NCBI GenBank assembly: GCA_050250895.1
Contig: JBFWNU010000001.1
Span: forward strand, 3,616,149 to 3,680,148
DNA: 64,000 bases
Reading direction: 5' to 3'
Source of the DNA: Vulcanimicrobiota bacterium
GTDB taxonomy: Bacteria > Vulcanimicrobiota > Xenobia > Xenobiales > JADMJV01
Shown: piece by piece, positions 1 through 64,000 of the stretch
Position numbering within the stretch: the stretch's first letter is position 1
How the letters are laid out: every line of letters begins with the position of its first letter
Position numbers and translations under genes: made by a program
Notes under the pieces: generated by a model
Told to the model about the DNA's origin: nothing
The model's database searches: none
Seen by the model: the letters and a program-made list of their open reading frames with translations, nothing else

Positions 1-556
1 CCAGACTGCTCTGGCTACCCCCCGCCTGTAGCGATTGGCCGAAATCGACCAGCCGGGCACGCCCTTCGCCATCGAGCAGGACGTTGACCGGCTTGAGGTC
101 GCAATGAAGCATGCCTTTCTGGTGGATAAAGTTGAGCGCCTCGGCGATCTGATAGAACCAGCTGACCACCAGTTCGGGGGTGCGTTCTTCAGGGTTCTTG
201 TCGCCCAACGACCCACCCGTCAACAGCGGCATGACCAGATAGGCGGGCTCGTGATTGAGGTCGGCGTCGAGCAGGGTCACGATGTTGGGGTGCTCGGCCA
301 CATCGCGCAGTCGCTCGATCTCCTGGCGAAAGTATTCCCAGTCGAGACCGAAAGGGCGGGTGAAGATTTTGACTGCCACCTTCTGTCCGGTGCGCTCCTG
401 GGTGCCCGACCACACTTCGCCAAAGGTACCCGCGCCCATCAAAGCCTCGAGCCGCACCCCGGGGATCTTATAGTCGACATCGCGCGACAGCTCACGCAGC
501 TCGTGCTGCTCGTCGGCAGCTTGAAAGAGAGTGGCGTCGATAGGTTGCTCGGCCAT
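1..556 (-). CDS. Hanks-type Ser/Thr protein kinase (runs off the left edge)
   Basis: Manual translation from ATG at 556: MAEQPIDATLF...MGAGTFGEVW...VAVKIF...HPNIVTLLD...LHCDLKPVNVLLD...LVDFGQS (Gly loop, VAVK, HxDLKPxN, DFG). Not in the ORF track; starts 2 nt after the upstream GspF-like stop. Confidence 0.92.
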   Translation of the reverse strand, partial: MAEQPIDATLFQAADEQHELRELSRDVDYKIPGVRLEALMGAGTFGEVWSGTQERTGQKVAVKIFTRPFGLDWEYFRQEIERLRDVAEHPNIVTLLDADLNHEPAYLVMPLLTGGSLGDKNPEERTPELVVSWFYQIAEALNFIHQKGMLHCDLKPVNVLLDGEGRARLVDFGQSLQAGGSQSSL

Positions 557-558
557 GG

Positions 559-1494
559 CTACAACCAGCGATCCGAGCCGGCGAAGACCACCGGCAGCCA
601 GGCCACCAGCAAGACCAGCAGCACGACGAGCCCGGCTCCGGCCAAAAGGCGAGGCTCGGCCAGGGCCAGTTCGCGCTTGTGCAGATGTTCGAGTTCTTGT
701 TCCATCAACTCGGCGCACTCGAAGAGAGCGATGGGAAGAGCGTCGTGTTGCAGCTTCTGGCGGGAGGCGCCCAATAACAGGGGGTGCAGCCGAGCTTCGG
801 CGAGCAGTCGGCTGAGTTCGCTGCCCTGGCGGGTCTGCTCGGCTAGCCCGCCAAAGAACTCTCTGAGTTCGGGCCCGGCGACTTCGGCCGCCATGGCCAG
901 ACTCTCGGGCAGAGGCTTGCCAGCGGCTAGCAGGGTGGCCACCGTGCGAGCCCACAACACCTGGTCGCCCAGTCGCCGGACCCGGGCCACCGGAGCAGCC
1001 AGCAACCAGCGGGCGGCTACCCAGACCACCGCCAGCAAGGCCAGCAGCAACAGCCGCGAACTGGCCAGCCCGGCCAGGGTCTCCAGCCTGGCTTCGTGGG
1101 CCAGCGGTACGATGGTGGTGGGCACGATGCTGAGCAGCAAGACCGCTCCCAACACGGTCACCGCCCCCAGCAACAGGGTGGGATAGGTCAGGGCGGCCTG
1201 CGTCTTGCAACGCACCTGCTCGACCCCCTCGAGCCAACGGCTGAGCCGGTCGAGTTCCTGGGCGGGTTGGCTCGAGGCCATGGCCGCTTCGACCAGGCCG
1301 CGGTAGGCGGGCGAAAAAAGACGCGGACGCCGGGCCAGGGCCTGGGCCAGGTCGTCTCCCTGCTCGAGGTCCGCGGCCAGCTGACCCAGCCAGCGGGGCC
1401 CGTCGGCGCGCTTGAGCCCCTCGGCCAGAGGAAAGCCCAGGCGCACCAGAGTGGCCAGTTGGCGGGTCACGTCGAGAAGTTCGCTGGTCTTCAT
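559..1494 (-). CDS. Type II secretion system F / PilC family protein (paralogue 3)
   Basis: TRQLATLVRLGFPLAEGL, ALTYP, second repeat ATLLAAGKPLPESL, terminal EP motif; ATG 1494 overlaps the previous stop (ATGA). Confidence 0.85.
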   Translation of the reverse strand: MKTSELLDVTRQLATLVRLGFPLAEGLKRADGPRWLGQLAADLEQGDDLAQALARRPRLFSPAYRGLVEAAMASSQPAQELDRLSRWLEGVEQVRCKTQAALTYPTLLLGAVTVLGAVLLLSIVPTTIVPLAHEARLETLAGLASSRLLLLALLAVVWVAARWLLAAPVARVRRLGDQVLWARTVATLLAAGKPLPESLAMAAEVAGPELREFFGGLAEQTRQGSELSRLLAEARLHPLLLGASRQKLQHDALPIALFECAELMEQELEHLHKRELALAEPRLLAGAGLVVLLVLLVAWLPVVFAGSDRWL

Positions 1495-2456
1495 CCCAGG
1501 TTTCCAATCAGTTGATACAACGGCAAGAACATGCCGATGATGATGAGGCCGGCCAGCAGCCCCAATCCCAGCAGGGCCAGGGGCTCGATGAGGGTGATGC
1601 CGCGCGAGGTGGCATGCTCGAAATCGTGACGCAGAAAGCGCGCCACCCGGTCCAACGACCCCTGCGGCAAGCCCTTGGCCTCGGCCACACCGATCAGCCA
1701 GGCGGTGCCGTCGAGCACCAGACGATTGGGCTCGAGGGCCTGGCTCAAGCTCGCACCCCCGGCCAGCGCTTGGGACAGCTCCTGCAGATGGCTGCGAAAC
1801 AGCGGCGAGCGGCACGGCTCGGCTGCTCGCCGGCACGCCTCGGGCAGAGGCTCACCGTGGGCCAAAAAGAACTCGAGCCAGGACAAGAAGATGATGGTGT
1901 CGCGCCGGCGGAACCACTCGCCGATCAACGGCAGGCGGTGGCGAACACCGTCGCCCACTGTCGACTCGGACAAGAGCAGCCAGGCCCCGGTAAGAAACAA
2001 GACTCCCAACAGGACGACGAGCGGATTGCTCAGAGCTCGATGCAGAAAGAGCAGCAAAATGGTCGGAGCCGGCAGGGTTAGATAGAAGCCTTCCAAGAGG
2101 GGCGACAGCTGGCCACCCAAAACCCGGATCAAGAACACCGCCACCAACACGGCTGCCACCAACACCAACCTGGGATAGACCAGCGAGCTACGCACCGACT
2201 CAGAAACCTGCTCCGTCTGGGCCAGGGTGCGGGCCAGTTGTTCGAGCCCGGCCGGCAGCTCGTCGGTCTGCTCGACCTGCTCGACGGCCCGCACTACCCA
2301 GTCGGGCGCGTGGCCCGCCGCCAGGACCGCGTGCAGGGCCTGTCCGCGGGCAGCCAGTTCGGCCCCCGGGTGATGGAGCGTCTCGAGCGCCTCGGGCAGG
2401 GTTGCGCCCATGCGCAATTGATGGGCAAGACTCATGAGAACCTGACTGTCGGTCAT
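1491..2456 (-). CDS. Type II secretion system F / PilC family protein (paralogue 2)
   Basis: GATLPEALE, SSLVYP, LPAPT, LPLIG and the canonical C-terminus LIEP...IIIGMFLPLYQLIGNLG. Confidence 0.9.
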   Translation of the reverse strand: MTDSQVLMSLAHQLRMGATLPEALETLHHPGAELAARGQALHAVLAAGHAPDWVVRAVEQVEQTDELPAGLEQLARTLAQTEQVSESVRSSLVYPRLVLVAAVLVAVFLIRVLGGQLSPLLEGFYLTLPAPTILLLFLHRALSNPLVVLLGVLFLTGAWLLLSESTVGDGVRHRLPLIGEWFRRRDTIIFLSWLEFFLAHGEPLPEACRRAAEPCRSPLFRSHLQELSQALAGGASLSQALEPNRLVLDGTAWLIGVAEAKGLPQGSLDRVARFLRHDFEHATSRGITLIEPLALLGLGLLAGLIIIGMFLPLYQLIGNLG

Positions 2457-3646
2457 GGCAAGAAGACCTCGCTGGCGGCCAGTTGATAGATGTCTACCAG
2501 CACCCCGAAAGTGGCTACGCCCAGGCTACCGACAGCCAGACCAAAGCAGGCCAAAATGGCCACGCCAGCCCGGACCTGGGCACGATGGCTCTGCAATTCA
2601 TAGGTGGCCCGAAGTTGTTCGGCAGTGACCTCAAGGACCTCGTCGAGATTGCCCAGGCGTTGGCCCTGTTCGATTAGCCAGGCCAACTGCTCGTCCTGTA
2701 ACAGCGGCTCGGTTCGATACAGTTCGGGCAGGTCTTCATACGAACTGCTTTTCCAGCGGGCCCGATGGGTCACCTGGCCGCAGTTCATGGCCAGGGTAGT
2801 GAGCCGCGACCCGCTCAACTGGCTGGCCAGGCCCGCCTGGGCGGCCACCAGACTGCGAAAGAGGCGGCGGTCGCGGGCGGGCCGTCCCCAGCCAGCCAGC
2901 CACGTATTCCACGGTCCGTCTTCGAAGTAGGCGAGAATCAGTATCCCCGCCACGGCGGCCAGAAACAGTCCGACATAGGCTCCCACCCAGCCGAGTTGGT
3001 AATAGTCACTGTGAGCCTGAGCGCCTTCCAACAATTGGGTGAAGGTGGGGGCGATGTAGTTGCGATAGAAGATCATAATTCCCATCATCATGACGAAAAC
3101 CGTGGCCAAGTAGGCGGTGGCTAAAGGCTTGACGCCCAGGTCTTGCGACTCGACCCTGGCCAGGATTCGCAAAGTCGAAACCATTTGCTCGGGCTGGGTT
3201 TCTTCGAGCAATTGGATCCAGATGGAGGGAAAGTAGTTCGTCCGGGCCATCGCACCCACCAACGAGCTGCCGTGGGAAACGCCTTCGGCCAGTCCCTCGA
3301 GGGCCGATGGCAGTCGAGCGTAGGCAGTCTTGAAGTGCGCGCGGCTGTGGGCGTGCAGGTGCTGCAGCGCTTCCGCCAGTGGCACGCCCATCTCGAGCAG
3401 GTCGGCTAGCTCGAGGGCGAAGACAGCCCGATCATCGCGGTCGCTGCGCCCGCGCACTAGTCCATAGCAGAACGGAATCCCGATCAGGCCGTAAAAGATC
3501 CAGTTACGGCGAAAGAAAATGGCCATCTCAGGGCTGTTCTGTTCGGCCCAAAGCCACAGACCCACCAGCAACAGAGTGATGACGGTGGCCGCGAAGGTGA
3601 TCTTGGCGCGGGCTTTGCGAACGCCCGCTGCGCCCAGTTCTTTCAC
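2453..3646 (-). CDS. Type II secretion system F / PilC family protein with extra N-terminal TM helices (paralogue 1)
   Basis: FALELADLLEMGVPLAEAL, GSSLVGAM, IAPTFTQLL, GQRLGNLDEVL; GTG 3646 with AGGAGG RBS and GTGA overlap. Confidence 0.8.
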   Translation of the reverse strand: MKELGAAGVRKARAKITFAATVITLLLVGLWLWAEQNSPEMAIFFRRNWIFYGLIGIPFCYGLVRGRSDRDDRAVFALELADLLEMGVPLAEALQHLHAHSRAHFKTAYARLPSALEGLAEGVSHGSSLVGAMARTNYFPSIWIQLLEETQPEQMVSTLRILARVESQDLGVKPLATAYLATVFVMMMGIMIFYRNYIAPTFTQLLEGAQAHSDYYQLGWVGAYVGLFLAAVAGILILAYFEDGPWNTWLAGWGRPARDRRLFRSLVAAQAGLASQLSGSRLTTLAMNCGQVTHRARWKSSSYEDLPELYRTEPLLQDEQLAWLIEQGQRLGNLDEVLEVTAEQLRATYELQSHRAQVRAGVAILACFGLAVGSLGVATFGVLVDIYQLAASEVFLP

Positions 3647-3987
3647 CGGACCACCTCCTCGAGGCGATGGCGCTCTTTGCCGGCTACCCCCACCGAAACG
3701 ACCTTCCAGCCTCCGCTGGCGGGGCTTGCGGTCAGCTCGAAGTAGCCGCCCTGGAACGAAGGTGAACGCCACTGGTGGGCCGGCCGCAGCTCGCCTCGAC
3801 CGGCCATTCCGCGCGCATAGTCAAGCCCGGCCACCGCCAGCGAATGGGCGCGATGTTGTTGCGAGTCGAGCTTGAGGCGATGGTGGGCGGCCTCGAGCGA
3901 GGCGACCGTGCTCCATTCGAGGATAATCAGGAGTGTCATGATTCCCAGGACAGTGATCAGGGCCAATCCCCGGCGACGGTTTCTCAC
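3643..3987 (-). CDS. PilX/GspK-like minor pilin
   Basis: RRRG|LALITVLGIMTLL prepilin-like N-terminus lacking Glu5, AHSLAVAGLDYA motif; GTG 3987 overlaps the upstream stop. Confidence 0.7.
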   Translation of the reverse strand: MRNRRRGLALITVLGIMTLLIILEWSTVASLEAAHHRLKLDSQQHRAHSLAVAGLDYARGMAGRGELRPAHQWRSPSFQGGYFELTASPASGGWKVVSVGVAGKERHRLEEVVR

Positions 3988-4391
3988 AGGTCGTAGATCC
4001 CCCGATATCTCAAAGTGCGATCGCGCTCTGGAGGGCACGACAAAACGATATTGACCACCAGATGAGGTTGGCGCTGGTGAACCAGAAACGAATCGACCCG
4101 AGCGGTGGTGAGGGAGCGCCCGTCGAGCGTCAGGTTGCCGTCTTGCCAGCGCAGCTTCGAACCGTCGCGAAAATCCAGCCCGGCGTTGTCGGAGGTGATG
4201 GTATAGCCGTCTTTCACCTTGCGCTTGATGTGCTCGAGGGCCTGGCGACTCTCGAGGCGCAGGTCGGCCTCCTGGCGAAAAACCTTGCCTTCGCGCACCA
4301 GCCACATCATCGAGTCGAAGATGGGAAAGGTGATGATGGCCATGATGGCCATCACGATGACCACTTCGATCAGGGTAAAAGCGCGTCTCAT
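3984..4391 (-). CDS. Prepilin-type N-terminal cleavage/methylation domain protein (minor pseudopilin)
   Basis: MRRA|FTLIEVVIVMAIMAII; ATG 4391 overlaps the upstream stop. Confidence 0.88.
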   Translation of the reverse strand: MRRAFTLIEVVIVMAIMAIITFPIFDSMMWLVREGKVFRQEADLRLESRQALEHIKRKVKDGYTITSDNAGLDFRDGSKLRWQDGNLTLDGRSLTTARVDSFLVHQRQPHLVVNIVLSCPPERDRTLRYRGIYDL

Positions 4392-5185
4392 GGCGCCACC
4401 TTCAAGCCGAAGAGTTCCATCTTCAGGCCGTCGCCATAAGCCTCTTCGACGGTGAATCGTTTGACCACGCCGAGGCCCTTGACCGGCTCGAGCCCGGGGC
4501 CGGCGAACTGGCCGCGCACCAGGTTGCGAACCGAGACACCCTGGTAGTCGATGCAAACCACCTTGCCTTCGAGCGAACCGTCCAGCGACAGAAGGTCGTC
4601 TTGCAACCGATACTGCGAGGGGGGGACGAGGCTGAGGCGATCACCCTGGGCCAACCACACGCGTTCGACCCGGGTCACGGCTCCGTTCTCGAGGGCCACC
4701 CGGCCGTTTTGAACACGATGCGCTTCACCCTGGTCGGCCACATAAAAGGCATAATCGACGATGACCTTCTGTCCGGCTAATTTGGGTTCGAGCTGGAGCC
4801 TGCCGCTGTCGACCTTGACCTCGGACGGACCGGCCAGGTCGGCCCCGGCCAACGAGCGCACCTTCAGGCTGGCTGGCTCGAGCGAGCCGTGGGGCAACTG
4901 CACCCAACCATCGTCGCCCACCGTCACCAGCGCCGGTGGCAACTGCTCGAAAGGCAGCGCCCGCAGCGCCTCGAGTTGATTTTCGGCGTTGCGCAGGGCG
5001 AAGCGGTAGTCGGCTTGTCTGAGCAGCCGGGCATGCCCGCGATGAACGCTAAAAGGAACCGAGAACAGGATGGCCATGATGGCAATGCAGATCATCAGTT
5101 CGATCAAAGTGAAGGCGCGTTGGCCAGGCAAGACGGACCCCCAGGAGAAAGTTAGTCTATTCTTTCCGATTTGAGCCCCGCTCAA
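4388..5185 (-). CDS. Prepilin-type N-terminal cleavage/methylation domain protein
   Basis: QRA|FTLIELMICIAIMAILF; the true start may be somewhat downstream of 5185. Confidence 0.85.
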   Translation of the reverse strand: MSGAQIGKNRLTFSWGSVLPGQRAFTLIELMICIAIMAILFSVPFSVHRGHARLLRQADYRFALRNAENQLEALRALPFEQLPPALVTVGDDGWVQLPHGSLEPASLKVRSLAGADLAGPSEVKVDSGRLQLEPKLAGQKVIVDYAFYVADQGEAHRVQNGRVALENGAVTRVERVWLAQGDRLSLVPPSQYRLQDDLLSLDGSLEGKVVCIDYQGVSVRNLVRGQFAGPGLEPVKGLGVVKRFTVEEAYGDGLKMELFGLKVAP

Positions 5186-5257
5186 TCATGAAATTTGCCC
5201 AATGAGCAAGATGGGCGTTTTTAGCATGGTTTCAGGGCTTCGACCTAGGCTGGGGTC

Positions 5258-5650
5258 ATGATTGTCCATGCCTTGCCCAGAACCCATACCGCCGCTCCCC
5301 GACCGTCCGCCCCGCCTGGGGGCGACTCTTGGGGCGACCGCGTCGATATCGGCGGCGGAGCCGCGGCCGGCATCCTGACCCTGGTCATGGCCGGTGGCGC
5401 TCACGCCTTCGCCCATACCATGGGCAGCCCCGGTCTGGCTTTCGGGGCTGACGCTTTCATCGGAGCCAGCACCGGCTTTCAGATGGCCGAACAACTCGGT
5501 AAGTCCAAAACCGCCGGAGCGCTCATCGGCCTCGGAGTGGGAGCGGGCCTGGCTGCCGCCGGTGTTTACGGTGGCTGGCCCGGAGCCTTTGGGGCCGCCG
5601 CTCTGGCGGCCGTAGTCCGAGGGGTGGTCGTGCCGCGCCTGGTCCAGTAG
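5258..5650 (+). CDS. Hypothetical Gly/Ala-rich membrane protein
   Basis: Pro-rich N-terminus followed by about four glycine-zipper-like hydrophobic segments; TAGGCT -10 box 6 nt before the ATG. Confidence 0.65.
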   Translation: MIVHALPRTHTAAPRPSAPPGGDSWGDRVDIGGGAAAGILTLVMAGGAHAFAHTMGSPGLAFGADAFIGASTGFQMAEQLGKSKTAGALIGLGVGAGLAAAGVYGGWPGAFGAAALAAVVRGVVVPRLVQ

Positions 5651-6259
5651 ATGCGGCATGATTGGGAAGAGAACTATCAGGAAGGGGATACCCCCTGGGA
5701 TAGCGGCCAACCCGAGTTGATGCTGGTCGAAGCCGTCGAGGCCGGTCTGCTCCCCCCCGGTCGCGCTCTCGAGTTGGGCTGCGGCACGGGCACGAACGCA
5801 GCCTATCTGGCCGAGGCCGGCTATGAGGTCATCGGAGTCGACCTCTCCGAGACCGCCATCGAAAAGGCGCGAGCCAAAGCCTCGCAGGTTGCCTTCATGG
5901 TGCTCGACATCATGGCCGAGAGCCTGCCCCCGGGCCCGTTCGACCTGGTCTTTGACCGGGGTTGCTTTCACGTTTTCTCAGAGCCGGACAAGCAGGCACG
6001 CTTCGTTGAACGAGTGGCCTCGGTGCTCAGGCCTCACGGTGCCTGGCTGAGCTTGCTCGGCTCGACCGAGGGGGCCCCGCGCGAGCACGGGCCGCCCCGT
6101 CGCAGCGCTCGCGAGATTGTAGCTGCCATCGAGCCCGCTCTCGCGATCGTCAGCTTGCGGGCGGCCGCCTTTCACGACACGCACGGTAACCCACCGGCCT
6201 GGTTCTGCCTGTCGCGGCGCCGTCAACAACCCGCCCAGCCTTCCACGCCGCCGTTCTAG
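5651..6259 (+). CDS. Class I SAM-dependent methyltransferase (TPMT/TehB-like)
   Basis: [29 protein letters not shown] motifs. Confidence 0.9.
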
Positions 6260-6295
6260 CCAGGACGGCAAGCCACGGCCCACGAACCCACCAGC

Positions 6296-7501
6296 GTGAC
6301 CGTTTCTGACCTGCTCGAGAAGCTGGTGCCCCCCGATGATTTCGATGCTCGACCGGCCGTCGATGCTTTGCTTGGTTTGGCCCAGGCCCAGCGGGCCAGC
6401 GACCTGCATCTGCGCCCCACCCAGGGCAAGGTCGAAGTGTTGATGCGCCTCGACGGCGTGCTCTGCCCGCGCTTCGAGATTCCGATTGAAGCCTACCCGC
6501 GCCTGCTCGTGGGCATCAAGAACGCGGCCCGACTGGCTTCTTACAAAAAGGCCGTGCCGCAGGACGGTCGCCTGACCCACGGCGACGTCGAGATGCGAGT
6601 GGCCACCGTGCCCACGCATTTTGGCGAGAAGGTGGTGGTGCGCCTGGTGGCTGGTGTCGGCCTCATCCCCTCGGTCGCCAGGCTGGGGTTCACCGCTCCC
6701 GAGTTGGCCGCCCTCGAGACCATGGCTTTCCAACCCCAGGGCCTGGTGCTGGCCACGGGCCCGGCCGGAAGCGGCAAGACCACCACCTTGCTCTCGGTGC
6801 TGCGCTGGTTGGTAGACAAGCATCGCCAGCGCTACTCGGCCGCTCTCAACGTGGTCACCCTCGAGGACCCGGTCGAGTGCGTGTTGCCCGAACTGTCCCA
6901 GACGGCCATCCAACCCGAGCTGGGTATGACCTTTGCCAGTGGCCTGCGCTCGCTGCTGCGCCAGGACCCCGAGGTGATCCTGGTGGGAGAAATCCGCGAC
7001 GGCGAGACAGCCGGGGCGGTGACCCAGTGCAGCCTGACCGGCCATCTAGTCTTCTCGACTCTGCACACCCGCGACAGCGTCGGCGTCGTGCCTCGCATGC
7101 TCGAGCTCGGGGTCGAGCCTTACCAGTTGGCGGCCGGGCTGGTGGGCGTGATCTATCAGCGGCTGGTGCGTGTGCTCTGCCCCGACTGCCGCTATCTTGT
7201 CGACCCCGAGGTCCGCCTGGTTAGCGAATGCCGGGCCGCCGGGCTCTCGCTGTCTACGGTCTATGGCCCGGGCGGCTGCCCGGCCTGTAACCAGACCGGC
7301 TATCGTGGTCGCACGGCCGTGCCCGAGTTGCTCTCGGTCGACGACACGTTCCGCCAACTCATCCTCGAGCGGGCCTCGCTACGCTCGCTGCTCGAGCGGG
7401 CGCGCCAGCAGGGCACGGTGCCTCTGCGTCAGGCCGGGCTGGCCCGAGTAGCCTCAGGCGTGACCAGCTATGACGAGCTGTGCCGAGTGGTGCCCGGGTG
7501 A
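6296..7501 (+). CDS. GspE/PilB family secretion ATPase (no N-terminal MshEN domain)
   Basis: ASDLH, PQDGR, Walker A GPAGSGKTTT, TLEDPVE, LRQDPEVILVGEIRD, TGHLVFSTLH, tetracysteine CPDC/CPAC, GYRGRT. Confidence 0.95.
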   Translation: MTVSDLLEKLVPPDDFDARPAVDALLGLAQAQRASDLHLRPTQGKVEVLMRLDGVLCPRFEIPIEAYPRLLVGIKNAARLASYKKAVPQDGRLTHGDVEMRVATVPTHFGEKVVVRLVAGVGLIPSVARLGFTAPELAALETMAFQPQGLVLATGPAGSGKTTTLLSVLRWLVDKHRQRYSAALNVVTLEDPVECVLPELSQTAIQPELGMTFASGLRSLLRQDPEVILVGEIRDGETAGAVTQCSLTGHLVFSTLHTRDSVGVVPRMLELGVEPYQLAAGLVGVIYQRLVRVLCPDCRYLVDPEVRLVSECRAAGLSLSTVYGPGGCPACNQTGYRGRTAVPELLSVDDTFRQLILERASLRSLLERARQQGTVPLRQAGLARVASGVTSYDELCRVVPG

Positions 7502-8330
7502 GCGACGGCTTTGCCGTCGAGAGGGGAGCGACGGCTGCGCCGTCGAGGAAGGAGCCGGGGCCTTCGGCCGGAGATGGGAGCGACGGCTTTGCCGTCGAGA
7601 GGGGAGCGACGGCTGCGCCGTCGAGGAAGGAGCCGGGGCCTTCGGCCGGAGATGGGAGCGACGGCTGCGCCGTCGAGAGAGGAGCGAGGTTCGCTTTGGC
7701 TCACCTCGAGTTCTTGGAGGAGTCGACGCTTCGCGTCGTAATCCAGGCGCAGCTTCGCCGCTGAAGCCTGGGGCCTTCGGCCTGGGGGGAGCGACGGCGG
7801 GCTTTCCGCTAGAGGGGAGCGACGGCTGCGCCGTCGAGGAAGGAGCCTGGGGCAATCGGCCAGGAGATGGGAGCCTCGCGGTGCTCGGAGGGGGGAGCGA
7901 CGGCTGCGCCGTCGAGAGAGGAGCGAGGTTCGCTTTGGCTCACCTCGAGTTCTTGGAGGAGTCGACGCTTCGCGTCGTAATCCAGGCGCGGCTTCGCCGC
8001 TGAAGCCTGGGGCCTTCGGCCTGGGGGGAGCGACGGCTGCGCCGTCGAGGAAGGAGCCTGGGGCATTCGGCCAGGAGATGGGAGCCTCGCGGTGCTCGGA
8101 GGGGGGAGCGACGGCTGCGCCGTCGAGGAAGGAGCCGGGGCCTTCGGCCGGAGAGGGGAGCGACGGCTGCGCCGTCGAGATAGGAGCGAGGTTCGCTTTG
8201 GCTCACCTCGAGTTTTTTGGAGGAGTCGACGCTTCGCGTTCGTAATCCAGGCGCGGCTTCGCCGCAGAAGCCTGGGGCCTTCGGCCTGTGGGAGCCTGCG
8301 GCCGTCGAGGGGGGGCCGGGGCCTTTGGCC
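7500..8330. repeat. REP/BIME-like mosaic array of GC-rich palindromic units
   Basis: About 10 copies of GAGCGACGGCT(GC/TT)GCCGTCGAG (near 7500, 7526, 7578, 7604, 7656, 7817, 7895, 8028, 8106, 8158), repeated GGCCTTCGGCC hairpins, and three copies of an ~100 bp module (about 7682, 7921, 8184). Confidence 0.9.
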
Positions 8331-8374
8331 GTGGACTGGACTGGGGCGGCGTGGTCGAGTAAGCTGAGCCAGGC

Positions 8375-8587
8375 ATGAACGAACGGAAGATTCAACCGAC
8401 AGATCCCCAGCTTGAGGCCGAGCAAGGTCGGGTTGCCCTTTGGCTATCAATCGACGATCTACGCTGGCTGTCGAGACATTGCTGTTGCCCGGCCGAAGCC
8501 TCCGAAGAGGAGAGAGCGCGTTGCGCCCGGCTTCGCTTTCGCGCCGCGGCGGCATTGCACAAGAGCGAAGTTTCTCTTGAGGCCTAA
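8375..8587 (+). CDS. Small hypothetical protein (CCC motif)
   Basis: 70 aa ORF with protein-like composition; TAAGCT -10-like box just upstream. Confidence 0.45.
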   Translation: MNERKIQPTDPQLEAEQGRVALWLSIDDLRWLSRHCCCPAEASEEERARCARLRFRAAAALHKSEVSLEA

Positions 8588-8981
8588 CCGATACCGCGTT
8601 TGGCTAGAAGGCGGGACCGTTCACTACGATGATCGCGTCGATGGCAAACTTGAGATTCCGATGAGCGGGGTGAGACTGGTCGGAGAGTCCACCGATCAGT
8701 CCGGACCCTACGTCGACGATTGGTTTCTCTGCCTGGTCGACCCGGAATGTTGGTATGAGATTTCCTGCTATGCCGATGGCTTCAAAGAGTTTCTTCTCGC
8801 TCTGTCAACCTTTTTAGGCGAGGAGCTTGAACTCAAGCTTTATAACTCGGCCGACTTTAACTCGCGAATCCTCTGGCCAAGTTCGGTTCGTGACGAGCCC
8901 GCTCTTCGAGTATCAGTCTCGGTGGTTGGGCTTGCAGGTCGAGCAGAACTATTCGCCGGTAACTCAGCGAGTGTTCAATGA
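8412..8981 (+). CDS. Hypothetical protein, possibly frameshifted near 8900; true start probably downstream of 8412
   Basis: Central part (GESTDQSGPYVDDWFLCLV...NSRILWP) looks like a globular protein; lower GC than the flanks. Confidence 0.5.
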   Translation: MRPSKVGLPFGYQSTIYAGCRDIAVARPKPPKRRERVAPGFAFAPRRHCTRAKFLLRPNRYRVWLEGGTVHYDDRVDGKLEIPMSGVRLVGESTDQSGPYVDDWFLCLVDPECWYEISCYADGFKEFLLALSTFLGEELELKLYNSADFNSRILWPSSVRDEPALRVSVSVVGLAGRAELFAGNSASVQ

Positions 8982-10330
8982 GTGCCAGACCGGGGGTAGG
9001 GTGGCAGGTCGAGAGCGTGGAGCCAGGGGGTGAAGAGGGTCGAGAGGTCCTGGCCGCTGACCTGACTGGCCGTTTGCTCGAAGTCGGCGGTGGCTGCGTT
9101 GCTGTTGCGGTGGGCGGCCAGGTGGGTCTTGAGGATGTCGAAGAAGGCGTGATCGCCAACCTCGAGCCGCAGGGCGTGCAGGCAGAGGGCGCCGCGCAGA
9201 TAGACCTGGGGCATGAGGATTCCCGCCGGGCCAGGGTCGGCGATGGGGGCGCCCAGGGGAGCCCGCTGGATGTGCTCGTAGGCCCCGCGCAGGGTGTCGT
9301 TGAACGCCTGCTGACCCTGGCTGTGCTCGAGCCATAGCCAGGAGGCGTAGGTAGCAAAGCCCTCGTTGAGCCAGATGTCCTTCCAGGCCTCGACGCTGAC
9401 CGAGTCACCAAACCACTGATGCGCCAGCTCGTGGGCCACCACCAGCTCGGGGTTTTCGCGGTGGGTCGAGGCGCTGCCATAGACGGGCAGCGTCTGGGTC
9501 TCGAGGGCCCCGCGGAAGGGCACGTTGACCACCGCGCTGCCGAAGCCGTCGAAGGGATAGTCGCCCAGGCGCTGGCTAAAGAAGTCGATCATCTCGGGCG
9601 AGCGCAGGTGGGGCGCTTTGACCTCGTCGGACAGTTCCGGAGCGAAGTAGTGGCGAATCGGCACGCTGCCTGCCTGATCCACCGGCTCGAACTCGCCGAT
9701 CAAGACGGTGCTGAGATAGCTGGCCATCGGGTCGCGGGCCTCCCAGTGATAAGTGGTGTGATCGCCCAGGTCGACGGTGCGGATCAGACTGCCATTGGCC
9801 ACGCCCATGAACGGCTTGGGCACCGTCAGGTGAAAACTGTAGGTCGCCTTGTCGGCTGGGTGGTCGTTGACCGGATACCAGGTCGAGGCGCCGTTGGGTT
9901 GGCTGACTACGAACGAGCCCTGGTCGTGGTGGATCCAGCCAGTGGGAGCGGGGAAAGAAGGACCCGGAACCGGCTTGGGACGCCCGCTGTAGTTCACCAC
10001 CACCTCGAAGGGCTGGCCCTCGGCCAGGGGATGGGCCGGGGTGATATGGAGTTCGTCTCCGTCGCGCTCGATGGTGGCCAGCTCGCGGTCGACCTTGACC
10101 TCGGCCACTCGCAAGCCCTTCAGGTCAAGGTTGAAGCTCTCGAGGTCTTGAGTGGCCCGGGCCTGCATAGTGGTCGAGCCAGTGATGTAGTTGTCGGCCG
10201 GGTCCACGCTGAGATCGATGGCATAGTGCTGGGCGTCGTAGCCGCCGTTGCCCTGGCCGGGAAAATACGGATCAGGCCCGGCCGGACTGCCGGACCGCGC
10301 AAGGCTGACCGGCCCGGCGTGGACTTTCAT
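8975..10330 (-). CDS. M1 family zinc aminopeptidase
   Basis: GALET (GAMEN variant), HELAHQWFGD...WLNEGFATY, DPYFPGQGNGGYD, NDHPADKA. Confidence 0.95.
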   Translation of the reverse strand: MKVHAGPVSLARSGSPAGPDPYFPGQGNGGYDAQHYAIDLSVDPADNYITGSTTMQARATQDLESFNLDLKGLRVAEVKVDRELATIERDGDELHITPAHPLAEGQPFEVVVNYSGRPKPVPGPSFPAPTGWIHHDQGSFVVSQPNGASTWYPVNDHPADKATYSFHLTVPKPFMGVANGSLIRTVDLGDHTTYHWEARDPMASYLSTVLIGEFEPVDQAGSVPIRHYFAPELSDEVKAPHLRSPEMIDFFSQRLGDYPFDGFGSAVVNVPFRGALETQTLPVYGSASTHRENPELVVAHELAHQWFGDSVSVEAWKDIWLNEGFATYASWLWLEHSQGQQAFNDTLRGAYEHIQRAPLGAPIADPGPAGILMPQVYLRGALCLHALRLEVGDHAFFDILKTHLAAHRNSNAATADFEQTASQVSGQDLSTLFTPWLHALDLPPYPRSGTH

Positions 10331-10405
10331 TCCAGCAGACTAACAGGCGCATTCGGACGGAATGTTGCTCGTTGGTGAACGGGTGGCTACCTGGCTCAAC
10401 CCGAG

Positions 10406-10792
10406 CTAGCGCCGGCCCATTGCAGCAGCCACTCGAGCACACCGACCTCGAAGCCGCGCTCGAGTTCGCGACCGCGGCGGTCGCGCCCGCCACACCAATC
10501 CGTGGGGAGCAACCCCGCTCACCCGTAGGATGCCGTTGTGAATGTTCTTGTGACAGCGCGAACAAACCACGATGAGATTCTCCGGCACGGTCGGTCCGCC
10601 CCGGCAGTAGAAGACCACATGATGCACATCGAGCCAGAGCCGATTCGGGCAACCCGGACACGAGCACCTATAGCCGTCGCGCCGTAGCACTGCCCGGCGT
10701 TGCGCCGGAGTGGCCTGACGCGTGCTGGGATTGAACCTCAACCGTCCGGCCAGTTGCAACTTCGACTCGCCCGGACACACGTGTGTCTGCAT
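10406..10792 (-). pseudogene. HNH endonuclease domain, probably a truncated remnant
   Basis: RRAVLRRDGYRCSCPGC...DVHHVV...GGPT..ENLIVVCSRCHKNIH; the long N-terminal part usual in this family is absent. Confidence 0.7.
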
Positions 10793-10984
10793 TGCCAGCG
10801 CCTCGATCGGAGCGGCCAGCTCCTGGGCGGCTTCAGAGGGGTTGAGCCGGCGTGTTTGTGGTCCAATGTCCCTGGCTGCACTCTGGGTGGGTTGGCGTAA
10901 AAAATTCTACCCACGTGGGCGCGGCGGCCTTGGGTCAGGCAATGAGATTCGGTTCTATGGAGCGAAGCGTGAGGAACTGGGGAC

Positions 10985-11608
10985 ATGACGACTTCACTGA
11001 CCATGTGCGAGGCTGATTTTCTCGGCTACCTGAAAGGCATAAAATTCCTGGTTGCCGTTGCAAAGTGCGTTCCGATTGATAGGTTTCCTGTTGATGAAAA
11101 GCTCAATAGCGCCCTAACTTCGCTAACGCCGGTCTTTGAGGTGGCTCTGGAGGAGTTGTCCTTTCTAGCCGGCATGGCCGAGGCCGCAACTGCATTTGTA
11201 CGACGTGACCTGCGCGTAGGCTTGCTCTCAGGGCAAGACGACTACTACGACCGCGACGCGGTCGACACCATTCTCACGCTTTACTCGGGAGAACGCCGCC
11301 TTCAAAATTTTCTATATAATGATTGGTCGCGCTTTCTGGATGAGACGAGACCTGTTCTGACCCGGCTGCTCGGTGAGTTGGCTGTCGCCTTGATGGCGCT
11401 TCGAATTGAGCAAGGGCTCGACCTTGAGAACCCGCTCCCGGGCGTGGTGAAGGCGATGCGTGAACCGTTAATTGAGATGGAGAGGTCCCTGCAACCACCC
11501 GTGACTGACGGACTGAGAGCTTGGCTCTCGATGACATCAAATAACTTTGAGGCCCCGCCCTCAAAGCGATTGCTGCAGTGGGTCCAGGAATTTGTCGGGG
11601 ACGGGTAG
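10985..11608 (+). CDS. Hypothetical protein (lower GC)
   Basis: 207 aa helical-looking ORF with GAGG upstream; no recognisable motif. Confidence 0.6.
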   Translation: MTTSLTMCEADFLGYLKGIKFLVAVAKCVPIDRFPVDEKLNSALTSLTPVFEVALEELSFLAGMAEAATAFVRRDLRVGLLSGQDDYYDRDAVDTILTLYSGERRLQNFLYNDWSRFLDETRPVLTRLLGELAVALMALRIEQGLDLENPLPGVVKAMREPLIEMERSLQPPVTDGLRAWLSMTSNNFEAPPSKRLLQWVQEFVGDG

Positions 11609-11677
11609 TTTCGAGGGCGCGGCAGTCGAGCCTGAGCCCACAAGTGGTGGCCGTGGTGGCGAGGCTCCGGTTGGTGG

Positions 11678-12433
11678 TCAGCGACAGAACGCCTGAGGCA
11701 CCAGACCTCCGGTTGCCAGGCGGCGCCCCACTACCGGTGTGTAGTTCTGTTGGGAGTAGATCCACACCAGCATCTGGTGGTCCCGCTGAGTTAGTTGGCC
11801 GGGATAGTCTTGCTCGGAGTGATACATGATATCGCCGGCGAAGTCGGAGTGGTCTAGCCCCAGGACATGGCCGAGTTCGTGGGTCATGATGCGAGAGAGT
11901 TGGGGCAGGTCGCGCCCGTCGGGACGGACCCTGATGTCGCTCGGAACCACCTGCTGAGCCGAACGGGACATCCGGGTTTCGGCGCGGCTGCCGGGGGAGA
12001 GCCCGCGGCCCGACCAGTCTACCGTCAGGTCGGCCGGCCCGTCAGACAGGGCAAAGAAGGTTCCCAGGCCGGCCTGGTTCCAGGCGGTGATGGCGTTGGC
12101 CACGGCCGGCGCGTAGCGCCGGTCGCCCGGGTTGATGGTCAAGGGCAGCACGGTGGGGTCGACCCGGATGGGGCGGCCGCCGCTGCTGATAAACGCATAG
12201 CCGGCGGGCCGGCCATCGGGCGAGGTTGTCTGGGGCGGGGCCGGTAGGGGAGGGGCGGGCTGACGGCGAGGGAACCCTCGCGGCGAGCGACTGCCGCCTC
12301 CGACCTGGATCACCACGCCGCCGACCCGAATGCCGCCGGCGCGGTGGAGAAGATCGTTGAGAATAGAGCCTTTGTCTGCCAGAGCGGGTTGAGCCACCAG
12401 CAGCGCTAAACATAGAGCCAAAACCAATCGCAT
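11678..12433 (-). CDS. Secreted matrixin (M10) family metalloprotease
   Basis: Signal peptide, AITAWN, HELGHVLGLDHS zinc motif, Met-turn DIMY. Confidence 0.9.
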   Translation of the reverse strand: MRLVLALCLALLVAQPALADKGSILNDLLHRAGGIRVGGVVIQVGGGSRSPRGFPRRQPAPPLPAPPQTTSPDGRPAGYAFISSGGRPIRVDPTVLPLTINPGDRRYAPAVANAITAWNQAGLGTFFALSDGPADLTVDWSGRGLSPGSRAETRMSRSAQQVVPSDIRVRPDGRDLPQLSRIMTHELGHVLGLDHSDFAGDIMYHSEQDYPGQLTQRDHQMLVWIYSQQNYTPVVGRRLATGGLVPQAFCR

Positions 12434-12509
12434 ACCCCCATTGTATAACGGGGGCGCGGCCCACGTGTGACAGTTACTGACGCCGGCTCAGTCAGGCTGA
12501 GCCGCCGGC

Positions 12510-12647
12510 CTAATTGGCCCAGATGGCGCCGCCGATCAGCACGGCCAGGTGAAACACGAGGATGGCGACGCACAACCAGATCCAGAGGCTGGCCGACTTG
12601 CCAACCGGAGCGTTTGATGGGGTCTTGAGTTCTTCTTTGTAGTTCAT
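12510..12647 (-). CDS. Small 45-aa single-pass membrane protein
   Basis: MNYKEELKTPSNAPVGKSASLWIWLCVAILVFHLAVLIGGAIWAN; GGAGG RBS 8 nt upstream; preceded by a regulon-type promoter. Confidence 0.7.
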   Translation of the reverse strand: MNYKEELKTPSNAPVGKSASLWIWLCVAILVFHLAVLIGGAIWAN

Positions 12648-12666
12648 AGGAAAAGCCTCCAACTCC

Positions 12667-12724
12667 AGGCTAGCGCGCAAGCGCGCCGCTCAACCACCGG
12701 AATCGGCATACCCGCCCCCTATCC
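12667..12724 (-). promoter_or_regulatory. Putative regulon promoter (GGAT-N11-ATGC box + TAGCCT -10)
   Basis: Box 12706-12724, -10 12667-12672, gap 33 bp. Confidence 0.65.
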
Positions 12725-13858
12725 GCCGGTTGGCTCATCCCCGGAGACCAAGCCTTGCAGCCGCTCGAGAGCCTGCCGCTCGAACGGCTCGAGGCGTGAC
12801 CCCATGGGCTTGAGCGGCCGCAGTTGCCGGCCGGCCGAGCGGACGGGCTGGTGTGAGGGCTCGGGCAGCAGGCGCTGGATCAGCCTGTTCAAGCGCAAAT
12901 TCAGGCCAGGGAACAGAGCGTGAAAGCGAGTTCCCAGCGTGGGTTCCCAGCCGTACAAGATTTCTGGCTTACCAGCCAGAGCAGCCTCTACGAAATCGTG
13001 GGCAGCTCGTCGGCTGTCGGCCGCCAGGGCCGGATGAACGGCGGCCCGAGAGAACCAGGCATACTCGCTCTCGGCGTCGCCGCCAAATCTGGCGTTGACG
13101 TGCGATCCGGTGCGCATCAGACCGGGAACGGCGGTAGTGACGGTAATGCCGCACCGGTCTAGCTCGAGCGTCAATCCCTCGGAGAGGGCGACCGCCGCAG
13201 CCTTAGCGCAGTTATAGGCCAGCAGATGGGGGGCCGGCATCTTGCCGCTCAGCGAGGTGATGTTCAGGATGCGCCCTCCCTGTGCCTTCAGGTCAGGTAG
13301 GGCTTCCAGGCAGGTATTGAGGATACCCCAGAAGTTGACGTTGAGGCACTCGTGAAAGTCTTTCTCGGTGAGTGCTTCCAGAGGGGCCACCTTGATGATT
13401 CCAGCATTGTTCACCAGAATGCGGACCGTCCCCAGTTCGGAACGGATGCGGGCCATCATGGCGTGGACTTGCTCGCGATGGGCCACATCACAGACATAGC
13501 CGCGAACGTCGTAGCCGCGCTCGCGCAACTGGTTTTCGGTGGTCTCGACGGTGTCGGGCGTGCGGGCGCAAAAGGCCACCCGCGCTCCCCGGGAGGCCAG
13601 TTCTTCGACCAGGCAAAGACCCAGTCCGCGGCTGCCGCCGGTGACCAGGGCCACCTGGTCGTTCAGGGCGTCGTGCTCGCGAAGCTGGGCCAACTTCTGA
13701 TAGACCGGGCAGTATCCCGATAGACCTCGAAAGACCAGCGCTGCGCCCAGCAACGTGCCGGTCCAGGAGCGGTCCCAGGAGCGGGCTGCCAGCAACGCTC
13801 CCAGGCCTGTCGAGAGCAGCCGCTCGCTGCTACTAGGGATGGAATGGTGGGTGCTCAT
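12719..13858 (-). CDS. SDR family oxidoreductase with N-terminal DUF2892/YgaP-like membrane domain
   Basis: TGGSRGLG, NNAG, YNCAK catalytic motif; N-terminal ERLLS...RGLSGYCPVY. Confidence 0.9.
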   Translation of the reverse strand: MSTHHSIPSSSERLLSTGLGALLAARSWDRSWTGTLLGAALVFRGLSGYCPVYQKLAQLREHDALNDQVALVTGGSRGLGLCLVEELASRGARVAFCARTPDTVETTENQLRERGYDVRGYVCDVAHREQVHAMMARIRSELGTVRILVNNAGIIKVAPLEALTEKDFHECLNVNFWGILNTCLEALPDLKAQGGRILNITSLSGKMPAPHLLAYNCAKAAAVALSEGLTLELDRCGITVTTAVPGLMRTGSHVNARFGGDAESEYAWFSRAAVHPALAADSRRAAHDFVEAALAGKPEILYGWEPTLGTRFHALFPGLNLRLNRLIQRLLPEPSHQPVRSAGRQLRPLKPMGSRLEPFERQALERLQGLVSGDEPTGG

Positions 13859-13864
13859 ACCTCC

Positions 13865-13921
13865 AGCCTGGCCCAGACCGACGGAACCAGCCAGGCACGC
13901 ACGGATACAGGTCGTCTATCC
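13865..13921 (-). promoter_or_regulatory. Putative regulon promoter (perfect GGAT-N11-ATCC + CAGGCT -10)
   Basis: Box 13903-13921 (CGGATA...TATCCG), -10 13865-13870, gap 32 bp, ATG 6 nt after the -10. Confidence 0.75.
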
Positions 13922-14665
13922 GGGGGTATCCCTGTCGAGAGCACTGCGGACGTAGTCGCGCAGCTGCCTGGCGTTCTCCACCGCATGCGCCTGATCGTCG
14001 TTGTTGAAGTAGGCATAGACATCCACGCCCTGCTCGAGCAGGTCGGCCAGACGACCAGCGTCGGCGGTCAGCTTCTGGTGGGTATAGCTGCCCTGATAAT
14101 GATTGCCGTGATATCGCAAGTAGGTCCAGTCGGTGGTCAGCCGCCAGGGGTGGCCCTCGAGCATGTCGTGAATGACCAGCGCGGCCTTGTGTTCTTGCAG
14201 CACGTCGAAGACATCCTCGCACAGCCAGCTCGGGTCGCGAATTTCTACTGCCCACCGTTTGGCCCGCGGCCCCGCCTGCGTGAGAAACTGGTCGAGTCTC
14301 TCATGGTCGGCCTTCCAATGGGGAGGCAGTTGCACCAGGATCGGACCCATGCGAGACCCCAGCACCTCCACCCGCTCGAGAAAATTCCCAACCGTTTGTT
14401 CGGGGTCGAGCAGGTGTTTCAGGTGGGAGCCATAGCGGCTGAATTTGAGGGCGAACACGTAGTCTGATTCGACTTGCTTGGCCCAATCCTGGACCGTTTC
14501 TCTTTTGGGTAAACCGTAGAAGGTACGGTTCACCTCGAGAGTATCGAAGTGACGGCTGTAATAGTTCAACCTGCGGGACCGGGTAAGATCGGCGGGATAA
14601 AAGCGGCCCTGCCAGTGGTCATAGTCAAACCCCGAGGTGCCCACGGCCAATCTGCCTTGGCTCAA
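13916..14665 (-). CDS. DUF72 domain protein (YecE/YunF family)
   Basis: VGTSGFDY..W.G.FYP, EVNRTFY, LVQLPP, AVEIRDPSW, YLRYHG, YFNND..AHAVENA; TTG 14665 overlaps the upstream stop. Confidence 0.93.
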   Translation of the reverse strand: MSQGRLAVGTSGFDYDHWQGRFYPADLTRSRRLNYYSRHFDTLEVNRTFYGLPKRETVQDWAKQVESDYVFALKFSRYGSHLKHLLDPEQTVGNFLERVEVLGSRMGPILVQLPPHWKADHERLDQFLTQAGPRAKRWAVEIRDPSWLCEDVFDVLQEHKAALVIHDMLEGHPWRLTTDWTYLRYHGNHYQGSYTHQKLTADAGRLADLLEQGVDVYAYFNNDDQAHAVENARQLRDYVRSALDRDTPG

Positions 14666-15018
14666 GCCGAAAGGCTCCGCCTGAGAGACTCGATTTCGTC
14701 CGAGTCGGGTTCTTGCTCGAAGAGATGAACCGGCTTGGCCTGCTGGCGAAACCACTCGACGTGTTCGCTTCCGTCGGCTCCCGGGGCAATGAGCAGGGCA
14801 TCACATCCTTTGGCCCCCCCTGGCTCGCCAGCGGTCAGGGCACGGACCGTCAGGCCCGCTGCCGTGAGCTTTTGTTCGAGGGCGGTGTGTCCGCCGACCA
14901 GGGCTACTACAGGATCCTTCCCGGGTGGTTCGGCCGACTCTGCGGGTACGGCTGCCCCTTCATCCTGGGGCTCGACGTAGTCGGTCACCCCCAGCCGGTT
15001 CTCCTCTGCTTTAGCCAT
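14662..15018 (-). CDS. Hypothetical protein
   Basis: 118 aa, GAGGAGG RBS, co-oriented within the operon. Confidence 0.65.
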   Translation of the reverse strand: MAKAEENRLGVTDYVEPQDEGAAVPAESAEPPGKDPVVALVGGHTALEQKLTAAGLTVRALTAGEPGGAKGCDALLIAPGADGSEHVEWFRQQAKPVHLFEQEPDSDEIESLRRSLSA

Positions 15019-15034
15019 CGAATTGCCTCCTCAC

Positions 15035-15511
15035 TCAAGCGGCGTAACGGTACCAAATCACGTTGAGAACGTCCACCCCTGCTGACAGGCACAGCGAGGT
15101 CGCCACAGCCCGGGTCAGGCGCGGGGCTAGCAAATATCCGGTGGCCGCGCCGGCTGCCACCCAGAAGCCACTGCAGTAGGGGCAGGTGGACAATTCTCCG
15201 ATGGCGCGCTGGACGCCGTCTCCACGTGGCTCTTCTTTGACTGCTCCCTTTCCGAGACCCTTGACGTAGCGAACGAAAGGCGCCCGCAAAGGGGCCAGCA
15301 CTTGATCGTGAGCCAGGGTGCGCGCAGCCTTATGACTGGCCACTCCCAGGCAGACCAGCTCCTTCACTGAGGGAAGTTCAGTAGGTAGTCGGCCCCGGCG
15401 GTGGGCGCACCAGAGCAAACCTCCAAAGAGCGCGGCAAAGGTGCCCGCCACCGTCGCCAGGCCGACCAGGGGCATCCCCTGGCCGCCGCCATATTCTTGC
15501 TCCAGGGTCAT
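15035..15511 (-). CDS. DUF1360 family membrane protein
   Basis: HKAARTLAHD.V.APLRAPFV, IGELSTCPYCSGFWVA. Confidence 0.85.
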   Translation of the reverse strand: MTLEQEYGGGQGMPLVGLATVAGTFAALFGGLLWCAHRRGRLPTELPSVKELVCLGVASHKAARTLAHDQVLAPLRAPFVRYVKGLGKGAVKEEPRGDGVQRAIGELSTCPYCSGFWVAAGAATGYLLAPRLTRAVATSLCLSAGVDVLNVIWYRYAA

Positions 15512-16473
15512 GCCACGGCGGCCCCGACCTCGGTCAGAATCTGCTTGTGGTAGAAGTCGATGAAGGAGGCCTGGTCGGGGCCCACCTGGTGGATGCTCAG
15601 GCCAGTATAGCCGGCTTTGCGATACTTATCGATCATTTCAAGATGAGCCGACGGGTCGGGCCCGCACACGATCTTCTCGAAGACATCGTCTCGGCTGACC
15701 ATCTTGCATGCTTGTTCGAAGTGAGCCGGGTTGGGAAGCAAAGCCTTGAGTTCGCCTTTGACGCCGGTCTGGGGCCAGTATTTGTAGGCGATCTCTTCGG
15801 CCCGGCTGCGAGACTCGTGATAGCAGACGACCATCTGGCCATAGCGAGGCTTGTCGCGACCGCCTCGCTCGTCAAAGTGCTCAAGCAAGCTCTTGGAGGG
15901 AGCCAGGCAGATGAGTCCATCGGCCTTGTTGGCCGCCAGACTGATCGCCTTTTTCCCGCCCCCGGCCACGTAGATGGGGGGGAGTTTCTCTGGCAAAGTG
16001 TAGATGCGCGCGTTCTCTACCGAGAAGTACTGGCCATAGTGCGACACCTCTTCACCGGTGAGCAGTTGTCGGAGGATGTCGATGGATTCCTCCAGCATCT
16101 CCAGCCGGATATCGGTTGCCGGCCAGCGTTTGGCTACGATATGTTCGTTGAGAGCCTCCCCGCTGCCCAGGCCGAGAAAGAAGCGACCCTCCAGCATGCT
16201 AGCCGAGGTCGCGGCCGCCTGGGCCACGATGGCCGGGTGATACCGAAAGGTCGGGCAAGTAACGGCCGTGCCGATTTCGATTCGCTGAGTGGCTTGCGAG
16301 AGGGCTCCCAGCACGTTCCAAACGAACGGGCTCTGCCCCTGGACGTCGAGCCAGGGATGGAAATGATCCGAGATAAAGCAGAATTCAAAGCCAGCCTTCT
16401 CGGCCCGAGCTGCGTTCTCGACCAGGGTTTTGGGGGGGTGCTCTTCACACATTAGACTGTATCCGATTTTCAT
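15508..16473 (-). CDS. LLM class F420-dependent oxidoreductase (G6PDH-like/TIGR03557-type)
   Basis: LMCEEHPP, ISDHFHPW..QGQSPFVW, TAVTCPT.RYHPAIVAQ, GSGEALNEH. Confidence 0.92.
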   Translation of the reverse strand: MKIGYSLMCEEHPPKTLVENAARAEKAGFEFCFISDHFHPWLDVQGQSPFVWNVLGALSQATQRIEIGTAVTCPTFRYHPAIVAQAAATSASMLEGRFFLGLGSGEALNEHIVAKRWPATDIRLEMLEESIDILRQLLTGEEVSHYGQYFSVENARIYTLPEKLPPIYVAGGGKKAISLAANKADGLICLAPSKSLLEHFDERGGRDKPRYGQMVVCYHESRSRAEEIAYKYWPQTGVKGELKALLPNPAHFEQACKMVSRDDVFEKIVCGPDPSAHLEMIDKYRKAGYTGLSIHQVGPDQASFIDFYHKQILTEVGAAVA

Positions 16474-16502
16474 AACGACGCCCTTCTTGAGATCTGACCC
16501 AT

Positions 16503-16559
16503 AGTATGGCAGGCCCCGACGGCCAAGGCCTCGTCCAGAGGGAGCCAGCCCGGGTATAC
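16503..16559 (-). promoter_or_regulatory. Putative regulon promoter (degenerate GTAT-N11-CTCC + CATACT -10)
   Basis: Box 16541-16559, -10 16503-16508, gap 32 bp. Confidence 0.5.
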
Positions 16560-16574
16560 CGGGTTTCCTCTACC

Positions 16575-16652
16575 CAGCGAGAGCGCCGCCCGTTCTAGTA
16601 ACAGAACGAGCGGCGCTGGGAACCAGAATGGATAGGGAACGGAGGAACCGAT
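16575..16652 (-). ncRNA. Candidate small RNA (or long structured 5' leader)
   Basis: Has its own regulon promoter at 16659-16715; 5' UUCCUCC segment followed by a 15-bp hairpin at 16582-16617 that pairs fully (G-U) only on the minus strand. Confidence 0.35.
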
Positions 16653-16658
16653 TGACCC

Positions 16659-16715
16659 ACGCTACCGGGGGGAACCTCGCGAGGTTACCCGCCCGGGGAT
16701 ACGATCGGCCCATCC
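16659..16715 (-). promoter_or_regulatory. Putative regulon promoter (perfect GGAT-N11-ATCC + TAGCGT -10)
   Basis: Box 16697-16715, -10 16659-16664, gap 32 bp. Confidence 0.65.
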
Positions 16716-16750
16716 TCTGGTTGGGGAACGCGATCGGGAGAGCAACCTGA

Positions 16751-16807
16751 GGATGCTCTGGTCGGATACCAGGGCGGCTGGGGCGACGCGACACCGAAAG
16801 TTAGGCT
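16751..16807 (+). promoter_or_regulatory. Putative regulon promoter (GGAT-N11-ATAC + TAGGCT -10)
   Basis: Box 16751-16769, -10 16802-16807, gap 32 bp, upstream of yciF. Confidence 0.7.
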
Positions 16808-16843
16808 CGGGAAAGTCCCTGACGGGGGCCAGAAAAAAGGAGA

Positions 16844-17341
16844 GTGTTACCAATGCAGATTAGCAACTTCAAAGACCTCTACATCCAGCAACTCAGAGAC
16901 CTTTACAACGCCGAGCAGCAACTCACCAAAGCCCTGCCAAAGATGGCCGAAGCGGCCCAGAACAGCGACCTGCGCCAGGCCTTTCAGAGCCATCTAAAAG
17001 AGACCGAGAATCAGCTCAAGCGGCTCGAGAAGATCTTTACCGATCTCAACGAGAAGCCGGGCAGCCACAAGTGCGAGGCCATGCAAGGTCTGGTCAAAGA
17101 AGGCGAAGAGATTATCAAGAACGCCCGTGAGGGCGGAGTCCGTGACGCCGGACTGATCGCCGCCGCCCAGCGTGTCGAACACTATGAAATGGCCGGCTAT
17201 GGCTCCGTCCGAGAGTTTGCCCGCATGCTCGGTCAAACCGAACACGCCCGATTGCTGCAAGAGACCCTCGACGAAGAGGGCCAGGCTGACAAGAAGCTCA
17301 ACTCCCTGGCCGAGAAAATCAACTCGGTCGCTGTGAGATAG
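16844..17341 (+). CDS. yciF: Ferritin-like DUF892 stress protein (YciE/YciF)
   Basis: LRDLYNAEQQLTKALPKMA, HLKET, CEAMQGLVKEG, DAGLIAAAQRVEHYEMAGYG, TLDEE..ADKKL; start may be ATG 16853. Confidence 0.95.
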   Translation: MLPMQISNFKDLYIQQLRDLYNAEQQLTKALPKMAEAAQNSDLRQAFQSHLKETENQLKRLEKIFTDLNEKPGSHKCEAMQGLVKEGEEIIKNAREGGVRDAGLIAAAQRVEHYEMAGYGSVREFARMLGQTEHARLLQETLDEEGQADKKLNSLAEKINSVAVR

Positions 17342-17365
17342 ATCGGCTGCAGTCCACCGATCTTT

Positions 17366-17389
17366 GGGCTCCCGCGGGAGCCCTTTTTT
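17366..17389 (+). terminator. Rho-independent terminator
   Basis: GGGCTCCC-GC-GGGAGCCC followed by T6. Confidence 0.85.
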
Positions 17390-17507
17390 CTTGGTTATCA
17401 GTCAGTGAGATGGACCTCTGGATGCCCCGTCCCCCGCCCGGCGAGGGGGGCGCCCCCCACGCCAGTGGGAGATGATCGGTTTGTAAATTCATAAAAGGAG
17501 GGTCACC

Positions 17508-18017
17508 ATGAACCTGAGAAACCTCATTGTAGCTGGCCTGCTGGGCCTGTCGACCTTCTTACTCGGTTGCGACCAGACCGCCGACAATTCAGCTTACACT
17601 GCACCGCCGGACAACACCGTCGTGGCCGAGCGCGACGACACCACCGAGGCGTCCGCCTATCACTATCCCGAAGCTGGGCAGACCGACATTAAAGACCGGA
17701 CCATCACCGAGCCGGCCAATTCGCTAGACGATGATCAACAGGCTCGGCTCGAGGATCGCGGCCCCCGTGACGCCCTTTCGGCGCAGACTTCGCTGACCGC
17801 CCAGCGCGACGAATTTCTAGATCGCCTGCAGGCACGTGCCGAAGCGATGGAGGACCGAACCGACTTGACCGAGGCAGAGCAGAAATGGCTCGACTCGGTC
17901 CACCAGCGCATCGACCTGGTGGCCAAACTGAGCGATCAACTGACCTCTGAACTCGATGAGTTCGACGAGGTCGTCAGTGAGCGCATCGAAGAGGACCGGG
18001 CCACGGCCAACCGCTAG
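17508..18017 (+). CDS. Hypothetical lipoprotein
   Basis: AAGGAGG RBS, lipobox LLGC, acidic helical body. Confidence 0.75.
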   Translation: MNLRNLIVAGLLGLSTFLLGCDQTADNSAYTAPPDNTVVAERDDTTEASAYHYPEAGQTDIKDRTITEPANSLDDDQQARLEDRGPRDALSAQTSLTAQRDEFLDRLQARAEAMEDRTDLTEAEQKWLDSVHQRIDLVAKLSDQLTSELDEFDEVVSERIEEDRATANR

Positions 18018-18018
18018 C

Positions 18019-18512
18019 ATGGATCGGGACATCGTAGTCATTGGTGGTTCCGCGGGAAGCCTGACGGCACTTCGCGCCTCCTTTCCGCCTTGAATCCCGA
18101 CTACCTCGGAATGATCGCCATCGTCACCCACACAGGCGACGAGCATCAGACTCTACTGCCCAATATCTTGGCGCGCCACTGCGTGCTGCCGGTAGTAGAG
18201 GCCACCGATGGCCTGGCGATCCAGGCCGGACGGGTCATGGTGGCTTCTCCGGGCCATCACTTGATGACTCGCTATCGTTGTCGTACCGGCCATGTTTTTA
18301 CCGAGTTGTCGTTGGCGATGGAGCAGGACGTGGCGGTCGAGAGTTCTCTTTGGGCCGCCTTACGAGGGCTGGAGGAGGGGGCTGACTTGGCCTTGCAAAT
18401 GAGCCAGCGGGCGTCCTTTCAAGGCACACCTCGGGCCGGAGAGGCCCACCTGCGCCACCACGAGTTGACCGAGCACGCTCGCAATCTCAGAGCTGTGCTC
18501 GAACGACTTTAG
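18019..18512 (+). pseudogene. cheB: CheB-type methylesterase pseudogene (frameshift plus internal deletion)
   Basis: MDRDIVVIGGSAGSLTAL, then a frameshift near 18075 into IAIVTH...LPNILAR...PGHHL fused directly to the C-terminal RYRCRTGH...ESSLWAALRGLEE; the catalytic Asp region is missing. Confidence 0.8.
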
Positions 18513-21367
18513 GTGGCCTGGGCCGGTTCGAGCCTCACCAACAGATGATAGGAATTCGCCACCGGTTGCTTGTGCACTTTGACTTGATAGCCGGCCGATG
18601 GGCTCGCTTGGGTGGTATTCCAGGTGAAGCTGAAGTCGCTGTCGTTTGAGCAGCGTTCGGCCAATCGAGAGGCCAGCTCCGAGGCCGCTCCCCAATCGGC
18701 GAGCCGCCAGGGCGAGTCGCCACTTCGGGCTGGCCGAGGTGCGAACTCACGAAAGAATGCAGAGTTGTATTCCAGAATCCGCTGGCCATCGTCGACCACC
18801 AGCAAGGGAGACGTGACCTGTTCGAGCAGCCACTGATTCAACTGATGCCGTTCCTCGGCCAACCGCGTGGCCTTTGTCTTCTCGTCAACATCCACAAAGG
18901 CGATGACCACTCCGTCGATGCGGGCGTCCTCGGTCCGGTAGGGCCGGATCTGGATAGAATAGAGCCGCCCCTGATTGTCTGTCTGTTCGAAGCTGAAAGG
19001 CATCAAGGACTCGGTCACCTGCTCGATGTGGTGCTCTAGTTCGAGTAGTTCAAGGTTGGGACGGACCTGGTTGAAGGGGCGCCCCACGTCACCCGGAATG
19101 AGATTGAGTAGCACGCGGGCAGTAGGCGTAAAGCGGCGAATGACCTGGTTGGAATCGAGAATGACTACCGGGACATCCACACTGGTGAGAATGTTGTTCA
19201 GATCGCCATTGACCCGATGCAATTCGAGGTTGCGTTCGTGAAGCTCTTCGTTGATCGTCGCCAATTCTTCATTGGTAGATTGCAGCTCTTCCTTGGCTGT
19301 TTCGAGTTCTTCGTTCGCGCTTTGCAGCTCTTCGTTGGCCGACTGGGTTTCTTCGTTGGCGGCCTTGAGTTCTTCGTTGGCGGTCTCTCGTTCTTGAATG
19401 ATGGAACTTAGATACTCTCGTGTGGCTAGCAGTTCGTCACGCAGATAGAGGACCTCGCTCTCCTCCTTGGGTAAGGGGAGCGCCGGATCCGGCGGGCCAG
19501 ACAAGCCAGCCTGGGGGCGGGCCTCTTCAAAAAGGATAAGCAGATATTCTTCGCGGGAGTCAAACAGCCGAATGGGCAACACCTGCAGGTTGAGATGGCG
19601 AAAGCCACCGTTGGAGCGAACCTGAATCTCGGGGATGCAGACCGGTGACTGACTTTCGCGGGCTCGGGCTACCGCCTCGCGCAAGGGCCCGAGCAAGCCT
19701 TCGCGGGCCATCTTCAAGATGTCGTGAGTGGCTACCCCCGCTGCCGGTTCGAGATAAAGACCGGTGCGTCCCCGAAACTGAACCACTTCGAGATTGTCGT
19801 TGATGATCACTCCCGGAGGGGCATACCGCGCCAGGATCAGACGATCGGCCTGCTTTTGGACCTCGTAGCCATCGTCCCGTGATACGTTCTGAGTACTGAG
19901 AGGATAGAGACTGGGCGAGGCAGTCCGCGACGGCGCGTGCAGATCCATCAGCGGAGGGGTGGGCACTCCTTTGCGCCGATACACCTTCAGCTTCTTGTCG
20001 ACGGTGCTAAAGAGCGTCTCGCAGCGGGTGACGCTCTCGGATTTGCCCAATAGTAAATAGCCCCCCGGCCGGAGGGCGTAGTGCATACTCTCGAGAGCCC
20101 TACGTTGAAGAGTGGGTCCTAGATAGATCAACAGATTGCGGCAACTGATCAGGTCGAGATTGGGAAAGGGCGGGTCCCGGGTCACGTCTTGTCTGGCGAA
20201 GACGCACATGTCGCGCACGGTTTTGCTGATCTGATAACCCTTCGGCGTCTTCATGAAATAGCGGCGATAGCATTCAGGCAGGTTCTCGACCACGGCATCT
20301 GGATATCGACCGGCCCTGGCCTTGACCAGGGAAGACTCGTTGAGGTCAGTGGCAAAGATTTGCATCCAGGCTGTCTGCCGTCGTTCTCGCAAGATTTCGA
20401 GCAGCACGATAGCCAGAGAGTAGGCCTCGTCACCGCGCGAGCAGCCCGCCACCCAGATTCTCAGCGAGTCGGTTGCTCGACTCTCGAGCCAACGCGGCAA
20501 GATATCTTGGCGCAGCCCATCGAAGACATCCTGGTCGCGGAAGAGTTCGGTCACGTCGACCAGGAGTTCTTCGTAGAGGACGGGCACCTCCGAGGGATCG
20601 CTGCGGAGCAGTTCGTAATACTCTTCAAACGAACTGGCTTGACGCATCAACAGGCGCTTGATCAAGCGACGGCGGATGGTGGTGGCTTTGTAGCCCGAAA
20701 AGTCTACTCCGGCGGCGCGGGCCACAAACCGAAAGATATCGGCCAGCACCTTGGGATCGTTGGCGAATTCGTCATTTTGGGGATCGCAACTGGAGAGGGG
20801 ATGACCCGCCAGGCGGGCTACCTCGGCGGCCAGTTCGAGGGGCGTGAGGGCCAGATCCACGTAGCCGGTCGCGAGGGCATGGCGGGGCATCTCGGTGAAC
20901 TGGGCGCTGCCTTCGTGCTGTACCAAGACGATGCCGCCTTCGGCGTGAACCCCGGCAATGGCCTCGCTGCCGTCGCTGCCCGCGCCGGACAGTAGGATGA
21001 TGATGGTTCGGCTGCCAAAGGCGCCAGACAGGTTGCGAAAGAGGTCGTCCATGGCACTGGCCGTTGGGGGTGGAGCCACCGGCTCGAAGAGGTTATCGCC
21101 GTCAATCTGCAGGCTCAGGCCCTCGGGCACCACCAGGACGAGCCCTGGCTCGAGTTGGCACGATTCTGAGGCTAACTCGATTCGTTGCTGAACCTGTTGG
21201 CTCAACCGAGCGCGCAGTTCGTCACTGGATAGACCTCGAGAAGCCACCACATAGCACACATTCAAATCAGGATCGACGTGGCGGAGAAACTCGACCAGGG
21301 GCTCGCTGCCCCCCTCGGCCAGACCGACACCTACCACCAGGGGAGTGGCGGTCGGCTCGTTTTGCAT
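18509..21367 (-). CDS. CheB-CheR-PAS fusion protein (degenerate CheB, no kinase domain)
   Basis: LSGAGSDG, GVDFSGYK..TI.RR, RIWVAGCS.GDEAYSLAI, IFATD, DPPF..LDLISCRNLLIY, ANEELQS coiled coil, PAS IRRFTP..GDVGRP. Confidence 0.92.
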   Translation of the reverse strand: MQNEPTATPLVVGVGLAEGGSEPLVEFLRHVDPDLNVCYVVASRGLSSDELRARLSQQVQQRIELASESCQLEPGLVLVVPEGLSLQIDGDNLFEPVAPPPTASAMDDLFRNLSGAFGSRTIIILLSGAGSDGSEAIAGVHAEGGIVLVQHEGSAQFTEMPRHALATGYVDLALTPLELAAEVARLAGHPLSSCDPQNDEFANDPKVLADIFRFVARAAGVDFSGYKATTIRRRLIKRLLMRQASSFEEYYELLRSDPSEVPVLYEELLVDVTELFRDQDVFDGLRQDILPRWLESRATDSLRIWVAGCSRGDEAYSLAIVLLEILRERRQTAWMQIFATDLNESSLVKARAGRYPDAVVENLPECYRRYFMKTPKGYQISKTVRDMCVFARQDVTRDPPFPNLDLISCRNLLIYLGPTLQRRALESMHYALRPGGYLLLGKSESVTRCETLFSTVDKKLKVYRRKGVPTPPLMDLHAPSRTASPSLYPLSTQNVSRDDGYEVQKQADRLILARYAPPGVIINDNLEVVQFRGRTGLYLEPAAGVATHDILKMAREGLLGPLREAVARARESQSPVCIPEIQVRSNGGFRHLNLQVLPIRLFDSREEYLLILFEEARPQAGLSGPPDPALPLPKEESEVLYLRDELLATREYLSSIIQERETANEELKAANEETQSANEELQSANEELETAKEELQSTNEELATINEELHERNLELHRVNGDLNNILTSVDVPVVILDSNQVIRRFTPTARVLLNLIPGDVGRPFNQVRPNLELLELEHHIEQVTESLMPFSFEQTDNQGRLYSIQIRPYRTEDARIDGVVIAFVDVDEKTKATRLAEERHQLNQWLLEQVTSPLLVVDDGQRILEYNSAFFREFAPRPARSGDSPWRLADWGAASELASRLAERCSNDSDFSFTWNTTQASPSAGYQVKVHKQPVANSYHLLVRLEPAQAT

Positions 21368-21422
21368 ACACCATCATTAGCCGCGGGTTTGGAAGCACCT
21401 CTTTGGAGGGAAATCTTCCAAT

Positions 21423-24008
21423 ATGGTGCGAAACCAGACCTCTGATTTCACCCTGTCGGTGGCGCTGGCGGTCTCTCCTACTGCTGTCGAGCCTCTGCTG
21501 ACACTACTTCGGCGCTGGCCCGTCGACAACAGGGTCCAACTTCTGCTCCATGGTCTCCCCTGGGATCCCGAACCCAGCACTCCCTGGCCGGTACGCTACC
21601 TGAACGCGCCGGTCCGACCCCTCGGGGGACACCTTTACCTGGCCCATCCCGAACAGCCAGTTCGGTTCGAGAACGGCGTGACGCTCATGTTGGGCGAACC
21701 GGTGGGAATGCCGGTCGACACCCTGTTCGCTTCTCTGCCGGGCCGTCAGACGTTGGCCTGCGTCATTGGCGATCTCGGCATCGATGGCCACGAGGGCCTC
21801 AAAGCTTTACGCCGTCGAGGCGGGGTGATCGTCGCCTGCGATGGCGGCAAGAGAGTCCATCCCGCCATCCGACAACTGGTGGATCGGATGATCTCCATCG
21901 AGCAGCTACCGGGCCTGCTCCAACAACTTCTCTTCGAGAAGGAGAGCACCGAGGATATGGCCAGAGTGCGGGCAGCCGGGCCGTGTTCGACCGTGGTCGC
22001 GGACGATCTGTTCGGTCGCGTTTTGTGGCGTCGGCGAGCTCTGGCTGGCGGCCTTTCGGTTCCTGAATACATCGCTCTCTTGGAGGGCCCCTCCGAGCGT
22101 GAAGAGCTGAGTCTCGAGCTGGAACGGACACCGGGTCGGTTTTGGCGTCACCCCCAGCCACTCGAGCGACTCGCCTCGGTCTTGAAGGACCGGTTTGCCC
22201 GCCAGGGGCCCGGCGAGTTCCGGGCCTGGGTGCCGCAATGCCACACCGGTGAGGACGCCTACGCTGTGGCCACCATCCTTCGAGAAGCACTCGACCAGAC
22301 CGGACTGGCACAGGTCCCCTTACGGGTCTTCGGCACCGACCTTGATCCCCGGGACCTGACCCGAGCTCGAAGCGGACGCTTGGAGGTCGAGCCAGACCTG
22401 ATCGAACAGCTACAGGTGTGCTTGCCCCACCTGGAGGGGGGAGCGCAGGGATGGCGGCTGGGGGGGCGACTGAGGGAATCCTGTGTATTCTCGGTTCATC
22501 ACCTGCTCGACGATCCTCCCTTTCGGCACCTCGACCTGCTGGCTCTACCCGGGTTGGCGAGTTGCGGTGAGACCCTGCAAGCTTTGTTGTTGCCCCTATT
22601 GCGATGGGCTCTCAAGTCCGACGGGCTCTTGTTCACCGGTGAGGCCAGCCCGGCCGAACTGGAACAGTTCATCGCCGTAGACGGTCGGGCCGGAATCTAC
22701 CGACCGCTGAGTCGCGATCGGCGCATTTCCTCGGTTCTTCCCCTCAAGTGGACCAGGGTGACCGCTGGAGGTCCGATGGTGGATGGCTCGACCACCGAGC
22801 ACCTGGATTGGGCCATCGAAGAACTCACCAGCGCCCGGGACCGCCAGGCTCGTCTCGACGAGAGCCTTCAACTGAGAGTGGGGCAGCTCAGACAGACGCG
22901 CCAGGACCTGCTCGCGGCCAACCAGCAACTAAAGCGTGAAGCCGAAGAAAAAGACCGCTTCATCGCAACTTTGGCCCACGAATTGCGCAATCCCCTGGCG
23001 CCTATCGTGAACTGCTTGCATCTCCTGGCCGAGGGGCACATCGAGGACCAGACGGAGTTTGTCGATATGCTGGGTTCTCAGGCCCGTCACCTCTCGCGAC
23101 TGGTGGATGACCTGCTCGATGTCTCTCGCATGCAGAGGGGGATCTTGCCTGTCGAGCTCGAGCCCCTGGAGCTGCGCTCGCTGGTGATTGAGGCTGTCCG
23201 TCTCTGGACCCTCAGTGGCCGTCGGCGCGGACCGGTCAGGCTGCAGGTGACCGAAGAGGAGTTGCCCGTGTTGGCCGACCAGGAACGCATCAAGCAGGTT
23301 CTCTATAACTTGCTCAACAACTCGGCTTCGCATAGCCCCAGTGAAAAGCCGATTGTGGTTAGCTTGGAGATGGACGACCGCGAAGCGGTGCTGTCGGTGA
23401 TAGACTACGGAAGCGGTATCCCCCAGGCGATGATCGACAAGATCTTCGAACCGTTCGTGCAAGCCGAAAAAGGCCGCGACCGAGCGCTGGGAGGACTGGG
23501 AATCGGCTTGTCGTTGGTCAAAGCCATCGTCGAGCGCCACCAGGGAACCATCGCTGCCGAAAGCCCTGGCGAAGGTCTGGGGACCACCATGACCTTGCGT
23601 CTGCCGGTCCGCGACTTCAGCCTGCCCCAAAAGCAAGAGCAAGAGGTCGTTGTCGGCCATCGGACGCACCGGGTGTTGCTGGTCGAGGACAACCCGATCG
23701 TGGCCCGTTCTACCATCATGATGCTTCGATCTTGGGGCCACGAGGTTTGTCACGCCCGCGATGGGGAAAGCGCGTTGGTCCGAGCCAGAGAGTTTCTTCC
23801 GACCGCTGCTATTCTCGATATCGGCTTGCCAGGCCGAGATGGCTATCAAGTCCTCGAGGATCTGTTGACCATCGATGATGTCGAGTTCGAGACGACGGTG
23901 GCCTTGAGCGGCTATGAGGCCAGAAGCGATCCACGCTGCCAACTGTTCGACCATTACATGACCAAGCCCGCCAAGCTGGAAGTGTTGCGCGCGATCCTGG
24001 CGCGTTAG
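21423..24008 (+). CDS. Hybrid sensor: degenerate CheB/CheR - histidine kinase - receiver
   Basis: RAWVPQCHTGEDAY, VFGTDLD, DDPPFRHLDL; H-box LAHELRNPLAPI, NLLNNS, DYGSGI, IFEPF.Q, GLGIGL; REC LLVEDN, LDIGLPGRDG, KP. Confidence 0.92.
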   Translation: MVRNQTSDFTLSVALAVSPTAVEPLLTLLRRWPVDNRVQLLLHGLPWDPEPSTPWPVRYLNAPVRPLGGHLYLAHPEQPVRFENGVTLMLGEPVGMPVDTLFASLPGRQTLACVIGDLGIDGHEGLKALRRRGGVIVACDGGKRVHPAIRQLVDRMISIEQLPGLLQQLLFEKESTEDMARVRAAGPCSTVVADDLFGRVLWRRRALAGGLSVPEYIALLEGPSEREELSLELERTPGRFWRHPQPLERLASVLKDRFARQGPGEFRAWVPQCHTGEDAYAVATILREALDQTGLAQVPLRVFGTDLDPRDLTRARSGRLEVEPDLIEQLQVCLPHLEGGAQGWRLGGRLRESCVFSVHHLLDDPPFRHLDLLALPGLASCGETLQALLLPLLRWALKSDGLLFTGEASPAELEQFIAVDGRAGIYRPLSRDRRISSVLPLKWTRVTAGGPMVDGSTTEHLDWAIEELTSARDRQARLDESLQLRVGQLRQTRQDLLAANQQLKREAEEKDRFIATLAHELRNPLAPIVNCLHLLAEGHIEDQTEFVDMLGSQARHLSRLVDDLLDVSRMQRGILPVELEPLELRSLVIEAVRLWTLSGRRRGPVRLQVTEEELPVLADQERIKQVLYNLLNNSASHSPSEKPIVVSLEMDDREAVLSVIDYGSGIPQAMIDKIFEPFVQAEKGRDRALGGLGIGLSLVKAIVERHQGTIAAESPGEGLGTTMTLRLPVRDFSLPQKQEQEVVVGHRTHRVLLVEDNPIVARSTIMMLRSWGHEVCHARDGESALVRAREFLPTAAILDIGLPGRDGYQVLEDLLTIDDVEFETTVALSGYEARSDPRCQLFDHYMTKPAKLEVLRAILAR

Positions 24009-24035
24009 GTAGTGGCCGAATGACCATCCTCCCCC

Positions 24036-24092
24036 GGATGGGCACCTCGCACCCCTCGGGCGGGCGCTTGACTCTGAGAGGCGGGCTATGGT
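24036..24092 (+). promoter_or_regulatory. Putative regulon promoter (GGAT-N11-ACCC + TATGGT -10)
   Basis: Box 24036-24054, -10 24087-24092, gap 32 bp. Confidence 0.65.
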
Positions 24093-24138
24093 GGTGAGAG
24101 TACGACCTCAGCGTCGAAACCACTAAGGAGAAAACATC

Positions 24139-24534
24139 ATGAAATCTAACCCTCAAACCGAAACCCGTTGGGACAAGGTGCGCGAAGGATTCCGTCGCGA
24201 CTGGGAGCAGACCCGCAACGACTTTGGCTCGGACCGGGCCCGGGACCTGGACCAGGATGTCAGCGACACGATGCGCCAAGCGTTCGGTAACGAGCCGATC
24301 CCGAAAGACGCGACTTTCGAACGCTACGAGCCAGCTTTTCGCTACGGACACGAAGCTCGTTCTCGCTACAACGAGGACTGGACTCCCGCAATTGGCAACC
24401 GACTCGAGCGCGACTATCAGGGCGATTGGCAGACCGACAGATCATACGTGAAGTACGGCTATCTCTACGGCCAGGGCAACCGCGGTCAGGCTGAAGCCAT
24501 GCGTGGTCAGGGTCAATCCCGTCCTCGGAGCTAG
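24139..24534 (+). CDS. Hypothetical hydrophilic stress-type protein
   Basis: TAAGGAG RBS; WDKVREGFRRDWEQT...PAFRYG; followed by a terminator. Confidence 0.75.
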   Translation: MKSNPQTETRWDKVREGFRRDWEQTRNDFGSDRARDLDQDVSDTMRQAFGNEPIPKDATFERYEPAFRYGHEARSRYNEDWTPAIGNRLERDYQGDWQTDRSYVKYGYLYGQGNRGQAEAMRGQGQSRPRS

Positions 24535-24565
24535 GAATTATCGCAAACCCGATAGATACATTCGT

Positions 24566-24594
24566 AGGGGCCCTCCGCCTGGGGGGCCCTTTCT
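24566..24594 (+). terminator. Putative Rho-independent terminator between convergent genes
   Basis: GGGCCCTCC-GCCT-GGGGGGCCC followed by TTTCT. Confidence 0.6.
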
Positions 24595-24604
24595 CGTCGT
24601 TCGT

Positions 24605-26026
24605 CTAGAGCACGAGATCGGTCAAGCAGTTGCTCCATTCGAGAAGGCACGAGGGGAAGAGCCCGAGCAACAGGGTCGCCAGCGTGCAGGCCCCACAGGC
24701 CAATTGATGACCAATCCCCGTGTGGATGGGTATCGGCAGAGTCGGCTGGTCGGTCAGATAGACTCGGGACAGCACCCGCAGGTAGTAATACAGGCCGATG
24801 GCCATGTTGATGACGGCTACCACAGCCAGGCTGTCGTAGCCGCCGGCCATGGCCGCCCGCAACAGAAAGACCTTGCCGGCGAAGCCAGCCAGAGGGGGGA
24901 TGCCAGCCAGCGAAAGCAGAGCGATGGCCAGCACGGCGGCCGCTGCCGGGCTGTTCCAGGCCGCGCCCTCGAGGACTTCGAGGTCAGCCTTGCCGAAGCA
25001 TCGTTCCCAGCGCCCGACAATTGCAAAGGCAGCCAGGTTCATGAGTAGATAGGCGCCCAGATAGTAGCCCACGGCCTGGTTGTCGAGCACGACCACCCCC
25101 ATCAGGATATAGCCGGCCTGGGCGATGCTCGAATAGGCGAGCAGCCGTTTGAGGCTGGTCTGTCGCAAAGCTGCCAGATTGCCCCAGGTCATGGTCAGGC
25201 CGGCCATGACCGCCAGGGCCACTGGCCAGCCGGGCTGGTGGCGCAGAGCTAGTTCGAGAAACCGTATCAGTCCGGCAAAGCCAGCCAGTTTCGGCAGCAC
25301 CGACAGAAATCCGGCTACGGGAGCAGTAGCGCCAGCATAGACATCCGGCGCCCAGAAGTGAAACGGCACCAGGGTGGCTTCGAAGGCATAGCCGACCGTC
25401 ACCAGAGCTACGGCCAGCACCACCCAGATCGGTTCGATTTGTCCGGCCCAGAGAACGGTCCCGATGGTGACCAGATTGAGGCTGCCGGTCAGACCATAGA
25501 GGAAGGTCAACCCGTAGGCCATAATGGCCAGCGCCACGGCCGAGTAGATGAACAACTTGTAGGTAGCCTCGTTGCCGGCCCGACTAGTGCGCTCCAGGGC
25601 CACCATAAGATAAGACGCCATCGCTAATAGCTGAAGGAAGAGGACAATCAGGCCGAGGTCCACGCTGGCCGCCAGTCCGACCCCGCCAAGAGTGGCCATG
25701 ACCAGAGCCACCGGTGCGTGCGGGTGCGGGTGGCGGCCCGAGAAGTACGAATCCATCAGAGCCAGCGAAATCAAGGCCGCGCCGGTGAGTAACACCTTGA
25801 ATCCAATGGCTAGCCCGTCGACGGCATAGGTTCCGCAGAACACCTGTCGCGAAGGCTGGCCCACCATGACCAGGCTGGTCGCCATGGCCGCCGTCAAACC
25901 CGCGGCTGCGACCCAGGTGGGCAAAGCCCGTCTCTGCTTGGTCCAACCGGCTAGCGGTACCAGCATCAGGGCGGTGGTGGCCAGAATCAATTCGGGCACG
26001 ATGGTGCCCAGGTTCATACAGCTCAT
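24605..26026 (-). CDS. nuoN: NADH-quinone oxidoreductase subunit N-like antiporter subunit
   Basis: IVPELIL, VPFHFWAPDVY.GA, LPKLAGF, KRLLAYSSIAQAGY, LAGIPPLAGFAGK, YYYLRV; ATG 26026 overlaps the nuoM stop. Confidence 0.93.
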   Translation of the reverse strand: MSCMNLGTIVPELILATTALMLVPLAGWTKQRRALPTWVAAAGLTAAMATSLVMVGQPSRQVFCGTYAVDGLAIGFKVLLTGAALISLALMDSYFSGRHPHPHAPVALVMATLGGVGLAASVDLGLIVLFLQLLAMASYLMVALERTSRAGNEATYKLFIYSAVALAIMAYGLTFLYGLTGSLNLVTIGTVLWAGQIEPIWVVLAVALVTVGYAFEATLVPFHFWAPDVYAGATAPVAGFLSVLPKLAGFAGLIRFLELALRHQPGWPVALAVMAGLTMTWGNLAALRQTSLKRLLAYSSIAQAGYILMGVVVLDNQAVGYYLGAYLLMNLAAFAIVGRWERCFGKADLEVLEGAAWNSPAAAAVLAIALLSLAGIPPLAGFAGKVFLLRAAMAGGYDSLAVVAVINMAIGLYYYLRVLSRVYLTDQPTLPIPIHTGIGHQLACGACTLATLLLGLFPSCLLEWSNCLTDLVL

Positions 26027-27465
26027 CCGCCAGCCCCGCCGATCAGGCCCAGCCAGGTGGCCGGAAGCAGTCCGATCCAGAGTGAGAGAAGCAGTAGCGG
26101 AGCCAGGGTGGCCCACTCCAGGGGCCGGGGCGCGGCGATGGCTCTTTCCGACTCGGGTTCCTGCAAAAGCAGGGTGACTACCACCTTCAGGTATAGACCG
26201 GTGGCCAGCAACAGGCCCAGGGCGCCCAGGCAGGCCGCTGCGGGATTGACGGCCAGGGTGGCTGCCAGCACCTGGAACTCGGCAATGAATCCTGACAGGC
26301 CGGGCAGGCCAAGCGAACCAAAGGCGAGCAAAGCGGTCAGGCCTCCCCAGCCCGAGCGTCCCCGCAGAAGACCGGCCAGCTCGGACAATTCGCGGGTGCC
26401 GGTGCGCTCTCTTAGCATGCCCACCAAAAAGAACATGCCTCCCGTCAAAAGGCCATGGCTGAAGGTCTGCAGGACAGCCCCGTTGCGAGCCAGGGTCTGC
26501 ACCGCCGGGTCGGGGCTCAAAGCGGCTGCCGAAACTCCCATCAAGACGAAGGCCATATGCCCGATCGAGCTATAGGCTACCAGGCGTTTGAGGTCGGTCT
26601 GTCCCAGGGCCGCCAGAATGCCGTAGAGTAGAGACCCCACGCTCAGATACAGCAGGGCCAGGGCCCAGCTTCGCAAAGCCGCGGCCACCGTGGGCAAGAT
26701 CACCAGCATGCCGTAGGCCCCCAGCTTGAGTTGCAAGCCGGCCAGCACCACGCTGCCTTCGGTCGGAGCCTCGACGTGAGCGTCGGGCAACCAGTTATGA
26801 AGAGGTAGGATGGGCAGCTTCACACCAAATCCCACCATCAATCCGAGCAACACCACAGCGGCTCTGGCGGGGTGGTCAGCCAGGGGTTGAGCCGCCACGA
26901 TGGCGTCAAGCGAAAAGCTGCCCACCGGCAGCGCCAGGGCGAGCAACGAGAGTAGCATGGCCAGACTGCCGGCTCTGGTGTAGAGAAAGAACTTCAGGGC
27001 CGCATAGCGTCGCTGGCTGTGTCCGAAGATGCCGATGACGAAGTACATCGGCACCAGGGCCACCTCGAAGAAGAGATAGAACAGCAGCAGGTCGCGGGCA
27101 CAAAAGACGCCGAGTAGACCGGTTTCCATCAAGAGGAAGAGAGCAGCGTGGGTGCGAGCCCGCTCCGGTTGGCGGTCCAGTCTATAATTGATGACCAGCA
27201 CCATTAATAACGTGGTGAGCAGGACCAGGGCCAGGGAGATGCCCGACAGGGCCACATCGTAACGCGCCCCCACGGCCGGGATCCATTCGAGGGTCTGGCG
27301 CCACTGCAGACCCTGACCTCGGGTCTGGTACCCTCCCAGGAGGATCAGGCTCAGAGCGGCTGTCAGGACGGTGCCCAGCAGGGCGAGCCACCGGGCCGCA
27401 CGCTCCGGAAAGGCGAGCACCAGCAGGGCCGCCAGCAGCGGCAGAAAGATCGTCAGACTCAACAT
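26023..27465 (-). CDS. nuoM: NADH-quinone oxidoreductase subunit M-like
   Basis: DLLLFYLFFEVALVPMYF, ALKFFLYT, VKLP..PLHNWLPDAHVEAPT, DLKRLVAYSSIGHM, GLPGLSGFIAEF. Confidence 0.95.
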   Translation of the reverse strand: MLSLTIFLPLLAALLVLAFPERAARWLALLGTVLTAALSLILLGGYQTRGQGLQWRQTLEWIPAVGARYDVALSGISLALVLLTTLLMVLVINYRLDRQPERARTHAALFLLMETGLLGVFCARDLLLFYLFFEVALVPMYFVIGIFGHSQRRYAALKFFLYTRAGSLAMLLSLLALALPVGSFSLDAIVAAQPLADHPARAAVVLLGLMVGFGVKLPILPLHNWLPDAHVEAPTEGSVVLAGLQLKLGAYGMLVILPTVAAALRSWALALLYLSVGSLLYGILAALGQTDLKRLVAYSSIGHMAFVLMGVSAAALSPDPAVQTLARNGAVLQTFSHGLLTGGMFFLVGMLRERTGTRELSELAGLLRGRSGWGGLTALLAFGSLGLPGLSGFIAEFQVLAATLAVNPAAACLGALGLLLATGLYLKVVVTLLLQEPESERAIAAPRPLEWATLAPLLLLSLWIGLLPATWLGLIGGAGG

Positions 27466-27478
27466 CGATAAACTCCTC

Positions 27479-29245
27479 TCATAACCAGAAAGTCGCTCCC
27501 AGCACGGCCGCTAGGGTCCAGGCGAATAGCCCGGCCACATAGAGATATAGCTTGCCGTTCTGGAGCTGACCCAGGCCCTTTCCGGCCACCGCCAACTCGA
27601 AGGCACCGCGGTCTACCCAGTGGCGCCACAATCGGCCGTCCACCGCCCCGGCAAATTTGGCCGTGCCGAGGGTGAGTCGGCCCAGCAGACGGCTGGTGCC
27701 GTCGAAAGCTTTCTCTGTCCCGACCTCGAAATAGCCGCCAGACTGTACCTTGCGGGCGGTCCAGACGGCGGTCTCGGCCAGAATGTGCTCGCACCAACCG
27801 GCCGCTCGGGCCAACATCGTGGCCGCTCTGGCCGTGCCCCCGGCAGCCTGTTGAAGGCCGGTGGCCAACCAGCCAAAAGGTTGAGGGGCCGCCCCCAGCC
27901 CGGCCCCTCCGACCAGCCCGGCTAGACCGCAGGCCGGGCCCGCGAGCTTGAGCCACAAAGGGGTGGGGGGATGGCCGGCGATGGCCGGGCCGAGGCCGGT
28001 GGCGGCCGCCGCCAGGATCAGGGCGGGAAGACTGCGCCCCAGGCCCGGACTTTCGAAGGCTCTCGAGCCCTGGCTGAAGAGGGTTCCCAAAAGGCGGCCC
28101 ATGTAGACACCGGCCAGCAGGATCAGCAACAGCATCAAGCCCGGCCAGGGCGCGCCCTGGCGGTGAGCCAGCGCGAGGATGCGGTCTTCGCTGAAATAGC
28201 CTGAGAGAGGGAAGATTCCGGCCAGGGCCAGCCCGGCTAACAGCATGGCTACGCCGACCATGGGCAGGCGTCGCCCCGCGCCGGCCAGCTTGCCCAGGGA
28301 GCGGGTACCCCCGGCGTGCTCCAGGCACCCGGCCCCTAAGAACAACGCCCCTTTGAAACTGCCGTGGGCCAGCAGGTGGGCGATTGCCGCGGCCGGGCCG
28401 GCCAGCCCCAGGGCCACCATCATCTCGCCTAGTTGGGAAACGGTCGACCAGGCCAGAATTGCCTTGAGATCGTCGGCCGAGGTGGCTGCCAGCGCCCCAA
28501 CCAGGGCTGTGGCCGCCCCCAGCACGGCCAGCGGCATCAGCAACTCGTCTAAAAGTGCAGAGAAGCGCACCAACAGATAGACTCCGGCCGTCACCATGGT
28601 GGCCGCATGCAGCAGGGCCGAGACAGGTGTCGGTGCAGCCATGGCTTTGGGTAGCCAGGAGGAGAAGGGCAGCTGAGCGCTCTTGCCCAGAGCTGCCAAC
28701 ACCAGCAGCCCGGCCAACAGGCGCGAACCGGGGGGGATGGCGGCCATCTCGGTGGTTTGGTACTGGACCAGCGCGTAGGCAAGGCCTAGCAGCAAGCACA
28801 GGTCGGTGGCCCGGGTCATCAGCAGGGCCTGGCGAGCGGCCGCGGCCGAACCGTAGCCGATCAGCATGAACGACGCGAGCCCGACTGCCTCCCAGGCGAA
28901 AAAGAGCAGCACCGTCGAGCCTGAGAGAAAGAGCAGCGCCATGGCCCCCACAAAGAAGGATAACCAGCCGTAGAATCCGCTGCTGCTATCGTCCTGGGCT
29001 GCGTACACGGCTACCAGCAGCGCCACTCCAAAGAGTAGCAGCAGCAGGCTGCGGGCCAGGGGGTCTAAGGTCAGGATCAGTTCCAGGTCGAATCCCGACA
29101 CCGAGAACCACAAAACCCTCCAATCGCTGTCGGGCAGAGCGGCCAGACCGAGCAGGGCCAGACCACTGGCCACCGGCAGGGCCCAGCGGTGGCGCACCAG
29201 GGCCGCCACCCAGGCCAGAGCTGGTAGAAGCCACAGGCTGGTCAT
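27479..29245 (-). CDS. nuoL: NADH-quinone oxidoreductase subunit L-like
   Basis: FAWEAVGLASF.LIG, GKSAQLPF..WLP.AM.APTPVSALLHAATMVTAGVYL, HGSFKGALFL, QLQNG.LY.Y; ATG 29245. Confidence 0.95.
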   Translation of the reverse strand: MTSLWLLPALAWVAALVRHRWALPVASGLALLGLAALPDSDWRVLWFSVSGFDLELILTLDPLARSLLLLLFGVALLVAVYAAQDDSSSGFYGWLSFFVGAMALLFLSGSTVLLFFAWEAVGLASFMLIGYGSAAAARQALLMTRATDLCLLLGLAYALVQYQTTEMAAIPPGSRLLAGLLVLAALGKSAQLPFSSWLPKAMAAPTPVSALLHAATMVTAGVYLLVRFSALLDELLMPLAVLGAATALVGALAATSADDLKAILAWSTVSQLGEMMVALGLAGPAAAIAHLLAHGSFKGALFLGAGCLEHAGGTRSLGKLAGAGRRLPMVGVAMLLAGLALAGIFPLSGYFSEDRILALAHRQGAPWPGLMLLLILLAGVYMGRLLGTLFSQGSRAFESPGLGRSLPALILAAAATGLGPAIAGHPPTPLWLKLAGPACGLAGLVGGAGLGAAPQPFGWLATGLQQAAGGTARAATMLARAAGWCEHILAETAVWTARKVQSGGYFEVGTEKAFDGTSRLLGRLTLGTAKFAGAVDGRLWRHWVDRGAFELAVAGKGLGQLQNGKLYLYVAGLFAWTLAAVLGATFWL

Positions 29246-29550
29246 CCCGATAGCTCCGAGAACTTGTCGATCTGCACGGTGCGTCGATTGCGATAGAACA
29301 ACATCATCAAAGCCAGTCCCACGCCCATTTCGACGGCTCCTACGGTGACGATGACGATGGTGAAGATCTGCCCTGAATAGTCGCCGGGATTGACCAATCT
29401 CCAGAAAGCGACCAGGTTGAGGCCGATGGCATTGAGCAAGACCTCGATACCCATCAAGATCATGACGGCGGTCCGCTGGGCTAGCACGGCGTACACGCCG
29501 ATACCGAACAGGATGGCCCCCACCACCAGATAAGCGGTCAAGGGGATCAT
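29242..29550 (-). CDS. nuoK: NADH-quinone oxidoreductase subunit K-like
   Basis: ILFGIGVYAVL, MGIEVLLNA, GQIF, GAVEMGVGLA. Confidence 0.95.
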   Translation of the reverse strand: MIPLTAYLVVGAILFGIGVYAVLAQRTAVMILMGIEVLLNAIGLNLVAFWRLVNPGDYSGQIFTIVIVTVGAVEMGVGLALMMLFYRNRRTVQIDKFSELSG

Positions 29551-30197
29551 GAGGTGATCTCCGGAGGCGGCTCGTCGACTGCCACATAAGCTTCTCGACT
29601 GGGGTCATCGGGATGGCTGGTGGGTCGAGCCGCGTAAACAGCGCCAAAGATGCCCGTGAGGATCAACAGCCCCGCACCTTCGAACCCGAGCATATACTTG
29701 CCCATCAGCAAGTTTCCCACTTGGCGAGGAGAGTCGAGGTCGGGCCGCTGATCGCGCACGGGGAAGGCGGGTTTCCAGAGGAGCAGGATCGTCAGGCCCA
29801 TCGCGCTCAACATCCCCATCCAGGCCGCTGGCTGCTTGATGGGCGTGGTCATGCTCATGTCCATATCCATATCTCCCTCGTGCTCGGACGGCTTGATTCC
29901 GAGACTGAAGAACCTTTCGACCGGGTTCATCTCCATGTCGGCCATCATCGCCCCTCCAGGGTCCCCCGAGAACAAGACCATGTAGAGGATCATCACCAGC
30001 ATCCCCCCGACGTACATCATGACCTGCAGCAGCGCCAGCAGGTCGGCCTGGAGAAGCACGAACAGGCCTGCCACGCCGATAAAGGAAGCCATTAGAAAGA
30101 TGCCGCTCCGAAACATGCTCATGGTCGTTGCCATGCCGAGGGCCCCGGCGATGCTAATCAGAGCGCAAACCACGAAGGCTACCCATTGGAACGTCAT
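29547..30197 (-). CDS. nuoJ: NADH-quinone oxidoreductase subunit J-like with Met/His-rich loop
   Basis: LFVLLQADLLALLQVMMYVGGMLV, YMLGFEGAGLLIL; ATG 30197 overlaps the nuoH stop. Confidence 0.9.
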   Translation of the reverse strand: MTFQWVAFVVCALISIAGALGMATTMSMFRSGIFLMASFIGVAGLFVLLQADLLALLQVMMYVGGMLVMILYMVLFSGDPGGAMMADMEMNPVERFFSLGIKPSEHEGDMDMDMSMTTPIKQPAAWMGMLSAMGLTILLLWKPAFPVRDQRPDLDSPRQVGNLLMGKYMLGFEGAGLLILTGIFGAVYAARPTSHPDDPSREAYVAVDEPPPEITS

Positions 30198-31090
30198 GCT
30201 GGACCCACTCCTAGTAGAATGAGGCCCCCTACCACCAGCACGTTGACCAGGCCGATGGGAGTGAGAACCTTCCAGGACAATTCCAGCATACGAGCCGTGC
30301 TCAGAGGTTGAAATTGGCGACCGAGCCAGACCATCAGGGCGGCCATGGCCAGAGTTTTGAGCACCATCCAGAGCCAGCCCGGCAGCACGGGGCCAAGCCA
30401 GCCGCCCAGAAAGAGGACGGCCCCCATGGCCGCAACCACGAATAACAGGCCCGCTAAGGAGAGCTTCCACATCAAGGCCTTCCAGCCCCCATAAAGGGGC
30501 AGCAGGCCGTGATCGATGGTGCCCGCCAAAGCTTCTTGAAACGGTGCCCGAAAGCATTGCATGAGTCCCGTGACCAGGTAAAGGGCAAACCCGATCGGCT
30601 GGAGTAGGAGGAAGGGAAGTTGGCGCTGAGCTTCTACGATGGCGACGGTCGAGAGACTTCGGGCCATCATGATGGCCCCGATATAGGCCAACCCCAGCGG
30701 AACGACATAGGCCACCAGTTGAGCGGTGGCCCGATAATAGACCTCGACCCCGTTCCTCTGATTGGTGCCCCAGCCGCCCAGGGAAAGACCCAGTACGAAG
30801 ATGTCCACCACCACCAGAAAATAGAACACGCCGATGGTCAAGTCGGCCACTACCAGGCCGGGTCCGAAGGGAATGACCACGGCTCCCAGAGCCACGGACA
30901 TCAGCGCTAGAATCGGGCCGGCGGGATACATCCAGCGGTCGGCCCTGTCCGGTTGCTGATCTGGAGAGAGTTGAATGGAGGTAGCCGGTCCAGGGTCGGC
31001 GTGGGCCGGCAGCAGGCGCGTTTCGAGCCACCCGCAGGCCAGTGCGCCGAGCGCCAGGACCAACAGGGCGGTGAGGGCGGGTCCGATCAC
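30194..31090 (-). CDS. nuoH: NADH-quinone oxidoreductase subunit H-like (divergent, short)
   Basis: VIPFGP, DLTIGV, GGWGTN, RATAQLVAY, QPIGF, RAPF, LFLGGWLGP, SWKVLTP; GTG 31090. Confidence 0.9.
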   Translation of the reverse strand: MIGPALTALLVLALGALACGWLETRLLPAHADPGPATSIQLSPDQQPDRADRWMYPAGPILALMSVALGAVVIPFGPGLVVADLTIGVFYFLVVVDIFVLGLSLGGWGTNQRNGVEVYYRATAQLVAYVVPLGLAYIGAIMMARSLSTVAIVEAQRQLPFLLLQPIGFALYLVTGLMQCFRAPFQEALAGTIDHGLLPLYGGWKALMWKLSLAGLLFVVAAMGAVLFLGGWLGPVLPGWLWMVLKTLAMAALMVWLGRQFQPLSTARMLELSWKVLTPIGLVNVLVVGGLILLGVGPA

Positions 31091-31404
31091 TCCCACCGAA
31101 GACCCCCCTGGCCCCAGGCGTAGGCGATGCCGGCCGAGAGAATGGCGATGAAGACCAGCATGTCCAGAAAAGCGCTCACCCCGATGTCGGCGAAGACCAC
31201 TCCCCACGGATACATGAAGATCATCTCCATGTCGAAGGAGAGAAAGATGAGAGAAAAAACGACGAAGCCGAAACGGTAGTTCTTCCAGGCCGGGTCTGGC
31301 TCGGGATGCTTGACCTCCCAGCCCGACAAAGCGGCTGCCAATAGCGCCAGTCCGGCTACCATCAAGATGACCATGGCGACGACGGCGTAGTGGTGAGAGA
31401 GCAT
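31087..31404 (-). CDS. nuoA: NADH-quinone oxidoreductase subunit A-like
   Basis: IFLSFDMEMIFMYPW, AYAWGQGGLRWE; ATG 31404. Confidence 0.9.
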   Translation of the reverse strand: MLSHHYAVVAMVILMVAGLALLAAALSGWEVKHPEPDPAWKNYRFGFVVFSLIFLSFDMEMIFMYPWGVVFADIGVSAFLDMLVFIAILSAGIAYAWGQGGLRWE

Positions 31405-31411
31405 CCTCTCG

Positions 31412-31469
31412 ATCCTAGAGGTGAGGGGAAAGCCCCGTCCGCATCGGGTGGGATGGGACCGGGGCATCC
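31412..31469 (-). promoter_or_regulatory. Putative regulon promoter of the nuo-like operon (perfect GGAT-N11-ATCC + TAGGAT -10)
   Basis: Box 31451-31469 (GGGATG...CATCCC), -10 31412-31417, gap 33 bp, ATG 7 nt after the -10. Confidence 0.75.
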
Positions 31470-31482
31470 CCGAGTTCGGATC

Positions 31483-32020
31483 CTACGCTTGTTGTCTGCC
31501 CGCGACGACTCGTCCATCTTTAGAGGGATGGTGGACCGCCCCTGAGGTCGACCCCGCCGGGGGGGAATTGTAGACCATGGTGCGATGGGTGTGGGCGGCC
31601 ATCGCCTTTTCTACCCCTTCCGGAAACAGCTTATGAAAGGCCATCGCGACCTTGCCCGCGCCTCCCACCACGACTTCCGGCTCAGGGTCGAAAATCAACT
31701 GTGGTGGTCGGCCACTGGCACGTCTTCAAAGCGTCCCAGAGCGGACACCCCTGCATTGTTGATCCAGACATCGATATGGCCAAAACGTTGCATGGCCGCC
31801 CCGGCCCGGGCCTCGACCTGCTCGGGACGACTGACGTCGGTGGGGACGGCCAGCGTCTGTCCTCCGCGCCGCTGGCACTCGCGCGCGATGTCTTCTAACG
31901 TGTCGTGACTGCGGGCGGCTAGAACCTGGGCTGTAGTTCGGCCAGCTTGAGGGCGGCGCCTTCGCCGAAGCCGCTAGAGGCGCCGGTGATGACCACGGTT
32001 TTGTTGTTAAGATCCTTCAT
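31483..32020 (-). pseudogene. SDR family oxidoreductase pseudogene
   Basis: MKDLNNKTVVITGASSGFG, frameshift near 31925, VLAARS...IDVWINNAGV...stop, then a C-terminal fragment; the YxxxK catalytic segment is deleted. Confidence 0.85.
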
Positions 32021-32039
32021 GTATCTCCTCATTTCTAGC

Positions 32040-32294
32040 TCACCTGCAGCATTCTTCACCCTCGACCATGACGTTGGCCCAGCGGGGCAGTTGGGAGCGC
32101 AGCTTGGCATAGGCGGCCGATCCCTGGCGGGCGCAAAGTTCGACCCTGGTGAGGTCGAGAAGCAGGCGGTCCCGATCGGGAAAGGCCGCCAGCCAATCGA
32201 GCAACCGGTCAGCGGTTTGGTGGTCCAGGACCCCGGTCACACAACCCTCAAATCCTCGCCTGTCAAAGTTGATATTGAGCTCGATCGTTCGCAT
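32040..32294 (-). CDS. STAS-like (anti-sigma factor antagonist fold) small protein
   Basis: VTGVLDHQTA..L, LLLDLTRVE pattern; AGGAGA RBS. Confidence 0.6.
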   Translation of the reverse strand: MRTIELNINFDRRGFEGCVTGVLDHQTADRLLDWLAAFPDRDRLLLDLTRVELCARQGSAAYAKLRSQLPRWANVMVEGEECCR

Positions 32295-32334
32295 CGCGCC
32301 TCTCCTTTCGTTGCCGTCCGTGCCTCGTTTGGTG

Positions 32335-32391
32335 AGTCTAATCATCAGGCGGGCTACTTCCCAGCCTCTAGCGTATCTGGCGATGACATCC
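32335..32391 (-). promoter_or_regulatory. Putative regulon promoter (GGAT-N11-ATAC + TAGACT -10)
   Basis: Box 32373-32391, -10 32335-32340, gap 32 bp. Confidence 0.7.
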
Positions 32392-32435
32392 GCCGGGTGG
32401 GGAACCATGGTGGCCGACCTGGGCGCCCATGTGGG

Positions 32436-32933
32436 TCAGTCGGTGGGGTCGGCCACCATGACATCGGCCGGGTCGGCCACGATGAAGACGAACTTTTGGC
32501 GGTCGAGTTCCATCCGAGCCGAGGGGCCCAGCCGATTAGGGGGGACCGTGCTCGCTGGTCTCAACCGGCCTTCGACGGTCAGTTCGAGACCGGTCTCGAG
32601 GCGAGGCTGTGGGGTTTCGAAGATGACCAGCAGCGGGTTGTCACCCGTCTCACTGCTCAGCCTGGCTGCCTGGTTGTCAAGAAACTCGTCGACCCGGCCG
32701 GTCAAGGTGATACTGCCCTGCTGGTAGCGTTGAGGGTGGGCCAACAAGGCAGCGATGGTGGTCTGTCCGGCAGCGGGGGTGGCCCAGGTGGTCTTCAGCC
32801 CGTCATTTCCGCCACTGCGCCAGGCCCAGCCGAACAACGCCAGCAAGACTGCCAGCCCGACCATACCCCAGAACCATTTCGTTCGGGTGGTAGGTCTGTT
32901 CGGGCTGGCAGCCATGGAGGAATGGGTTGGCAA
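32436..32933 (-). CDS. Hypothetical membrane-anchored protein (OB-fold-like)
   Basis: One TM helix then TTIAALLAHPQRY...ITLTGRV...VEGRL pattern; start uncertain. Confidence 0.6.
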   Translation of the reverse strand: MPTHSSMAASPNRPTTRTKWFWGMVGLAVLLALFGWAWRSGGNDGLKTTWATPAAGQTTIAALLAHPQRYQQGSITLTGRVDEFLDNQAARLSSETGDNPLLVIFETPQPRLETGLELTVEGRLRPASTVPPNRLGPSARMELDRQKFVFIVADPADVMVADPTD

Positions 32934-32945
32934 TCGCAGCCGCTG

Positions 32946-34166
32946 CTAGCCAGTGGTGGCTTCGAGTTCGGATTGAACCTGCGATGTTCGGCGCATGGCT
33001 TTGGGGTCGAGCACCGTCTTGATGCACCCGTCGGCCTTTTCTGAAAAGCGCTGATAAGCCTCGGCGGCGTTCTCGAGCGGGTCGCGATGAGTGATAAGGA
33101 AGGTCGGGTCGATCTCGTTGGCCTGGATCTTCTCGAGCAAAGGCTTGAGATAACGATGAACATGGGTCTGTCCCATTTTCAGGGTCAAGCCTTTGGCGAA
33201 GGCCGCTCCGAACGGCAGCTTGTCCAGCATCCCTCCATAAACGCCCGGGATGGACACCACGCCCCCCTTGCGGCAGACCTGCAACGCCTGACGCAAGACA
33301 TTGGGGCGGTCGGTGGCCAGATGCAAGGTGTCCTTAACGTGGTCATAGATAGCGCCCGGGCCAGTGCCGTGAGCCTCCAAACCGACAGCGTCGATGCAGG
33401 CATCGGGACCGCGGCCGCCGGTCAGCTCGGGCAGCCTGGTGAGAGGGTTGTGTTGATTATAATCGACGGTGATGGCGCCGATGGTGTTGGCCAGTTCTAG
33501 GCGTTCGGGCACGCTGTCGATGGCGATGACCCGCTCTGCCCCTAGCATCTGGGCGCTCTTGATGGCGAACAGTCCCACCGGCCCGCAGCCCCAAACAGCG
33601 ATCGTATCGCCATCCCGAATCGAGCAGTTCTCGGCGGCCTGGTAACCGGTGGGAAAGATGTCGGATAAGAACAGAGCCTGTTCGTCGCTGATCCCTTCGG
33701 GCACCTTGATGGGACCCACATCGGCATAGGGCACCCGGACCAGTTCGGCCTGGCCTCCGGCGTAGCCCCCGAGCAAATGCGAATAGCCGAACAAGCCTGA
33801 CGGTGAGTGGCCGTACACTTTATTGGCCAGAACGACGTTGGGGTTAGAGTTGTCACACAAAGACCACAGGTCGCGTTCGCAGAAGAAGCAATTTCCGCAA
33901 GCGATGGTGAAAGGCACCACTACCCGGTCTCCCTTCTTGAGGCGACGCACGTTCTTGCCGACCTCGACTACCCGTCCCATGAATTCGTGGCCGAGAATAT
34001 CTCCGGTCTCCATAGTGGGGATGTAGCCGTGATAAAGATGCAGATCCGAACCACAGATGGCGGTCGCGGTCACCTCGATGATAGCGTCACCAGGGTTGAG
34101 GATCTGCGGGTCGGGCACCGTTTCTACCCGAACGTCTTTGACCCCGTGAAAAACTAGCGCTTTCAT
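32946..34166 (-). CDS. Zinc-dependent alcohol/formaldehyde dehydrogenase (YbdR/FdhA-like)
   Basis: ICGSDLH, GHEFMG, CGNCFFC...[26 protein letters not shown]. Confidence 0.95.
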
Positions 34167-34858
34167 CCGTTCAACCTTTCCCGGCCGGCTCCCATGGGTT
34201 GTCCCTCGATGGTAGGGGCCTCGCCGACCTCTAAGTGAGATTTCAGTTGCCAGAGGGCTCGCTCCAGCGTTTCGTGGGGCTCGTCTCCGGTCAGCCGCGC
34301 GAGAGTAGCGGTGAGATTCCCTCCGGGCACTCGATAGGCGAGACTGACTTTCAGGACCGTTCCCCGGGCACTTTCCGAAAGATCGATTGTGCCCCAGTTG
34401 TCGATATCGCCCTCGATGGTCTCCCAGGACAGGCTTCGTCCAGGCTCTATCTCGAGCAATCGGGCCGTCCAGCGGTAGGTGCCTGCCGGCCCCGAGACGC
34501 TAAAGCGATAGGTGCCGTCGTCTTGTCTCTGGCTCACTATCACCGGACCGGTGAGTCGAGCCAGATCGTGGACATCTTGGAGGAAGAACCGGAAGATTTC
34601 TTCGGCGGGTTTGGCGATGGTCACTGACCGCGAGAAAGAGACGGTTCCCTCTTCTCCGCTCGCGCTCGAGTGTCCGAGCGCCTCGTATACATGGCAGTGT
34701 CCCGAGAGACCGCGATAGGTGAGGGCCGCCCCCACGGCCGTTCCGGTCCACGAGTTCCGCCAGGAGCGGGCTACCAGAAGGGCGCCCAGTCCCGCCGACA
34801 CTAATCGTTCCCAGTTGGCCACATTACGTCCGTTTTCTGATGTTGTCGTGTTCGTCAT
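34163..34858 (-). CDS. SRPBCC (cyclase/dehydrase) protein with N-terminal DUF2892 domain
   Basis: NVANWER..S...[14 protein letters not shown]; [29 protein letters not shown]. Confidence 0.9.
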
Positions 34859-34945
34859 GGCTAGCGGTTCGTCATCTCCATTCCTGCGTCGATTTCCTCG
34901 TCTTGAAATCTCATTCTCTACTCCTTATGTTTTAGATTCCGGTCC

Positions 34946-35002
34946 AGTCTAGCCTGATGCGACTCGCGCTCGCAGACGCACTCGGATGAACCGGCCGCAT
35001 CC
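34946..35002 (-). promoter_or_regulatory. Putative regulon promoter (perfect GGAT-N11-ATCC + TAGACT -10)
   Basis: Box 34984-35002, -10 34946-34951, gap 32 bp. Confidence 0.75.
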
Positions 35003-35031
35003 CCGGGTTACCCCTCGGTGGGGGGAACGGC

Positions 35032-35088
35032 GGATGCCCTCACCTCATCCGCAGGCGGGTGGCGACCATCGGCCGGCCCGCGTAGGCT
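35032..35088 (+). promoter_or_regulatory. Putative regulon promoter (perfect GGAT-N11-ATCC + TAGGCT -10)
   Basis: Box 35032-35050 (GCGGATG...CATCCGC), -10 35083-35088, gap 32 bp, GTG 6 nt after the -10. Confidence 0.75.
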
Positions 35089-35094
35089 GTCAGG

Positions 35095-36183
35095 GTGGTT
35101 CAGCATGGAGACAGACACCAGCCGTGGCAATGGGCGGCTGCCCTGGGGCTGCTCGTCGTCGTTTGGTGGTGCCGGCACGTCCTGTTGCTGTTGGGTCTGG
35201 CCCTGGTCCTGGCCGTGTTCTTGCACCGCATCATCTCTGGTCTGGAGCGGCTCTCGGGGCTCGGCTATCGGGTCTGTTTTGGCCTGGTGCTGGGGGGACT
35301 CTGTCTGGGTATCCTGGCCTCGAGTTGGACGGTGGGCTCCCAGGTGGTCGCCCAGACCCAGGGGTTGCTCGAGACGCTTCCATCCTCTCTGCGTCAAGTA
35401 GAGGCCGAACTGCGCCAACACCCGACTCTCTTGCGAGTCTATGAGGCGGTCAACGACTCCGTCGAGCAAGACTTCATTCTCGACCGGGCTATGGGTATCG
35501 GCTCGACCGCCGTGGGAGCGCTCACCGGGTCCGGTTTGGTGTTAGCCCTGGCCATCTATCTGGTGTTCGAGCCCGCCCTCTACCGCCGAGGCTTGCTGCA
35601 ACTCGTGCCTAGTTCACAACGTGGTCTGGTCGATCGGATGCTCAAGAGGCTTTATCAAGACATGACCAGCTATTTGTGGGCCACTCTCTACTCGATGGCC
35701 ATCATCGGCTTGCTGACCACGCTGGGGCTCTGGCTCATCGATCTGCCGATGTTTTTGGCCCTGGGCTTGTTAGCGGGATTGCTGGAATTCATTCCCTACC
35801 TCGGCCCTCTGCTCGCGGGCGTCCCCATCCTATTGGTTGCCTTCTCGGTGGGACCTGAGCAGACCATGTGGGCCTGCCTGTGTTACGCGGCCATCCAGTT
35901 GCTCGAGTCGTGGCTCATTACACCGATGGTGCATCGTGACATGGTGCGGCTACCTCCGGCCCTGACCCTGCTGTGCCAATCCCTGATGGCGGTTCTGTTC
36001 GGAGTGCTGGGCGTGGTGTTGGCGGCGCCTACCACTCGGACCCTGATGACCTCAGTGCAAGTGGTCCAACATCAGAAAGAGGGGTCCGACGCTTGGGCTC
36101 CTCCAGATGAGAGAGACGGCGCGCACCCGGGCCTCGAGCGAGGCCCGGGTGGCGTTGGTGTTAGTGGTTCCGGAGGGCACTGA
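35095..36183 (+). CDS. AI-2E family transporter
   Basis: LLEFIPYLGP, QLLESWLITP, LPPALTL, FGVLGVVLAAP. Confidence 0.92.
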   Translation: MVQHGDRHQPWQWAAALGLLVVVWWCRHVLLLLGLALVLAVFLHRIISGLERLSGLGYRVCFGLVLGGLCLGILASSWTVGSQVVAQTQGLLETLPSSLRQVEAELRQHPTLLRVYEAVNDSVEQDFILDRAMGIGSTAVGALTGSGLVLALAIYLVFEPALYRRGLLQLVPSSQRGLVDRMLKRLYQDMTSYLWATLYSMAIIGLLTTLGLWLIDLPMFLALGLLAGLLEFIPYLGPLLAGVPILLVAFSVGPEQTMWACLCYAAIQLLESWLITPMVHRDMVRLPPALTLLCQSLMAVLFGVLGVVLAAPTTRTLMTSVQVVQHQKEGSDAWAPPDERDGAHPGLERGPGGVGVSGSGGH

Positions 36184-36433
36184 TCAACTCGCTCTTGTTC
36201 ATCTGAGAGCGGCCGTCGATGTCTAGCTCCTTGGCGCGATCGTAGAGATCGTTCTTGGTCCAGTCTTCATATTTCTTCGAATGACCACCCCGTTTGCCAA
36301 CCGAGCTGCGGCCTTCGCGAGCGGCCTGATTGGCGATGCGGGCCGACTTCTCTTTGCTGTTGCCCTCTTCCCGAAGACGTTCGTAGAGTTTGTCGTCTTT
36401 GATCTGCGGTCCGTGGCTTTTACCTTTAGGCAT
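36161..36433 (-). CDS. Small basic protein with Rho-N-like C-terminal domain
   Basis: IKDDKLYERLREEGNSKEKSARIAN; YEDWTKNDLYDRAKELDIDGRSQMNKSELISALR; GAGGAG RBS. Confidence 0.85.
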   Translation of the reverse strand: MPKGKSHGPQIKDDKLYERLREEGNSKEKSARIANQAAREGRSSVGKRGGHSKKYEDWTKNDLYDRAKELDIDGRSQMNKSELISALRNH

Positions 36434-36463
36434 GGTGTTTCTCCTCATGTTGATGATGCTTCC

Positions 36464-36521
36464 AGCCTAGCCGGTTTTGGGCCGCGCTACCGAGCCTCAC
36501 CGGTATCCCACCGGCCCATCC
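36464..36521 (-). promoter_or_regulatory. Putative regulon promoter (GGAT-N11-ATAC + TAGGCT -10)
   Basis: Box 36503-36521, -10 36464-36469, gap 33 bp. Confidence 0.7.
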
Positions 36522-36534
36522 CCGGGCGCACCCA

Positions 36535-38334
36535 TTAGCGCACCACCGACTTGATCTTCTCCATATAGCCGGCAGCCATGCCGCGCATGGAGGCGACCAC
36601 CGTGTTCCAGGCGTCCGGGTCGCCCTTGAGCAGAGCCTTGCCGTAGGATACCGATTGGTTGAGGTTGATGTGCGGGGGCAGGGGAGGGACGTTGGGATCG
36701 GTGAGGGCGTCGACCACCACCGGGCGGTCGGCGGCAAAGGCCTGCTTCCAGCTCTTCTTGATCTGGTCGGTCTTCTCGATCCGGATACCGCGCAGACCGA
36801 GCTGTTCGGCAAATTCGGCGTAGTTGAGCGGGGGTAGACTCTGCGAGCCCTCGAACTTGGGGTCACCTTCCATGACGCGTTGCTCCCAGGTGACCTGATT
36901 GAGGTCCCGGTTGTTGAGCACCAGGATGAGCAAACGGGGATCCTGCCAATCCTGCCAGAGGCGCGAGATGGTAATCAATCCATTGAGGCCGTTCATCTGC
37001 ATGGCTCCATCGCCGACGCAGGCGATCACCGGGCGTTCGGGATAGGCCAGCTTGGCGGCGATCGCGTAAGGGACTCCGGGGCCCATGGTGGCCAGGCCCC
37101 CCGAGAGCGAGGCCAGCATGCCTTCCTTGACCTTGAGATCCCGGGCGAACCAGTTGGCTGCCGAGCCCGAGTCACAGGTGAGGACGCAGTCGTCAGGAAG
37201 GTGGGGAGACAGTTCCCAAAAGACTCTTTGAGGATTGGTGGGCTGGCCATCTTGCATGGCCCGCGACTCGACCGTATTCCACCAGGTCTTGACCGACTTC
37301 TCGATGCGCTGGCGCCAGCTGTGATCGGACCTGGCGGTCAGCATCGGCAATAGGGCCTGAAGGGTCTGGCGCGAGTCGCCGTGCAGGTTGACTTCCATCG
37401 GGTAGCGCAGCCCGACGTGGCGAGGTTTGATGTCGATCTGGACTCCGCGAGCCTGGCCTTCGGGGGGAAGGAATTCGGAGTAGGGGAAGTTCGTGCCGAT
37501 CATCAGCAGGGTGTCACACTCCATCATCAGGTCCCAGCTGGGGCGAGTGCCCAGCAATCCGATGGCTCCGGTGACCCAGGGCAGATAGTCCGAGAGGACG
37601 GCTTTGCCCAGCAACGACTTGGCCACTCCGGCGCCGAGACGTTCAGCCACCTGAATGACCTCGTCGCTGGCTCCCAGTGCGCCCGCCCCCACTAGCATAG
37701 CCACCTTCTTGCCGCTGTTGAGCACTTCGGCGGCGCGCTGCAGATCGCTCTGGTAGGGTATGATGCGAGGCCGAGCGTAGCCGATGCCACTGAACGTCGC
37801 GCCGTGAGCGCGGGGTGGGTCTTGCATCGGCTGCCCCTGCAGGTCGTTGGGCACGATGATGCAGGTCACGGTTCGCTCGGCCCAGGCGATGCGCACGGCC
37901 TGATCGATGAGCGTGCGAATCTGGGAGGGCGTGTGGCACATATGGACATAGTGATGCGCTACGTCCTTGAAGAGCGAGATCAGGTCGACCTCTTGCTGAT
38001 AGTCAGACCCCATGGCCGTGGTTGCCTGCTGGCCCACGATGGCCACCACCGGCATGTTGTCTTTTTTGGCATCGTAAAGACCGTTCAGCAGATGGATGGC
38101 GCCCGGGCCAGAGGTGGCCAGACACACGCCGACTTCGCCGGTGAATTTGGCGTGGGCGCAGGCCATAAAGGCAGCCAGCTCTTCGTGGCGCGTTTGCACG
38201 AAACTCAGTAAGTCTTCATGCCGGTCAAGGGCTCCGACGATGCCGTTGATACCATCGCCGGGGTAGCCGAAGATACGGCGCACGCCCCATTGATGCAATC
38301 TTTTGATAATGAAATCTCCAACTGTATCACTCAT
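36535..38334 (-). CDS. Thiamine pyrophosphate-requiring enzyme (pyruvate oxidase/PoxB-like)
   Basis: FGYPGDGING, RHEE.AAFMA, TSGPGAIHLLNGLYDA, GDGAMQMNG...NN. Confidence 0.95.
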   Translation of the reverse strand: MSDTVGDFIIKRLHQWGVRRIFGYPGDGINGIVGALDRHEDLLSFVQTRHEELAAFMACAHAKFTGEVGVCLATSGPGAIHLLNGLYDAKKDNMPVVAIVGQQATTAMGSDYQQEVDLISLFKDVAHHYVHMCHTPSQIRTLIDQAVRIAWAERTVTCIIVPNDLQGQPMQDPPRAHGATFSGIGYARPRIIPYQSDLQRAAEVLNSGKKVAMLVGAGALGASDEVIQVAERLGAGVAKSLLGKAVLSDYLPWVTGAIGLLGTRPSWDLMMECDTLLMIGTNFPYSEFLPPEGQARGVQIDIKPRHVGLRYPMEVNLHGDSRQTLQALLPMLTARSDHSWRQRIEKSVKTWWNTVESRAMQDGQPTNPQRVFWELSPHLPDDCVLTCDSGSAANWFARDLKVKEGMLASLSGGLATMGPGVPYAIAAKLAYPERPVIACVGDGAMQMNGLNGLITISRLWQDWQDPRLLILVLNNRDLNQVTWEQRVMEGDPKFEGSQSLPPLNYAEFAEQLGLRGIRIEKTDQIKKSWKQAFAADRPVVVDALTDPNVPPLPPHINLNQSVSYGKALLKGDPDAWNTVVASMRGMAAGYMEKIKSVVR

Positions 38335-38341
38335 GCCTTTC

Positions 38342-38398
38342 AGCCTGGCACCGATGCCGTCAGCCCACAACCCCAGGGGGTATCCAGCCAGCCTATCC
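38342..38398 (-). promoter_or_regulatory. Putative regulon promoter (GGAT-N11-ATAC + CAGGCT -10)
   Basis: Box 38380-38398, -10 38342-38347, gap 32 bp, ATG 7 nt after the -10. Confidence 0.7.
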
Positions 38399-38427
38399 TC
38401 TGGTTCTGGATCCGACGGTCAACCCTG

Positions 38428-38485
38428 GTATGCCCTGCCCTAACCCGGTTGGGTGTTGGCTCGCGGGCTTCGCGGTTCCTACGAT
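38428..38485 (+). promoter_or_regulatory. Putative regulon promoter (degenerate GTAT-N11-ACCC + TACGAT -10)
   Basis: Box 38428-38446, -10 38480-38485, gap 33 bp. Confidence 0.55.
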
Positions 38486-38509
38486 GAGCAGACGGAAGGA
38501 GCTGCACCT

Positions 38510-39550
38510 ATGAGTCAAGTGGTAGTCATTACCGGAGCGAGCGCCGGAGTAGGCCGGGCCACCGCCCGCCGCTTCGCCCGGGACGGGGCCCGTCTGGGGC
38601 TCTTGGCGCGCGGCCAAGTGGGACTCGAGGCTACTCGGCGGGAGGTAGAGGAATTGGGAGGGCAAGCCCTGGCGATTTCCACCGACGTTGCCGATTATGC
38701 CCAGGTCAAGCATGCCGCCGAACAGATCGAGGAGCGATTCGGTCCTATCGACGTCTGGATCAATAACGCCATGGTCACCGTCTTCTCGCCCGTCAAGAAG
38801 ATGCAGGCGGAAGAATTTCGCAGGGTCACCGAGGTGACTTACCTCGGCGCCGTTCACGGCACGATGGTGGCCCTCGAGCACATGCAAAAGCGGGACCAGG
38901 GCGTGATCCTCCAGGTTGGCTCCGTTCTGGCCTATCGAGCCATTCCTTTGCAGTCAGCCTATTGCGGGGCCAAGCATGCCATCCAGGGTTTCAGCGAATC
39001 GTTGCGCTCGGAGTTGATGCACGACGATAGCGGTATCAGTCTCTCGATGGTGCAGCTTCCGGCCTTGAACACGCCGCAGTTCGAATGGTCGCGTAACAAG
39101 ATGGGTCAGAAGGCGCAGCCGGTTCCTCCGATCTATGAGCCCGAGGTGGCCGCCGAGGCGATTCACTGGGCCGTCAGCGAGACCCCCCGCGAAATGAGCG
39201 TGGGAATGCGTTCGAGTCTCATCTTGAACCTCAACAAATTCTTTCCCGGTGTGGGTGACAGGTACCTGGCCGAGAACGGCTACAGTTCTCAGATGCGCGA
39301 GGAACCGAGCGATCCCGAGCGAGCTGACAATCTTTTCGCGCCCATCGAACGGGACGCTGGCGCCAGAGGGCCTTTCAGTGACCGGGCGCGGGCCAGCAGC
39401 CGCCAACTGTGGGTCAGCTCTCACAAAGGCTTGCTGATGGCCGCCGCTGGCGCCCTGGCGGCCGGCACTCTGCTGGCCATCAAAGGCAAAAATGGAAAAG
39501 GAGAAGAGCTTCCTGATACCCGCTCGCCCGAAGCTCATCGAATACCATGA
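38510..39550 (+). CDS. SDR family oxidoreductase
   Basis: TGASAGVG, IDVWINNA, YCGAK, NTPQF; AAGGAG RBS before ATG 38510. Confidence 0.95.
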   Translation: MSQVVVITGASAGVGRATARRFARDGARLGLLARGQVGLEATRREVEELGGQALAISTDVADYAQVKHAAEQIEERFGPIDVWINNAMVTVFSPVKKMQAEEFRRVTEVTYLGAVHGTMVALEHMQKRDQGVILQVGSVLAYRAIPLQSAYCGAKHAIQGFSESLRSELMHDDSGISLSMVQLPALNTPQFEWSRNKMGQKAQPVPPIYEPEVAAEAIHWAVSETPREMSVGMRSSLILNLNKFFPGVGDRYLAENGYSSQMREEPSDPERADNLFAPIERDAGARGPFSDRARASSRQLWVSSHKGLLMAAAGALAAGTLLAIKGKNGKGEELPDTRSPEAHRIP

Positions 39551-39921
39551 ACAACCCCCCAGGCAAGCAGCTGTGGGCCCTGGCCGAAGGCTACATTCCC
39601 GAGTGGAGCCACGGACCCAAGCCCGAACTCGAGAGCCACGGTACCATCTGCGTGCTCAACGCCGGTGACGAGCAAGCCGAATTGGAACTGACCATCTACT
39701 TTGCCGACCGGGAGCCGGCAGGTCCCTACCGGATGACGGTGGCGCCTCGGCGCACCCAGCATATTCGCTTCAATGAACTAAGCGACCCGGAGACGATTCC
39801 CAAAGGCAAGGATTTTGCCAGCGTGCTGTGTTCGCAGGTGCCGGTAGTGGTTCAGCACACGCGCATCGACACTCGCCAGGCCGAAGCCGCCTTGATGTCC
39901 ACCATCGGCTACAGTCAGTGA
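39547..39921 (+). CDS. Anabaena sensory rhodopsin transducer (ASRT) family protein
   Basis: WALAEGYIP, SH..ICVLN, TIYFADREP.GPY, RRT.HIRFN.L.DPE.IP, PVVVQHTRIDTRQAE.AL. Confidence 0.9.
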   Translation: MNNPPGKQLWALAEGYIPEWSHGPKPELESHGTICVLNAGDEQAELELTIYFADREPAGPYRMTVAPRRTQHIRFNELSDPETIPKGKDFASVLCSQVPVVVQHTRIDTRQAEAALMSTIGYSQ

Positions 39922-41006
39922 GGATCGAAAATCTACGGGTGGGAGCCTATCAGGTTCCTACCGATGCGCCCGAGTCGGACGGAACCCTGAAGTGGGACTC
40001 CACCACTCTGGTGCTGGTGCGTCTGGATTGCCAGGAGCATACCGGTCTTGGCTATAGCTACGCGCACGCCTCGGTCGCCAGCCTGATCCACTCGAAGTTG
40101 CGCCCGGTGGTCGAGGGCCGGGACCCTTTCGAGGGGCCGGCCCTCTGGTTGGAGATGCTCGACTGTCTGCGCAATCTGGGAAGGCCGGGCCTGACATCTT
40201 ATGGCGTGGCCGCCGTCGATGTGGCGCTTTGGGACCTCAAAGCTCGTTTGCTGGGGTTGCCGCTGGTCGACCTGTTAGGCCGCGCCCGGAGCTCTATCCC
40301 AATCTATGGCTCGGGTGGCTTTACCTCGTATGACCTGGTCAGGTTGCGTGAGCAACTCTCGGGCTGGGTCGATGAGGGCATCTCGATGGTCAAGATGAAG
40401 GTCGGTCGCCACCCCGAAGATGATCCCGAGCGAGTGCGGGTGGCGCGCCAGGCCATCGGAGACGGGCCCGACCTGTTCGTCGATGCCAACGGCGGCTACC
40501 GGCGCAAGCAGGCTCTCGAACTAGCCCGCCGCTTTCACGAAGAGGCGGGGGTAAGCTGGTTTGAAGAGCCCGTTCCCTCAGATGATCTGGCTGGCCTGCG
40601 GCTGATACGCGATCGGGGCCCGGCGGGCCTCGATGTGACCGCTGGCGAGTATGGGTATCGGCTCGTCTATTTCCGGCGCATGCTCGAAGCCGGAGCGGTC
40701 GACGTGATGCAGGCCGATGCCACTCGGTGTGCGGGGGTGACCGGATTTCTGCAGGTGGCCGCCCTTTGCAGAGCTTTCCAGGTGCCCCTCTCGGCGCACT
40801 GCGCGCCCACCCTGCACGCCAGTGTCTGCTGCGCCTGTCTGCCGGTTTGTCACCTGGAGTATTTTCATGATCACGTGCGCATCGAGCAGATGCTGTTCGA
40901 CGGGGTGCCCGCCCTGCGCCAGGGCGGCCTGGTGCCGGCTCTGGATCGACCCGGCCTGGGCATCGAGTTTCGGGAGCGCGACGCCCAGCGCTTCGCGGTC
41001 AATTGA
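39918..41006 (+). CDS. Mandelate racemase/muconate lactonizing enzyme (enolase superfamily)
   Basis: PESDGT, DVALWDLKA, KMKVG, VDANG, WFEEP, GEYG, SAHC; GTG 39918. Confidence 0.93.
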   Translation: MRIENLRVGAYQVPTDAPESDGTLKWDSTTLVLVRLDCQEHTGLGYSYAHASVASLIHSKLRPVVEGRDPFEGPALWLEMLDCLRNLGRPGLTSYGVAAVDVALWDLKARLLGLPLVDLLGRARSSIPIYGSGGFTSYDLVRLREQLSGWVDEGISMVKMKVGRHPEDDPERVRVARQAIGDGPDLFVDANGGYRRKQALELARRFHEEAGVSWFEEPVPSDDLAGLRLIRDRGPAGLDVTAGEYGYRLVYFRRMLEAGAVDVMQADATRCAGVTGFLQVAALCRAFQVPLSAHCAPTLHASVCCACLPVCHLEYFHDHVRIEQMLFDGVPALRQGGLVPALDRPGLGIEFRERDAQRFAVN

Positions 41007-41018
41007 GAGGAGAACGAC

Positions 41019-44000
41019 GTGCTAGAATTGAGGACGACCGAAGGCCGCCGAGGCCGCTTTCAGGGAGACCGCCAGCAGCTGGGTCGGGCTCTGGCCGCCA
41101 AGGTGCGGGGGGAGGTCGCGTTCGACGATGGTTACCGGGCCCTTTACGCCACCGACGGGTCCAACTATCGACAGGTGCCGCTGGGAGTCGTCTTTCCTCG
41201 AGATGGCGAGGACGTGATGGCCGCCATCGCGGTGGCCAGGGACCTGGGCGCGCCGATCCTCTGCCGAGGGGGAGGCACCAGTCTAGCCGGGCAGTGCTGT
41301 AATACCGCAGTCATACTGGACATGAGTCGCCATATGAATCGCATCCTCGAGATCGACCCGGACCGCAAACTGGCCAGGGTCCAGCCAGGCGTGGTACTGG
41401 ACCAGTTTCGCAAGCAGGCCGAGCCGATGGGGGTGACCTTTGGGCCCGATCCCTCCACTCACGGCTGGTGCACCTTCGGCGGCATGATTGGCAATGATTC
41501 CTGCGGAATCCATTCGCTTGAAGCCGGCCGCACGGTCGACAATGTCCACGCCCTCGAGATAGCTACCTACCCGGGCTTGCAGATGACCGCCCGCCAGCTG
41601 GATGGCGACGAGCTGGCTCGACTCTGCCAGGGAGGCGGTGCCGAGTCCGAAGTCTATCGACGCCTTAAAGGGCTGCGCGATGGCGTGGCGGAGGAGGTCC
41701 GCAAGCGCTATCCCGATATCCCTCGTCGGGTCTCTGGATTCAATCTCGACGAGCTCTTGCCCGAGAACGGGTTTCACCTGGCTCGGGCGCTGGTGGGCAG
41801 CGAAGGAACCTGCGTCAACATTCTCGAGGCCACGGTCGACCTGATTCACTATCATCCCCACCGAACGGTGCTGGTGCTCGGCTATCGCGACATCTACGAA
41901 GCGGCCGATCATATCGAGGATGTGCTCAAACACAAGCCGATCGGGTTAGAGGGGATCGATCACAAGCTGTTGAGCTTTATGAAGCGCAAAGATCTTCACT
42001 ATGAAGACGCGGCTCTGCTGCCGGACGGCGAAGGTTGGCTGCTGATCGAGTTCGGAGCCGACACCAAAGCCGAAGCCAACGAACGAGCCCATCAGGCGAA
42101 GAAGGAACTTTGCGACGAGGGGGGGCCTTCGGGAGTCGTCTATGAGGACAAGTCAGACCAGGACGTGGTCTGGGAGATTCGTGAATCAGGATTGGGCGCC
42201 ACCGCCAAGGTCCCTGCCTATCCCGTCACTCACCCTGGTTGGGAAGATGCAGCCGTCCCCCCCCTCAAGGAGGGCCCGTATCTGCGGGACTTCCGCGAGT
42301 TGCTCGACAACTACGGCTACGACTGTGCTCTTTATGGCCATTTCGGCCAGGGATGTATCCACTGTCGTATCGATTTCGACCTGCGCACTCGGGACGGCAT
42401 CGACCGCTACAAAAGTTTTGCCAGCGATGCCGCCGACCTGGTACTGTCCTACGGCGGCTCGCTGTCAGGGGAGCACGGCGACGGCCAGGCCAGAGGCTGG
42501 TTGCTCGAGCGGATGTACGGCCGGCGGTTGGTAGAGGCCTTTCGCGAGTTCAAATCGATCTGGGATCCGGAATGGAAGATGAACCCGGGCAAGGTCGTCG
42601 ATGCCGATGGCCCCGATGAAAATCTGCGCCTGGGAGTCGACTACCGACCCGCCCTGCCAGAAACCTATTTCCGTTTTCCCCAGGACCAATACAGCTTCGC
42701 CGAGACCACTACCCGCTGCGTGGGTGTGGGCAAGTGCCGGCGTGAAGAAGGTGGCACCATGTGTCCGAGTTATATGGTCACTCGCGACGAGAAGCATACC
42801 ACCCGCGGTCGAGCCCATCTGCTCTTCGAGATGCTTCAGGGCGAAGAGATCGACAAGATGTGGCAGAGTGAAGAGGTGAAAGAGTCGCTGGACCTGTGCC
42901 TTGCTTGCAAAGGATGCAAGTCGGATTGCCCGGTGAGTGTGGACATGGCCACTTACAAGGCCGAATTCCTGGCCCACTATTATGAGCACCACCGGCGTCC
43001 GCGCCCGGCCTACGCCTTCGGTTTCATCATGTATTGGGCCCGGATGGCAGCCTTTGCGCCCTGGCTGGCCAATCTGCTGACGCGCATTCCCGGGCTGCCC
43101 AAATTGGCGGCCGGTATCGCCTCGCAGCGAGACATACCCAGGTTTGCCGGAGAGCCCTTCACCGATTGGTTTCGACGTCAGCCTCTTCGGGCGGTAGGCC
43201 AGACCAGAGTCATTCTGTGGCCCGACACCTTCAACAATTACTTCCATCCCGAGATTCTCAAAGCCGGCCTCGAGGTGCTCGAGCATGCGGGTTACCACGT
43301 GGTCATACCGGCTGCCACGCTCTGTTGCGGTAGACCGCTCTACGACTATGGGTTGCTCACTCATGCCCGGCGCTTGTTGCGACAAATCCTGGACAGTCTG
43401 CGAGACGAGATTCGGGCCGGCACCCACGTGGTCGGGCTCGAGCCGAGTTGCGTGGCCACCTTTCGCGACGAGCTGGTGAACCTGTTTCCGCACGACGAAG
43501 ACGCGCGGCGGTTGGCTCACCAGACCTTCACCCTGGCCGAAGCTCTGCAGCAAACCGAGGGCTACGAGCCGCCCCGGTTGCATCGCAAAGCCCTGCTCCA
43601 CGGTCATTGTCATCACAAGTCGATTATGGGACTGCGGCAAGAGAGAAAGTTGCTCGAGCGGATGGGCCTGGACTTCGAGATCCTCGATAGTGGCTGCTGC
43701 GGTATGGCGGGCGGGTTCGGCTTCGAGGAGGAGAAATACGAGCTGTCGATAGCCTGTGGCGAACGCGCCCTGCTGCCTCGGGTGCGCCAGGCCGACGACG
43801 ACACGCTCTTGCTGGCCGACGGTTTTAGCTGCCAGGAACAGGTGTGCCAGACCACCTCGCGCCGGCCCTTGCATCTGGCTCAGGTGCTGCAGATGGCCCT
43901 GCGTGAGGGGCCTGACGGACCCGCCGGCGGGCGTCCCGAACGTCACTATCCCCGGGCCCGCTACCAGGCTGGTCCGCGCCAGCTGCTGGTGGCCGGAGGG

Positions 44001-44066
44001 TTGGTCGCCCTCGGGTGGTGGTTGGCTCGCAACCTGAGGATGCGCGCCCGAGATACCGAGGCCTGA
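41019..44066 (+). CDS. FAD-binding and Fe-S-binding oxidoreductase (YdiJ/GlcD-GlcF-like fusion)
   Basis: RGGGTSLAGQ, GSEGT, SGEHGDG, CVGVGKC...MCPS, CLACKGCKSDCP, CCG domains. Confidence 0.95.
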   Translation: MLELRTTEGRRGRFQGDRQQLGRALAAKVRGEVAFDDGYRALYATDGSNYRQVPLGVVFPRDGEDVMAAIAVARDLGAPILCRGGGTSLAGQCCNTAVILDMSRHMNRILEIDPDRKLARVQPGVVLDQFRKQAEPMGVTFGPDPSTHGWCTFGGMIGNDSCGIHSLEAGRTVDNVHALEIATYPGLQMTARQLDGDELARLCQGGGAESEVYRRLKGLRDGVAEEVRKRYPDIPRRVSGFNLDELLPENGFHLARALVGSEGTCVNILEATVDLIHYHPHRTVLVLGYRDIYEAADHIEDVLKHKPIGLEGIDHKLLSFMKRKDLHYEDAALLPDGEGWLLIEFGADTKAEANERAHQAKKELCDEGGPSGVVYEDKSDQDVVWEIRESGLGATAKVPAYPVTHPGWEDAAVPPLKEGPYLRDFRELLDNYGYDCALYGHFGQGCIHCRIDFDLRTRDGIDRYKSFASDAADLVLSYGGSLSGEHGDGQARGWLLERMYGRRLVEAFREFKSIWDPEWKMNPGKVVDADGPDENLRLGVDYRPALPETYFRFPQDQYSFAETTTRCVGVGKCRREEGGTMCPSYMVTRDEKHTTRGRAHLLFEMLQGEEIDKMWQSEEVKESLDLCLACKGCKSDCPVSVDMATYKAEFLAHYYEHHRRPRPAYAFGFIMYWARMAAFAPWLANLLTRIPGLPKLAAGIASQRDIPRFAGEPFTDWFRRQPLRAVGQTRVILWPDTFNNYFHPEILKAGLEVLEHAGYHVVIPAATLCCGRPLYDYGLLTHARRLLRQILDSLRDEIRAGTHVVGLEPSCVATFRDELVNLFPHDEDARRLAHQTFTLAEALQQTEGYEPPRLHRKALLHGHCHHKSIMGLRQERKLLERMGLDFEILDSGCCGMAGGFGFEEEKYELSIACGERALLPRVRQADDDTLLLADGFSCQEQVCQTTSRRPLHLAQVLQMALREGPDGPAGGRPERHYPRARYQAGPRQLLVAGGLVALGWWLARNLRMRARDTEA

Positions 44067-44094
44067 TGGCCTCGCGTGGTTCCCGCCCTAGACT
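44038..44094 (+). promoter_or_regulatory. Putative regulon promoter (GGAT-N11-ATAC + TAGACT -10)
   Basis: Box 44038-44056 inside the upstream gene's 3' end, -10 44089-44094, gap 32 bp; found by predicting its position from the -10. Confidence 0.7.
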
Positions 44095-44126
44095 GGAAAC
44101 ACATCAACTGAAAGGAGGCTATTTCT

Positions 44127-44660
44127 ATGAGGAGATTAGCCATGATTTTAACGGAAGGCTTCGAAGACTCGGAGGCCAACGAACCGCTGCAGCACTTGCG
44201 GGGCCAGGGTTTCGAGATCAGCATCATTTCGCCCAAGAAAGACCACGAGTACGAAGGCAAGTCGGGCGAGGTCAAGCTGCGCTCGGACCAGGCCATCAAG
44301 AACTCCAACCCGGCAGACTTTCAGGGCCTGATCATTCCGGGCGGACACTCGCCCGAGAAGCTGCGCCTGGAAGACGGCGCGGTGGACTTCGTCAAGCACT
44401 TTGTCGACAACCAGAAGCCGATCGCTTCGATCTGCCATGGCGCCCAGCTGTTGATTTCGGCTGACGGGGTCAAAGGGCGAAAGATGACGTGCTATAAAGC
44501 AGTGGCCGTCGACCTGAAGAACGCTGGGGCCAACTATGTGGATCAGGCCGTGGTTGAAGATGGCAACATCGTGACTTCGCGACAGCCTGACGACCTGCCC
44601 CAGTTCTGCCAGGCGGCCACTCGCCTGTTCAGTCGCCAACCCGCCGCCTCACGCCATTAA
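44127..44660 (+). CDS. pfpI: PfpI/YhbO (DJ-1 family) deglycase/protease
   Basis: GFEDSE, IPGG.SP..LR, SICHG.QLL, DGNIVTSR.PDDLP.F. Confidence 0.93.
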   Translation: MRRLAMILTEGFEDSEANEPLQHLRGQGFEISIISPKKDHEYEGKSGEVKLRSDQAIKNSNPADFQGLIIPGGHSPEKLRLEDGAVDFVKHFVDNQKPIASICHGAQLLISADGVKGRKMTCYKAVAVDLKNAGANYVDQAVVEDGNIVTSRQPDDLPQFCQAATRLFSRQPAASRH

Positions 44661-44680
44661 GAAGGTTTAGCAAGAAACAC

Positions 44681-44717
44681 AAAGGCCGAGGCCCCCGCGA
44701 GGGCCTCGGCCTGTTTT
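44681..44717. terminator. Likely bidirectional Rho-independent terminator
   Basis: AGGCCGAGGCCC-loop-GGGCCTCGGCCT flanked by A-rich and T-rich runs between convergent genes. Confidence 0.8.
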
Positions 44718-44731
44718 GGGTGACTGACTGA

Positions 44732-45241
44732 CTAACGGCTGGCCTGAGAAGTCTGGATCTCTTTGACTTTGGCCAGGTGGGTGTTGAGGACGGGGGCGGT
44801 GTGGCTGAAGTAATCACGCAGGCTTTCGTGGGGGGCCGATTTGGCCTGTTGATTGTAGAAGTCGATGTCCTTTTGATGAGCTTTGGCCATGGCTTTGATA
44901 TATTCGCGGTCGAATTCTTCGCCCTGCAGGCTCGACAGACGGGCGTGGAGGTCCTTGTGCGCTTTGGTCTTGCCTTCGTTGAGCTTGACTCCGTGTTCTT
45001 TGGCCAGCTGCTTGACCGTCTCGTTGGCCTCGCGATGATCGTCGATGATGCGGCCGGCCAGTTGTTGGACCTCTTTGTCGTTGCTCTTCTTGAGGGCCAG
45101 ATTGGCCAACTCGATTTCGGCCCGGTTGCCTTCGTCGGCCTTGTGGATCAGCTTCTCGGTGGACAGGTGGGTATCGTCGGCCGCGGCCGCCCAAAACGGC
45201 ATGACGAGGGCGAGACAAACCAGGATGTAATGAACTCTCAT
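44732..45241 (-). CDS. DUF4142 domain secreted protein
   Basis: Signal peptide; AEIELANLA, V..LA..IIDDH, GEEFDREYIKAM..AHQK, P.L..HL. Confidence 0.9.
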   Translation of the reverse strand: MRVHYILVCLALVMPFWAAAADDTHLSTEKLIHKADEGNRAEIELANLALKKSNDKEVQQLAGRIIDDHREANETVKQLAKEHGVKLNEGKTKAHKDLHARLSSLQGEEFDREYIKAMAKAHQKDIDFYNQQAKSAPHESLRDYFSHTAPVLNTHLAKVKEIQTSQASR

Positions 45242-45266
45242 GATTCCTCTTTGATGGTGTGATCAT

Positions 45267-45323
45267 TTCCTAACGTACCCCCGCGACCTCGCCCACCGCC
45301 CTCGGGATTTCTCTATCCCATCC
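45267..45323 (-). promoter_or_regulatory. Putative regulon promoter (perfect GGAT-N11-ATCC; weak -10 TAGGAA)
   Basis: Box 45305-45323 (CGGGAT...ATCCCG); at a 32 bp gap lies TAGGAA. Confidence 0.6.
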
Positions 45324-46713
45324 CGGGGTTGGTCTCCTGGCTAGCCAGCTTCTCGAGCCAGACGATGGTGGTCTTTAGCTGTTGCTGGTCGAGGCCCGGG
45401 TGGATGGGGCACAGGCGCAGGACCGTCTGGCCCTCGACTCGGGTGGAACTGATGACGGCATAACCGTCCTGCCAGGAGGTTTGGACCAGCTGACCGTGCT
45501 GCTCGTCATCGAGGTCGGGATGGCGGAAGGTCACAATCCCCAGACTGGCCGGGGTCACCACTTGAAAACGGCTGGACGTCTCGAGGTAGTGCTGGGCGAA
45601 GCGAGCCATTTCGAGCCCGTGCTCGATGGCCTGGGCGAAGGTCTTGCGACCAAAGAGCTTGAGGGTGAACCAGAGCTTGAAAGCCTTGAACGAACGACTC
45701 AGTTGCAGGCCGTGATCGCTGAAATTGAAGCCGCCATCGAGGTCCTCCATATAGTCGGGACGAGCGTAGAAGGCCTCTTTGAGTAGCTGGCCCCGGCGAA
45801 CCATGATGCAGCCGGCTTCGAAGGGCTGGAACAACCATTTGTGAGCGTCAAGCGACAGCGAATCCGCTCGTTGGATGCCGGCCAGCAGGGCCCGTCCTTC
45901 CGGGCACAGCAGCGCACCCGCTCCATAGGCGCCATCGACGTGCAGCCAAAGCCCGTGGGATTGGCTCAGGTCGGCCAGTTCGTCGAGGGGGTCGATGGCG
46001 CCCGTGTTGGTAGTGCCGGCATTCGCGATGATACAAAAGGGCTGACATCCCTCGGTTCGATCCTTTTCCAGGCTCTCTTGGAGCGCGGACAGGTCGAGCC
46101 GGCCTCCCCGGCTTGGAAGCTCGCGCATCTGCTCGGGCTTGAATCCCAGCACGCGTAGGTCTTTCTTCAGCGAGCAATGGGTCTGGTCCGAGAAATAGAT
46201 CACACCCCCCGCCGGGGTTCTGCCCAATTGGTGATGGCGAGCCACGGTCAGCGCGGTCAGATTGGCGGCGCTGCCGCCGCTCACCACCATGCCTGCCGCC
46301 GTCTCGGGCAGGCCCGCCAGGTTCCGCAGCCAGTCGATGAGGACGATCTCCGCCGTGGTCGGCCCGCACGCCTCATGCCAGGCGCCCATAAACGGATTGA
46401 ACCCGGCCACCAGAGCCTCGAGCAGGGCCGAAACGGGGTTGGACGGTGAGGGTATAAACCCCATGAAGCGAGGATGATTGGAGTACATCATGTGGTTGAA
46501 GACCTTGTCACAGGCATCCGAGAACACCATCTCCAGGTCCTGGCCTTCTTCCGGTAAGGGCTCGGCCAGGAGTTGTCGCAACTGCTCGCCCGAGGCGAGA
46601 TTGCCGGCCTGAAGCTGGTCGAGACGCTGGTGATGAGCGAGGATCGTATCGACGATGCGATAACCCATGGCTCTCAGTTGTTGCTCCGGAAGAGAAAGGG
46701 GATGTGAGGACAT
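45313..46713 (-). CDS. PLP-dependent group II (aromatic-L-amino-acid-type) decarboxylase
   Basis: HPRFMGFIP, SGGSAANL, GTTNTGAIDP, WLHVDGAYG, DAHKWLF.P. Confidence 0.93.
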   Translation of the reverse strand: MSSHPLSLPEQQLRAMGYRIVDTILAHHQRLDQLQAGNLASGEQLRQLLAEPLPEEGQDLEMVFSDACDKVFNHMMYSNHPRFMGFIPSPSNPVSALLEALVAGFNPFMGAWHEACGPTTAEIVLIDWLRNLAGLPETAAGMVVSGGSAANLTALTVARHHQLGRTPAGGVIYFSDQTHCSLKKDLRVLGFKPEQMRELPSRGGRLDLSALQESLEKDRTEGCQPFCIIANAGTTNTGAIDPLDELADLSQSHGLWLHVDGAYGAGALLCPEGRALLAGIQRADSLSLDAHKWLFQPFEAGCIMVRRGQLLKEAFYARPDYMEDLDGGFNFSDHGLQLSRSFKAFKLWFTLKLFGRKTFAQAIEHGLEMARFAQHYLETSSRFQVVTPASLGIVTFRHPDLDDEQHGQLVQTSWQDGYAVISSTRVEGQTVLRLCPIHPGLDQQQLKTTIVWLEKLASQETNPGMG

Positions 46714-46723
46714 GGCACTTGTC

Positions 46724-46856
46724 AGTCTAGCCGTCCCCAGGACGCTGCGCTTTATACCCTGGGTGACTCATGGGGACATCCGGGCTGAGGGGCATTTGAG
46801 GATGCCCCCTGGGGAGGCCGTGGGGTCTGGCCGCGGCGAGCTACCTTTCTTACCAT
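46724..46856. promoter_or_regulatory. Divergent pair of putative regulon promoters (distal GGAT half-sites conserved)
   Basis: Minus: TAGACT 46724-46729 with box 46763-46781 (gap 33). Plus: box 46800-46818 with TACCAT 46851-46856 (gap 32), ATG 46864 7 nt later. Confidence 0.5.
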
Positions 46857-46863
46857 GCCGGGT

Positions 46864-48951
46864 ATGAACGTCAATCCTGTGGAAACAACTCTTTCCAGCC
46901 TGCAGCCGGGCACAGACGACAAGTTCGAGGTACTCAAAGCCAACGACAGCTTCGTCATCCTCACCGACGGAGGAGACATTCGCCTGGCCCAGGCCCAGGG
47001 TTTGTTTCACCGCGGCTGCAGGTTTCTCGACCGGTATCGGGCCAGGCTGGCCGAGGCTGCCCCTCATCACCTGTGCCACCGTCTTCACGAAGATCGTCGC
47101 GCGCTCACCTGCCATCTTATCAACCGAGATCATCGCGATCTCAGCCGGGGCTCGCTGTACGCCAAACGCAACCTGAGATTGCAAGAAAACCACCTGGAAG
47201 ACCGTTGGGAGATCACCAACCTGACCCGGGGAGCCCTCGATAGCGTCTTGAATTTCGAGTTCTCGACCGACTTCGCCGATATCTTCGAGATCCGTCAAGT
47301 CGTGTCGCCACTCGACCGAACCATCCATCGCGAGGTTTCGGCCGAGGGCTGCACCTTCAGCTACCGCGGTCAGGATGGTAGGCTCAGGCGCTGCCGGCTC
47401 GAGTGCCGAGGGGGCAAATTTTCTGCTGACGGATTGACTGTGCCTCTGCACTTGGAGCCCGGAGAGTCCCTGGAGGTGGTAGTGCGCTGTACCTGTTGGC
47501 AGAGCCAGGGTCACAATCCGACCAACGGTCGGGCCTGGTTGCCAACCGTCGAGATCACCACTTCCAACGACAGTGTGAACCGCTGGCTTGAGGTCTCTGA
47601 ACTCGACTTGCGCATGCTCATCACTCACACTCGTTACGGCCCCTATCCCTATGCCGGCACGCCCTGGTTTGCCGATGCGTTCGGACGCGATGCCCTGGTG
47701 ACCGGGCTGCGCACCCTATGGTTATGGCCAGGTCTGAGCCGAGGAATTTTACGGTTTCTGGCTGCTCATCAGGCTCGAGACGAAGACCCGACCCGGGTCA
47801 GTCAGCCGGGCAAGATCTTGCATGAACTGCGCACTTCGGAGCGAGCCAACTGTGGGGATGTGCCTTACGGTTGCTATTATGGGGCCGTTGACTCTACCCC
47901 CCTGTTCGTGGTCCTGGCCGGAGCTTACCTCGAGCGAACGGGTGATGTCGAATTGTTGGAGGAGATTCGTCCCAACATTCTGGCTGCCGCCGATTGGATG
48001 GAGAACTGTGCCCGGCACGATGAGCACGGCTTTTTGACCTATCAAAGTCAACCCGATGGGCTGATCCATCAGGGGTGGAGAGATGCCGACGATGCCGTCT
48101 ATCATCGCAACGGCCAGCAAGCTACGGGGCGAATCGCACTGCTCGAGGTCCAGGCCTACCACTACGCCGCCCTGCGGGCCCTGAGTCAGATAGCTCGCAA
48201 ACTGGGTGACTTTGAACTCGAAGAGCGCAGCCGGCAGCGAGCGCAGAACGTTAGGCTTGTGTTCGAAGATGTCTTCTGGGATGAGGAACTGCAGTATTAC
48301 GTGATGGCCGTGGACGGAGAAGGCGCACCTTGCCGGATTCTCTCCTCGGCGCCGGGGCACGCTCTGTGGATGGGAATCGTCTCTGAGGAGCGGGCTGAAA
48401 AGGTCGCCAGTCAACTGGCTTCGAGCACGTTCTGGACCGGATGGGGCTTTCGCACCATCGGGCGCAATCAACCTCTCTACAGTCCGCTCAGCTATCACAA
48501 CGGCTCGGTCTGGCCTCATGACACCGTGCTTTGCGCCGAAGGATTGGCTCGCTACGGCTTTCGCAGACTGGTCAGGGCCACCTTTGCTGGCTTGCTCGAG
48601 GCCAGCGCTCATTTTCCGCGAGGACGTCTGCCGGAGCTTTTCTGCGGTTTCTCACGAAGCCAGACCGAGGGCAGCCCTATCCGCTATCCCAACGCCTGCT
48701 CTCCCCAGGCGTGGGCGGCCATTGCTCCTCTCTCGCTGCTCTCGTCGTGCCTGGGTTTACATGTCCAGGCCAACCCGGCCCGCCTCACCCTGACCCATCC
48801 GCAGTTGCCGGCGGGGCTGAAATCCGTCACGGTCGAGGACCTCCAGGTCGGCGAGGCCCTGGTTTCGTTCACGGTCCGCAGCCATGAAGAGGCGGTCTCT
48901 CTCAAAGTGAATCGCCAACAGGGGCACTGTGACGTAGACCTGCTGCTCTGA
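46864..48951 (+). CDS. Amylo-alpha-1,6-glucosidase / glycogen debranching enzyme family
   Basis: DFADIFEIR, AGTPWF..FGRD, PGKILHELR, YYGAVDSTPLF, YHNGSVWPHD, LPELFCG, CSPQAWA; alternative start 46855. Confidence 0.93.
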   Translation: MNVNPVETTLSSLQPGTDDKFEVLKANDSFVILTDGGDIRLAQAQGLFHRGCRFLDRYRARLAEAAPHHLCHRLHEDRRALTCHLINRDHRDLSRGSLYAKRNLRLQENHLEDRWEITNLTRGALDSVLNFEFSTDFADIFEIRQVVSPLDRTIHREVSAEGCTFSYRGQDGRLRRCRLECRGGKFSADGLTVPLHLEPGESLEVVVRCTCWQSQGHNPTNGRAWLPTVEITTSNDSVNRWLEVSELDLRMLITHTRYGPYPYAGTPWFADAFGRDALVTGLRTLWLWPGLSRGILRFLAAHQARDEDPTRVSQPGKILHELRTSERANCGDVPYGCYYGAVDSTPLFVVLAGAYLERTGDVELLEEIRPNILAAADWMENCARHDEHGFLTYQSQPDGLIHQGWRDADDAVYHRNGQQATGRIALLEVQAYHYAALRALSQIARKLGDFELEERSRQRAQNVRLVFEDVFWDEELQYYVMAVDGEGAPCRILSSAPGHALWMGIVSEERAEKVASQLASSTFWTGWGFRTIGRNQPLYSPLSYHNGSVWPHDTVLCAEGLARYGFRRLVRATFAGLLEASAHFPRGRLPELFCGFSRSQTEGSPIRYPNACSPQAWAAIAPLSLLSSCLGLHVQANPARLTLTHPQLPAGLKSVTVEDLQVGEALVSFTVRSHEEAVSLKVNRQQGHCDVDLLL

Positions 48952-48965
48952 GGTTCCGTCCCCCG

Positions 48966-49022
48966 GTATACCCCGCCTCTAACCCCCCGAAGGGCGGCGG
49001 TTTCGAGCCGGTGGTCTAGACT
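48966..49022 (+). promoter_or_regulatory. Putative regulon promoter (degenerate GTAT-N11-AACC + TAGACT -10)
   Basis: Box 48966-48984, -10 49017-49022, gap 32 bp. Confidence 0.5.
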
Positions 49023-49061
49023 CCGAAAGGGGTCCACTTTAGAACTGATCTAGGAGAATCG

Positions 49062-50069
49062 ATGAGAGTCAACATCACTATTCCTACCTACAATCGCGAG
49101 CGCTATCTGGGCCGTGCCATCGAAGGGGCACTGGCGCAGAGTTATCACGATTTCACCGTCACCGTCGTGGATGACGGGTCGGGCGACGGCACCAGCCGCC
49201 TGGCGGCTCGGTACGCCAGCGAGAGGAACTTTTGCTATATCAAACTGGGTCGAAACGTGGGTACCGCTCAAGCCAAGAATGTGGGGCTAGCTCTATCGAA
49301 TTACGACGCCATTACCTTTCACGACTCGGACGATATTCCCGACCGCCACAAGCTGTTGATCCAGAGCCGGGCGCTCGAGATGACGGGACAGGTGGCCGAC
49401 CCCATCCTCGACTGGGAATCCATCGGGGTCGTCCCAGGCAGCCAGCTGACCGTGGAAGTCGCCTTTACCGCTCACCGTTTGATCAAGGGAGACGGCTCGA
49501 GCTACACGATCAACAAACGGGTTTCGCTGGTCGACGATTTTCTTCCCAACACCCAGTTCCCGTCCCAGACGCCTGGCGACTGGATCCTGGTCAACTCGGC
49601 CCTGTTTAGAAAGAGTGTCTTTCAGCGACTGGGCGGATACCTTGACTCGATCGAGGAGGACCGCGAGATTCGCAATCGGGTGCTGGCAAGTGGCTGCATC
49701 ACCTTCTTCGTCGATGAGCCCCTGGTCGACAAAATCGAGATGGCCGATTCGCTGACCGTGGCCGACGATACGAACTATGTCGCCAATCGTCGCTGTGACG
49801 ACCGCAAGGTGGTGTGGCAACGAGCCCGCCTCTACCGTGAACTGTTATTGGCCGAGGACAAAGCCGCTTTTGACTGGGAGCGGGTGGTGGTTCCCATCGA
49901 TCTCTCGGGAGTCATCATCGAAGAAGTCAGTCGGCCCGAACTTCTGCGCCTCAACACCGACATCCCTGGCGTGTCTCGCCAGCTAGCCTGGCCTGCCTAC
50001 GGAGGCAACGGGCACAATGGCAAGACCAACGGCAAGACGCGCCGGCGGGCGGTGGTGAGCCTGCCATGA
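49062..50069 (+). CDS. Glycosyltransferase family 2
   Basis: IPTYNR, VVDDGS.DGT, N.G...AKN.G, FHDSDD, EED. Confidence 0.9.
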   Translation: MRVNITIPTYNRERYLGRAIEGALAQSYHDFTVTVVDDGSGDGTSRLAARYASERNFCYIKLGRNVGTAQAKNVGLALSNYDAITFHDSDDIPDRHKLLIQSRALEMTGQVADPILDWESIGVVPGSQLTVEVAFTAHRLIKGDGSSYTINKRVSLVDDFLPNTQFPSQTPGDWILVNSALFRKSVFQRLGGYLDSIEEDREIRNRVLASGCITFFVDEPLVDKIEMADSLTVADDTNYVANRRCDDRKVVWQRARLYRELLLAEDKAAFDWERVVVPIDLSGVIIEEVSRPELLRLNTDIPGVSRQLAWPAYGGNGHNGKTNGKTRRRAVVSLP

Positions 50070-51094
50070 GAATCCTCTTCATCGACTCGGTCTGTGCCGG
50101 CCCCTACCAGGCGTGCTCACTCGAGCAGACAGGGTTGGGGGGCACAGAAGCCACCGTGATTCGGATTAGCGAGGGTCTGGCCCGGCGGGGGCATACCGTT
50201 ACCGTGGCCCAGAACGGTCGCCAACAACTCGATGTCAGCTCTGGGGGGGTCCGCTATGTGCCTTATCGCTACAAAGCTCAACCGCTGGGGTCGACTCCTC
50301 AGGTGGTGGTGAATGTGCGCTCGCACAAGATCATGCCGTGGCTGCGACGGGCATTCCCTACGTCCAGGCTGTGTTTGTGGTTGCACTGCTTTCCTGGAAC
50401 GCGGCGTCGGCGCTTGCTCGAGATGGCCCAGCGGTACAATTTCGGCATCGTGACCGTTAGCCGTCATCACCGCCGGTGGGTCCTTGACCACGAACGTACG
50501 CCTGACAAGGCAAAGCTCTCGCATCTGATCAAGGCCATCTACAATCCGGTGCCTGATTACGTGCGCGCCATTCGACGCCCGGTCCGGCGCGACAAGCTGG
50601 TCTTCTTCAGTTCCCCGCACAAGGGACTCGCTCAGGTGCTCTCGACCTTCGCCCATCTTCACCGACGGTGGCCCGAGTTGCGGCTCTATGTGGCCAACCC
50701 GGGCTACCTGCTGGACGCGCCGGCGGCGGGCGGTCAAGAGGTCATCGCTCTCGGCCCCCTTACCCATCATCAGGTGCTCGAGCAGGTCGCCGAAGCCTTC
50801 TGTGTGCTCTACACCCAGTCGAAGTTTGCCGAGACGTTCGGGCTGGTGCTGGCCGAGGCCAACGCCTTGGGAACTCCGGTATTGTGCCACCCTCTGGGAG
50901 CTGCACCCGAGATACTTCATCAGCCTGATGCGCAACTGGTAAATGCCGATGACCCGGCGGCTGTGGAGGCGCGGTTGGCCCTATGGCGCACCCGAGGTCG
51001 GCCGCGGGTGGCCGGCGATCGACGCTTTTGCCTGGAGCGGATCCTCGACCGTTGGGAGGAAGTGTTGATGCGTCAGTATCTGGAGGCCGCCTAG
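50066..51094 (+). CDS. Glycosyltransferase family 4 (GT-B)
   Basis: LGGTEAT, LARRGH.V, SSPHKGL, ETFGLVLAEANALGTPV. Confidence 0.9.
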   Translation: MRILFIDSVCAGPYQACSLEQTGLGGTEATVIRISEGLARRGHTVTVAQNGRQQLDVSSGGVRYVPYRYKAQPLGSTPQVVVNVRSHKIMPWLRRAFPTSRLCLWLHCFPGTRRRRLLEMAQRYNFGIVTVSRHHRRWVLDHERTPDKAKLSHLIKAIYNPVPDYVRAIRRPVRRDKLVFFSSPHKGLAQVLSTFAHLHRRWPELRLYVANPGYLLDAPAAGGQEVIALGPLTHHQVLEQVAEAFCVLYTQSKFAETFGLVLAEANALGTPVLCHPLGAAPEILHQPDAQLVNADDPAAVEARLALWRTRGRPRVAGDRRFCLERILDRWEEVLMRQYLEAA

Positions 51095-52089
51095 ATCTGG
51101 CTCCATTCCCACCCATGGCAGACGACCAGCCCCAACAGGCACCGCCGGTGCATGGCTAACTCGGTAAGGCGTTCGTCATACTCGGCCTGGGACACCGTCT
51201 CGAAGCCCAGGTCTCGCAGCCGGCTCAGGTCTCGGGACGAGGGGGGCTGCTTCGAAGGCTCCATGTGGGCTTCTTCGAGGGTGTCGAGATAGCGAGAGAT
51301 CGATTGTCGCAGCGGTTTGATGGGCAGTCTCGAGACATCCTCGGCCAGACCGAACTGGAGCAGGCTCAAGCCCTCGTCAAGCGTGGCCATCCGTAGGGCT
51401 AACGAGAGGTCGGGATTGGAGCCGTGGAAGAAGTGAAGGACCGGATAGGCCCGGTGCTTCTCGCTGAGCATCAGCACCTGGCGATGCAATTCACGCAGGT
51501 GGCCCTTTAATAGAAGGCCGTCGCGATAAGCCTCGACCAACTCCTCGGGCGTAGTGCCCAAGCTGCTGACATACGAGGCCGTTTGCCTTTTCTGGATGGC
51601 CGCCGAATATACCGGTAGCAGATAGGCTACCGAGAGGGTCATTAGAAAGTAGCCGCTGCCGCCGGCAGCCACGGTCAGAAGTTCCCAGGGAAAGCCATTA
51701 GGGCGAAAGTCGCCCAGACCCAGGGTAAGGATCGTGTTTCCTACGAAGTAGAGACGATCGAGCGGAGTGGCGGGATGATGCGCAAAAGTGTCGACCACGG
51801 CGTGAGAATCGCTGCAGAAGACCAGCGTCCACCCCACCCACACCAGTCCGTTCCACACCAGTAGCAGCCAGGCCAAGAGGAACGGAGAGAAACGAGAAAT
51901 GGCCTCGTGCGAAGTCCAGCCTCGTCGGCGGCCGGCCAGTAACACCTTCCAGGCCCCGTCCGAGAATAGGCGCGTCAGCGGGCCGCCCCCATCGAGGTGG
52001 AGGGTCGTGTGGAGGACATCCCAGAACGCCAAAGCCAGCAGAGGTAAGCCCAGGAGCGTGAACCACCAGCCGAACAATGAAGCATCCAT
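51091..52089 (-). CDS. Potassium channel family (Ion_trans_2) protein
   Basis: LYFVG.TILTLGLGDF.P pore loop, YPVLHFFH; TAGAAT -10 7 nt before the ATG and an ATCC half-box 32 bp further upstream. Confidence 0.85.
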   Translation of the reverse strand: MDASLFGWWFTLLGLPLLALAFWDVLHTTLHLDGGGPLTRLFSDGAWKVLLAGRRRGWTSHEAISRFSPFLLAWLLLVWNGLVWVGWTLVFCSDSHAVVDTFAHHPATPLDRLYFVGNTILTLGLGDFRPNGFPWELLTVAAGGSGYFLMTLSVAYLLPVYSAAIQKRQTASYVSSLGTTPEELVEAYRDGLLLKGHLRELHRQVLMLSEKHRAYPVLHFFHGSNPDLSLALRMATLDEGLSLLQFGLAEDVSRLPIKPLRQSISRYLDTLEEAHMEPSKQPPSSRDLSRLRDLGFETVSQAEYDERLTELAMHRRCLLGLVVCHGWEWSQI

Positions 52090-52172
52090 CGCCTTGATTC
52101 TAGTCGGGCGAAGGTTCGTCCAATACCTACGGTTGGATGGGGGGAGGGGCCCCCTAAGGCAGGGGAACCGGC

Positions 52173-52742
52173 TTAAAGTTGCTCGATGGTCTTACCGCTC
52201 TTGACCGATTCTGGCTGGGTGCTGACGGGGTTGCGGCGGGCGTCGGCATACTCGTCGTCGACCTTGATCAGCAGCCAGTCCTGACGTGCTTTCATCCGGA
52301 TCAGCGCATAGCCTCCCCGCAGTTTCTCCCCCTCGAGAAAAACTTTGACGTGGCCGTTCTCGACCGCGTCCTCCACCTCGACCTCCCGCTCGTCATCGTC
52401 GATGGTGAGGTTACGGTAGGTGCCCGTATCCCATACGATCACGCGCCCGGCGCCGTAGTGACCGGCTGGAATCGTCCCTTCAAAGTCGGCATAGTCGAGG
52501 GGGTGATCCTCGGTCAGCACGGCCAGCCGCTTGTCTTTCGGGTCGGTCGAGGGGCCTTTGGGGACCGCCCACGACTTCAAGACCCCGCCCGCTTCCAGGC
52601 GGAAGTCGTAGTGCAGACTGCTGGCGTCATGTTTTTGGACCACAAAGCAAGGCTTCTCCGCGCCGTCCCTCGAGCCCTCAGCCGAGGGTTCGCCGCTGGC
52701 CGCCAGGTCTCTCTTGCTCTCGTATTGATCGAGTTTGCGCAT
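52173..52742 (-). CDS. Stand-alone LigD 3'-phosphoesterase domain protein
   Basis: FVVQKHDAS.LHYDFRLE..GVLKSWAVPKGPS.DP..KRLAV.TEDHPLDY..FEG.IP.G.YGAG.V.VWD.G. Confidence 0.95.
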   Translation of the reverse strand: MRKLDQYESKRDLAASGEPSAEGSRDGAEKPCFVVQKHDASSLHYDFRLEAGGVLKSWAVPKGPSTDPKDKRLAVLTEDHPLDYADFEGTIPAGHYGAGRVIVWDTGTYRNLTIDDDEREVEVEDAVENGHVKVFLEGEKLRGGYALIRMKARQDWLLIKVDDEYADARRNPVSTQPESVKSGKTIEQL

Positions 52743-53029
52743 GCAACCAGCCTAGCGCTTGCCGCCCAGGCGCGACACCTCCGAAGGCATCTCGCGGGTG
52801 CCCCCCAGGAGGGGTCACCACAACAGTGTTCGAGAGGGTTCGCCGCCGCCGCTCAAGGGCAGTCGCAGCAAAGGTAGTGCAGCCCTCCGGGGGGGCTGAC
52901 AGAAAACGCGGTGCCTCCGCAGAGAACCACCGGGGTGGTCTCGGCCGGGGTTAGGCTGGCGGCGGCGCCGTCTGGAGGTGTGGCCGCCGACTCTGTCGGG
53001 TCAGATAGACGTCGAAGCTGCCTCAGCGG

Positions 53030-54073
53030 TCAGCCGAGCCGGGCCGATTCCAACTCGCGATAGAGTTCCTCAAGGCCGTAGTCGAGGCAGAGCTGCTGGA
53101 AATGGGGGGCAGGATCAGCGGTGGATTCCTGCCAGGCTTGACCTGGATTCTTTGCATCGAACGCGACCAGGGCCTGCATCTTCTGGACCTGTTCGTTGGT
53201 GGGACTTTTCTCAAAGAGTTCTGCCAGCTCGCGCCAGGCCACCGAAGGTAGCTGCTCCTGGTGGATCAAAAGCCATGAGCCTTCCAGGGCTGCCTCCATT
53301 AGAATTCGCAGCACTCTGGCGGCGTAGTCGTTCCTGGCTGGGTAGGGCACGCCGTCGGGGACCTCAAGTTCAGCGAGTCGCAAGAATCCGAATACCATTT
53401 GGAGTCCAGGCTCCCGCTCGTGGGAGGCTAGAATTCGCGCTGGGTGACGATAGAGAAAGACCCGAGGGGTGGTGGGAAAAGCCTGCTCGTAGACCTGCCG
53501 GTGGAGAACATGCCAGCTATCGAGCTTGAGCAAGCCGCGACTCTCTCCAAGCATTGCCCGAACGAGGCTGGCCAGCTGATCGGGATGGCAGGGGCCACCC
53601 TGGACGGGCCTCAGCAGTTCGTCCAGGACAGGAGGCTCGGAGAGCACCACGCTTCCGGAGGCGCGCAATAGGGAACTCAAAAGAGTGGAACCGCAACGGG
53701 AAAGATGGAAAATCAGGCCACCCGGGGGCAATCCTTCACCTGGTGCTAGCCGGGTCAGACGACGGAAAATTCGGTTGATGGGACGCCTCATCTCGCGCCT
53801 CAGGTCGTCTTCATAGAAGGGCGCGTCGAGGGGGTCGCGATGCTGAATCCACTCGATCACGGGGCTCGCGTCAGGCCAGTGAGCTTTGGCCGCCATCCAG
53901 CCCTGCATCTGTGTTGGCCGAGGCTCTATTGTCTGGTGGGGGATACCAGAGCCCGGGTCAGCCCAGGCCAGACCCAGTTCTCCAAGTCGTTGAAGCAGCT
54001 TCGGCTCATCCTCAATAGCCACCAACTCCTTCCAGAGCGATGGCCTGGCCACTAAAGTGCTGCTCAGGTCCAT
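53030..54073 (-). CDS. Sulfotransferase-like P-loop protein
   Basis: IFHLSRCGSTLL (PAPS-binding loop-like), LSEPP, KLDSWH, FLYRHP..ILASH. Confidence 0.75.
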   Translation of the reverse strand: MDLSSTLVARPSLWKELVAIEDEPKLLQRLGELGLAWADPGSGIPHQTIEPRPTQMQGWMAAKAHWPDASPVIEWIQHRDPLDAPFYEDDLRREMRRPINRIFRRLTRLAPGEGLPPGGLIFHLSRCGSTLLSSLLRASGSVVLSEPPVLDELLRPVQGGPCHPDQLASLVRAMLGESRGLLKLDSWHVLHRQVYEQAFPTTPRVFLYRHPARILASHEREPGLQMVFGFLRLAELEVPDGVPYPARNDYAARVLRILMEAALEGSWLLIHQEQLPSVAWRELAELFEKSPTNEQVQKMQALVAFDAKNPGQAWQESTADPAPHFQQLCLDYGLEELYRELESARLG

Positions 54074-54208
54074 TGGGCGCTCAGCCTCGTAGGTGACTGG
54101 GGATGGTTTCGAGACTCTTCGAGACGATCATTCGCCCGCCCGCCAAAGGGGGCAGCGGATAGCGCCCGGACTCCAACGATGGGTGCGAGTGTTGCTTGAC
54201 CCACCCGG

Positions 54209-55381
54209 CTAACCTCGAGGCAGGCTGAAGCCGCCGATTTCGACCTCGTCGTCGTGGATGACCAGGCTGGGCAGGGGGGCGGCGGTCTCGCCCTCGGCGA
54301 TGGCTTGCTCCATGGCCAGGTGCAGGTTCGAGGTGTCGATGGTGAAGATGCGATAGGGCTCATAGCCCTGGTCGACCCGCACCGTGGTCGGGCCGAGGTT
54401 GCGGCAACTGGTGGCCAGGGTGATGGTGCTGCCGTCGTGGCTCAGTACGGGGTGGGTCGATTCGCCATAGTCAAACCCGCCCCGGCGGTCGGCCGTGACC
54501 AGGCGCACTTCGTCGCTGTCGAGTCGACGTTCGAGGACCATCCGACCCTCTTCGGCCTGGTAGGCGACGGTGCTACCGTCGCCCGAGAGAGTGAAGCCAC
54601 CCACCCGGTCGAGGGGTCGGCCTTGCCAGTCGAGGCTCACCGCCCGGGTGTGATTAACCGAGGCGACCTGCAGCCCCTGGCGGCCGAGATAGGCCAGGGT
54701 CTGGCCGTCGGCCGACAGCTGGGGAGCCCAGCCGGGTTCGACCTGACGGGTCTGGCTGGTGCGGTCGAGGCGCACGACCTGCTCGTCTTCAGACCAGACC
54801 ACCACGCCCGCGTCGTTAGACAGGTCGGGGCTGCTCGCTTGGGTGCCCGCCAATTGCTCGAGCTGGCCGCTTTCAAGGTCGCGTAGGACCAGTCCCAGGC
54901 CCGCCGAGGTGAAAGCCACGTGCTGACCGTCCCCCGACAGGACCGGCTGGCTGCAATAGCCTTCGAGCTGTTGGCCCTGGCTGTCGAGGCTGGCCCGCTG
55001 CAAAGACTTTTGCTCGCGGTCATAGACGAAGATGTCGCGAGCGCCGTTGGTGTCGTCGGGCACCAGATTGCTGGCGTGCGAGGCGAAGGCCACGTAGCGG
55101 CCGTCGGCCGAGATCGAAGGCGCCTCGGAGCCGCCGTTGGCGGGCGAGCCGTCGGGGGCACGACTGAGCAGCTCGGTCTGACCGCTGATCCGGTCGGTCA
55201 GATAGATGTCGAAGGTGCCAGCGGTGGCTCCGGGGTGGTGCCCCATCCAGGCCACGAAACGGCCGGTGGCCGAGATATCGGGGTCGCGGGCAAAGCCAAT
55301 ATCGACCTTCCCGCTGGTGTGTTCGACCCGGCGGGTGGAGGCCTGGCTGGTCAGGGCGCGGACGACCACATCGCTCCTCAT
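54209..55381 (-). CDS. TolB/PD40-like beta-propeller repeat protein
   Basis: Repeats PSISADGRYVAF.S.ASNLV..DTNG..DIFV.D, LSGDGQ, LSADGQ, LSHDGS; start uncertain (55381 or slightly upstream). Confidence 0.85.
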   Translation of the reverse strand: MRSDVVVRALTSQASTRRVEHTSGKVDIGFARDPDISATGRFVAWMGHHPGATAGTFDIYLTDRISGQTELLSRAPDGSPANGGSEAPSISADGRYVAFASHASNLVPDDTNGARDIFVYDREQKSLQRASLDSQGQQLEGYCSQPVLSGDGQHVAFTSAGLGLVLRDLESGQLEQLAGTQASSPDLSNDAGVVVWSEDEQVVRLDRTSQTRQVEPGWAPQLSADGQTLAYLGRQGLQVASVNHTRAVSLDWQGRPLDRVGGFTLSGDGSTVAYQAEEGRMVLERRLDSDEVRLVTADRRGGFDYGESTHPVLSHDGSTITLATSCRNLGPTTVRVDQGYEPYRIFTIDTSNLHLAMEQAIAEGETAAPLPSLVIHDDEVEIGGFSLPRG

Positions 55382-55432
55382 GGAAGGCATGATGACGCTA
55401 AGACGGCTCGACGGTGTTAGCGCCCTGTGAAC

Positions 55433-55460
55433 AAATGAAAAGGCCCCAGGAAGGGGCCTT
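55433..55460 (-). terminator. Rho-independent terminator
   Basis: AAGGCCCC-loop-GGGGCCTT then TTCATTT on the minus strand, just after the 55485 stop. Confidence 0.7.
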
Positions 55461-55484
55461 CGCTGGAACCGGGGTTCGGTTCGC

Positions 55485-56813
55485 TTAGGGGAGGATCTCG
55501 CCGTAGCTGAAGCAGCCCTCGGCCGTGCCGGCATTCTCGAAGGTCAGCCAGACCCGGCCGATCTTGTCGTCCACTTTGGTGATGGTGGCCGGGCGAACAC
55601 CCTTGGCAAACGGCGCCTGCACTTTGTCGCCGGCTTTGAGCTTAGGATGCAAAGGTAGCGGCTCGACGTCGGACTTGTCGAACACGGCCACGTCGCCTCC
55701 AAACGTGCTTACCAGCACTTTGTCGCCCGAGACGTTGATGACCTGGCCCAGGCCCTTCTCGCTGCCGTCGGGGTGCAAGACCTTGACGCCGGTCTCGACG
55801 CCGTCGTGAACAACCCGGAAGGTGCCCGGCTCGACCGGCTGATTGAACTGGTCGCCCTCGGGCTTGTTCGAGCCGTAGACCGGCTTGAAGAAATGCACTT
55901 TGGGCTTGGTCGGGTCAGCGGCATCGATGACCATGCCTCGGGTCATGTCGTCATACTTCGGAAAGCTGAGTACGATGTCGCCTTTCTTGGCCTTGGCGTC
56001 TTTGCTCAGGCTGATGACCAGCGAGTTGGGCACCTCCCAGCTCTTGCCCTCGTCCTCTACGGTCGAGGTCTCGGGGCCGGGTTTTACCATCTTGCGGTCG
56101 CGGAAACCGCGAGGGTTCTTCTTGCCCATCTTGAGCATGTCGTTGATCTCTTTGTCAGAGGGGGCGAACACCAGGTCGCCGGGCTTGGCCGCCACTTCCA
56201 TCGCCGGGAAGTCATAAGGCAGATTGCCCTCCCCGGCCGCCCCTTCGCTGGTCACCTTGACTTTGAAGTCGCCTTTGAGAGCGGCTCCCTTGTCGTCGGT
56301 CAGGTCGAAAGTGCCGGACATCTCGGTGTCGGAGAGGTCGCTCACCACCACCGTCCCCTTGGGGTTCTCGAAGTTATAGCGCTGCTGTCTTCCGTCTTCG
56401 AAGTAGACGATGTCGGTGTAGGCAATGGCGTCGTCTTTATACTCGCCGGCCGGGATAGGGGTCTTGAATTCGGAGCCTTCGGGGCTCTTGAGACCCAGCA
56501 CCACCCGGGTCTGGCCCTCGGTTACATCGGCCACGCTGCTGATGTTGCGGGGGGTGACCACGAAGTCGTAGCTGCCCACAGTGATGGCTCCCGTGCGGGT
56601 GTCGGTCCGCGGGTCATACCAGCCGCTGGCCGGCTCGAAAGAGAGTTCTTTGCCCTCGGCGATCTTCACCTCGAGGGCGGCTTTGGCCGCCTCGGGCGTG
56701 GTCGCCTCCGAGCCGGTCGCGCCCGGAGTGGCGGGGCCGGAGGGCTCGGTCTTGGGCTGGCAGCCTACCAGCACCACGGATAACAATAGTAGAAGGATCA
56801 GGTTTCTCTGCAT
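55485..56813 (-). CDS. Hypothetical lipoprotein with possible tandem SH3/Tudor-like C-terminal domains
   Basis: Lipobox LVGC; repeated K.GD.V motifs (KPGDLV, KKGDIV, KAGDKV). Confidence 0.75.
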   Translation of the reverse strand: MQRNLILLLLLSVVLVGCQPKTEPSGPATPGATGSEATTPEAAKAALEVKIAEGKELSFEPASGWYDPRTDTRTGAITVGSYDFVVTPRNISSVADVTEGQTRVVLGLKSPEGSEFKTPIPAGEYKDDAIAYTDIVYFEDGRQQRYNFENPKGTVVVSDLSDTEMSGTFDLTDDKGAALKGDFKVKVTSEGAAGEGNLPYDFPAMEVAAKPGDLVFAPSDKEINDMLKMGKKNPRGFRDRKMVKPGPETSTVEDEGKSWEVPNSLVISLSKDAKAKKGDIVLSFPKYDDMTRGMVIDAADPTKPKVHFFKPVYGSNKPEGDQFNQPVEPGTFRVVHDGVETGVKVLHPDGSEKGLGQVINVSGDKVLVSTFGGDVAVFDKSDVEPLPLHPKLKAGDKVQAPFAKGVRPATITKVDDKIGRVWLTFENAGTAEGCFSYGEILP

Positions 56814-56923
56814 CGGCCCCTATTTTTTGGACGGGCTGGATGTCCTCTGTATGGGGGTGTTTTTTCTCCTCGGGTAGAGTCGGGGCTTCGAGGACGCGGG
56901 CCTCCCGGCCCGAAGCATCCGGC

Positions 56924-57742
56924 ATGAGATATCTTCTGCTTGCGTTGGTGGCCGTGACCGGGTTGGCTGCCGCTCAACCTGTGTTGCACACCGATGACCG
57001 CCAACTTTCGCGCGACCACCAGGTGCCCCCGTTGAAGCTGGTGGGGCCGCAGTTGTGGCCGCAAGTACCGTGGCAGCAGGTGGGCCCGGGCATCCGGCGC
57101 CGGGTGCTCTATAGTGATCGTCTGACCATGGTCTTGCTCGAGATCGAGGCGCCGGTGGATGACCAGCCGCTGCAGACGCACTATCACATTCACGACCAGG
57201 TGACCTATTTGCTCGAGGGTCGGGGCCTGGTGTCGGTCGCCGGGCAAGAGATGGAAGTGGCCGCGGGAGGAGCCTATTCGGTTCCCTCCAACGTGCATCA
57301 CGGTCTCAAGCCCTTGACCCCGCGACTGGTGCTGGTCGAGTGTTTTACTCCTACCCGCGAGGATTTTCGCCAGTCGTTGACCGAGAACGAGGTGCGCTCG
57401 TTTGTCTATCAGTGGTTCTCGCTGTTTGACCGCACCGCCCCGGCGGCCGCCTTCCTGCCTTACCTCGATGGGGAGCGGATGGTGGTGGAGTTTCCTGAAA
57501 GAACGCTTCGCTCACACCAGGATTTCGAGACCTGGTATGCCGAGGTGGTCGCGCTCTTTCCCCGGGTCAGCCACCAGGTGCGCAACCTCGAGGTGCAGGC
57601 CGAAGGGGCGGGATTCAGCGTCCGACTCGAGGTGGGTTGGACACCCGAAGGGCAGGCTACTCAGTGGTTCCGGCAGCAGTGGATTATCGACGGGCAGAGC
57701 GGGCGACCCCAGATCGTGAGCTACAAGGTCACTCCGCTTTAG
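56924..57742 (+). CDS. Secreted cupin domain + SnoaL/NTF2-like fusion protein
   Basis: Signal peptide MRYLLLALVAV; HYHIHDQVTYLLEG...VPSNVHH...FTPTREDF; then VRSFVYQWFSLFD. Confidence 0.75.
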   Translation: MRYLLLALVAVTGLAAAQPVLHTDDRQLSRDHQVPPLKLVGPQLWPQVPWQQVGPGIRRRVLYSDRLTMVLLEIEAPVDDQPLQTHYHIHDQVTYLLEGRGLVSVAGQEMEVAAGGAYSVPSNVHHGLKPLTPRLVLVECFTPTREDFRQSLTENEVRSFVYQWFSLFDRTAPAAAFLPYLDGERMVVEFPERTLRSHQDFETWYAEVVALFPRVSHQVRNLEVQAEGAGFSVRLEVGWTPEGQATQWFRQQWIIDGQSGRPQIVSYKVTPL

Positions 57743-58148
57743 GGGTGGGGGTCAGGGCCGACTTGGGCACGACTTCGAACATACGAATGTGGGTGCCGTC
57801 GGCATCACCCTGGGCCACGATATAGCCGCCTTTGCGGTTGGGGTCGACCGCCTTGCAATAGTAGAACGAAGAGTCGGGAGTGCAGTTGCCGTCGGACCAA
57901 TGGCCGGGGCGCAGTTTGTTCCAACCCGGTTGCTTGGCCAGCAACTCGTCGTAATGTTTGCGCACCTCGATCTCGCCGTGGTTGGACATAAAGACGCGGG
58001 TGTAGGCGATATAGTCACCCATGTCTTTGTCGCCGCTCTCCTTGGCCAGGAAGAGGGCCCCGGGATAGGTCGGCAGGTCGAAGGCGTCGTTGGCGGGTTG
58101 ACACCCGGCCAGGGCGAGCAGCAAAGTCAAAAATAGCAGGCGTCGCAT
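57729..58148 (-). CDS. Hypothetical lipoprotein
   Basis: MRRLLFLTLLLALAGC lipobox; LPTYPGA motif. Confidence 0.75.
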   Translation of the reverse strand: MRRLLFLTLLLALAGCQPANDAFDLPTYPGALFLAKESGDKDMGDYIAYTRVFMSNHGEIEVRKHYDELLAKQPGWNKLRPGHWSDGNCTPDSSFYYCKAVDPNRKGGYIVAQGDADGTHIRMFEVVPKSALTPTPKAE

Positions 58149-58190
58149 TCGGCTTGTTTCAGGATGCAAGCGGAGAACCCTACCTCCTGA

Positions 58191-58247
58191 GGATGCCCCC
58201 CCGCGGACCGCACGTATGTATCCGCTGCCGGTAGCCTCCGGTAGGCT
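58191..58247 (+). promoter_or_regulatory. Putative regulon promoter of the act operon (GGAT-N11-GACC + TAGGCT -10)
   Basis: Box 58191-58209, -10 58242-58247, gap 32 bp; a second box GGAT-N11-ACCC lies at 58162-58180. Confidence 0.55.
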
Positions 58248-58277
58248 CGGAGGGAAACTCCTCGGGGGAAAAAATGC

Positions 58278-58922
58278 GTGCAGCCGCCTTTTACAAAACA
58301 AGCCGACCCCTTTCTTCGCTGGATCGTGCTGCTGCTGGTGGTTGGCTCGCTGGGATCGGTCATTGCCCTGGCCCTGGCTGCTCACTCGGACCAAATCACC
58401 GGCGAGGGGTATGCCCCCGCCCAGCCGGTGCCCTTCAGCCACGAGCACCATGTGGGCCGCCTGGGCCTCGACTGCCGCTATTGTCACGGGGGGGTCGAAA
58501 CAGGGGCTTTTGCGGGCGTCCCTGCCACCAGCGTCTGTATGACCTGCCACTCGCAACTGTTCACCCAGGAAGAGATGCTCGAGCCCGTCCGCCAGAGCCT
58601 TTACCAGAACAAGCCTATCCATTGGACGCGGGTCCACAATCTGCCCGACTACGTCTACTTCGACCACAGCATCCACCTCAGCAAAGGCGTGGGCTGCGCC
58701 GAATGCCACGGTCCGGTCGCCAAAATGCCGCTGATGCGCAAGGCCCACTCGATGACCATGTCGTGGTGCCTGGATTGCCATCGCGATCCAGGCCCTCGCC
58801 TGCGCGACCAAGAGCTTCTTTTCAATACCGTCGACCAGCCACCTCGCGACCCCGACCGGCTGATGCAAGAGTATCACGTCAATACCGAGGGTCTGACCTC
58901 ATGCACAGCCTGTCACAGGTGA
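58278..58922 (+). CDS. actA: Alternative complex III pentaheme cytochrome c subunit
   Basis: N-terminal TM, QPVPFSH.HH, five CxxCH motifs (CRYCH, CMTCH, CAECH, CLDCH, CTACH). Confidence 0.95.
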   Translation: MQPPFTKQADPFLRWIVLLLVVGSLGSVIALALAAHSDQITGEGYAPAQPVPFSHEHHVGRLGLDCRYCHGGVETGAFAGVPATSVCMTCHSQLFTQEEMLEPVRQSLYQNKPIHWTRVHNLPDYVYFDHSIHLSKGVGCAECHGPVAKMPLMRKAHSMTMSWCLDCHRDPGPRLRDQELLFNTVDQPPRDPDRLMQEYHVNTEGLTSCTACHR

Positions 58923-58926
58923 TGAA

Positions 58927-61416
58927 GTGAGACACGCTTCTCACGCGGACGCCCTGGGCGAAATGGGTCGCCGGCACTTTCTGAAGTTGCTGACCACCAG
59001 CCTGGCTTTGCTCGGCGGCTGCCGACGGGCTGCCGAGATCGTTCCCGCCGTGGTCGAGCGCGAGAACCTCGACAGCCAGTTTGCGACCACTCTGTCCTAT
59101 CGAGATTTTGGGCGAGGCGTGCTGGTCGAGACGTTGGGCGGCCGGCCGGTGGGGTTGGTGGGCCACGGCTCAGGGACCGATCCTCAGATGCACGCCGCCT
59201 TGCTGGACCTCTACGACCCGTCTCGTCGCTTCGGCACTACCGACCTGGGTCGGCTGTCCGGCCTGATAGCCCGAGCCCGAGTGGCCGAGGGTCGGGGCCT
59301 GGCCATCCTCTCGCGGCCGCTTCGCTCGCCGCTGCTCGAGGCCCAGCGCCAACGCCTGCAGCAGGCCATGCCGCGGGCCCGCTGGTTCGTGCACGACCCC
59401 GCCCCGGCCACCCTCAGCGGTTTCGACCGCCCCTATCTAGCCCACTACGAGCTTGAGCATGCCCGCTTGATCGTGAGCTTTGACGAAGATTTTCTGGGCA
59501 CCCATCCCGACCGTCTGCGCTTGGCCGGGCAGTTCGCCGAACATCGTCAACCCGGCCCCGAAATGTCCCGATTGTACGTGCTCGAAAGCTCTCCCAGTGC
59601 CACCGGCCAGGTGGCCGACCACTGCCGACGCCTGCATCCGGCTGCCCTCGAGCAAGCTCTCTGGGCCCTGGCCAAGAAGGCGGGGGTCCACCACCAGGAC
59701 GGCCAGGATTCTCCCCTGGTGCGTGCCCTGGTCCACGAACTCGACGACCATCAAGGCCGCTGCGTGGTGATGGGTGGACCCTGGTTGTCACCCGGCGCCC
59801 AGGTGTTGATCCATCGGCTCAATCAGAAGTTTAGGGGGCTCGTGAGCTATTCGGCCGAGCCTCAAGAGGAGGGCCTCGAACCGTTGCGGCAGGGGCTCGA
59901 GAAGAGAGAAGTGCGCTGGTTGCTCATCCTGGGCGGCGATCCGGTGATGGAGTCGGGGGGTGAACTGCGGCTCGATGGGCTCGAGCGGAGCGTGCATCTG
60001 AGCGAGTTTGCTAACCAGACCAGCCAGGCATGCCAACTAGCTATCCCACGAGCGCACCCGTTAGAGAGTTGGGGGGATCGACGCTACTATGATGGTCGAG
60101 TCGGCTTTGTGCAGCCGCTGGTCGAGCCCCTCTACGGTGGCGTTTCTGATCACGAGGTACTGGCTCTGCTGCTGGGCGAGCGACTGGCCCCGCTCGAGGC
60201 CTTGCGCCGCCACTACGGCTCCCGCCTCGACCTGGCCCGGGGTTGGTTGGAGCAGGAGCAACCCCCCCACGAGCCGGTCGAACGGGCTCAGCCGGCGGCA
60301 CCGGCCCAGGAAGAGCCTCTCTTGCTCTTTCGGCCCGATCCCCATCTGGTCGACGGCGGCCTGGCTCATAACGCCTGGCTGCAAGAACTGCCGAGACCCC
60401 TCACCGGCCTGTGTTGGGGGCAGCCGGCTCTAGCCTCGGGCGACCTCGAAGAGGGCCGCCACTTGGCCCTGTCCACCCAGCGAGCCCAACTCGAGGTGCC
60501 CCACTACCAGCTCGAACAGCATCCGGCCAACTGCGCCACTCTCTACCTCGGCCCCGAGGCCTATCGTCTGGGCCACGCACTGTGGCAGACACCGGTGAAG
60601 ATGCAGCCCGGCCAGGGCTTCACGGAGGTGATCACCACCCAACACCACCACGTCATCGAGTGGGAACTGTTCGGCGAGCAACCCACCGAATCACTCTATC
60701 CCGAGCCCGAGCCCGGCCAGGTGGCCTGGGGCATGGTTATCGACCTCAATCGTTGCATCGGTTGCAACGCCTGCACCGTGGCTTGCCAGTCCGAGAACAA
60801 CATCCCCGTGGTGGGCCCCCAGGAGGTGGCTCGAGGGCGCGAGATGCACTGGATTCGGATCGACAGCTACTTCAAGCCCCAGCAGCTGTTCGTGCCGGTG
60901 CCATGCATGCATTGCGAACACGCTCCCTGCGAGCAGGTGTGCCCGGTCGAGGCGACCCTGCATAGCCACGACGGCCTCAACGAGATGATCTACAACCGGT
61001 GCGTGGGCACCCGTTATTGTTCCAACAACTGTCCTTACAAGGTGCGTCGCTTCAACTTCTTCAACTACGTCGACCCCCGCCAAGAAGTGGCTCCCTTGCG
61101 CAATCCGCAAGTGACCGTACGCGATCGCGGCGTGATGGAAAAGTGTTCTTATTGCGTGCAGCGCATCCGCAAAGCCGACATCGCGGCTCGCAAAGCCAAT
61201 CGCCCTATCGCCGATGGTGAGGTGATCACTGCCTGTCAGGCCGCTTGTCCTACTCGGGCCATCACCTTCGGCAACCTGGCCGACCCCGACTCGGCCGTGG
61301 CCAGGCTGGCCAGGGATCCTCGCAACACCAGCATGCTGGCCGAACTCAACACCCGTCCTCACACCACCTACCTGGAACATCAGGGCAACCCAAGAGCGGG
61401 ACTCGAGCCGACGTGA
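58927..61416 (+). CDS. actB: Alternative complex III subunit B (molybdopterin-oxidoreductase-like + Fe-S domain)
   Basis: Tat motif GRRHFLK, LLDLYDP.R, NAWLQELP.P, CIGCNAC..AC, CMHCEHAPC..VCP, CVGTRYCSNNCPY, MEKCSYC. Confidence 0.93.
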   Translation: MRHASHADALGEMGRRHFLKLLTTSLALLGGCRRAAEIVPAVVERENLDSQFATTLSYRDFGRGVLVETLGGRPVGLVGHGSGTDPQMHAALLDLYDPSRRFGTTDLGRLSGLIARARVAEGRGLAILSRPLRSPLLEAQRQRLQQAMPRARWFVHDPAPATLSGFDRPYLAHYELEHARLIVSFDEDFLGTHPDRLRLAGQFAEHRQPGPEMSRLYVLESSPSATGQVADHCRRLHPAALEQALWALAKKAGVHHQDGQDSPLVRALVHELDDHQGRCVVMGGPWLSPGAQVLIHRLNQKFRGLVSYSAEPQEEGLEPLRQGLEKREVRWLLILGGDPVMESGGELRLDGLERSVHLSEFANQTSQACQLAIPRAHPLESWGDRRYYDGRVGFVQPLVEPLYGGVSDHEVLALLLGERLAPLEALRRHYGSRLDLARGWLEQEQPPHEPVERAQPAAPAQEEPLLLFRPDPHLVDGGLAHNAWLQELPRPLTGLCWGQPALASGDLEEGRHLALSTQRAQLEVPHYQLEQHPANCATLYLGPEAYRLGHALWQTPVKMQPGQGFTEVITTQHHHVIEWELFGEQPTESLYPEPEPGQVAWGMVIDLNRCIGCNACTVACQSENNIPVVGPQEVARGREMHWIRIDSYFKPQQLFVPVPCMHCEHAPCEQVCPVEATLHSHDGLNEMIYNRCVGTRYCSNNCPYKVRRFNFFNYVDPRQEVAPLRNPQVTVRDRGVMEKCSYCVQRIRKADIAARKANRPIADGEVITACQAACPTRAITFGNLADPDSAVARLARDPRNTSMLAELNTRPHTTYLEHQGNPRAGLEPT

Positions 61417-62699
61417 ACAGGGCTGCCGCCAAGATCACCTCCATCGTCTTGAACCATCCCACCAACCGGGTGTGGTGGACCACTTTCGCGGTGGCCCTGG
61501 CGCTGCTGTTCACCTTTGTGGTCAGTGGGTTGGTGGTGCTCATCGGTGGGGTGGGAATGTGGGGGATCAACATCCCCGTGGGCTGGGGCATGGCCATCAC
61601 CAACTTCGTCTGGTGGATCGGAATCGGCCACGCCGGCACTTTGATCTCGGCCTTTCTGCTGTTGATGCGACAGGGCTGGCGCGACTCGATCAATCGCTTT
61701 GCCGAGGCCATGACCTTGCTGGCCGTGGTGTGCGCTGGCGTCTTTCCTCTGCTTCATCTGGGGCGTCCCTGGCTCTTTTACTACCTGGCGCCTTACCCCA
61801 ACACGATGGGTCTGTGGCCGCAATGGCGCAGCCCGCTGGTGTGGGACATGTTCGCGGTGGCCACCTATTTCACCGTATCGTTGCTGTTCTGGTACCTCGG
61901 TCTGGTGCCCGATCTGGCGGTCATGCGCGACGCCACCACCGGCTGGAAACAGAAGGTCTATGGCGTGATGGCCCTGGGTTGGCGGGGTTCGGCTCACCAC
62001 TGGGTGCTGCACCAGCGGGCCGACTTGCTCCTGGCCGCCTTTGCCACCCCGCTGGTCCTCTCGGTCCACAGCATCGTCTCGCTCGACTTCGCCGTAGGTA
62101 TCGTGCCGGGTTGGCACTCGACCATCTTGCCACCCTATTTCGTGGCCGGGGCGATCCTGTCGGGTTTCGCCATGGTGGCCACCCTGGCCATTCCACTGCG
62201 ACGCTACTATCAGCTCGAAGAGTTCATCACCAACCGCCATCTCGAGAACATGGCCAAGCTGATGCTGCTGACCTCGATCCTGGTCACCTACGGCTATGCC
62301 AGCGAGATGTTCATGGCCTGGTATAGTCATGACCCCGCTGAGGTCGCCACCATTCGCGACTGGTTCGTGGGGCCTTACGCACCGGTCTGGTACACGATGC
62401 TGTTGTGCAATTGCACCGTTCCCGCTCTGTTCTGGTGGCGCAAGATCCGCACCTGGCCGGCGGCCATTTTCGTCATTTCCTTGCTGGTCAATCTGGGCAT
62501 GTGGCTCGAGCGCTATCTCATCGTGATCAACAGCCTGCATCACGACTTTCTGCCCTCGTCTGCGGGCATCTACGTTCCCACCCTCTGGGATTGGGGGCTC
62601 CTGACCGGCACGCTGGGATTGTTCTTGACCTTTTTCATGATTTTCTTGCGCACGCTGCCCGCCATCAGCATTTACGAGGTGAGTGAGGGCGAAGAATGA
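61413..62699 (+). CDS. actC: Alternative complex III quinol-binding subunit (NrfD/PsrC family)
   Basis: NFVWWIGIGHAGTLISA, INRFAEAMT, HLGRPW, SPLVWD, LSVHSIVS.DF, WHSTI.PPYFV.GA; GTG 61413. Confidence 0.95.
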   Translation: MNRAAAKITSIVLNHPTNRVWWTTFAVALALLFTFVVSGLVVLIGGVGMWGINIPVGWGMAITNFVWWIGIGHAGTLISAFLLLMRQGWRDSINRFAEAMTLLAVVCAGVFPLLHLGRPWLFYYLAPYPNTMGLWPQWRSPLVWDMFAVATYFTVSLLFWYLGLVPDLAVMRDATTGWKQKVYGVMALGWRGSAHHWVLHQRADLLLAAFATPLVLSVHSIVSLDFAVGIVPGWHSTILPPYFVAGAILSGFAMVATLAIPLRRYYQLEEFITNRHLENMAKLMLLTSILVTYGYASEMFMAWYSHDPAEVATIRDWFVGPYAPVWYTMLLCNCTVPALFWWRKIRTWPAAIFVISLLVNLGMWLERYLIVINSLHHDFLPSSAGIYVPTLWDWGLLTGTLGLFLTFFMIFLRTLPAISIYEVSEGEE

Positions 62700-63175
62700 T
62701 CTTGCTCGAGTTTCAAAGCCGAGAAGACCTGCTCGACGCGGCCCGGCTGCTGCATCAGCGCCAGGCTCGATTGCTGGACGCCTTTACCCCCTATCCGGTG
62801 GAAGAGCTCGAGGAGTTCTTTGCGGCCGAGCCGGGACGCGTCTCGCGCAATGTCTTCTGGGGAGCGACTTTGGGCGCGCTCGTCGGGTTCGGTATGCAAA
62901 CCATCGCCACCGTGGTCGACTATCCGTTTCGAGTGGCCGGCACTCCGGCTTTCAGCTGGCCGGCCTACTTGCCGGTCACTTTCGAACTGGCCGTCCTGTT
63001 TGGCTCGTTCGCGGCCGTCGTCAGCGTGCTGTGGTATTGTCGACTACCCCGCTTGCACCACCCCGTCTTCGAGGTCGAGGCGTTTCGTCGCGCCTCCACC
63101 GACGGCTTCTTCTTGCTGGTCGAGGCCGACCTGCCGCTGCCGGTGAAAGGAGCCACCGTCCATGCGCTCGACTAG
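62696..63175 (+). CDS. actD: Alternative complex III subunit D (DUF3341)
   Basis: DAFTPYPV, FSWPAYLPVTFEL.VLF, LPRLHHPVF. Confidence 0.92.
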   Translation: MILLEFQSREDLLDAARLLHQRQARLLDAFTPYPVEELEEFFAAEPGRVSRNVFWGATLGALVGFGMQTIATVVDYPFRVAGTPAFSWPAYLPVTFELAVLFGSFAAVVSVLWYCRLPRLHHPVFEVEAFRRASTDGFFLLVEADLPLPVKGATVHALD

Positions 63176-63611
63176 CCTGGCCGCTCTGCTGTTGTGCCTG
63201 AGCCTTTGTGGTTGCCCCGACATGAAAGAGCAGCCGCGCTACGATGCGCTGGAGGGCCAGGCTCCGGTCGGCCCCCCGCCGGGCACCGTGCCCGCCCTGG
63301 CGAGCGAACCGCCTCCGCCGCTGAGCCGTGAGTTGTTGGTCAGGGGGCAAGAGCGCTTCAACATCTATTGCGCGCCCTGTCATGACACCACCGGGCACGG
63401 CCATGGCGTGATTGTCCAAAAGGGCTTTCCCCAGCCTCCCAGCCTGCACACCCAGCGATTGCGCGAGGTCCCCGACCAGCACCTGTGGTCGGTGATCACC
63501 AACGGGGCCGGAGCCATGTATCCCTACGCCGACAGGGTTTCTCCCAGTGATCGGTGGGCCATCGTCCACTACCTGCGGGTGCTGCAGTTGCAGTACGAGG
63601 AGACCCCATGA
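63162..63611 (+). CDS. actE: Alternative complex III monoheme cytochrome c lipoprotein
   Basis: Lipobox LCGC, DM..QPRY, RG.ERFNIYCAPCH, G.GAM..Y, DRWAIV.Y.R. Confidence 0.93.
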   Translation: MRSTSLAALLLCLSLCGCPDMKEQPRYDALEGQAPVGPPPGTVPALASEPPPPLSRELLVRGQERFNIYCAPCHDTTGHGHGVIVQKGFPQPPSLHTQRLREVPDQHLWSVITNGAGAMYPYADRVSPSDRWAIVHYLRVLQLQYEETP

Positions 63612-64000
63612 CCGCCGTTCGCAGCCTGACCGTGGTGGCCGTCATCGCCTGGTTGGCCGGTCTGTGGTTCGAGCCCGGCCGGGCTACGCAGGCCTATCTC
63701 TGGAGCTATCTGCTCCTCATCGGCTTGCCGTTGGGATCGCTCACCTGGATGATGGTCCACCGCTTGACCGAAGGGCGCTGGGGCAAGCCGCTGTTGCCGG
63801 TGGCCGAAGCGGCGGCGGCCACCATCGTTCCCATGACGTTTCTCTTCCTCCCCATCGCTTTGGGGCTTGGCTATCTCTATCCGTGGGCGCATGCGGCCGG
63901 CAACGAGACGCTGCTGTATCGCTACGACTGGATGAATCCCCTGGCCGTCCTGATCAGGAGCAGCCTCTATTTCGCAGCCTGGGTGGGAATGGTCATCTTC
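63608..64000 (+). CDS. actF: Alternative complex III subunit F (runs off the right edge)
   Basis: ATG 63608 overlaps the actE stop; AYLWSYL..IGLPLGSL..MMVH.LT.GRWG...LYPW...WMNP...R..LYF. Confidence 0.85.
   Translation, partial: MTAVRSLTVVAVIAWLAGLWFEPGRATQAYLWSYLLLIGLPLGSLTWMMVHRLTEGRWGKPLLPVAEAAAATIVPMTFLFLPIALGLGYLYPWAHAAGNETLLYRYDWMNPLAVLIRSSLYFAAWVGMVIF

Follow-up and report, generated by a model that had tools for sequence, protein, structure and literature searches.

How an event at the quinone site of complex I moves protons about 200 Å away is debated. Reviews of the enzyme describe the NuoA TM1-2 loop and the post-TM1 and acidic TM5-6 loops of NuoH as building and sealing the quinone (Q) cavity; the NuoJ TM3-4 loop is described as lying between the two arms of complex I, where it touches the NuoA loop (PMC10212512). 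Operons encoding a membrane arm by itself have been reported. A 'partial NDH-1 operon', nuoAHJKLMN, was described in marine actinomycetes and their relatives (Penn and Jensen, 2012, PMC3314556; also PMC6676996) as patchily distributed and horizontally acquired, occurring in Actinobacteria, Proteobacteria and Deinococcus, with a NuoJ whose divergence had left it annotated as hypothetical (PMC3314556). For Salinispora and its relatives, Penn and Jensen proposed a role in Na+/H+ pumping and marine adaptation (PMC3314556), a proposal repeated in PMC6676996. For a 'NuoAHJKLLMN membrane arm' in Nitrosococcus oceani, transcript levels of energised cells fell 5-12 fold below those of starved cells (PMC3772326).

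In the portions of these papers available to us, the support for partial operons consists of annotation, trees and one microarray (PMC3314556, PMC6676996, PMC3772326), and neither a residue analysis nor a link to metals was found there. The literature searched yielded no functional study of the family. The published operons likely belong to the same family as the one analysed here, the match being by description and not by sequence. A first-pass annotation of the present DNA had overstated its novelty, since seven-gene membrane-only nuo operons were already in print (PMC3314556, PMC3772326, PMC6676996).

Seven membrane-subunit genes in a compact operon

We analysed a 64,000-nucleotide stretch of the genome of a Vulcanimicrobiota bacterium (the window). 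It carries a minus-strand operon in which all seven open reading frames match the corresponding Pfam families (E=1e-18 to 2e-60; Table 1). Consecutive genes overlap by 4 nt at the A/H, H/J, J/K, K/L and M/N junctions and are separated by a 13-nt gap at L/M. nuoA adjoins nuoH and nuoH adjoins nuoJ, with no nuoB-G or nuoI between the genes. These matches and this gene order confirm the membrane-only nuoA-H-J-K-L-M-N cluster recognised in the first-pass annotation, and the start-codon calls agree with its 4-nt overlaps at five of the six junctions.

Table 1. Features of the seven-gene operon in the window. Coordinates of features lying within genes were derived manually from residue positions and may be off by a residue or two.
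Feature	Coordinates	Strand	Basis and remarks
Operon	24605-31404 (31467)	minus	
nuoA-like, 105 aa	31087..31404	minus	Pfam PF00507, E=1e-18, profile positions 30-99; alternative start at 31467 gives the longest ORF
NuoA TM1-2 loop, about residues 27-44	31273..31326	minus	
nuoH-like, 298 aa	30194..31090	minus	Pfam PF00146, E=3.4e-46, from profile position 59
NuoH post-TM1 loop	about 30935..31012	minus	
NuoH V129	30704..30706	minus	
NuoH TM5-6 loop, residues 183-202	30485..30544	minus	
nuoJ-like, 216 aa	29547..30197	minus	Pfam PF00499, E=1.3e-25; family alignments
NuoJ TM3-4 loop, residues 79-119, 41 aa	29841..29963	minus	Derived by hand from residue numbers
nuoK-like, 102 aa	29242..29550	minus	Pfam PF00420, E=3.4e-22; PDB-chain alignments
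nuoL-like, 588 aa	27479..29245	minus	Pfam PF00361, E=9e-50; NF005141 profile positions 63-600 of 615
nuoM-like, 480 aa	26023..27465	minus	TIGR01972, 444 bits against a cut-off of 263.8
nuoN-like, 473 aa	24605..26026	minus	Alignment to chain 6hum_B; family alignment

Among NCBIfam models, those for NuoL, NuoM and NuoN outrank the Mrp models for the window's L, M and N, with M and N matching NuoM and NuoN rather than MrpD. The locus has homologues of NuoH and NuoA and lacks MrpB/E/F/G genes. Together with the family-wide interface loss described below, this gene content supports the earlier statement that the operon is distinct from both a complete complex I and an Mrp antiporter.

The window's genome holds two further nuo loci with NuoB, NuoD and NuoH, so the arm encoded in the window is an extra one and not the genome's only membrane arm. 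A third genomic match to PF01058, considered as an orphan NuoB, proved to be a soluble-hydrogenase small subunit. A probable Mrp-type cluster lies on contig 2 of the same genome (weak tblastn matches). Elsewhere, NuoD homologues occur in nine of the ten other host genomes searched, the tenth being a metagenome-assembled genome (MAG) of unknown completeness, so that distribution alone would allow a peripheral arm to be borrowed and does not tell the candidate functions apart.

Loss of the redox interface and a methionine-rich NuoJ

Compared with the two canonical NuoA copies of the genome, the window's NuoA has a TM1-2 loop shortened by ~15 residues, and the YECG-type motif is absent from this protein and from all 13 aligned relatives. 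A HMMER alignment to plastid NdhC runs ungapped through the loop and places a Glu of the window's protein at the motif position; in the family alignment this Glu is not conserved. NuoA TM2 retains Asp58 and Glu60, which are flanked by the family-conserved Met59, Met61 and Met64. NuoH retains TM1 with its conserved Glu, as well as the Arg of the TM4 region; its post-TM1 loop is ~30 residues shorter than in canonical paralogues, and its Pfam match begins only at profile position 59 of 298. V129 aligns with E157 of chain 7nyh_H, and D213, E216, E218, E220, D223 and E228 of that chain correspond to Q185, L188, a gap, T191, H194 and L199, respectively, leaving one Glu in the TM5-6 loop.

What the first-pass annotation had read from the window is thus borne out: the missing long loop and YECG motif of NuoA (in the window and 13 relatives), the absence of most of the N-terminal quinone-entry segment of NuoH, the change of SYE to AYV at the E157 position, and the replacement of the acidic TM5-6 loop. 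Alignment extends these losses from the window to the family, with the NuoA/NuoH interface and Q-cavity elements shortened or neutralised in every one of the 13-14 aligned members (window included). The losses and the gene content are far beyond chance and are conserved across the family.

The Glu/Lys/His chain of the three antiporter-like subunits and the NuoK glutamates are retained except for three family-invariant charge changes in NuoL and NuoN. NuoK keeps both membrane glutamates, E36 and E74, the latter beside a family-conserved Met75, and NuoM keeps all of its canonical Glu, Lys, Lys, His and Glu positions. NuoL retains the TM5 Glu, the TM6 Asp, the TM7 Lys, the His residues and the TM11 Lys, and has Glu in place of the TM12 Lys (E353, opposite K385 of chain 4he8_L; 13 of 13 members). 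NuoN has Gln (Q132) for the TM5 Glu and Glu (E216) for the TM7 Lys, both invariant in the family, and retains the TM8 and TM12 Lys.

The most informative feature, absent from the first-pass annotation, is the methionine-rich NuoJ together with the metal-resistance context of the family (see below). Met makes up 10.0% of NuoJ compared with 3.3% in canonical paralogues, and 6.8% of NuoA compared with 3.9%; the same comparison detected no Met enrichment in H, K, L, M or N. NuoJ has 19 family-conserved Met columns. In a 35-sequence alignment, Met60, Met61, Tyr62, Met66, Met69 and Met73 of TM3 are invariant columns, with Met66, Met69 and Met73 at i+4, i+7 and i+11 from Tyr62.

Methionine- and histidine-rich loops are a hallmark of Cu(I) sites, though their presence is no test of Cu(I) binding. 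The NuoJ TM3-4 loop, located at the arm interface, ranges from 40 to 205 aa in the family, and that of the window (8 Met and 1 His in 41 aa) is of the shortest form of a Met/His/Asp/Gly-rich loop. The loop-start motif was found in all of 120 NuoJ homologues and both loop-bounding motifs in 108, in which the loop spans 40-195 aa (median 95) and consists of 13% Met, 8% His and 12% Asp. The window's NuoJ has the loop motifs as well. A Pfam heavy-metal-binding domain (HMBD) lies inside the NuoJ loop at one genome locus (L015, E=4e-14), and an HMBD motif occurs in the loop of 1 of the 108 database homologues.

Family distribution and genomic neighbours

Members of the family are 55-80% identical and dispersed over many phyla and plasmids; more than 1300 NuoH homologues have the same length (291-307 aa). 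The module was not found in 40 related genomes and is present in the window's genome. A survey of nuoAHJKLMN-only clusters found the order A-H-J-K-L-M-N, in full or truncated by a contig end, at 16 of 16 genome loci, at 49 of 50 metagenome loci (the exception being an assembly palindrome) and on two plasmids. Because this order is kept and the projected gaps are at most 83 nt between A and H (57 loci) and at most 375 nt between H and J (65 loci), there is no room for a Q-module gene. All-against-all comparison of flanking ORFs at the 16 loci and the window revealed no partner gene common to all. The NuoH tree separates the family from canonical paralogues with 100% support, nests the short-loop forms among the long-loop, metal-context forms, and gives the window's NuoH a rather long terminal branch (0.45).

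Of 28 independent metagenome contexts, 16 hold strong copper or metal markers no more than 6 kb away, 4 show nothing beyond MerR or RND/HlyD proteins and 8 are free of metal markers, the classes having been coded by hand from rows of which many are near-duplicates. The strong markers comprised P1B ATPase, CsoR-type repressor, CopCD, CopB, multicopper oxidase, PCuAC and SCO1, and further ScsC, DUF305, DUF326, DUF411 and CDF. They also accompany the module in an Actinomycetota MAG, in two Deinococcus species and on a conjugative Rhodopseudomonas plasmid. HMA, DUF305 and CsoR markers occur at five places in the 9.5 Mb of the window's genome, so the chance expectation of a metal neighbour is, roughly, a few percent. 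A strong metal context is absent from all 12 loci whose NuoJ loops do not exceed 70 aa, and several short-loop loci adjoin rhodanese-MBL, YeeE-type sulfur or Hdr-like genes or a Zn-dependent alcohol dehydrogenase (ADH).

No metal gene was found within 6 kb of the window's operon. Its neighbours are of general-stress and osmotic type, among them a K+ channel gene and genes for sugar handling, and an SDR pseudogene lies directly upstream. A promoter scan at the operon returned no sigma-70-like sites (1.3 expected), terminator-like sites numbered an uninformative 8 (6.6 expected), and the best 7-mer in a k-mer search for a shared upstream motif occurred 7 times versus 5.0 in shuffles, which is not significant. 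These scans lend no support to the first-pass suggestion that the operon is expressed from the stress-regulon promoter; the neighbouring genes are nevertheless of the general-stress type.

A sister arm on the Sulfitobacter plasmid NZ_CP136699, with a NuoH 35% identical, is surrounded by P-type ATPase, multicopper oxidase and CopB genes; two additional genes separate its nuoA from its nuoH, and one of these carries the annotation heavy-metal-binding-domain protein. A nuo-like cassette described in Marinobacter atlanticus, situated inside a copper cluster and co-expressed with cop genes (PMC8233155), is probably of the same type as this capped arm.

Candidate functions and known systems

From the sequence features and genomic contexts, we give about an even chance to the proposal that the operon encodes a stand-alone, redox-free membrane arm acting as a proton-gradient-driven secondary transporter, a cation exporter whose ion is probably Cu(I). 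The redox-uncoupled ion transporter suggested at first pass remains the best reading. The seven proteins would assemble as a stand-alone complex-I-type arm without a redox module. Protons would enter via the three antiporter-like subunits L, M and N, and their inflow would drive a cation out through what was once the E-channel, the remodelled region of NuoH/A/J/K. The likeliest cation for the family would be a soft metal, Cu(I) or possibly Ag(I), which the Met/His-rich TM3-4 loop of NuoJ would capture on the cytoplasmic side and hand on, down the NuoJ TM3 methionine ladder, to the retained carboxylates of NuoA and NuoK. The losses, the kept and altered residues, the gene content, the HMBD insert, the Met enrichment, the neighbouring genes and the patchy distribution are direct observations; assembly, transport direction, ion and proton-gradient coupling are what we infer here, and the metal assignment is weaker for the window's copy than for the family because the window holds a short-loop member in a stress-gene neighbourhood. 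A more specific version, toward which we are tentative and lean slightly negative, has the E-channel rebuilt as a Met-lined Cu(I) path and a cytoplasmic Met/His 'sponge' loop of NuoJ replacing the peripheral arm, so that the seven subunits would work as a multi-proton Cu(I)/H+ antiporter.

An Mrp-like Na+(K+)/H+ antiporter for salt or pH homeostasis, the 'marine adaptation' reading that Penn and Jensen offered for the Salinispora seven-gene operon (PMC3314556) and that is echoed in PMC6676996, seems to us unlikely. It would fit the NhaA gene near one family locus (L021), the Na_H_Exchanger gene near another (L022), the window's K+ channel, sugar-handling and other stress/osmotic-type neighbours, and the nearly equal scores of the window's NuoL against a solved MrpA chain (182.5 bits) and the best complex I chain (186.1 bits). 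However, it leaves unexplained the confinement of Met enrichment to NuoJ and NuoA, the His/Met-rich loop, the HMBD insert and the 16/28 metal contexts, and the genome's contig 2 probably already encodes an Mrp-type system. Somewhat less likely again is a limitation of the metal link to the long-loop branches, with other members serving in stress- or sulfur-linked transport or handling or as a regulated proton path. The sulfur-type and Zn-ADH neighbours of short-loop loci point this way, as do the 61% identity between the window's ADH and that near its closest relative (L010) and the lowered transcripts in energised N. oceani (PMC3772326; cluster matched by description); yet short loops still hold 8-11 Met in 41-47 residues, the transmembrane Met ladder is invariant in short- and long-loop groups alike, and the short-loop forms are nested within the metal-context forms in the NuoH tree.

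We consider it improbable that the arm docks onto a redox module encoded elsewhere, whether NuoB/C/D/I of other nuo loci or an unknown partner, to form an alternative redox-driven pump. Suitable subunits exist in the window's genome (the two loci with NuoB and NuoD), NuoD homologues are found in nine of ten other hosts, and the NuoH TM1 Glu and TM4-region Arg persist, but the NuoA TM1-2 and the NuoH post-TM1 and acidic TM5-6 loops are lost family-wide, NuoJ-loop inserts of up to about 205 aa occupy the arm interface, no conserved extra gene travels alongside, and a module crossing plasmids and phyla would need to fit foreign peripheral arms. That the operon is a decaying, functionless relic of a former complex I operon is barely credible: the upstream SDR pseudogene and the long end branch of the window's NuoH are set against seven intact and mostly translationally coupled frames, 55-80% identity across phyla with invariant family-specific residues, and more than 1300 length-matched NuoH homologues.

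If the proposed multi-proton antiport is correct, several protons per ion could give a driving force comparable to that of an ATP-driven pump, and a natural redox-free arm would be at hand for direct study of long-range coupling in complex I. A widespread arm of this kind would show what the arm alone can do and would provide a simpler system for structure determination and mutagenesis. Were the substrate Cu(I), the family would constitute a new class of metal-efflux machine, spread on plasmids alongside known copper-resistance genes, and both the annotation 'NADH-quinone oxidoreductase subunits' and the 'marine adaptation' reading would be corrected.

With complex I the window family shares the seven membrane subunits in canonical order, the NuoK and NuoA carboxylates and most of the Lys/Glu/His residues of L, M and N, and the best solved relatives of each subunit are complex I/NDH chains. 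Complex I differs in having NuoB/C/D/I, E/F/G and the Q-cavity and docking loops, all of which the family lacks, whereas the family has a Met-rich NuoJ with a metal-type loop and the charge changes in NuoL TM12 and NuoN TM5 and TM7. The principle proposed here, cation extrusion by antiporter-like subunits at the expense of the proton gradient and with no redox chemistry, is shared with Mrp (Mnh/Pha), whose solved MrpA chain is nearly as similar to the window's NuoL as Nqo12 is. Mrp differs in its MrpB/E/F/G gene set, in place of which the window's locus has NuoH, NuoA and NuoM- and NuoN-type subunits; to our knowledge, Mrp has no NuoH or NuoA homologue. The partial NDH-1 operons resemble the window family in their seven membrane-subunit genes and patchy distribution. 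The Sulfitobacter cassette, like the metal-context members of the family, is a redox-poor complex-I-type arm among cop genes, but it has a heavy-metal-binding cap gene, whereas the window family is uncapped and has its metal-type region within the NuoJ loop.

A third nuo membrane arm in the genome

Seven open reading frames on the minus strand match, in order, NuoA, NuoH, NuoJ, NuoK and three Proton_antipo_M proteins in Pfam (E-values 1e-18 to 2e-60), the last three being NuoL, NuoM and NuoN by NCBIfam. For all subunits but NuoM (and NuoK against one model) the scores fall far under the NCBIfam equivalog cut-offs, indicating that these are very divergent copies. Neighboring genes overlap by 4 nt at five of the six junctions, with a 13-nt gap between nuoL and nuoM, and the nuoA/nuoH and nuoH/nuoJ pairs adjoin directly, without an intervening gene. 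The ORFs and Pfam matches confirm the first-pass annotation of a tightly packed membrane-subunit operon with no nuo genes between A, H and J.

The 9.5-Mb assembly (17 contigs) contains two more NuoH genes, each adjoining NuoB and NuoD. This makes the window's cluster a third, additional membrane arm rather than the genome's only one, the alternative that the first-pass annotation had singled out for checking. No NuoI-type 4Fe-4S cluster motif was found within 22 kb around the second locus on contig 1, the NuoH of which has 410 aa and is extended at both its N- and C-terminal ends. A third NuoB-like match in the genome, considered as an orphan NuoB, belongs instead to a soluble hydrogenase.

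Features of the window, of its own genome (G000; C1, contig 1) and of related loci (L-numbers)
Feature	Location	Strand	Description
nuo operon	window 24605-31467	minus	nuoA-H-J-K-L-M-N
Stress-type run	window ~13000-52000		Dense; includes DUF72, DUF1360, luciferase-like, DUF892, SDRs, SRPBCC-YgaP, AI-2E transporter, pyruvate-oxidase-like TPP enzyme, ASRT, DJ-1/PfpI, DUF4142, glutamate decarboxylase, glycogen-debranching-like, K+ channel
CheB-CheR fusions	window 18512-24005		A pair of very large divergent genes: a 952-aa one with PAS domains and an 861-aa one with histidine-kinase and receiver domains
Short-chain dehydrogenase (SDR) remnant	window 31690-31998	minus	Immediately upstream of nuoA; N-terminal nucleotide-binding part kept, then frame change and stop ahead of catalytic region
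Intact paralogue of the remnant	window 38453-39547		
Zn-ADH	window 32949-34166	minus	Zn-dependent alcohol-dehydrogenase type, near the module
DUF305-scoring gene	window 44735-45241	minus	13 kb from the operon; sole such gene of the genome; best Pfam match DUF4142
Other nuo locus, contig 2	own genome		14-gene nuoA-N operon
Other nuo locus, contig 1	G000 C1:1095687-1106087		Outside the window; A-B-C-D-H-J-K-L-M-N, without nuoE/F/G
Hydrogenase genes (L009)	G000 C1:2999-3001 kb		Soluble NAD(P)-linked [NiFe] type; FAD/NAD-binding subunit, then NuoB-fold small subunit
Zn-ADH of L010, closest relative of the window's copy	L010:9910-10842		Near the module; ends at contig end; 61% identical to the window's
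Zn-ADH of L036	L036:1005-2213		Immediately upstream of the module; 41% identical to the window's
nuoM of L063 (metagenome)	L063:13259-13972		Breaks off at about residue 260; no nuoN despite 6.9 kb more contig
Sister-lineage locus L079	Sulfitobacter dubius plasmid NZ_CP136699, 9131-18358		nuoA, hypothetical, 653-aa 'heavy metal-binding domain-containing protein', nuoH-J-K-L-M-N; a P-type ATPase gene on one side, multicopper oxidase/CopB genes on the other; Tn7-like and IS6 genes adjoining

Interface elements, pump residues and the NuoJ loop

The window's proteins were aligned with those of 13 relatives, stand-alone nuoAHJKLMN loci with a short NuoH and a Met-rich NuoJ, and with the two canonical paralogues. 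Every family member aligned has lost ~15 residues of the NuoA TM1-2 loop together with its conserved motif, and has Val or Ile in place of the Glu of the NuoH TM4 motif. The NuoH post-TM1 loop is ~30 residues shorter, in agreement with a Pfam match that begins at position 59, and a single Glu is left in the acidic TM5-6 loop. Opposite E157, D213, E216, E218, E220, D223 and E228 of chain 7nyh_H, which we take to be E. coli NuoH, the window has V, Q, L, a gap, T, H and L, and opposite E71 it has Pro. A review lists E71 as a partner of the NuoA loop, has these NuoA/NuoH loops enclose the quinone cavity, and places the NuoJ TM3-4 loop between the membrane and peripheral arms (PMC10212512).

NuoK retains E36 and E74, NuoA its Asp/Glu pair and NuoM all key residues. 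NuoL keeps the TM5 Glu, TM7 Lys, His residues and TM11 Lys, with the TM12 Lys changed to Glu; in NuoN the TM5 Glu is Gln and the TM7 Lys is Glu. These NuoL and NuoN charge changes are each invariant among the 12-13 members aligned. Judged from sequence, this is the pattern of a re-tuned yet probably working ion translocator, not of decay.

Met makes up 10.0% of NuoJ, compared with 3.3% in the canonical paralogues, and 6.8% of NuoA, compared with 3.9%; the other five subunits show no such rise. Among the 19 conserved Met columns of NuoJ, TM3 residues Met66, Met69 and Met73 lie at i+4, i+7 and i+11 from the key Tyr62, a spacing that puts them on one helix face toward the cytoplasmic end. Conserved Met-rich motifs bound the TM3-4 loop on both sides; in the 108 of 120 NuoJ homologues with both motifs it spans 40-195 residues (median 95; 13% Met, 8% His, 12% Asp, 14% Gly). 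The longest loops, up to 205 residues, belong to Deinococcus copies. In an Anaerolineales MAG the loop contains a Pfam heavy-metal-binding domain (HMBD; E=4e-14), as it does in one database homologue. The window's loop, of 41 residues with 8 Met and 1 His, is of the shortest form.

Distribution and genomic contexts

NuoH (298 aa) has more than 1300 database homologues, the best 120 of which are 58-81% identical; the full-length ones have 291-307 aa, and three are shorter fragments. We recovered 16 loci from named genomes (Chthoniobacterales, Chloroflexota, Anaerolineales, Desulfobacterales, Actinomycetota, Thermoleophilia and Deinococcus, with two copies in each of two Deinococcus species), 50 metagenome loci and three plasmid or megaplasmid records. 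All seven genes stand in order in 11 of the 16 genome loci, the other five ending at contig ends; 26 of the metagenome loci are complete and 22 end at contig ends. Metagenome locus L063 has a NuoH identical to that of a Rhodopseudomonas plasmid copy, and the deviating gene layout of L075 is an assembly palindrome. Projected gaps are at most 83 nt between A and H (57 loci) and 375 nt between H and J (65 loci), leaving no space for other nuo genes. In the NuoH tree, the branch that splits the 59 family rows from the two canonical copies is very long and has 100% support. The module has spread horizontally. Plasmid-borne members occupy one conjugative and one mobilizable plasmid, some members adjoin integrase, transposase or relaxase genes, and the NuoJ type present in this genome was found in none of the other 40 related genomes searched (0/40).

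Flanking ORFs, up to 6 kb from the operons, were compared with Pfam. Forty metagenome loci with flanking ORFs gave 31 contexts once near-identical ones were merged, 28 of them informative (three uninformative). Strong metal markers (P1B-type ATPase with HMA or HMBD, CsoR-type repressor, CopC-CopD, CopB, multicopper oxidase, PCuAC, SCO1, ScsC, DUF305, DUF326, DUF411, PpoB2 copper chaperone, CDF) occur in 16 of the 28; four have only MerR or RND/HlyD and eight none. Elsewhere, cupredoxin, CopC-CopD and CDF genes lie immediately upstream of the module in an Actinomycetota MAG, DUF326 and DUF305 near it in both Deinococcus species, and DmeF, two metal-sensing repressors and CusA/B near it on the Rhodopseudomonas conjugative plasmid, with a DUF305 gene immediately upstream. 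The copper-binding protein CopM is a DUF305-domain protein (PMC4335983). Since the window's own genome has HMA, DUF305 and CsoR markers at just five places in 9.5 Mb, chance is a very unlikely source of the association, by a rough estimate with classes coded by hand.

The metal link varies with NuoJ loop length: strong metal contexts surround none of 12 loci with loops of at most 70 aa, compared with 29 of 40 scorable longer-loop rows (not de-replicated). In the NuoH tree the short-loop loci, nested among long-loop ones, comprise one clade with good support and the window/L010 pair. Rhodanese-metallo-beta-lactamase fusions, rhodanese or YeeE-type sulfur-transport genes lie immediately upstream of nuoA in five short-loop loci from Desulfobacterota-type MAGs (L011, L012, L014, L025, L037). 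Short-loop loci adjoin rhodanese, YeeE-type, Hdr-like or Zn-ADH genes, and a sulfur-linked context is hinted at for the Desulfobacterota-type clade. Genes around the window's operon are of general-stress type (DUF892, DUF1360, DJ-1/PfpI, glutamate decarboxylase, SDRs, ASRT, Zn-ADH).

Candidate function and related operons

The best-supported reading of the family is a stand-alone, redox-free cation/proton antiporter made from the complex I membrane arm, for which we infer assembly, direction, ion and coupling alike. In this scheme L, M and N would let protons in, and the rebuilt H/A/J/K region would let a cation out. Cu(I) is the most likely ion, as suggested by the Met ladder, the HMBD insert, the genomic contexts and the cytoplasmic-face Met/His loop, which would occupy the site formerly held by the peripheral arm. 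The metal assignment holds less strongly for the window's copy, with its short loop, than for the family.

Na+/H+ antiport by the seven-subunit arm is a rival reading that leaves the Met-rich NuoJ and the metal contexts unexplained. An arm served by a borrowed or unknown redox module is favored by NuoB and NuoD at two other loci of the genome and disfavored by the NuoA and NuoH loops lost in all aligned members. Another stress- or sulfur-linked role draws on the genes around the short-loop loci and would confine the metal link to the long-loop branches; the nesting of short-loop forms among long-loop ones speaks against it. A relic of a complex I operon is the least likely of these readings, as the residue pattern argues against decay. 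The antiporter proposal, which we infer from sequence and context, is of real interest for complex I and metal-homeostasis specialists.

In the literature searched (main texts), we found no report of family-wide interface loss, a Met-rich NuoJ or a loop-length-dependent metal context, and no functional test of the nuoAHJKLMN family. Nuo operons limited to membrane subunits have been described since 2012 under the name 'partial NDH-1' and read as marine-adaptation genes (PMC3314556), and a 'membrane arm' cluster of nuo genes in N. oceani is in print (PMC3772326). The Cu(I) reading is supported by a sister lineage, the NuoH of which is 35% identical to the window's, which adds a separate heavy-metal-binding-domain protein and sits among cop genes. 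More 35%-identity NuoH matches lie on other Rhodobacterales plasmids. Further support comes from Marinobacter atlanticus, in which a nuo-like cassette is reported to be co-expressed with copper genes (PMC8233155).
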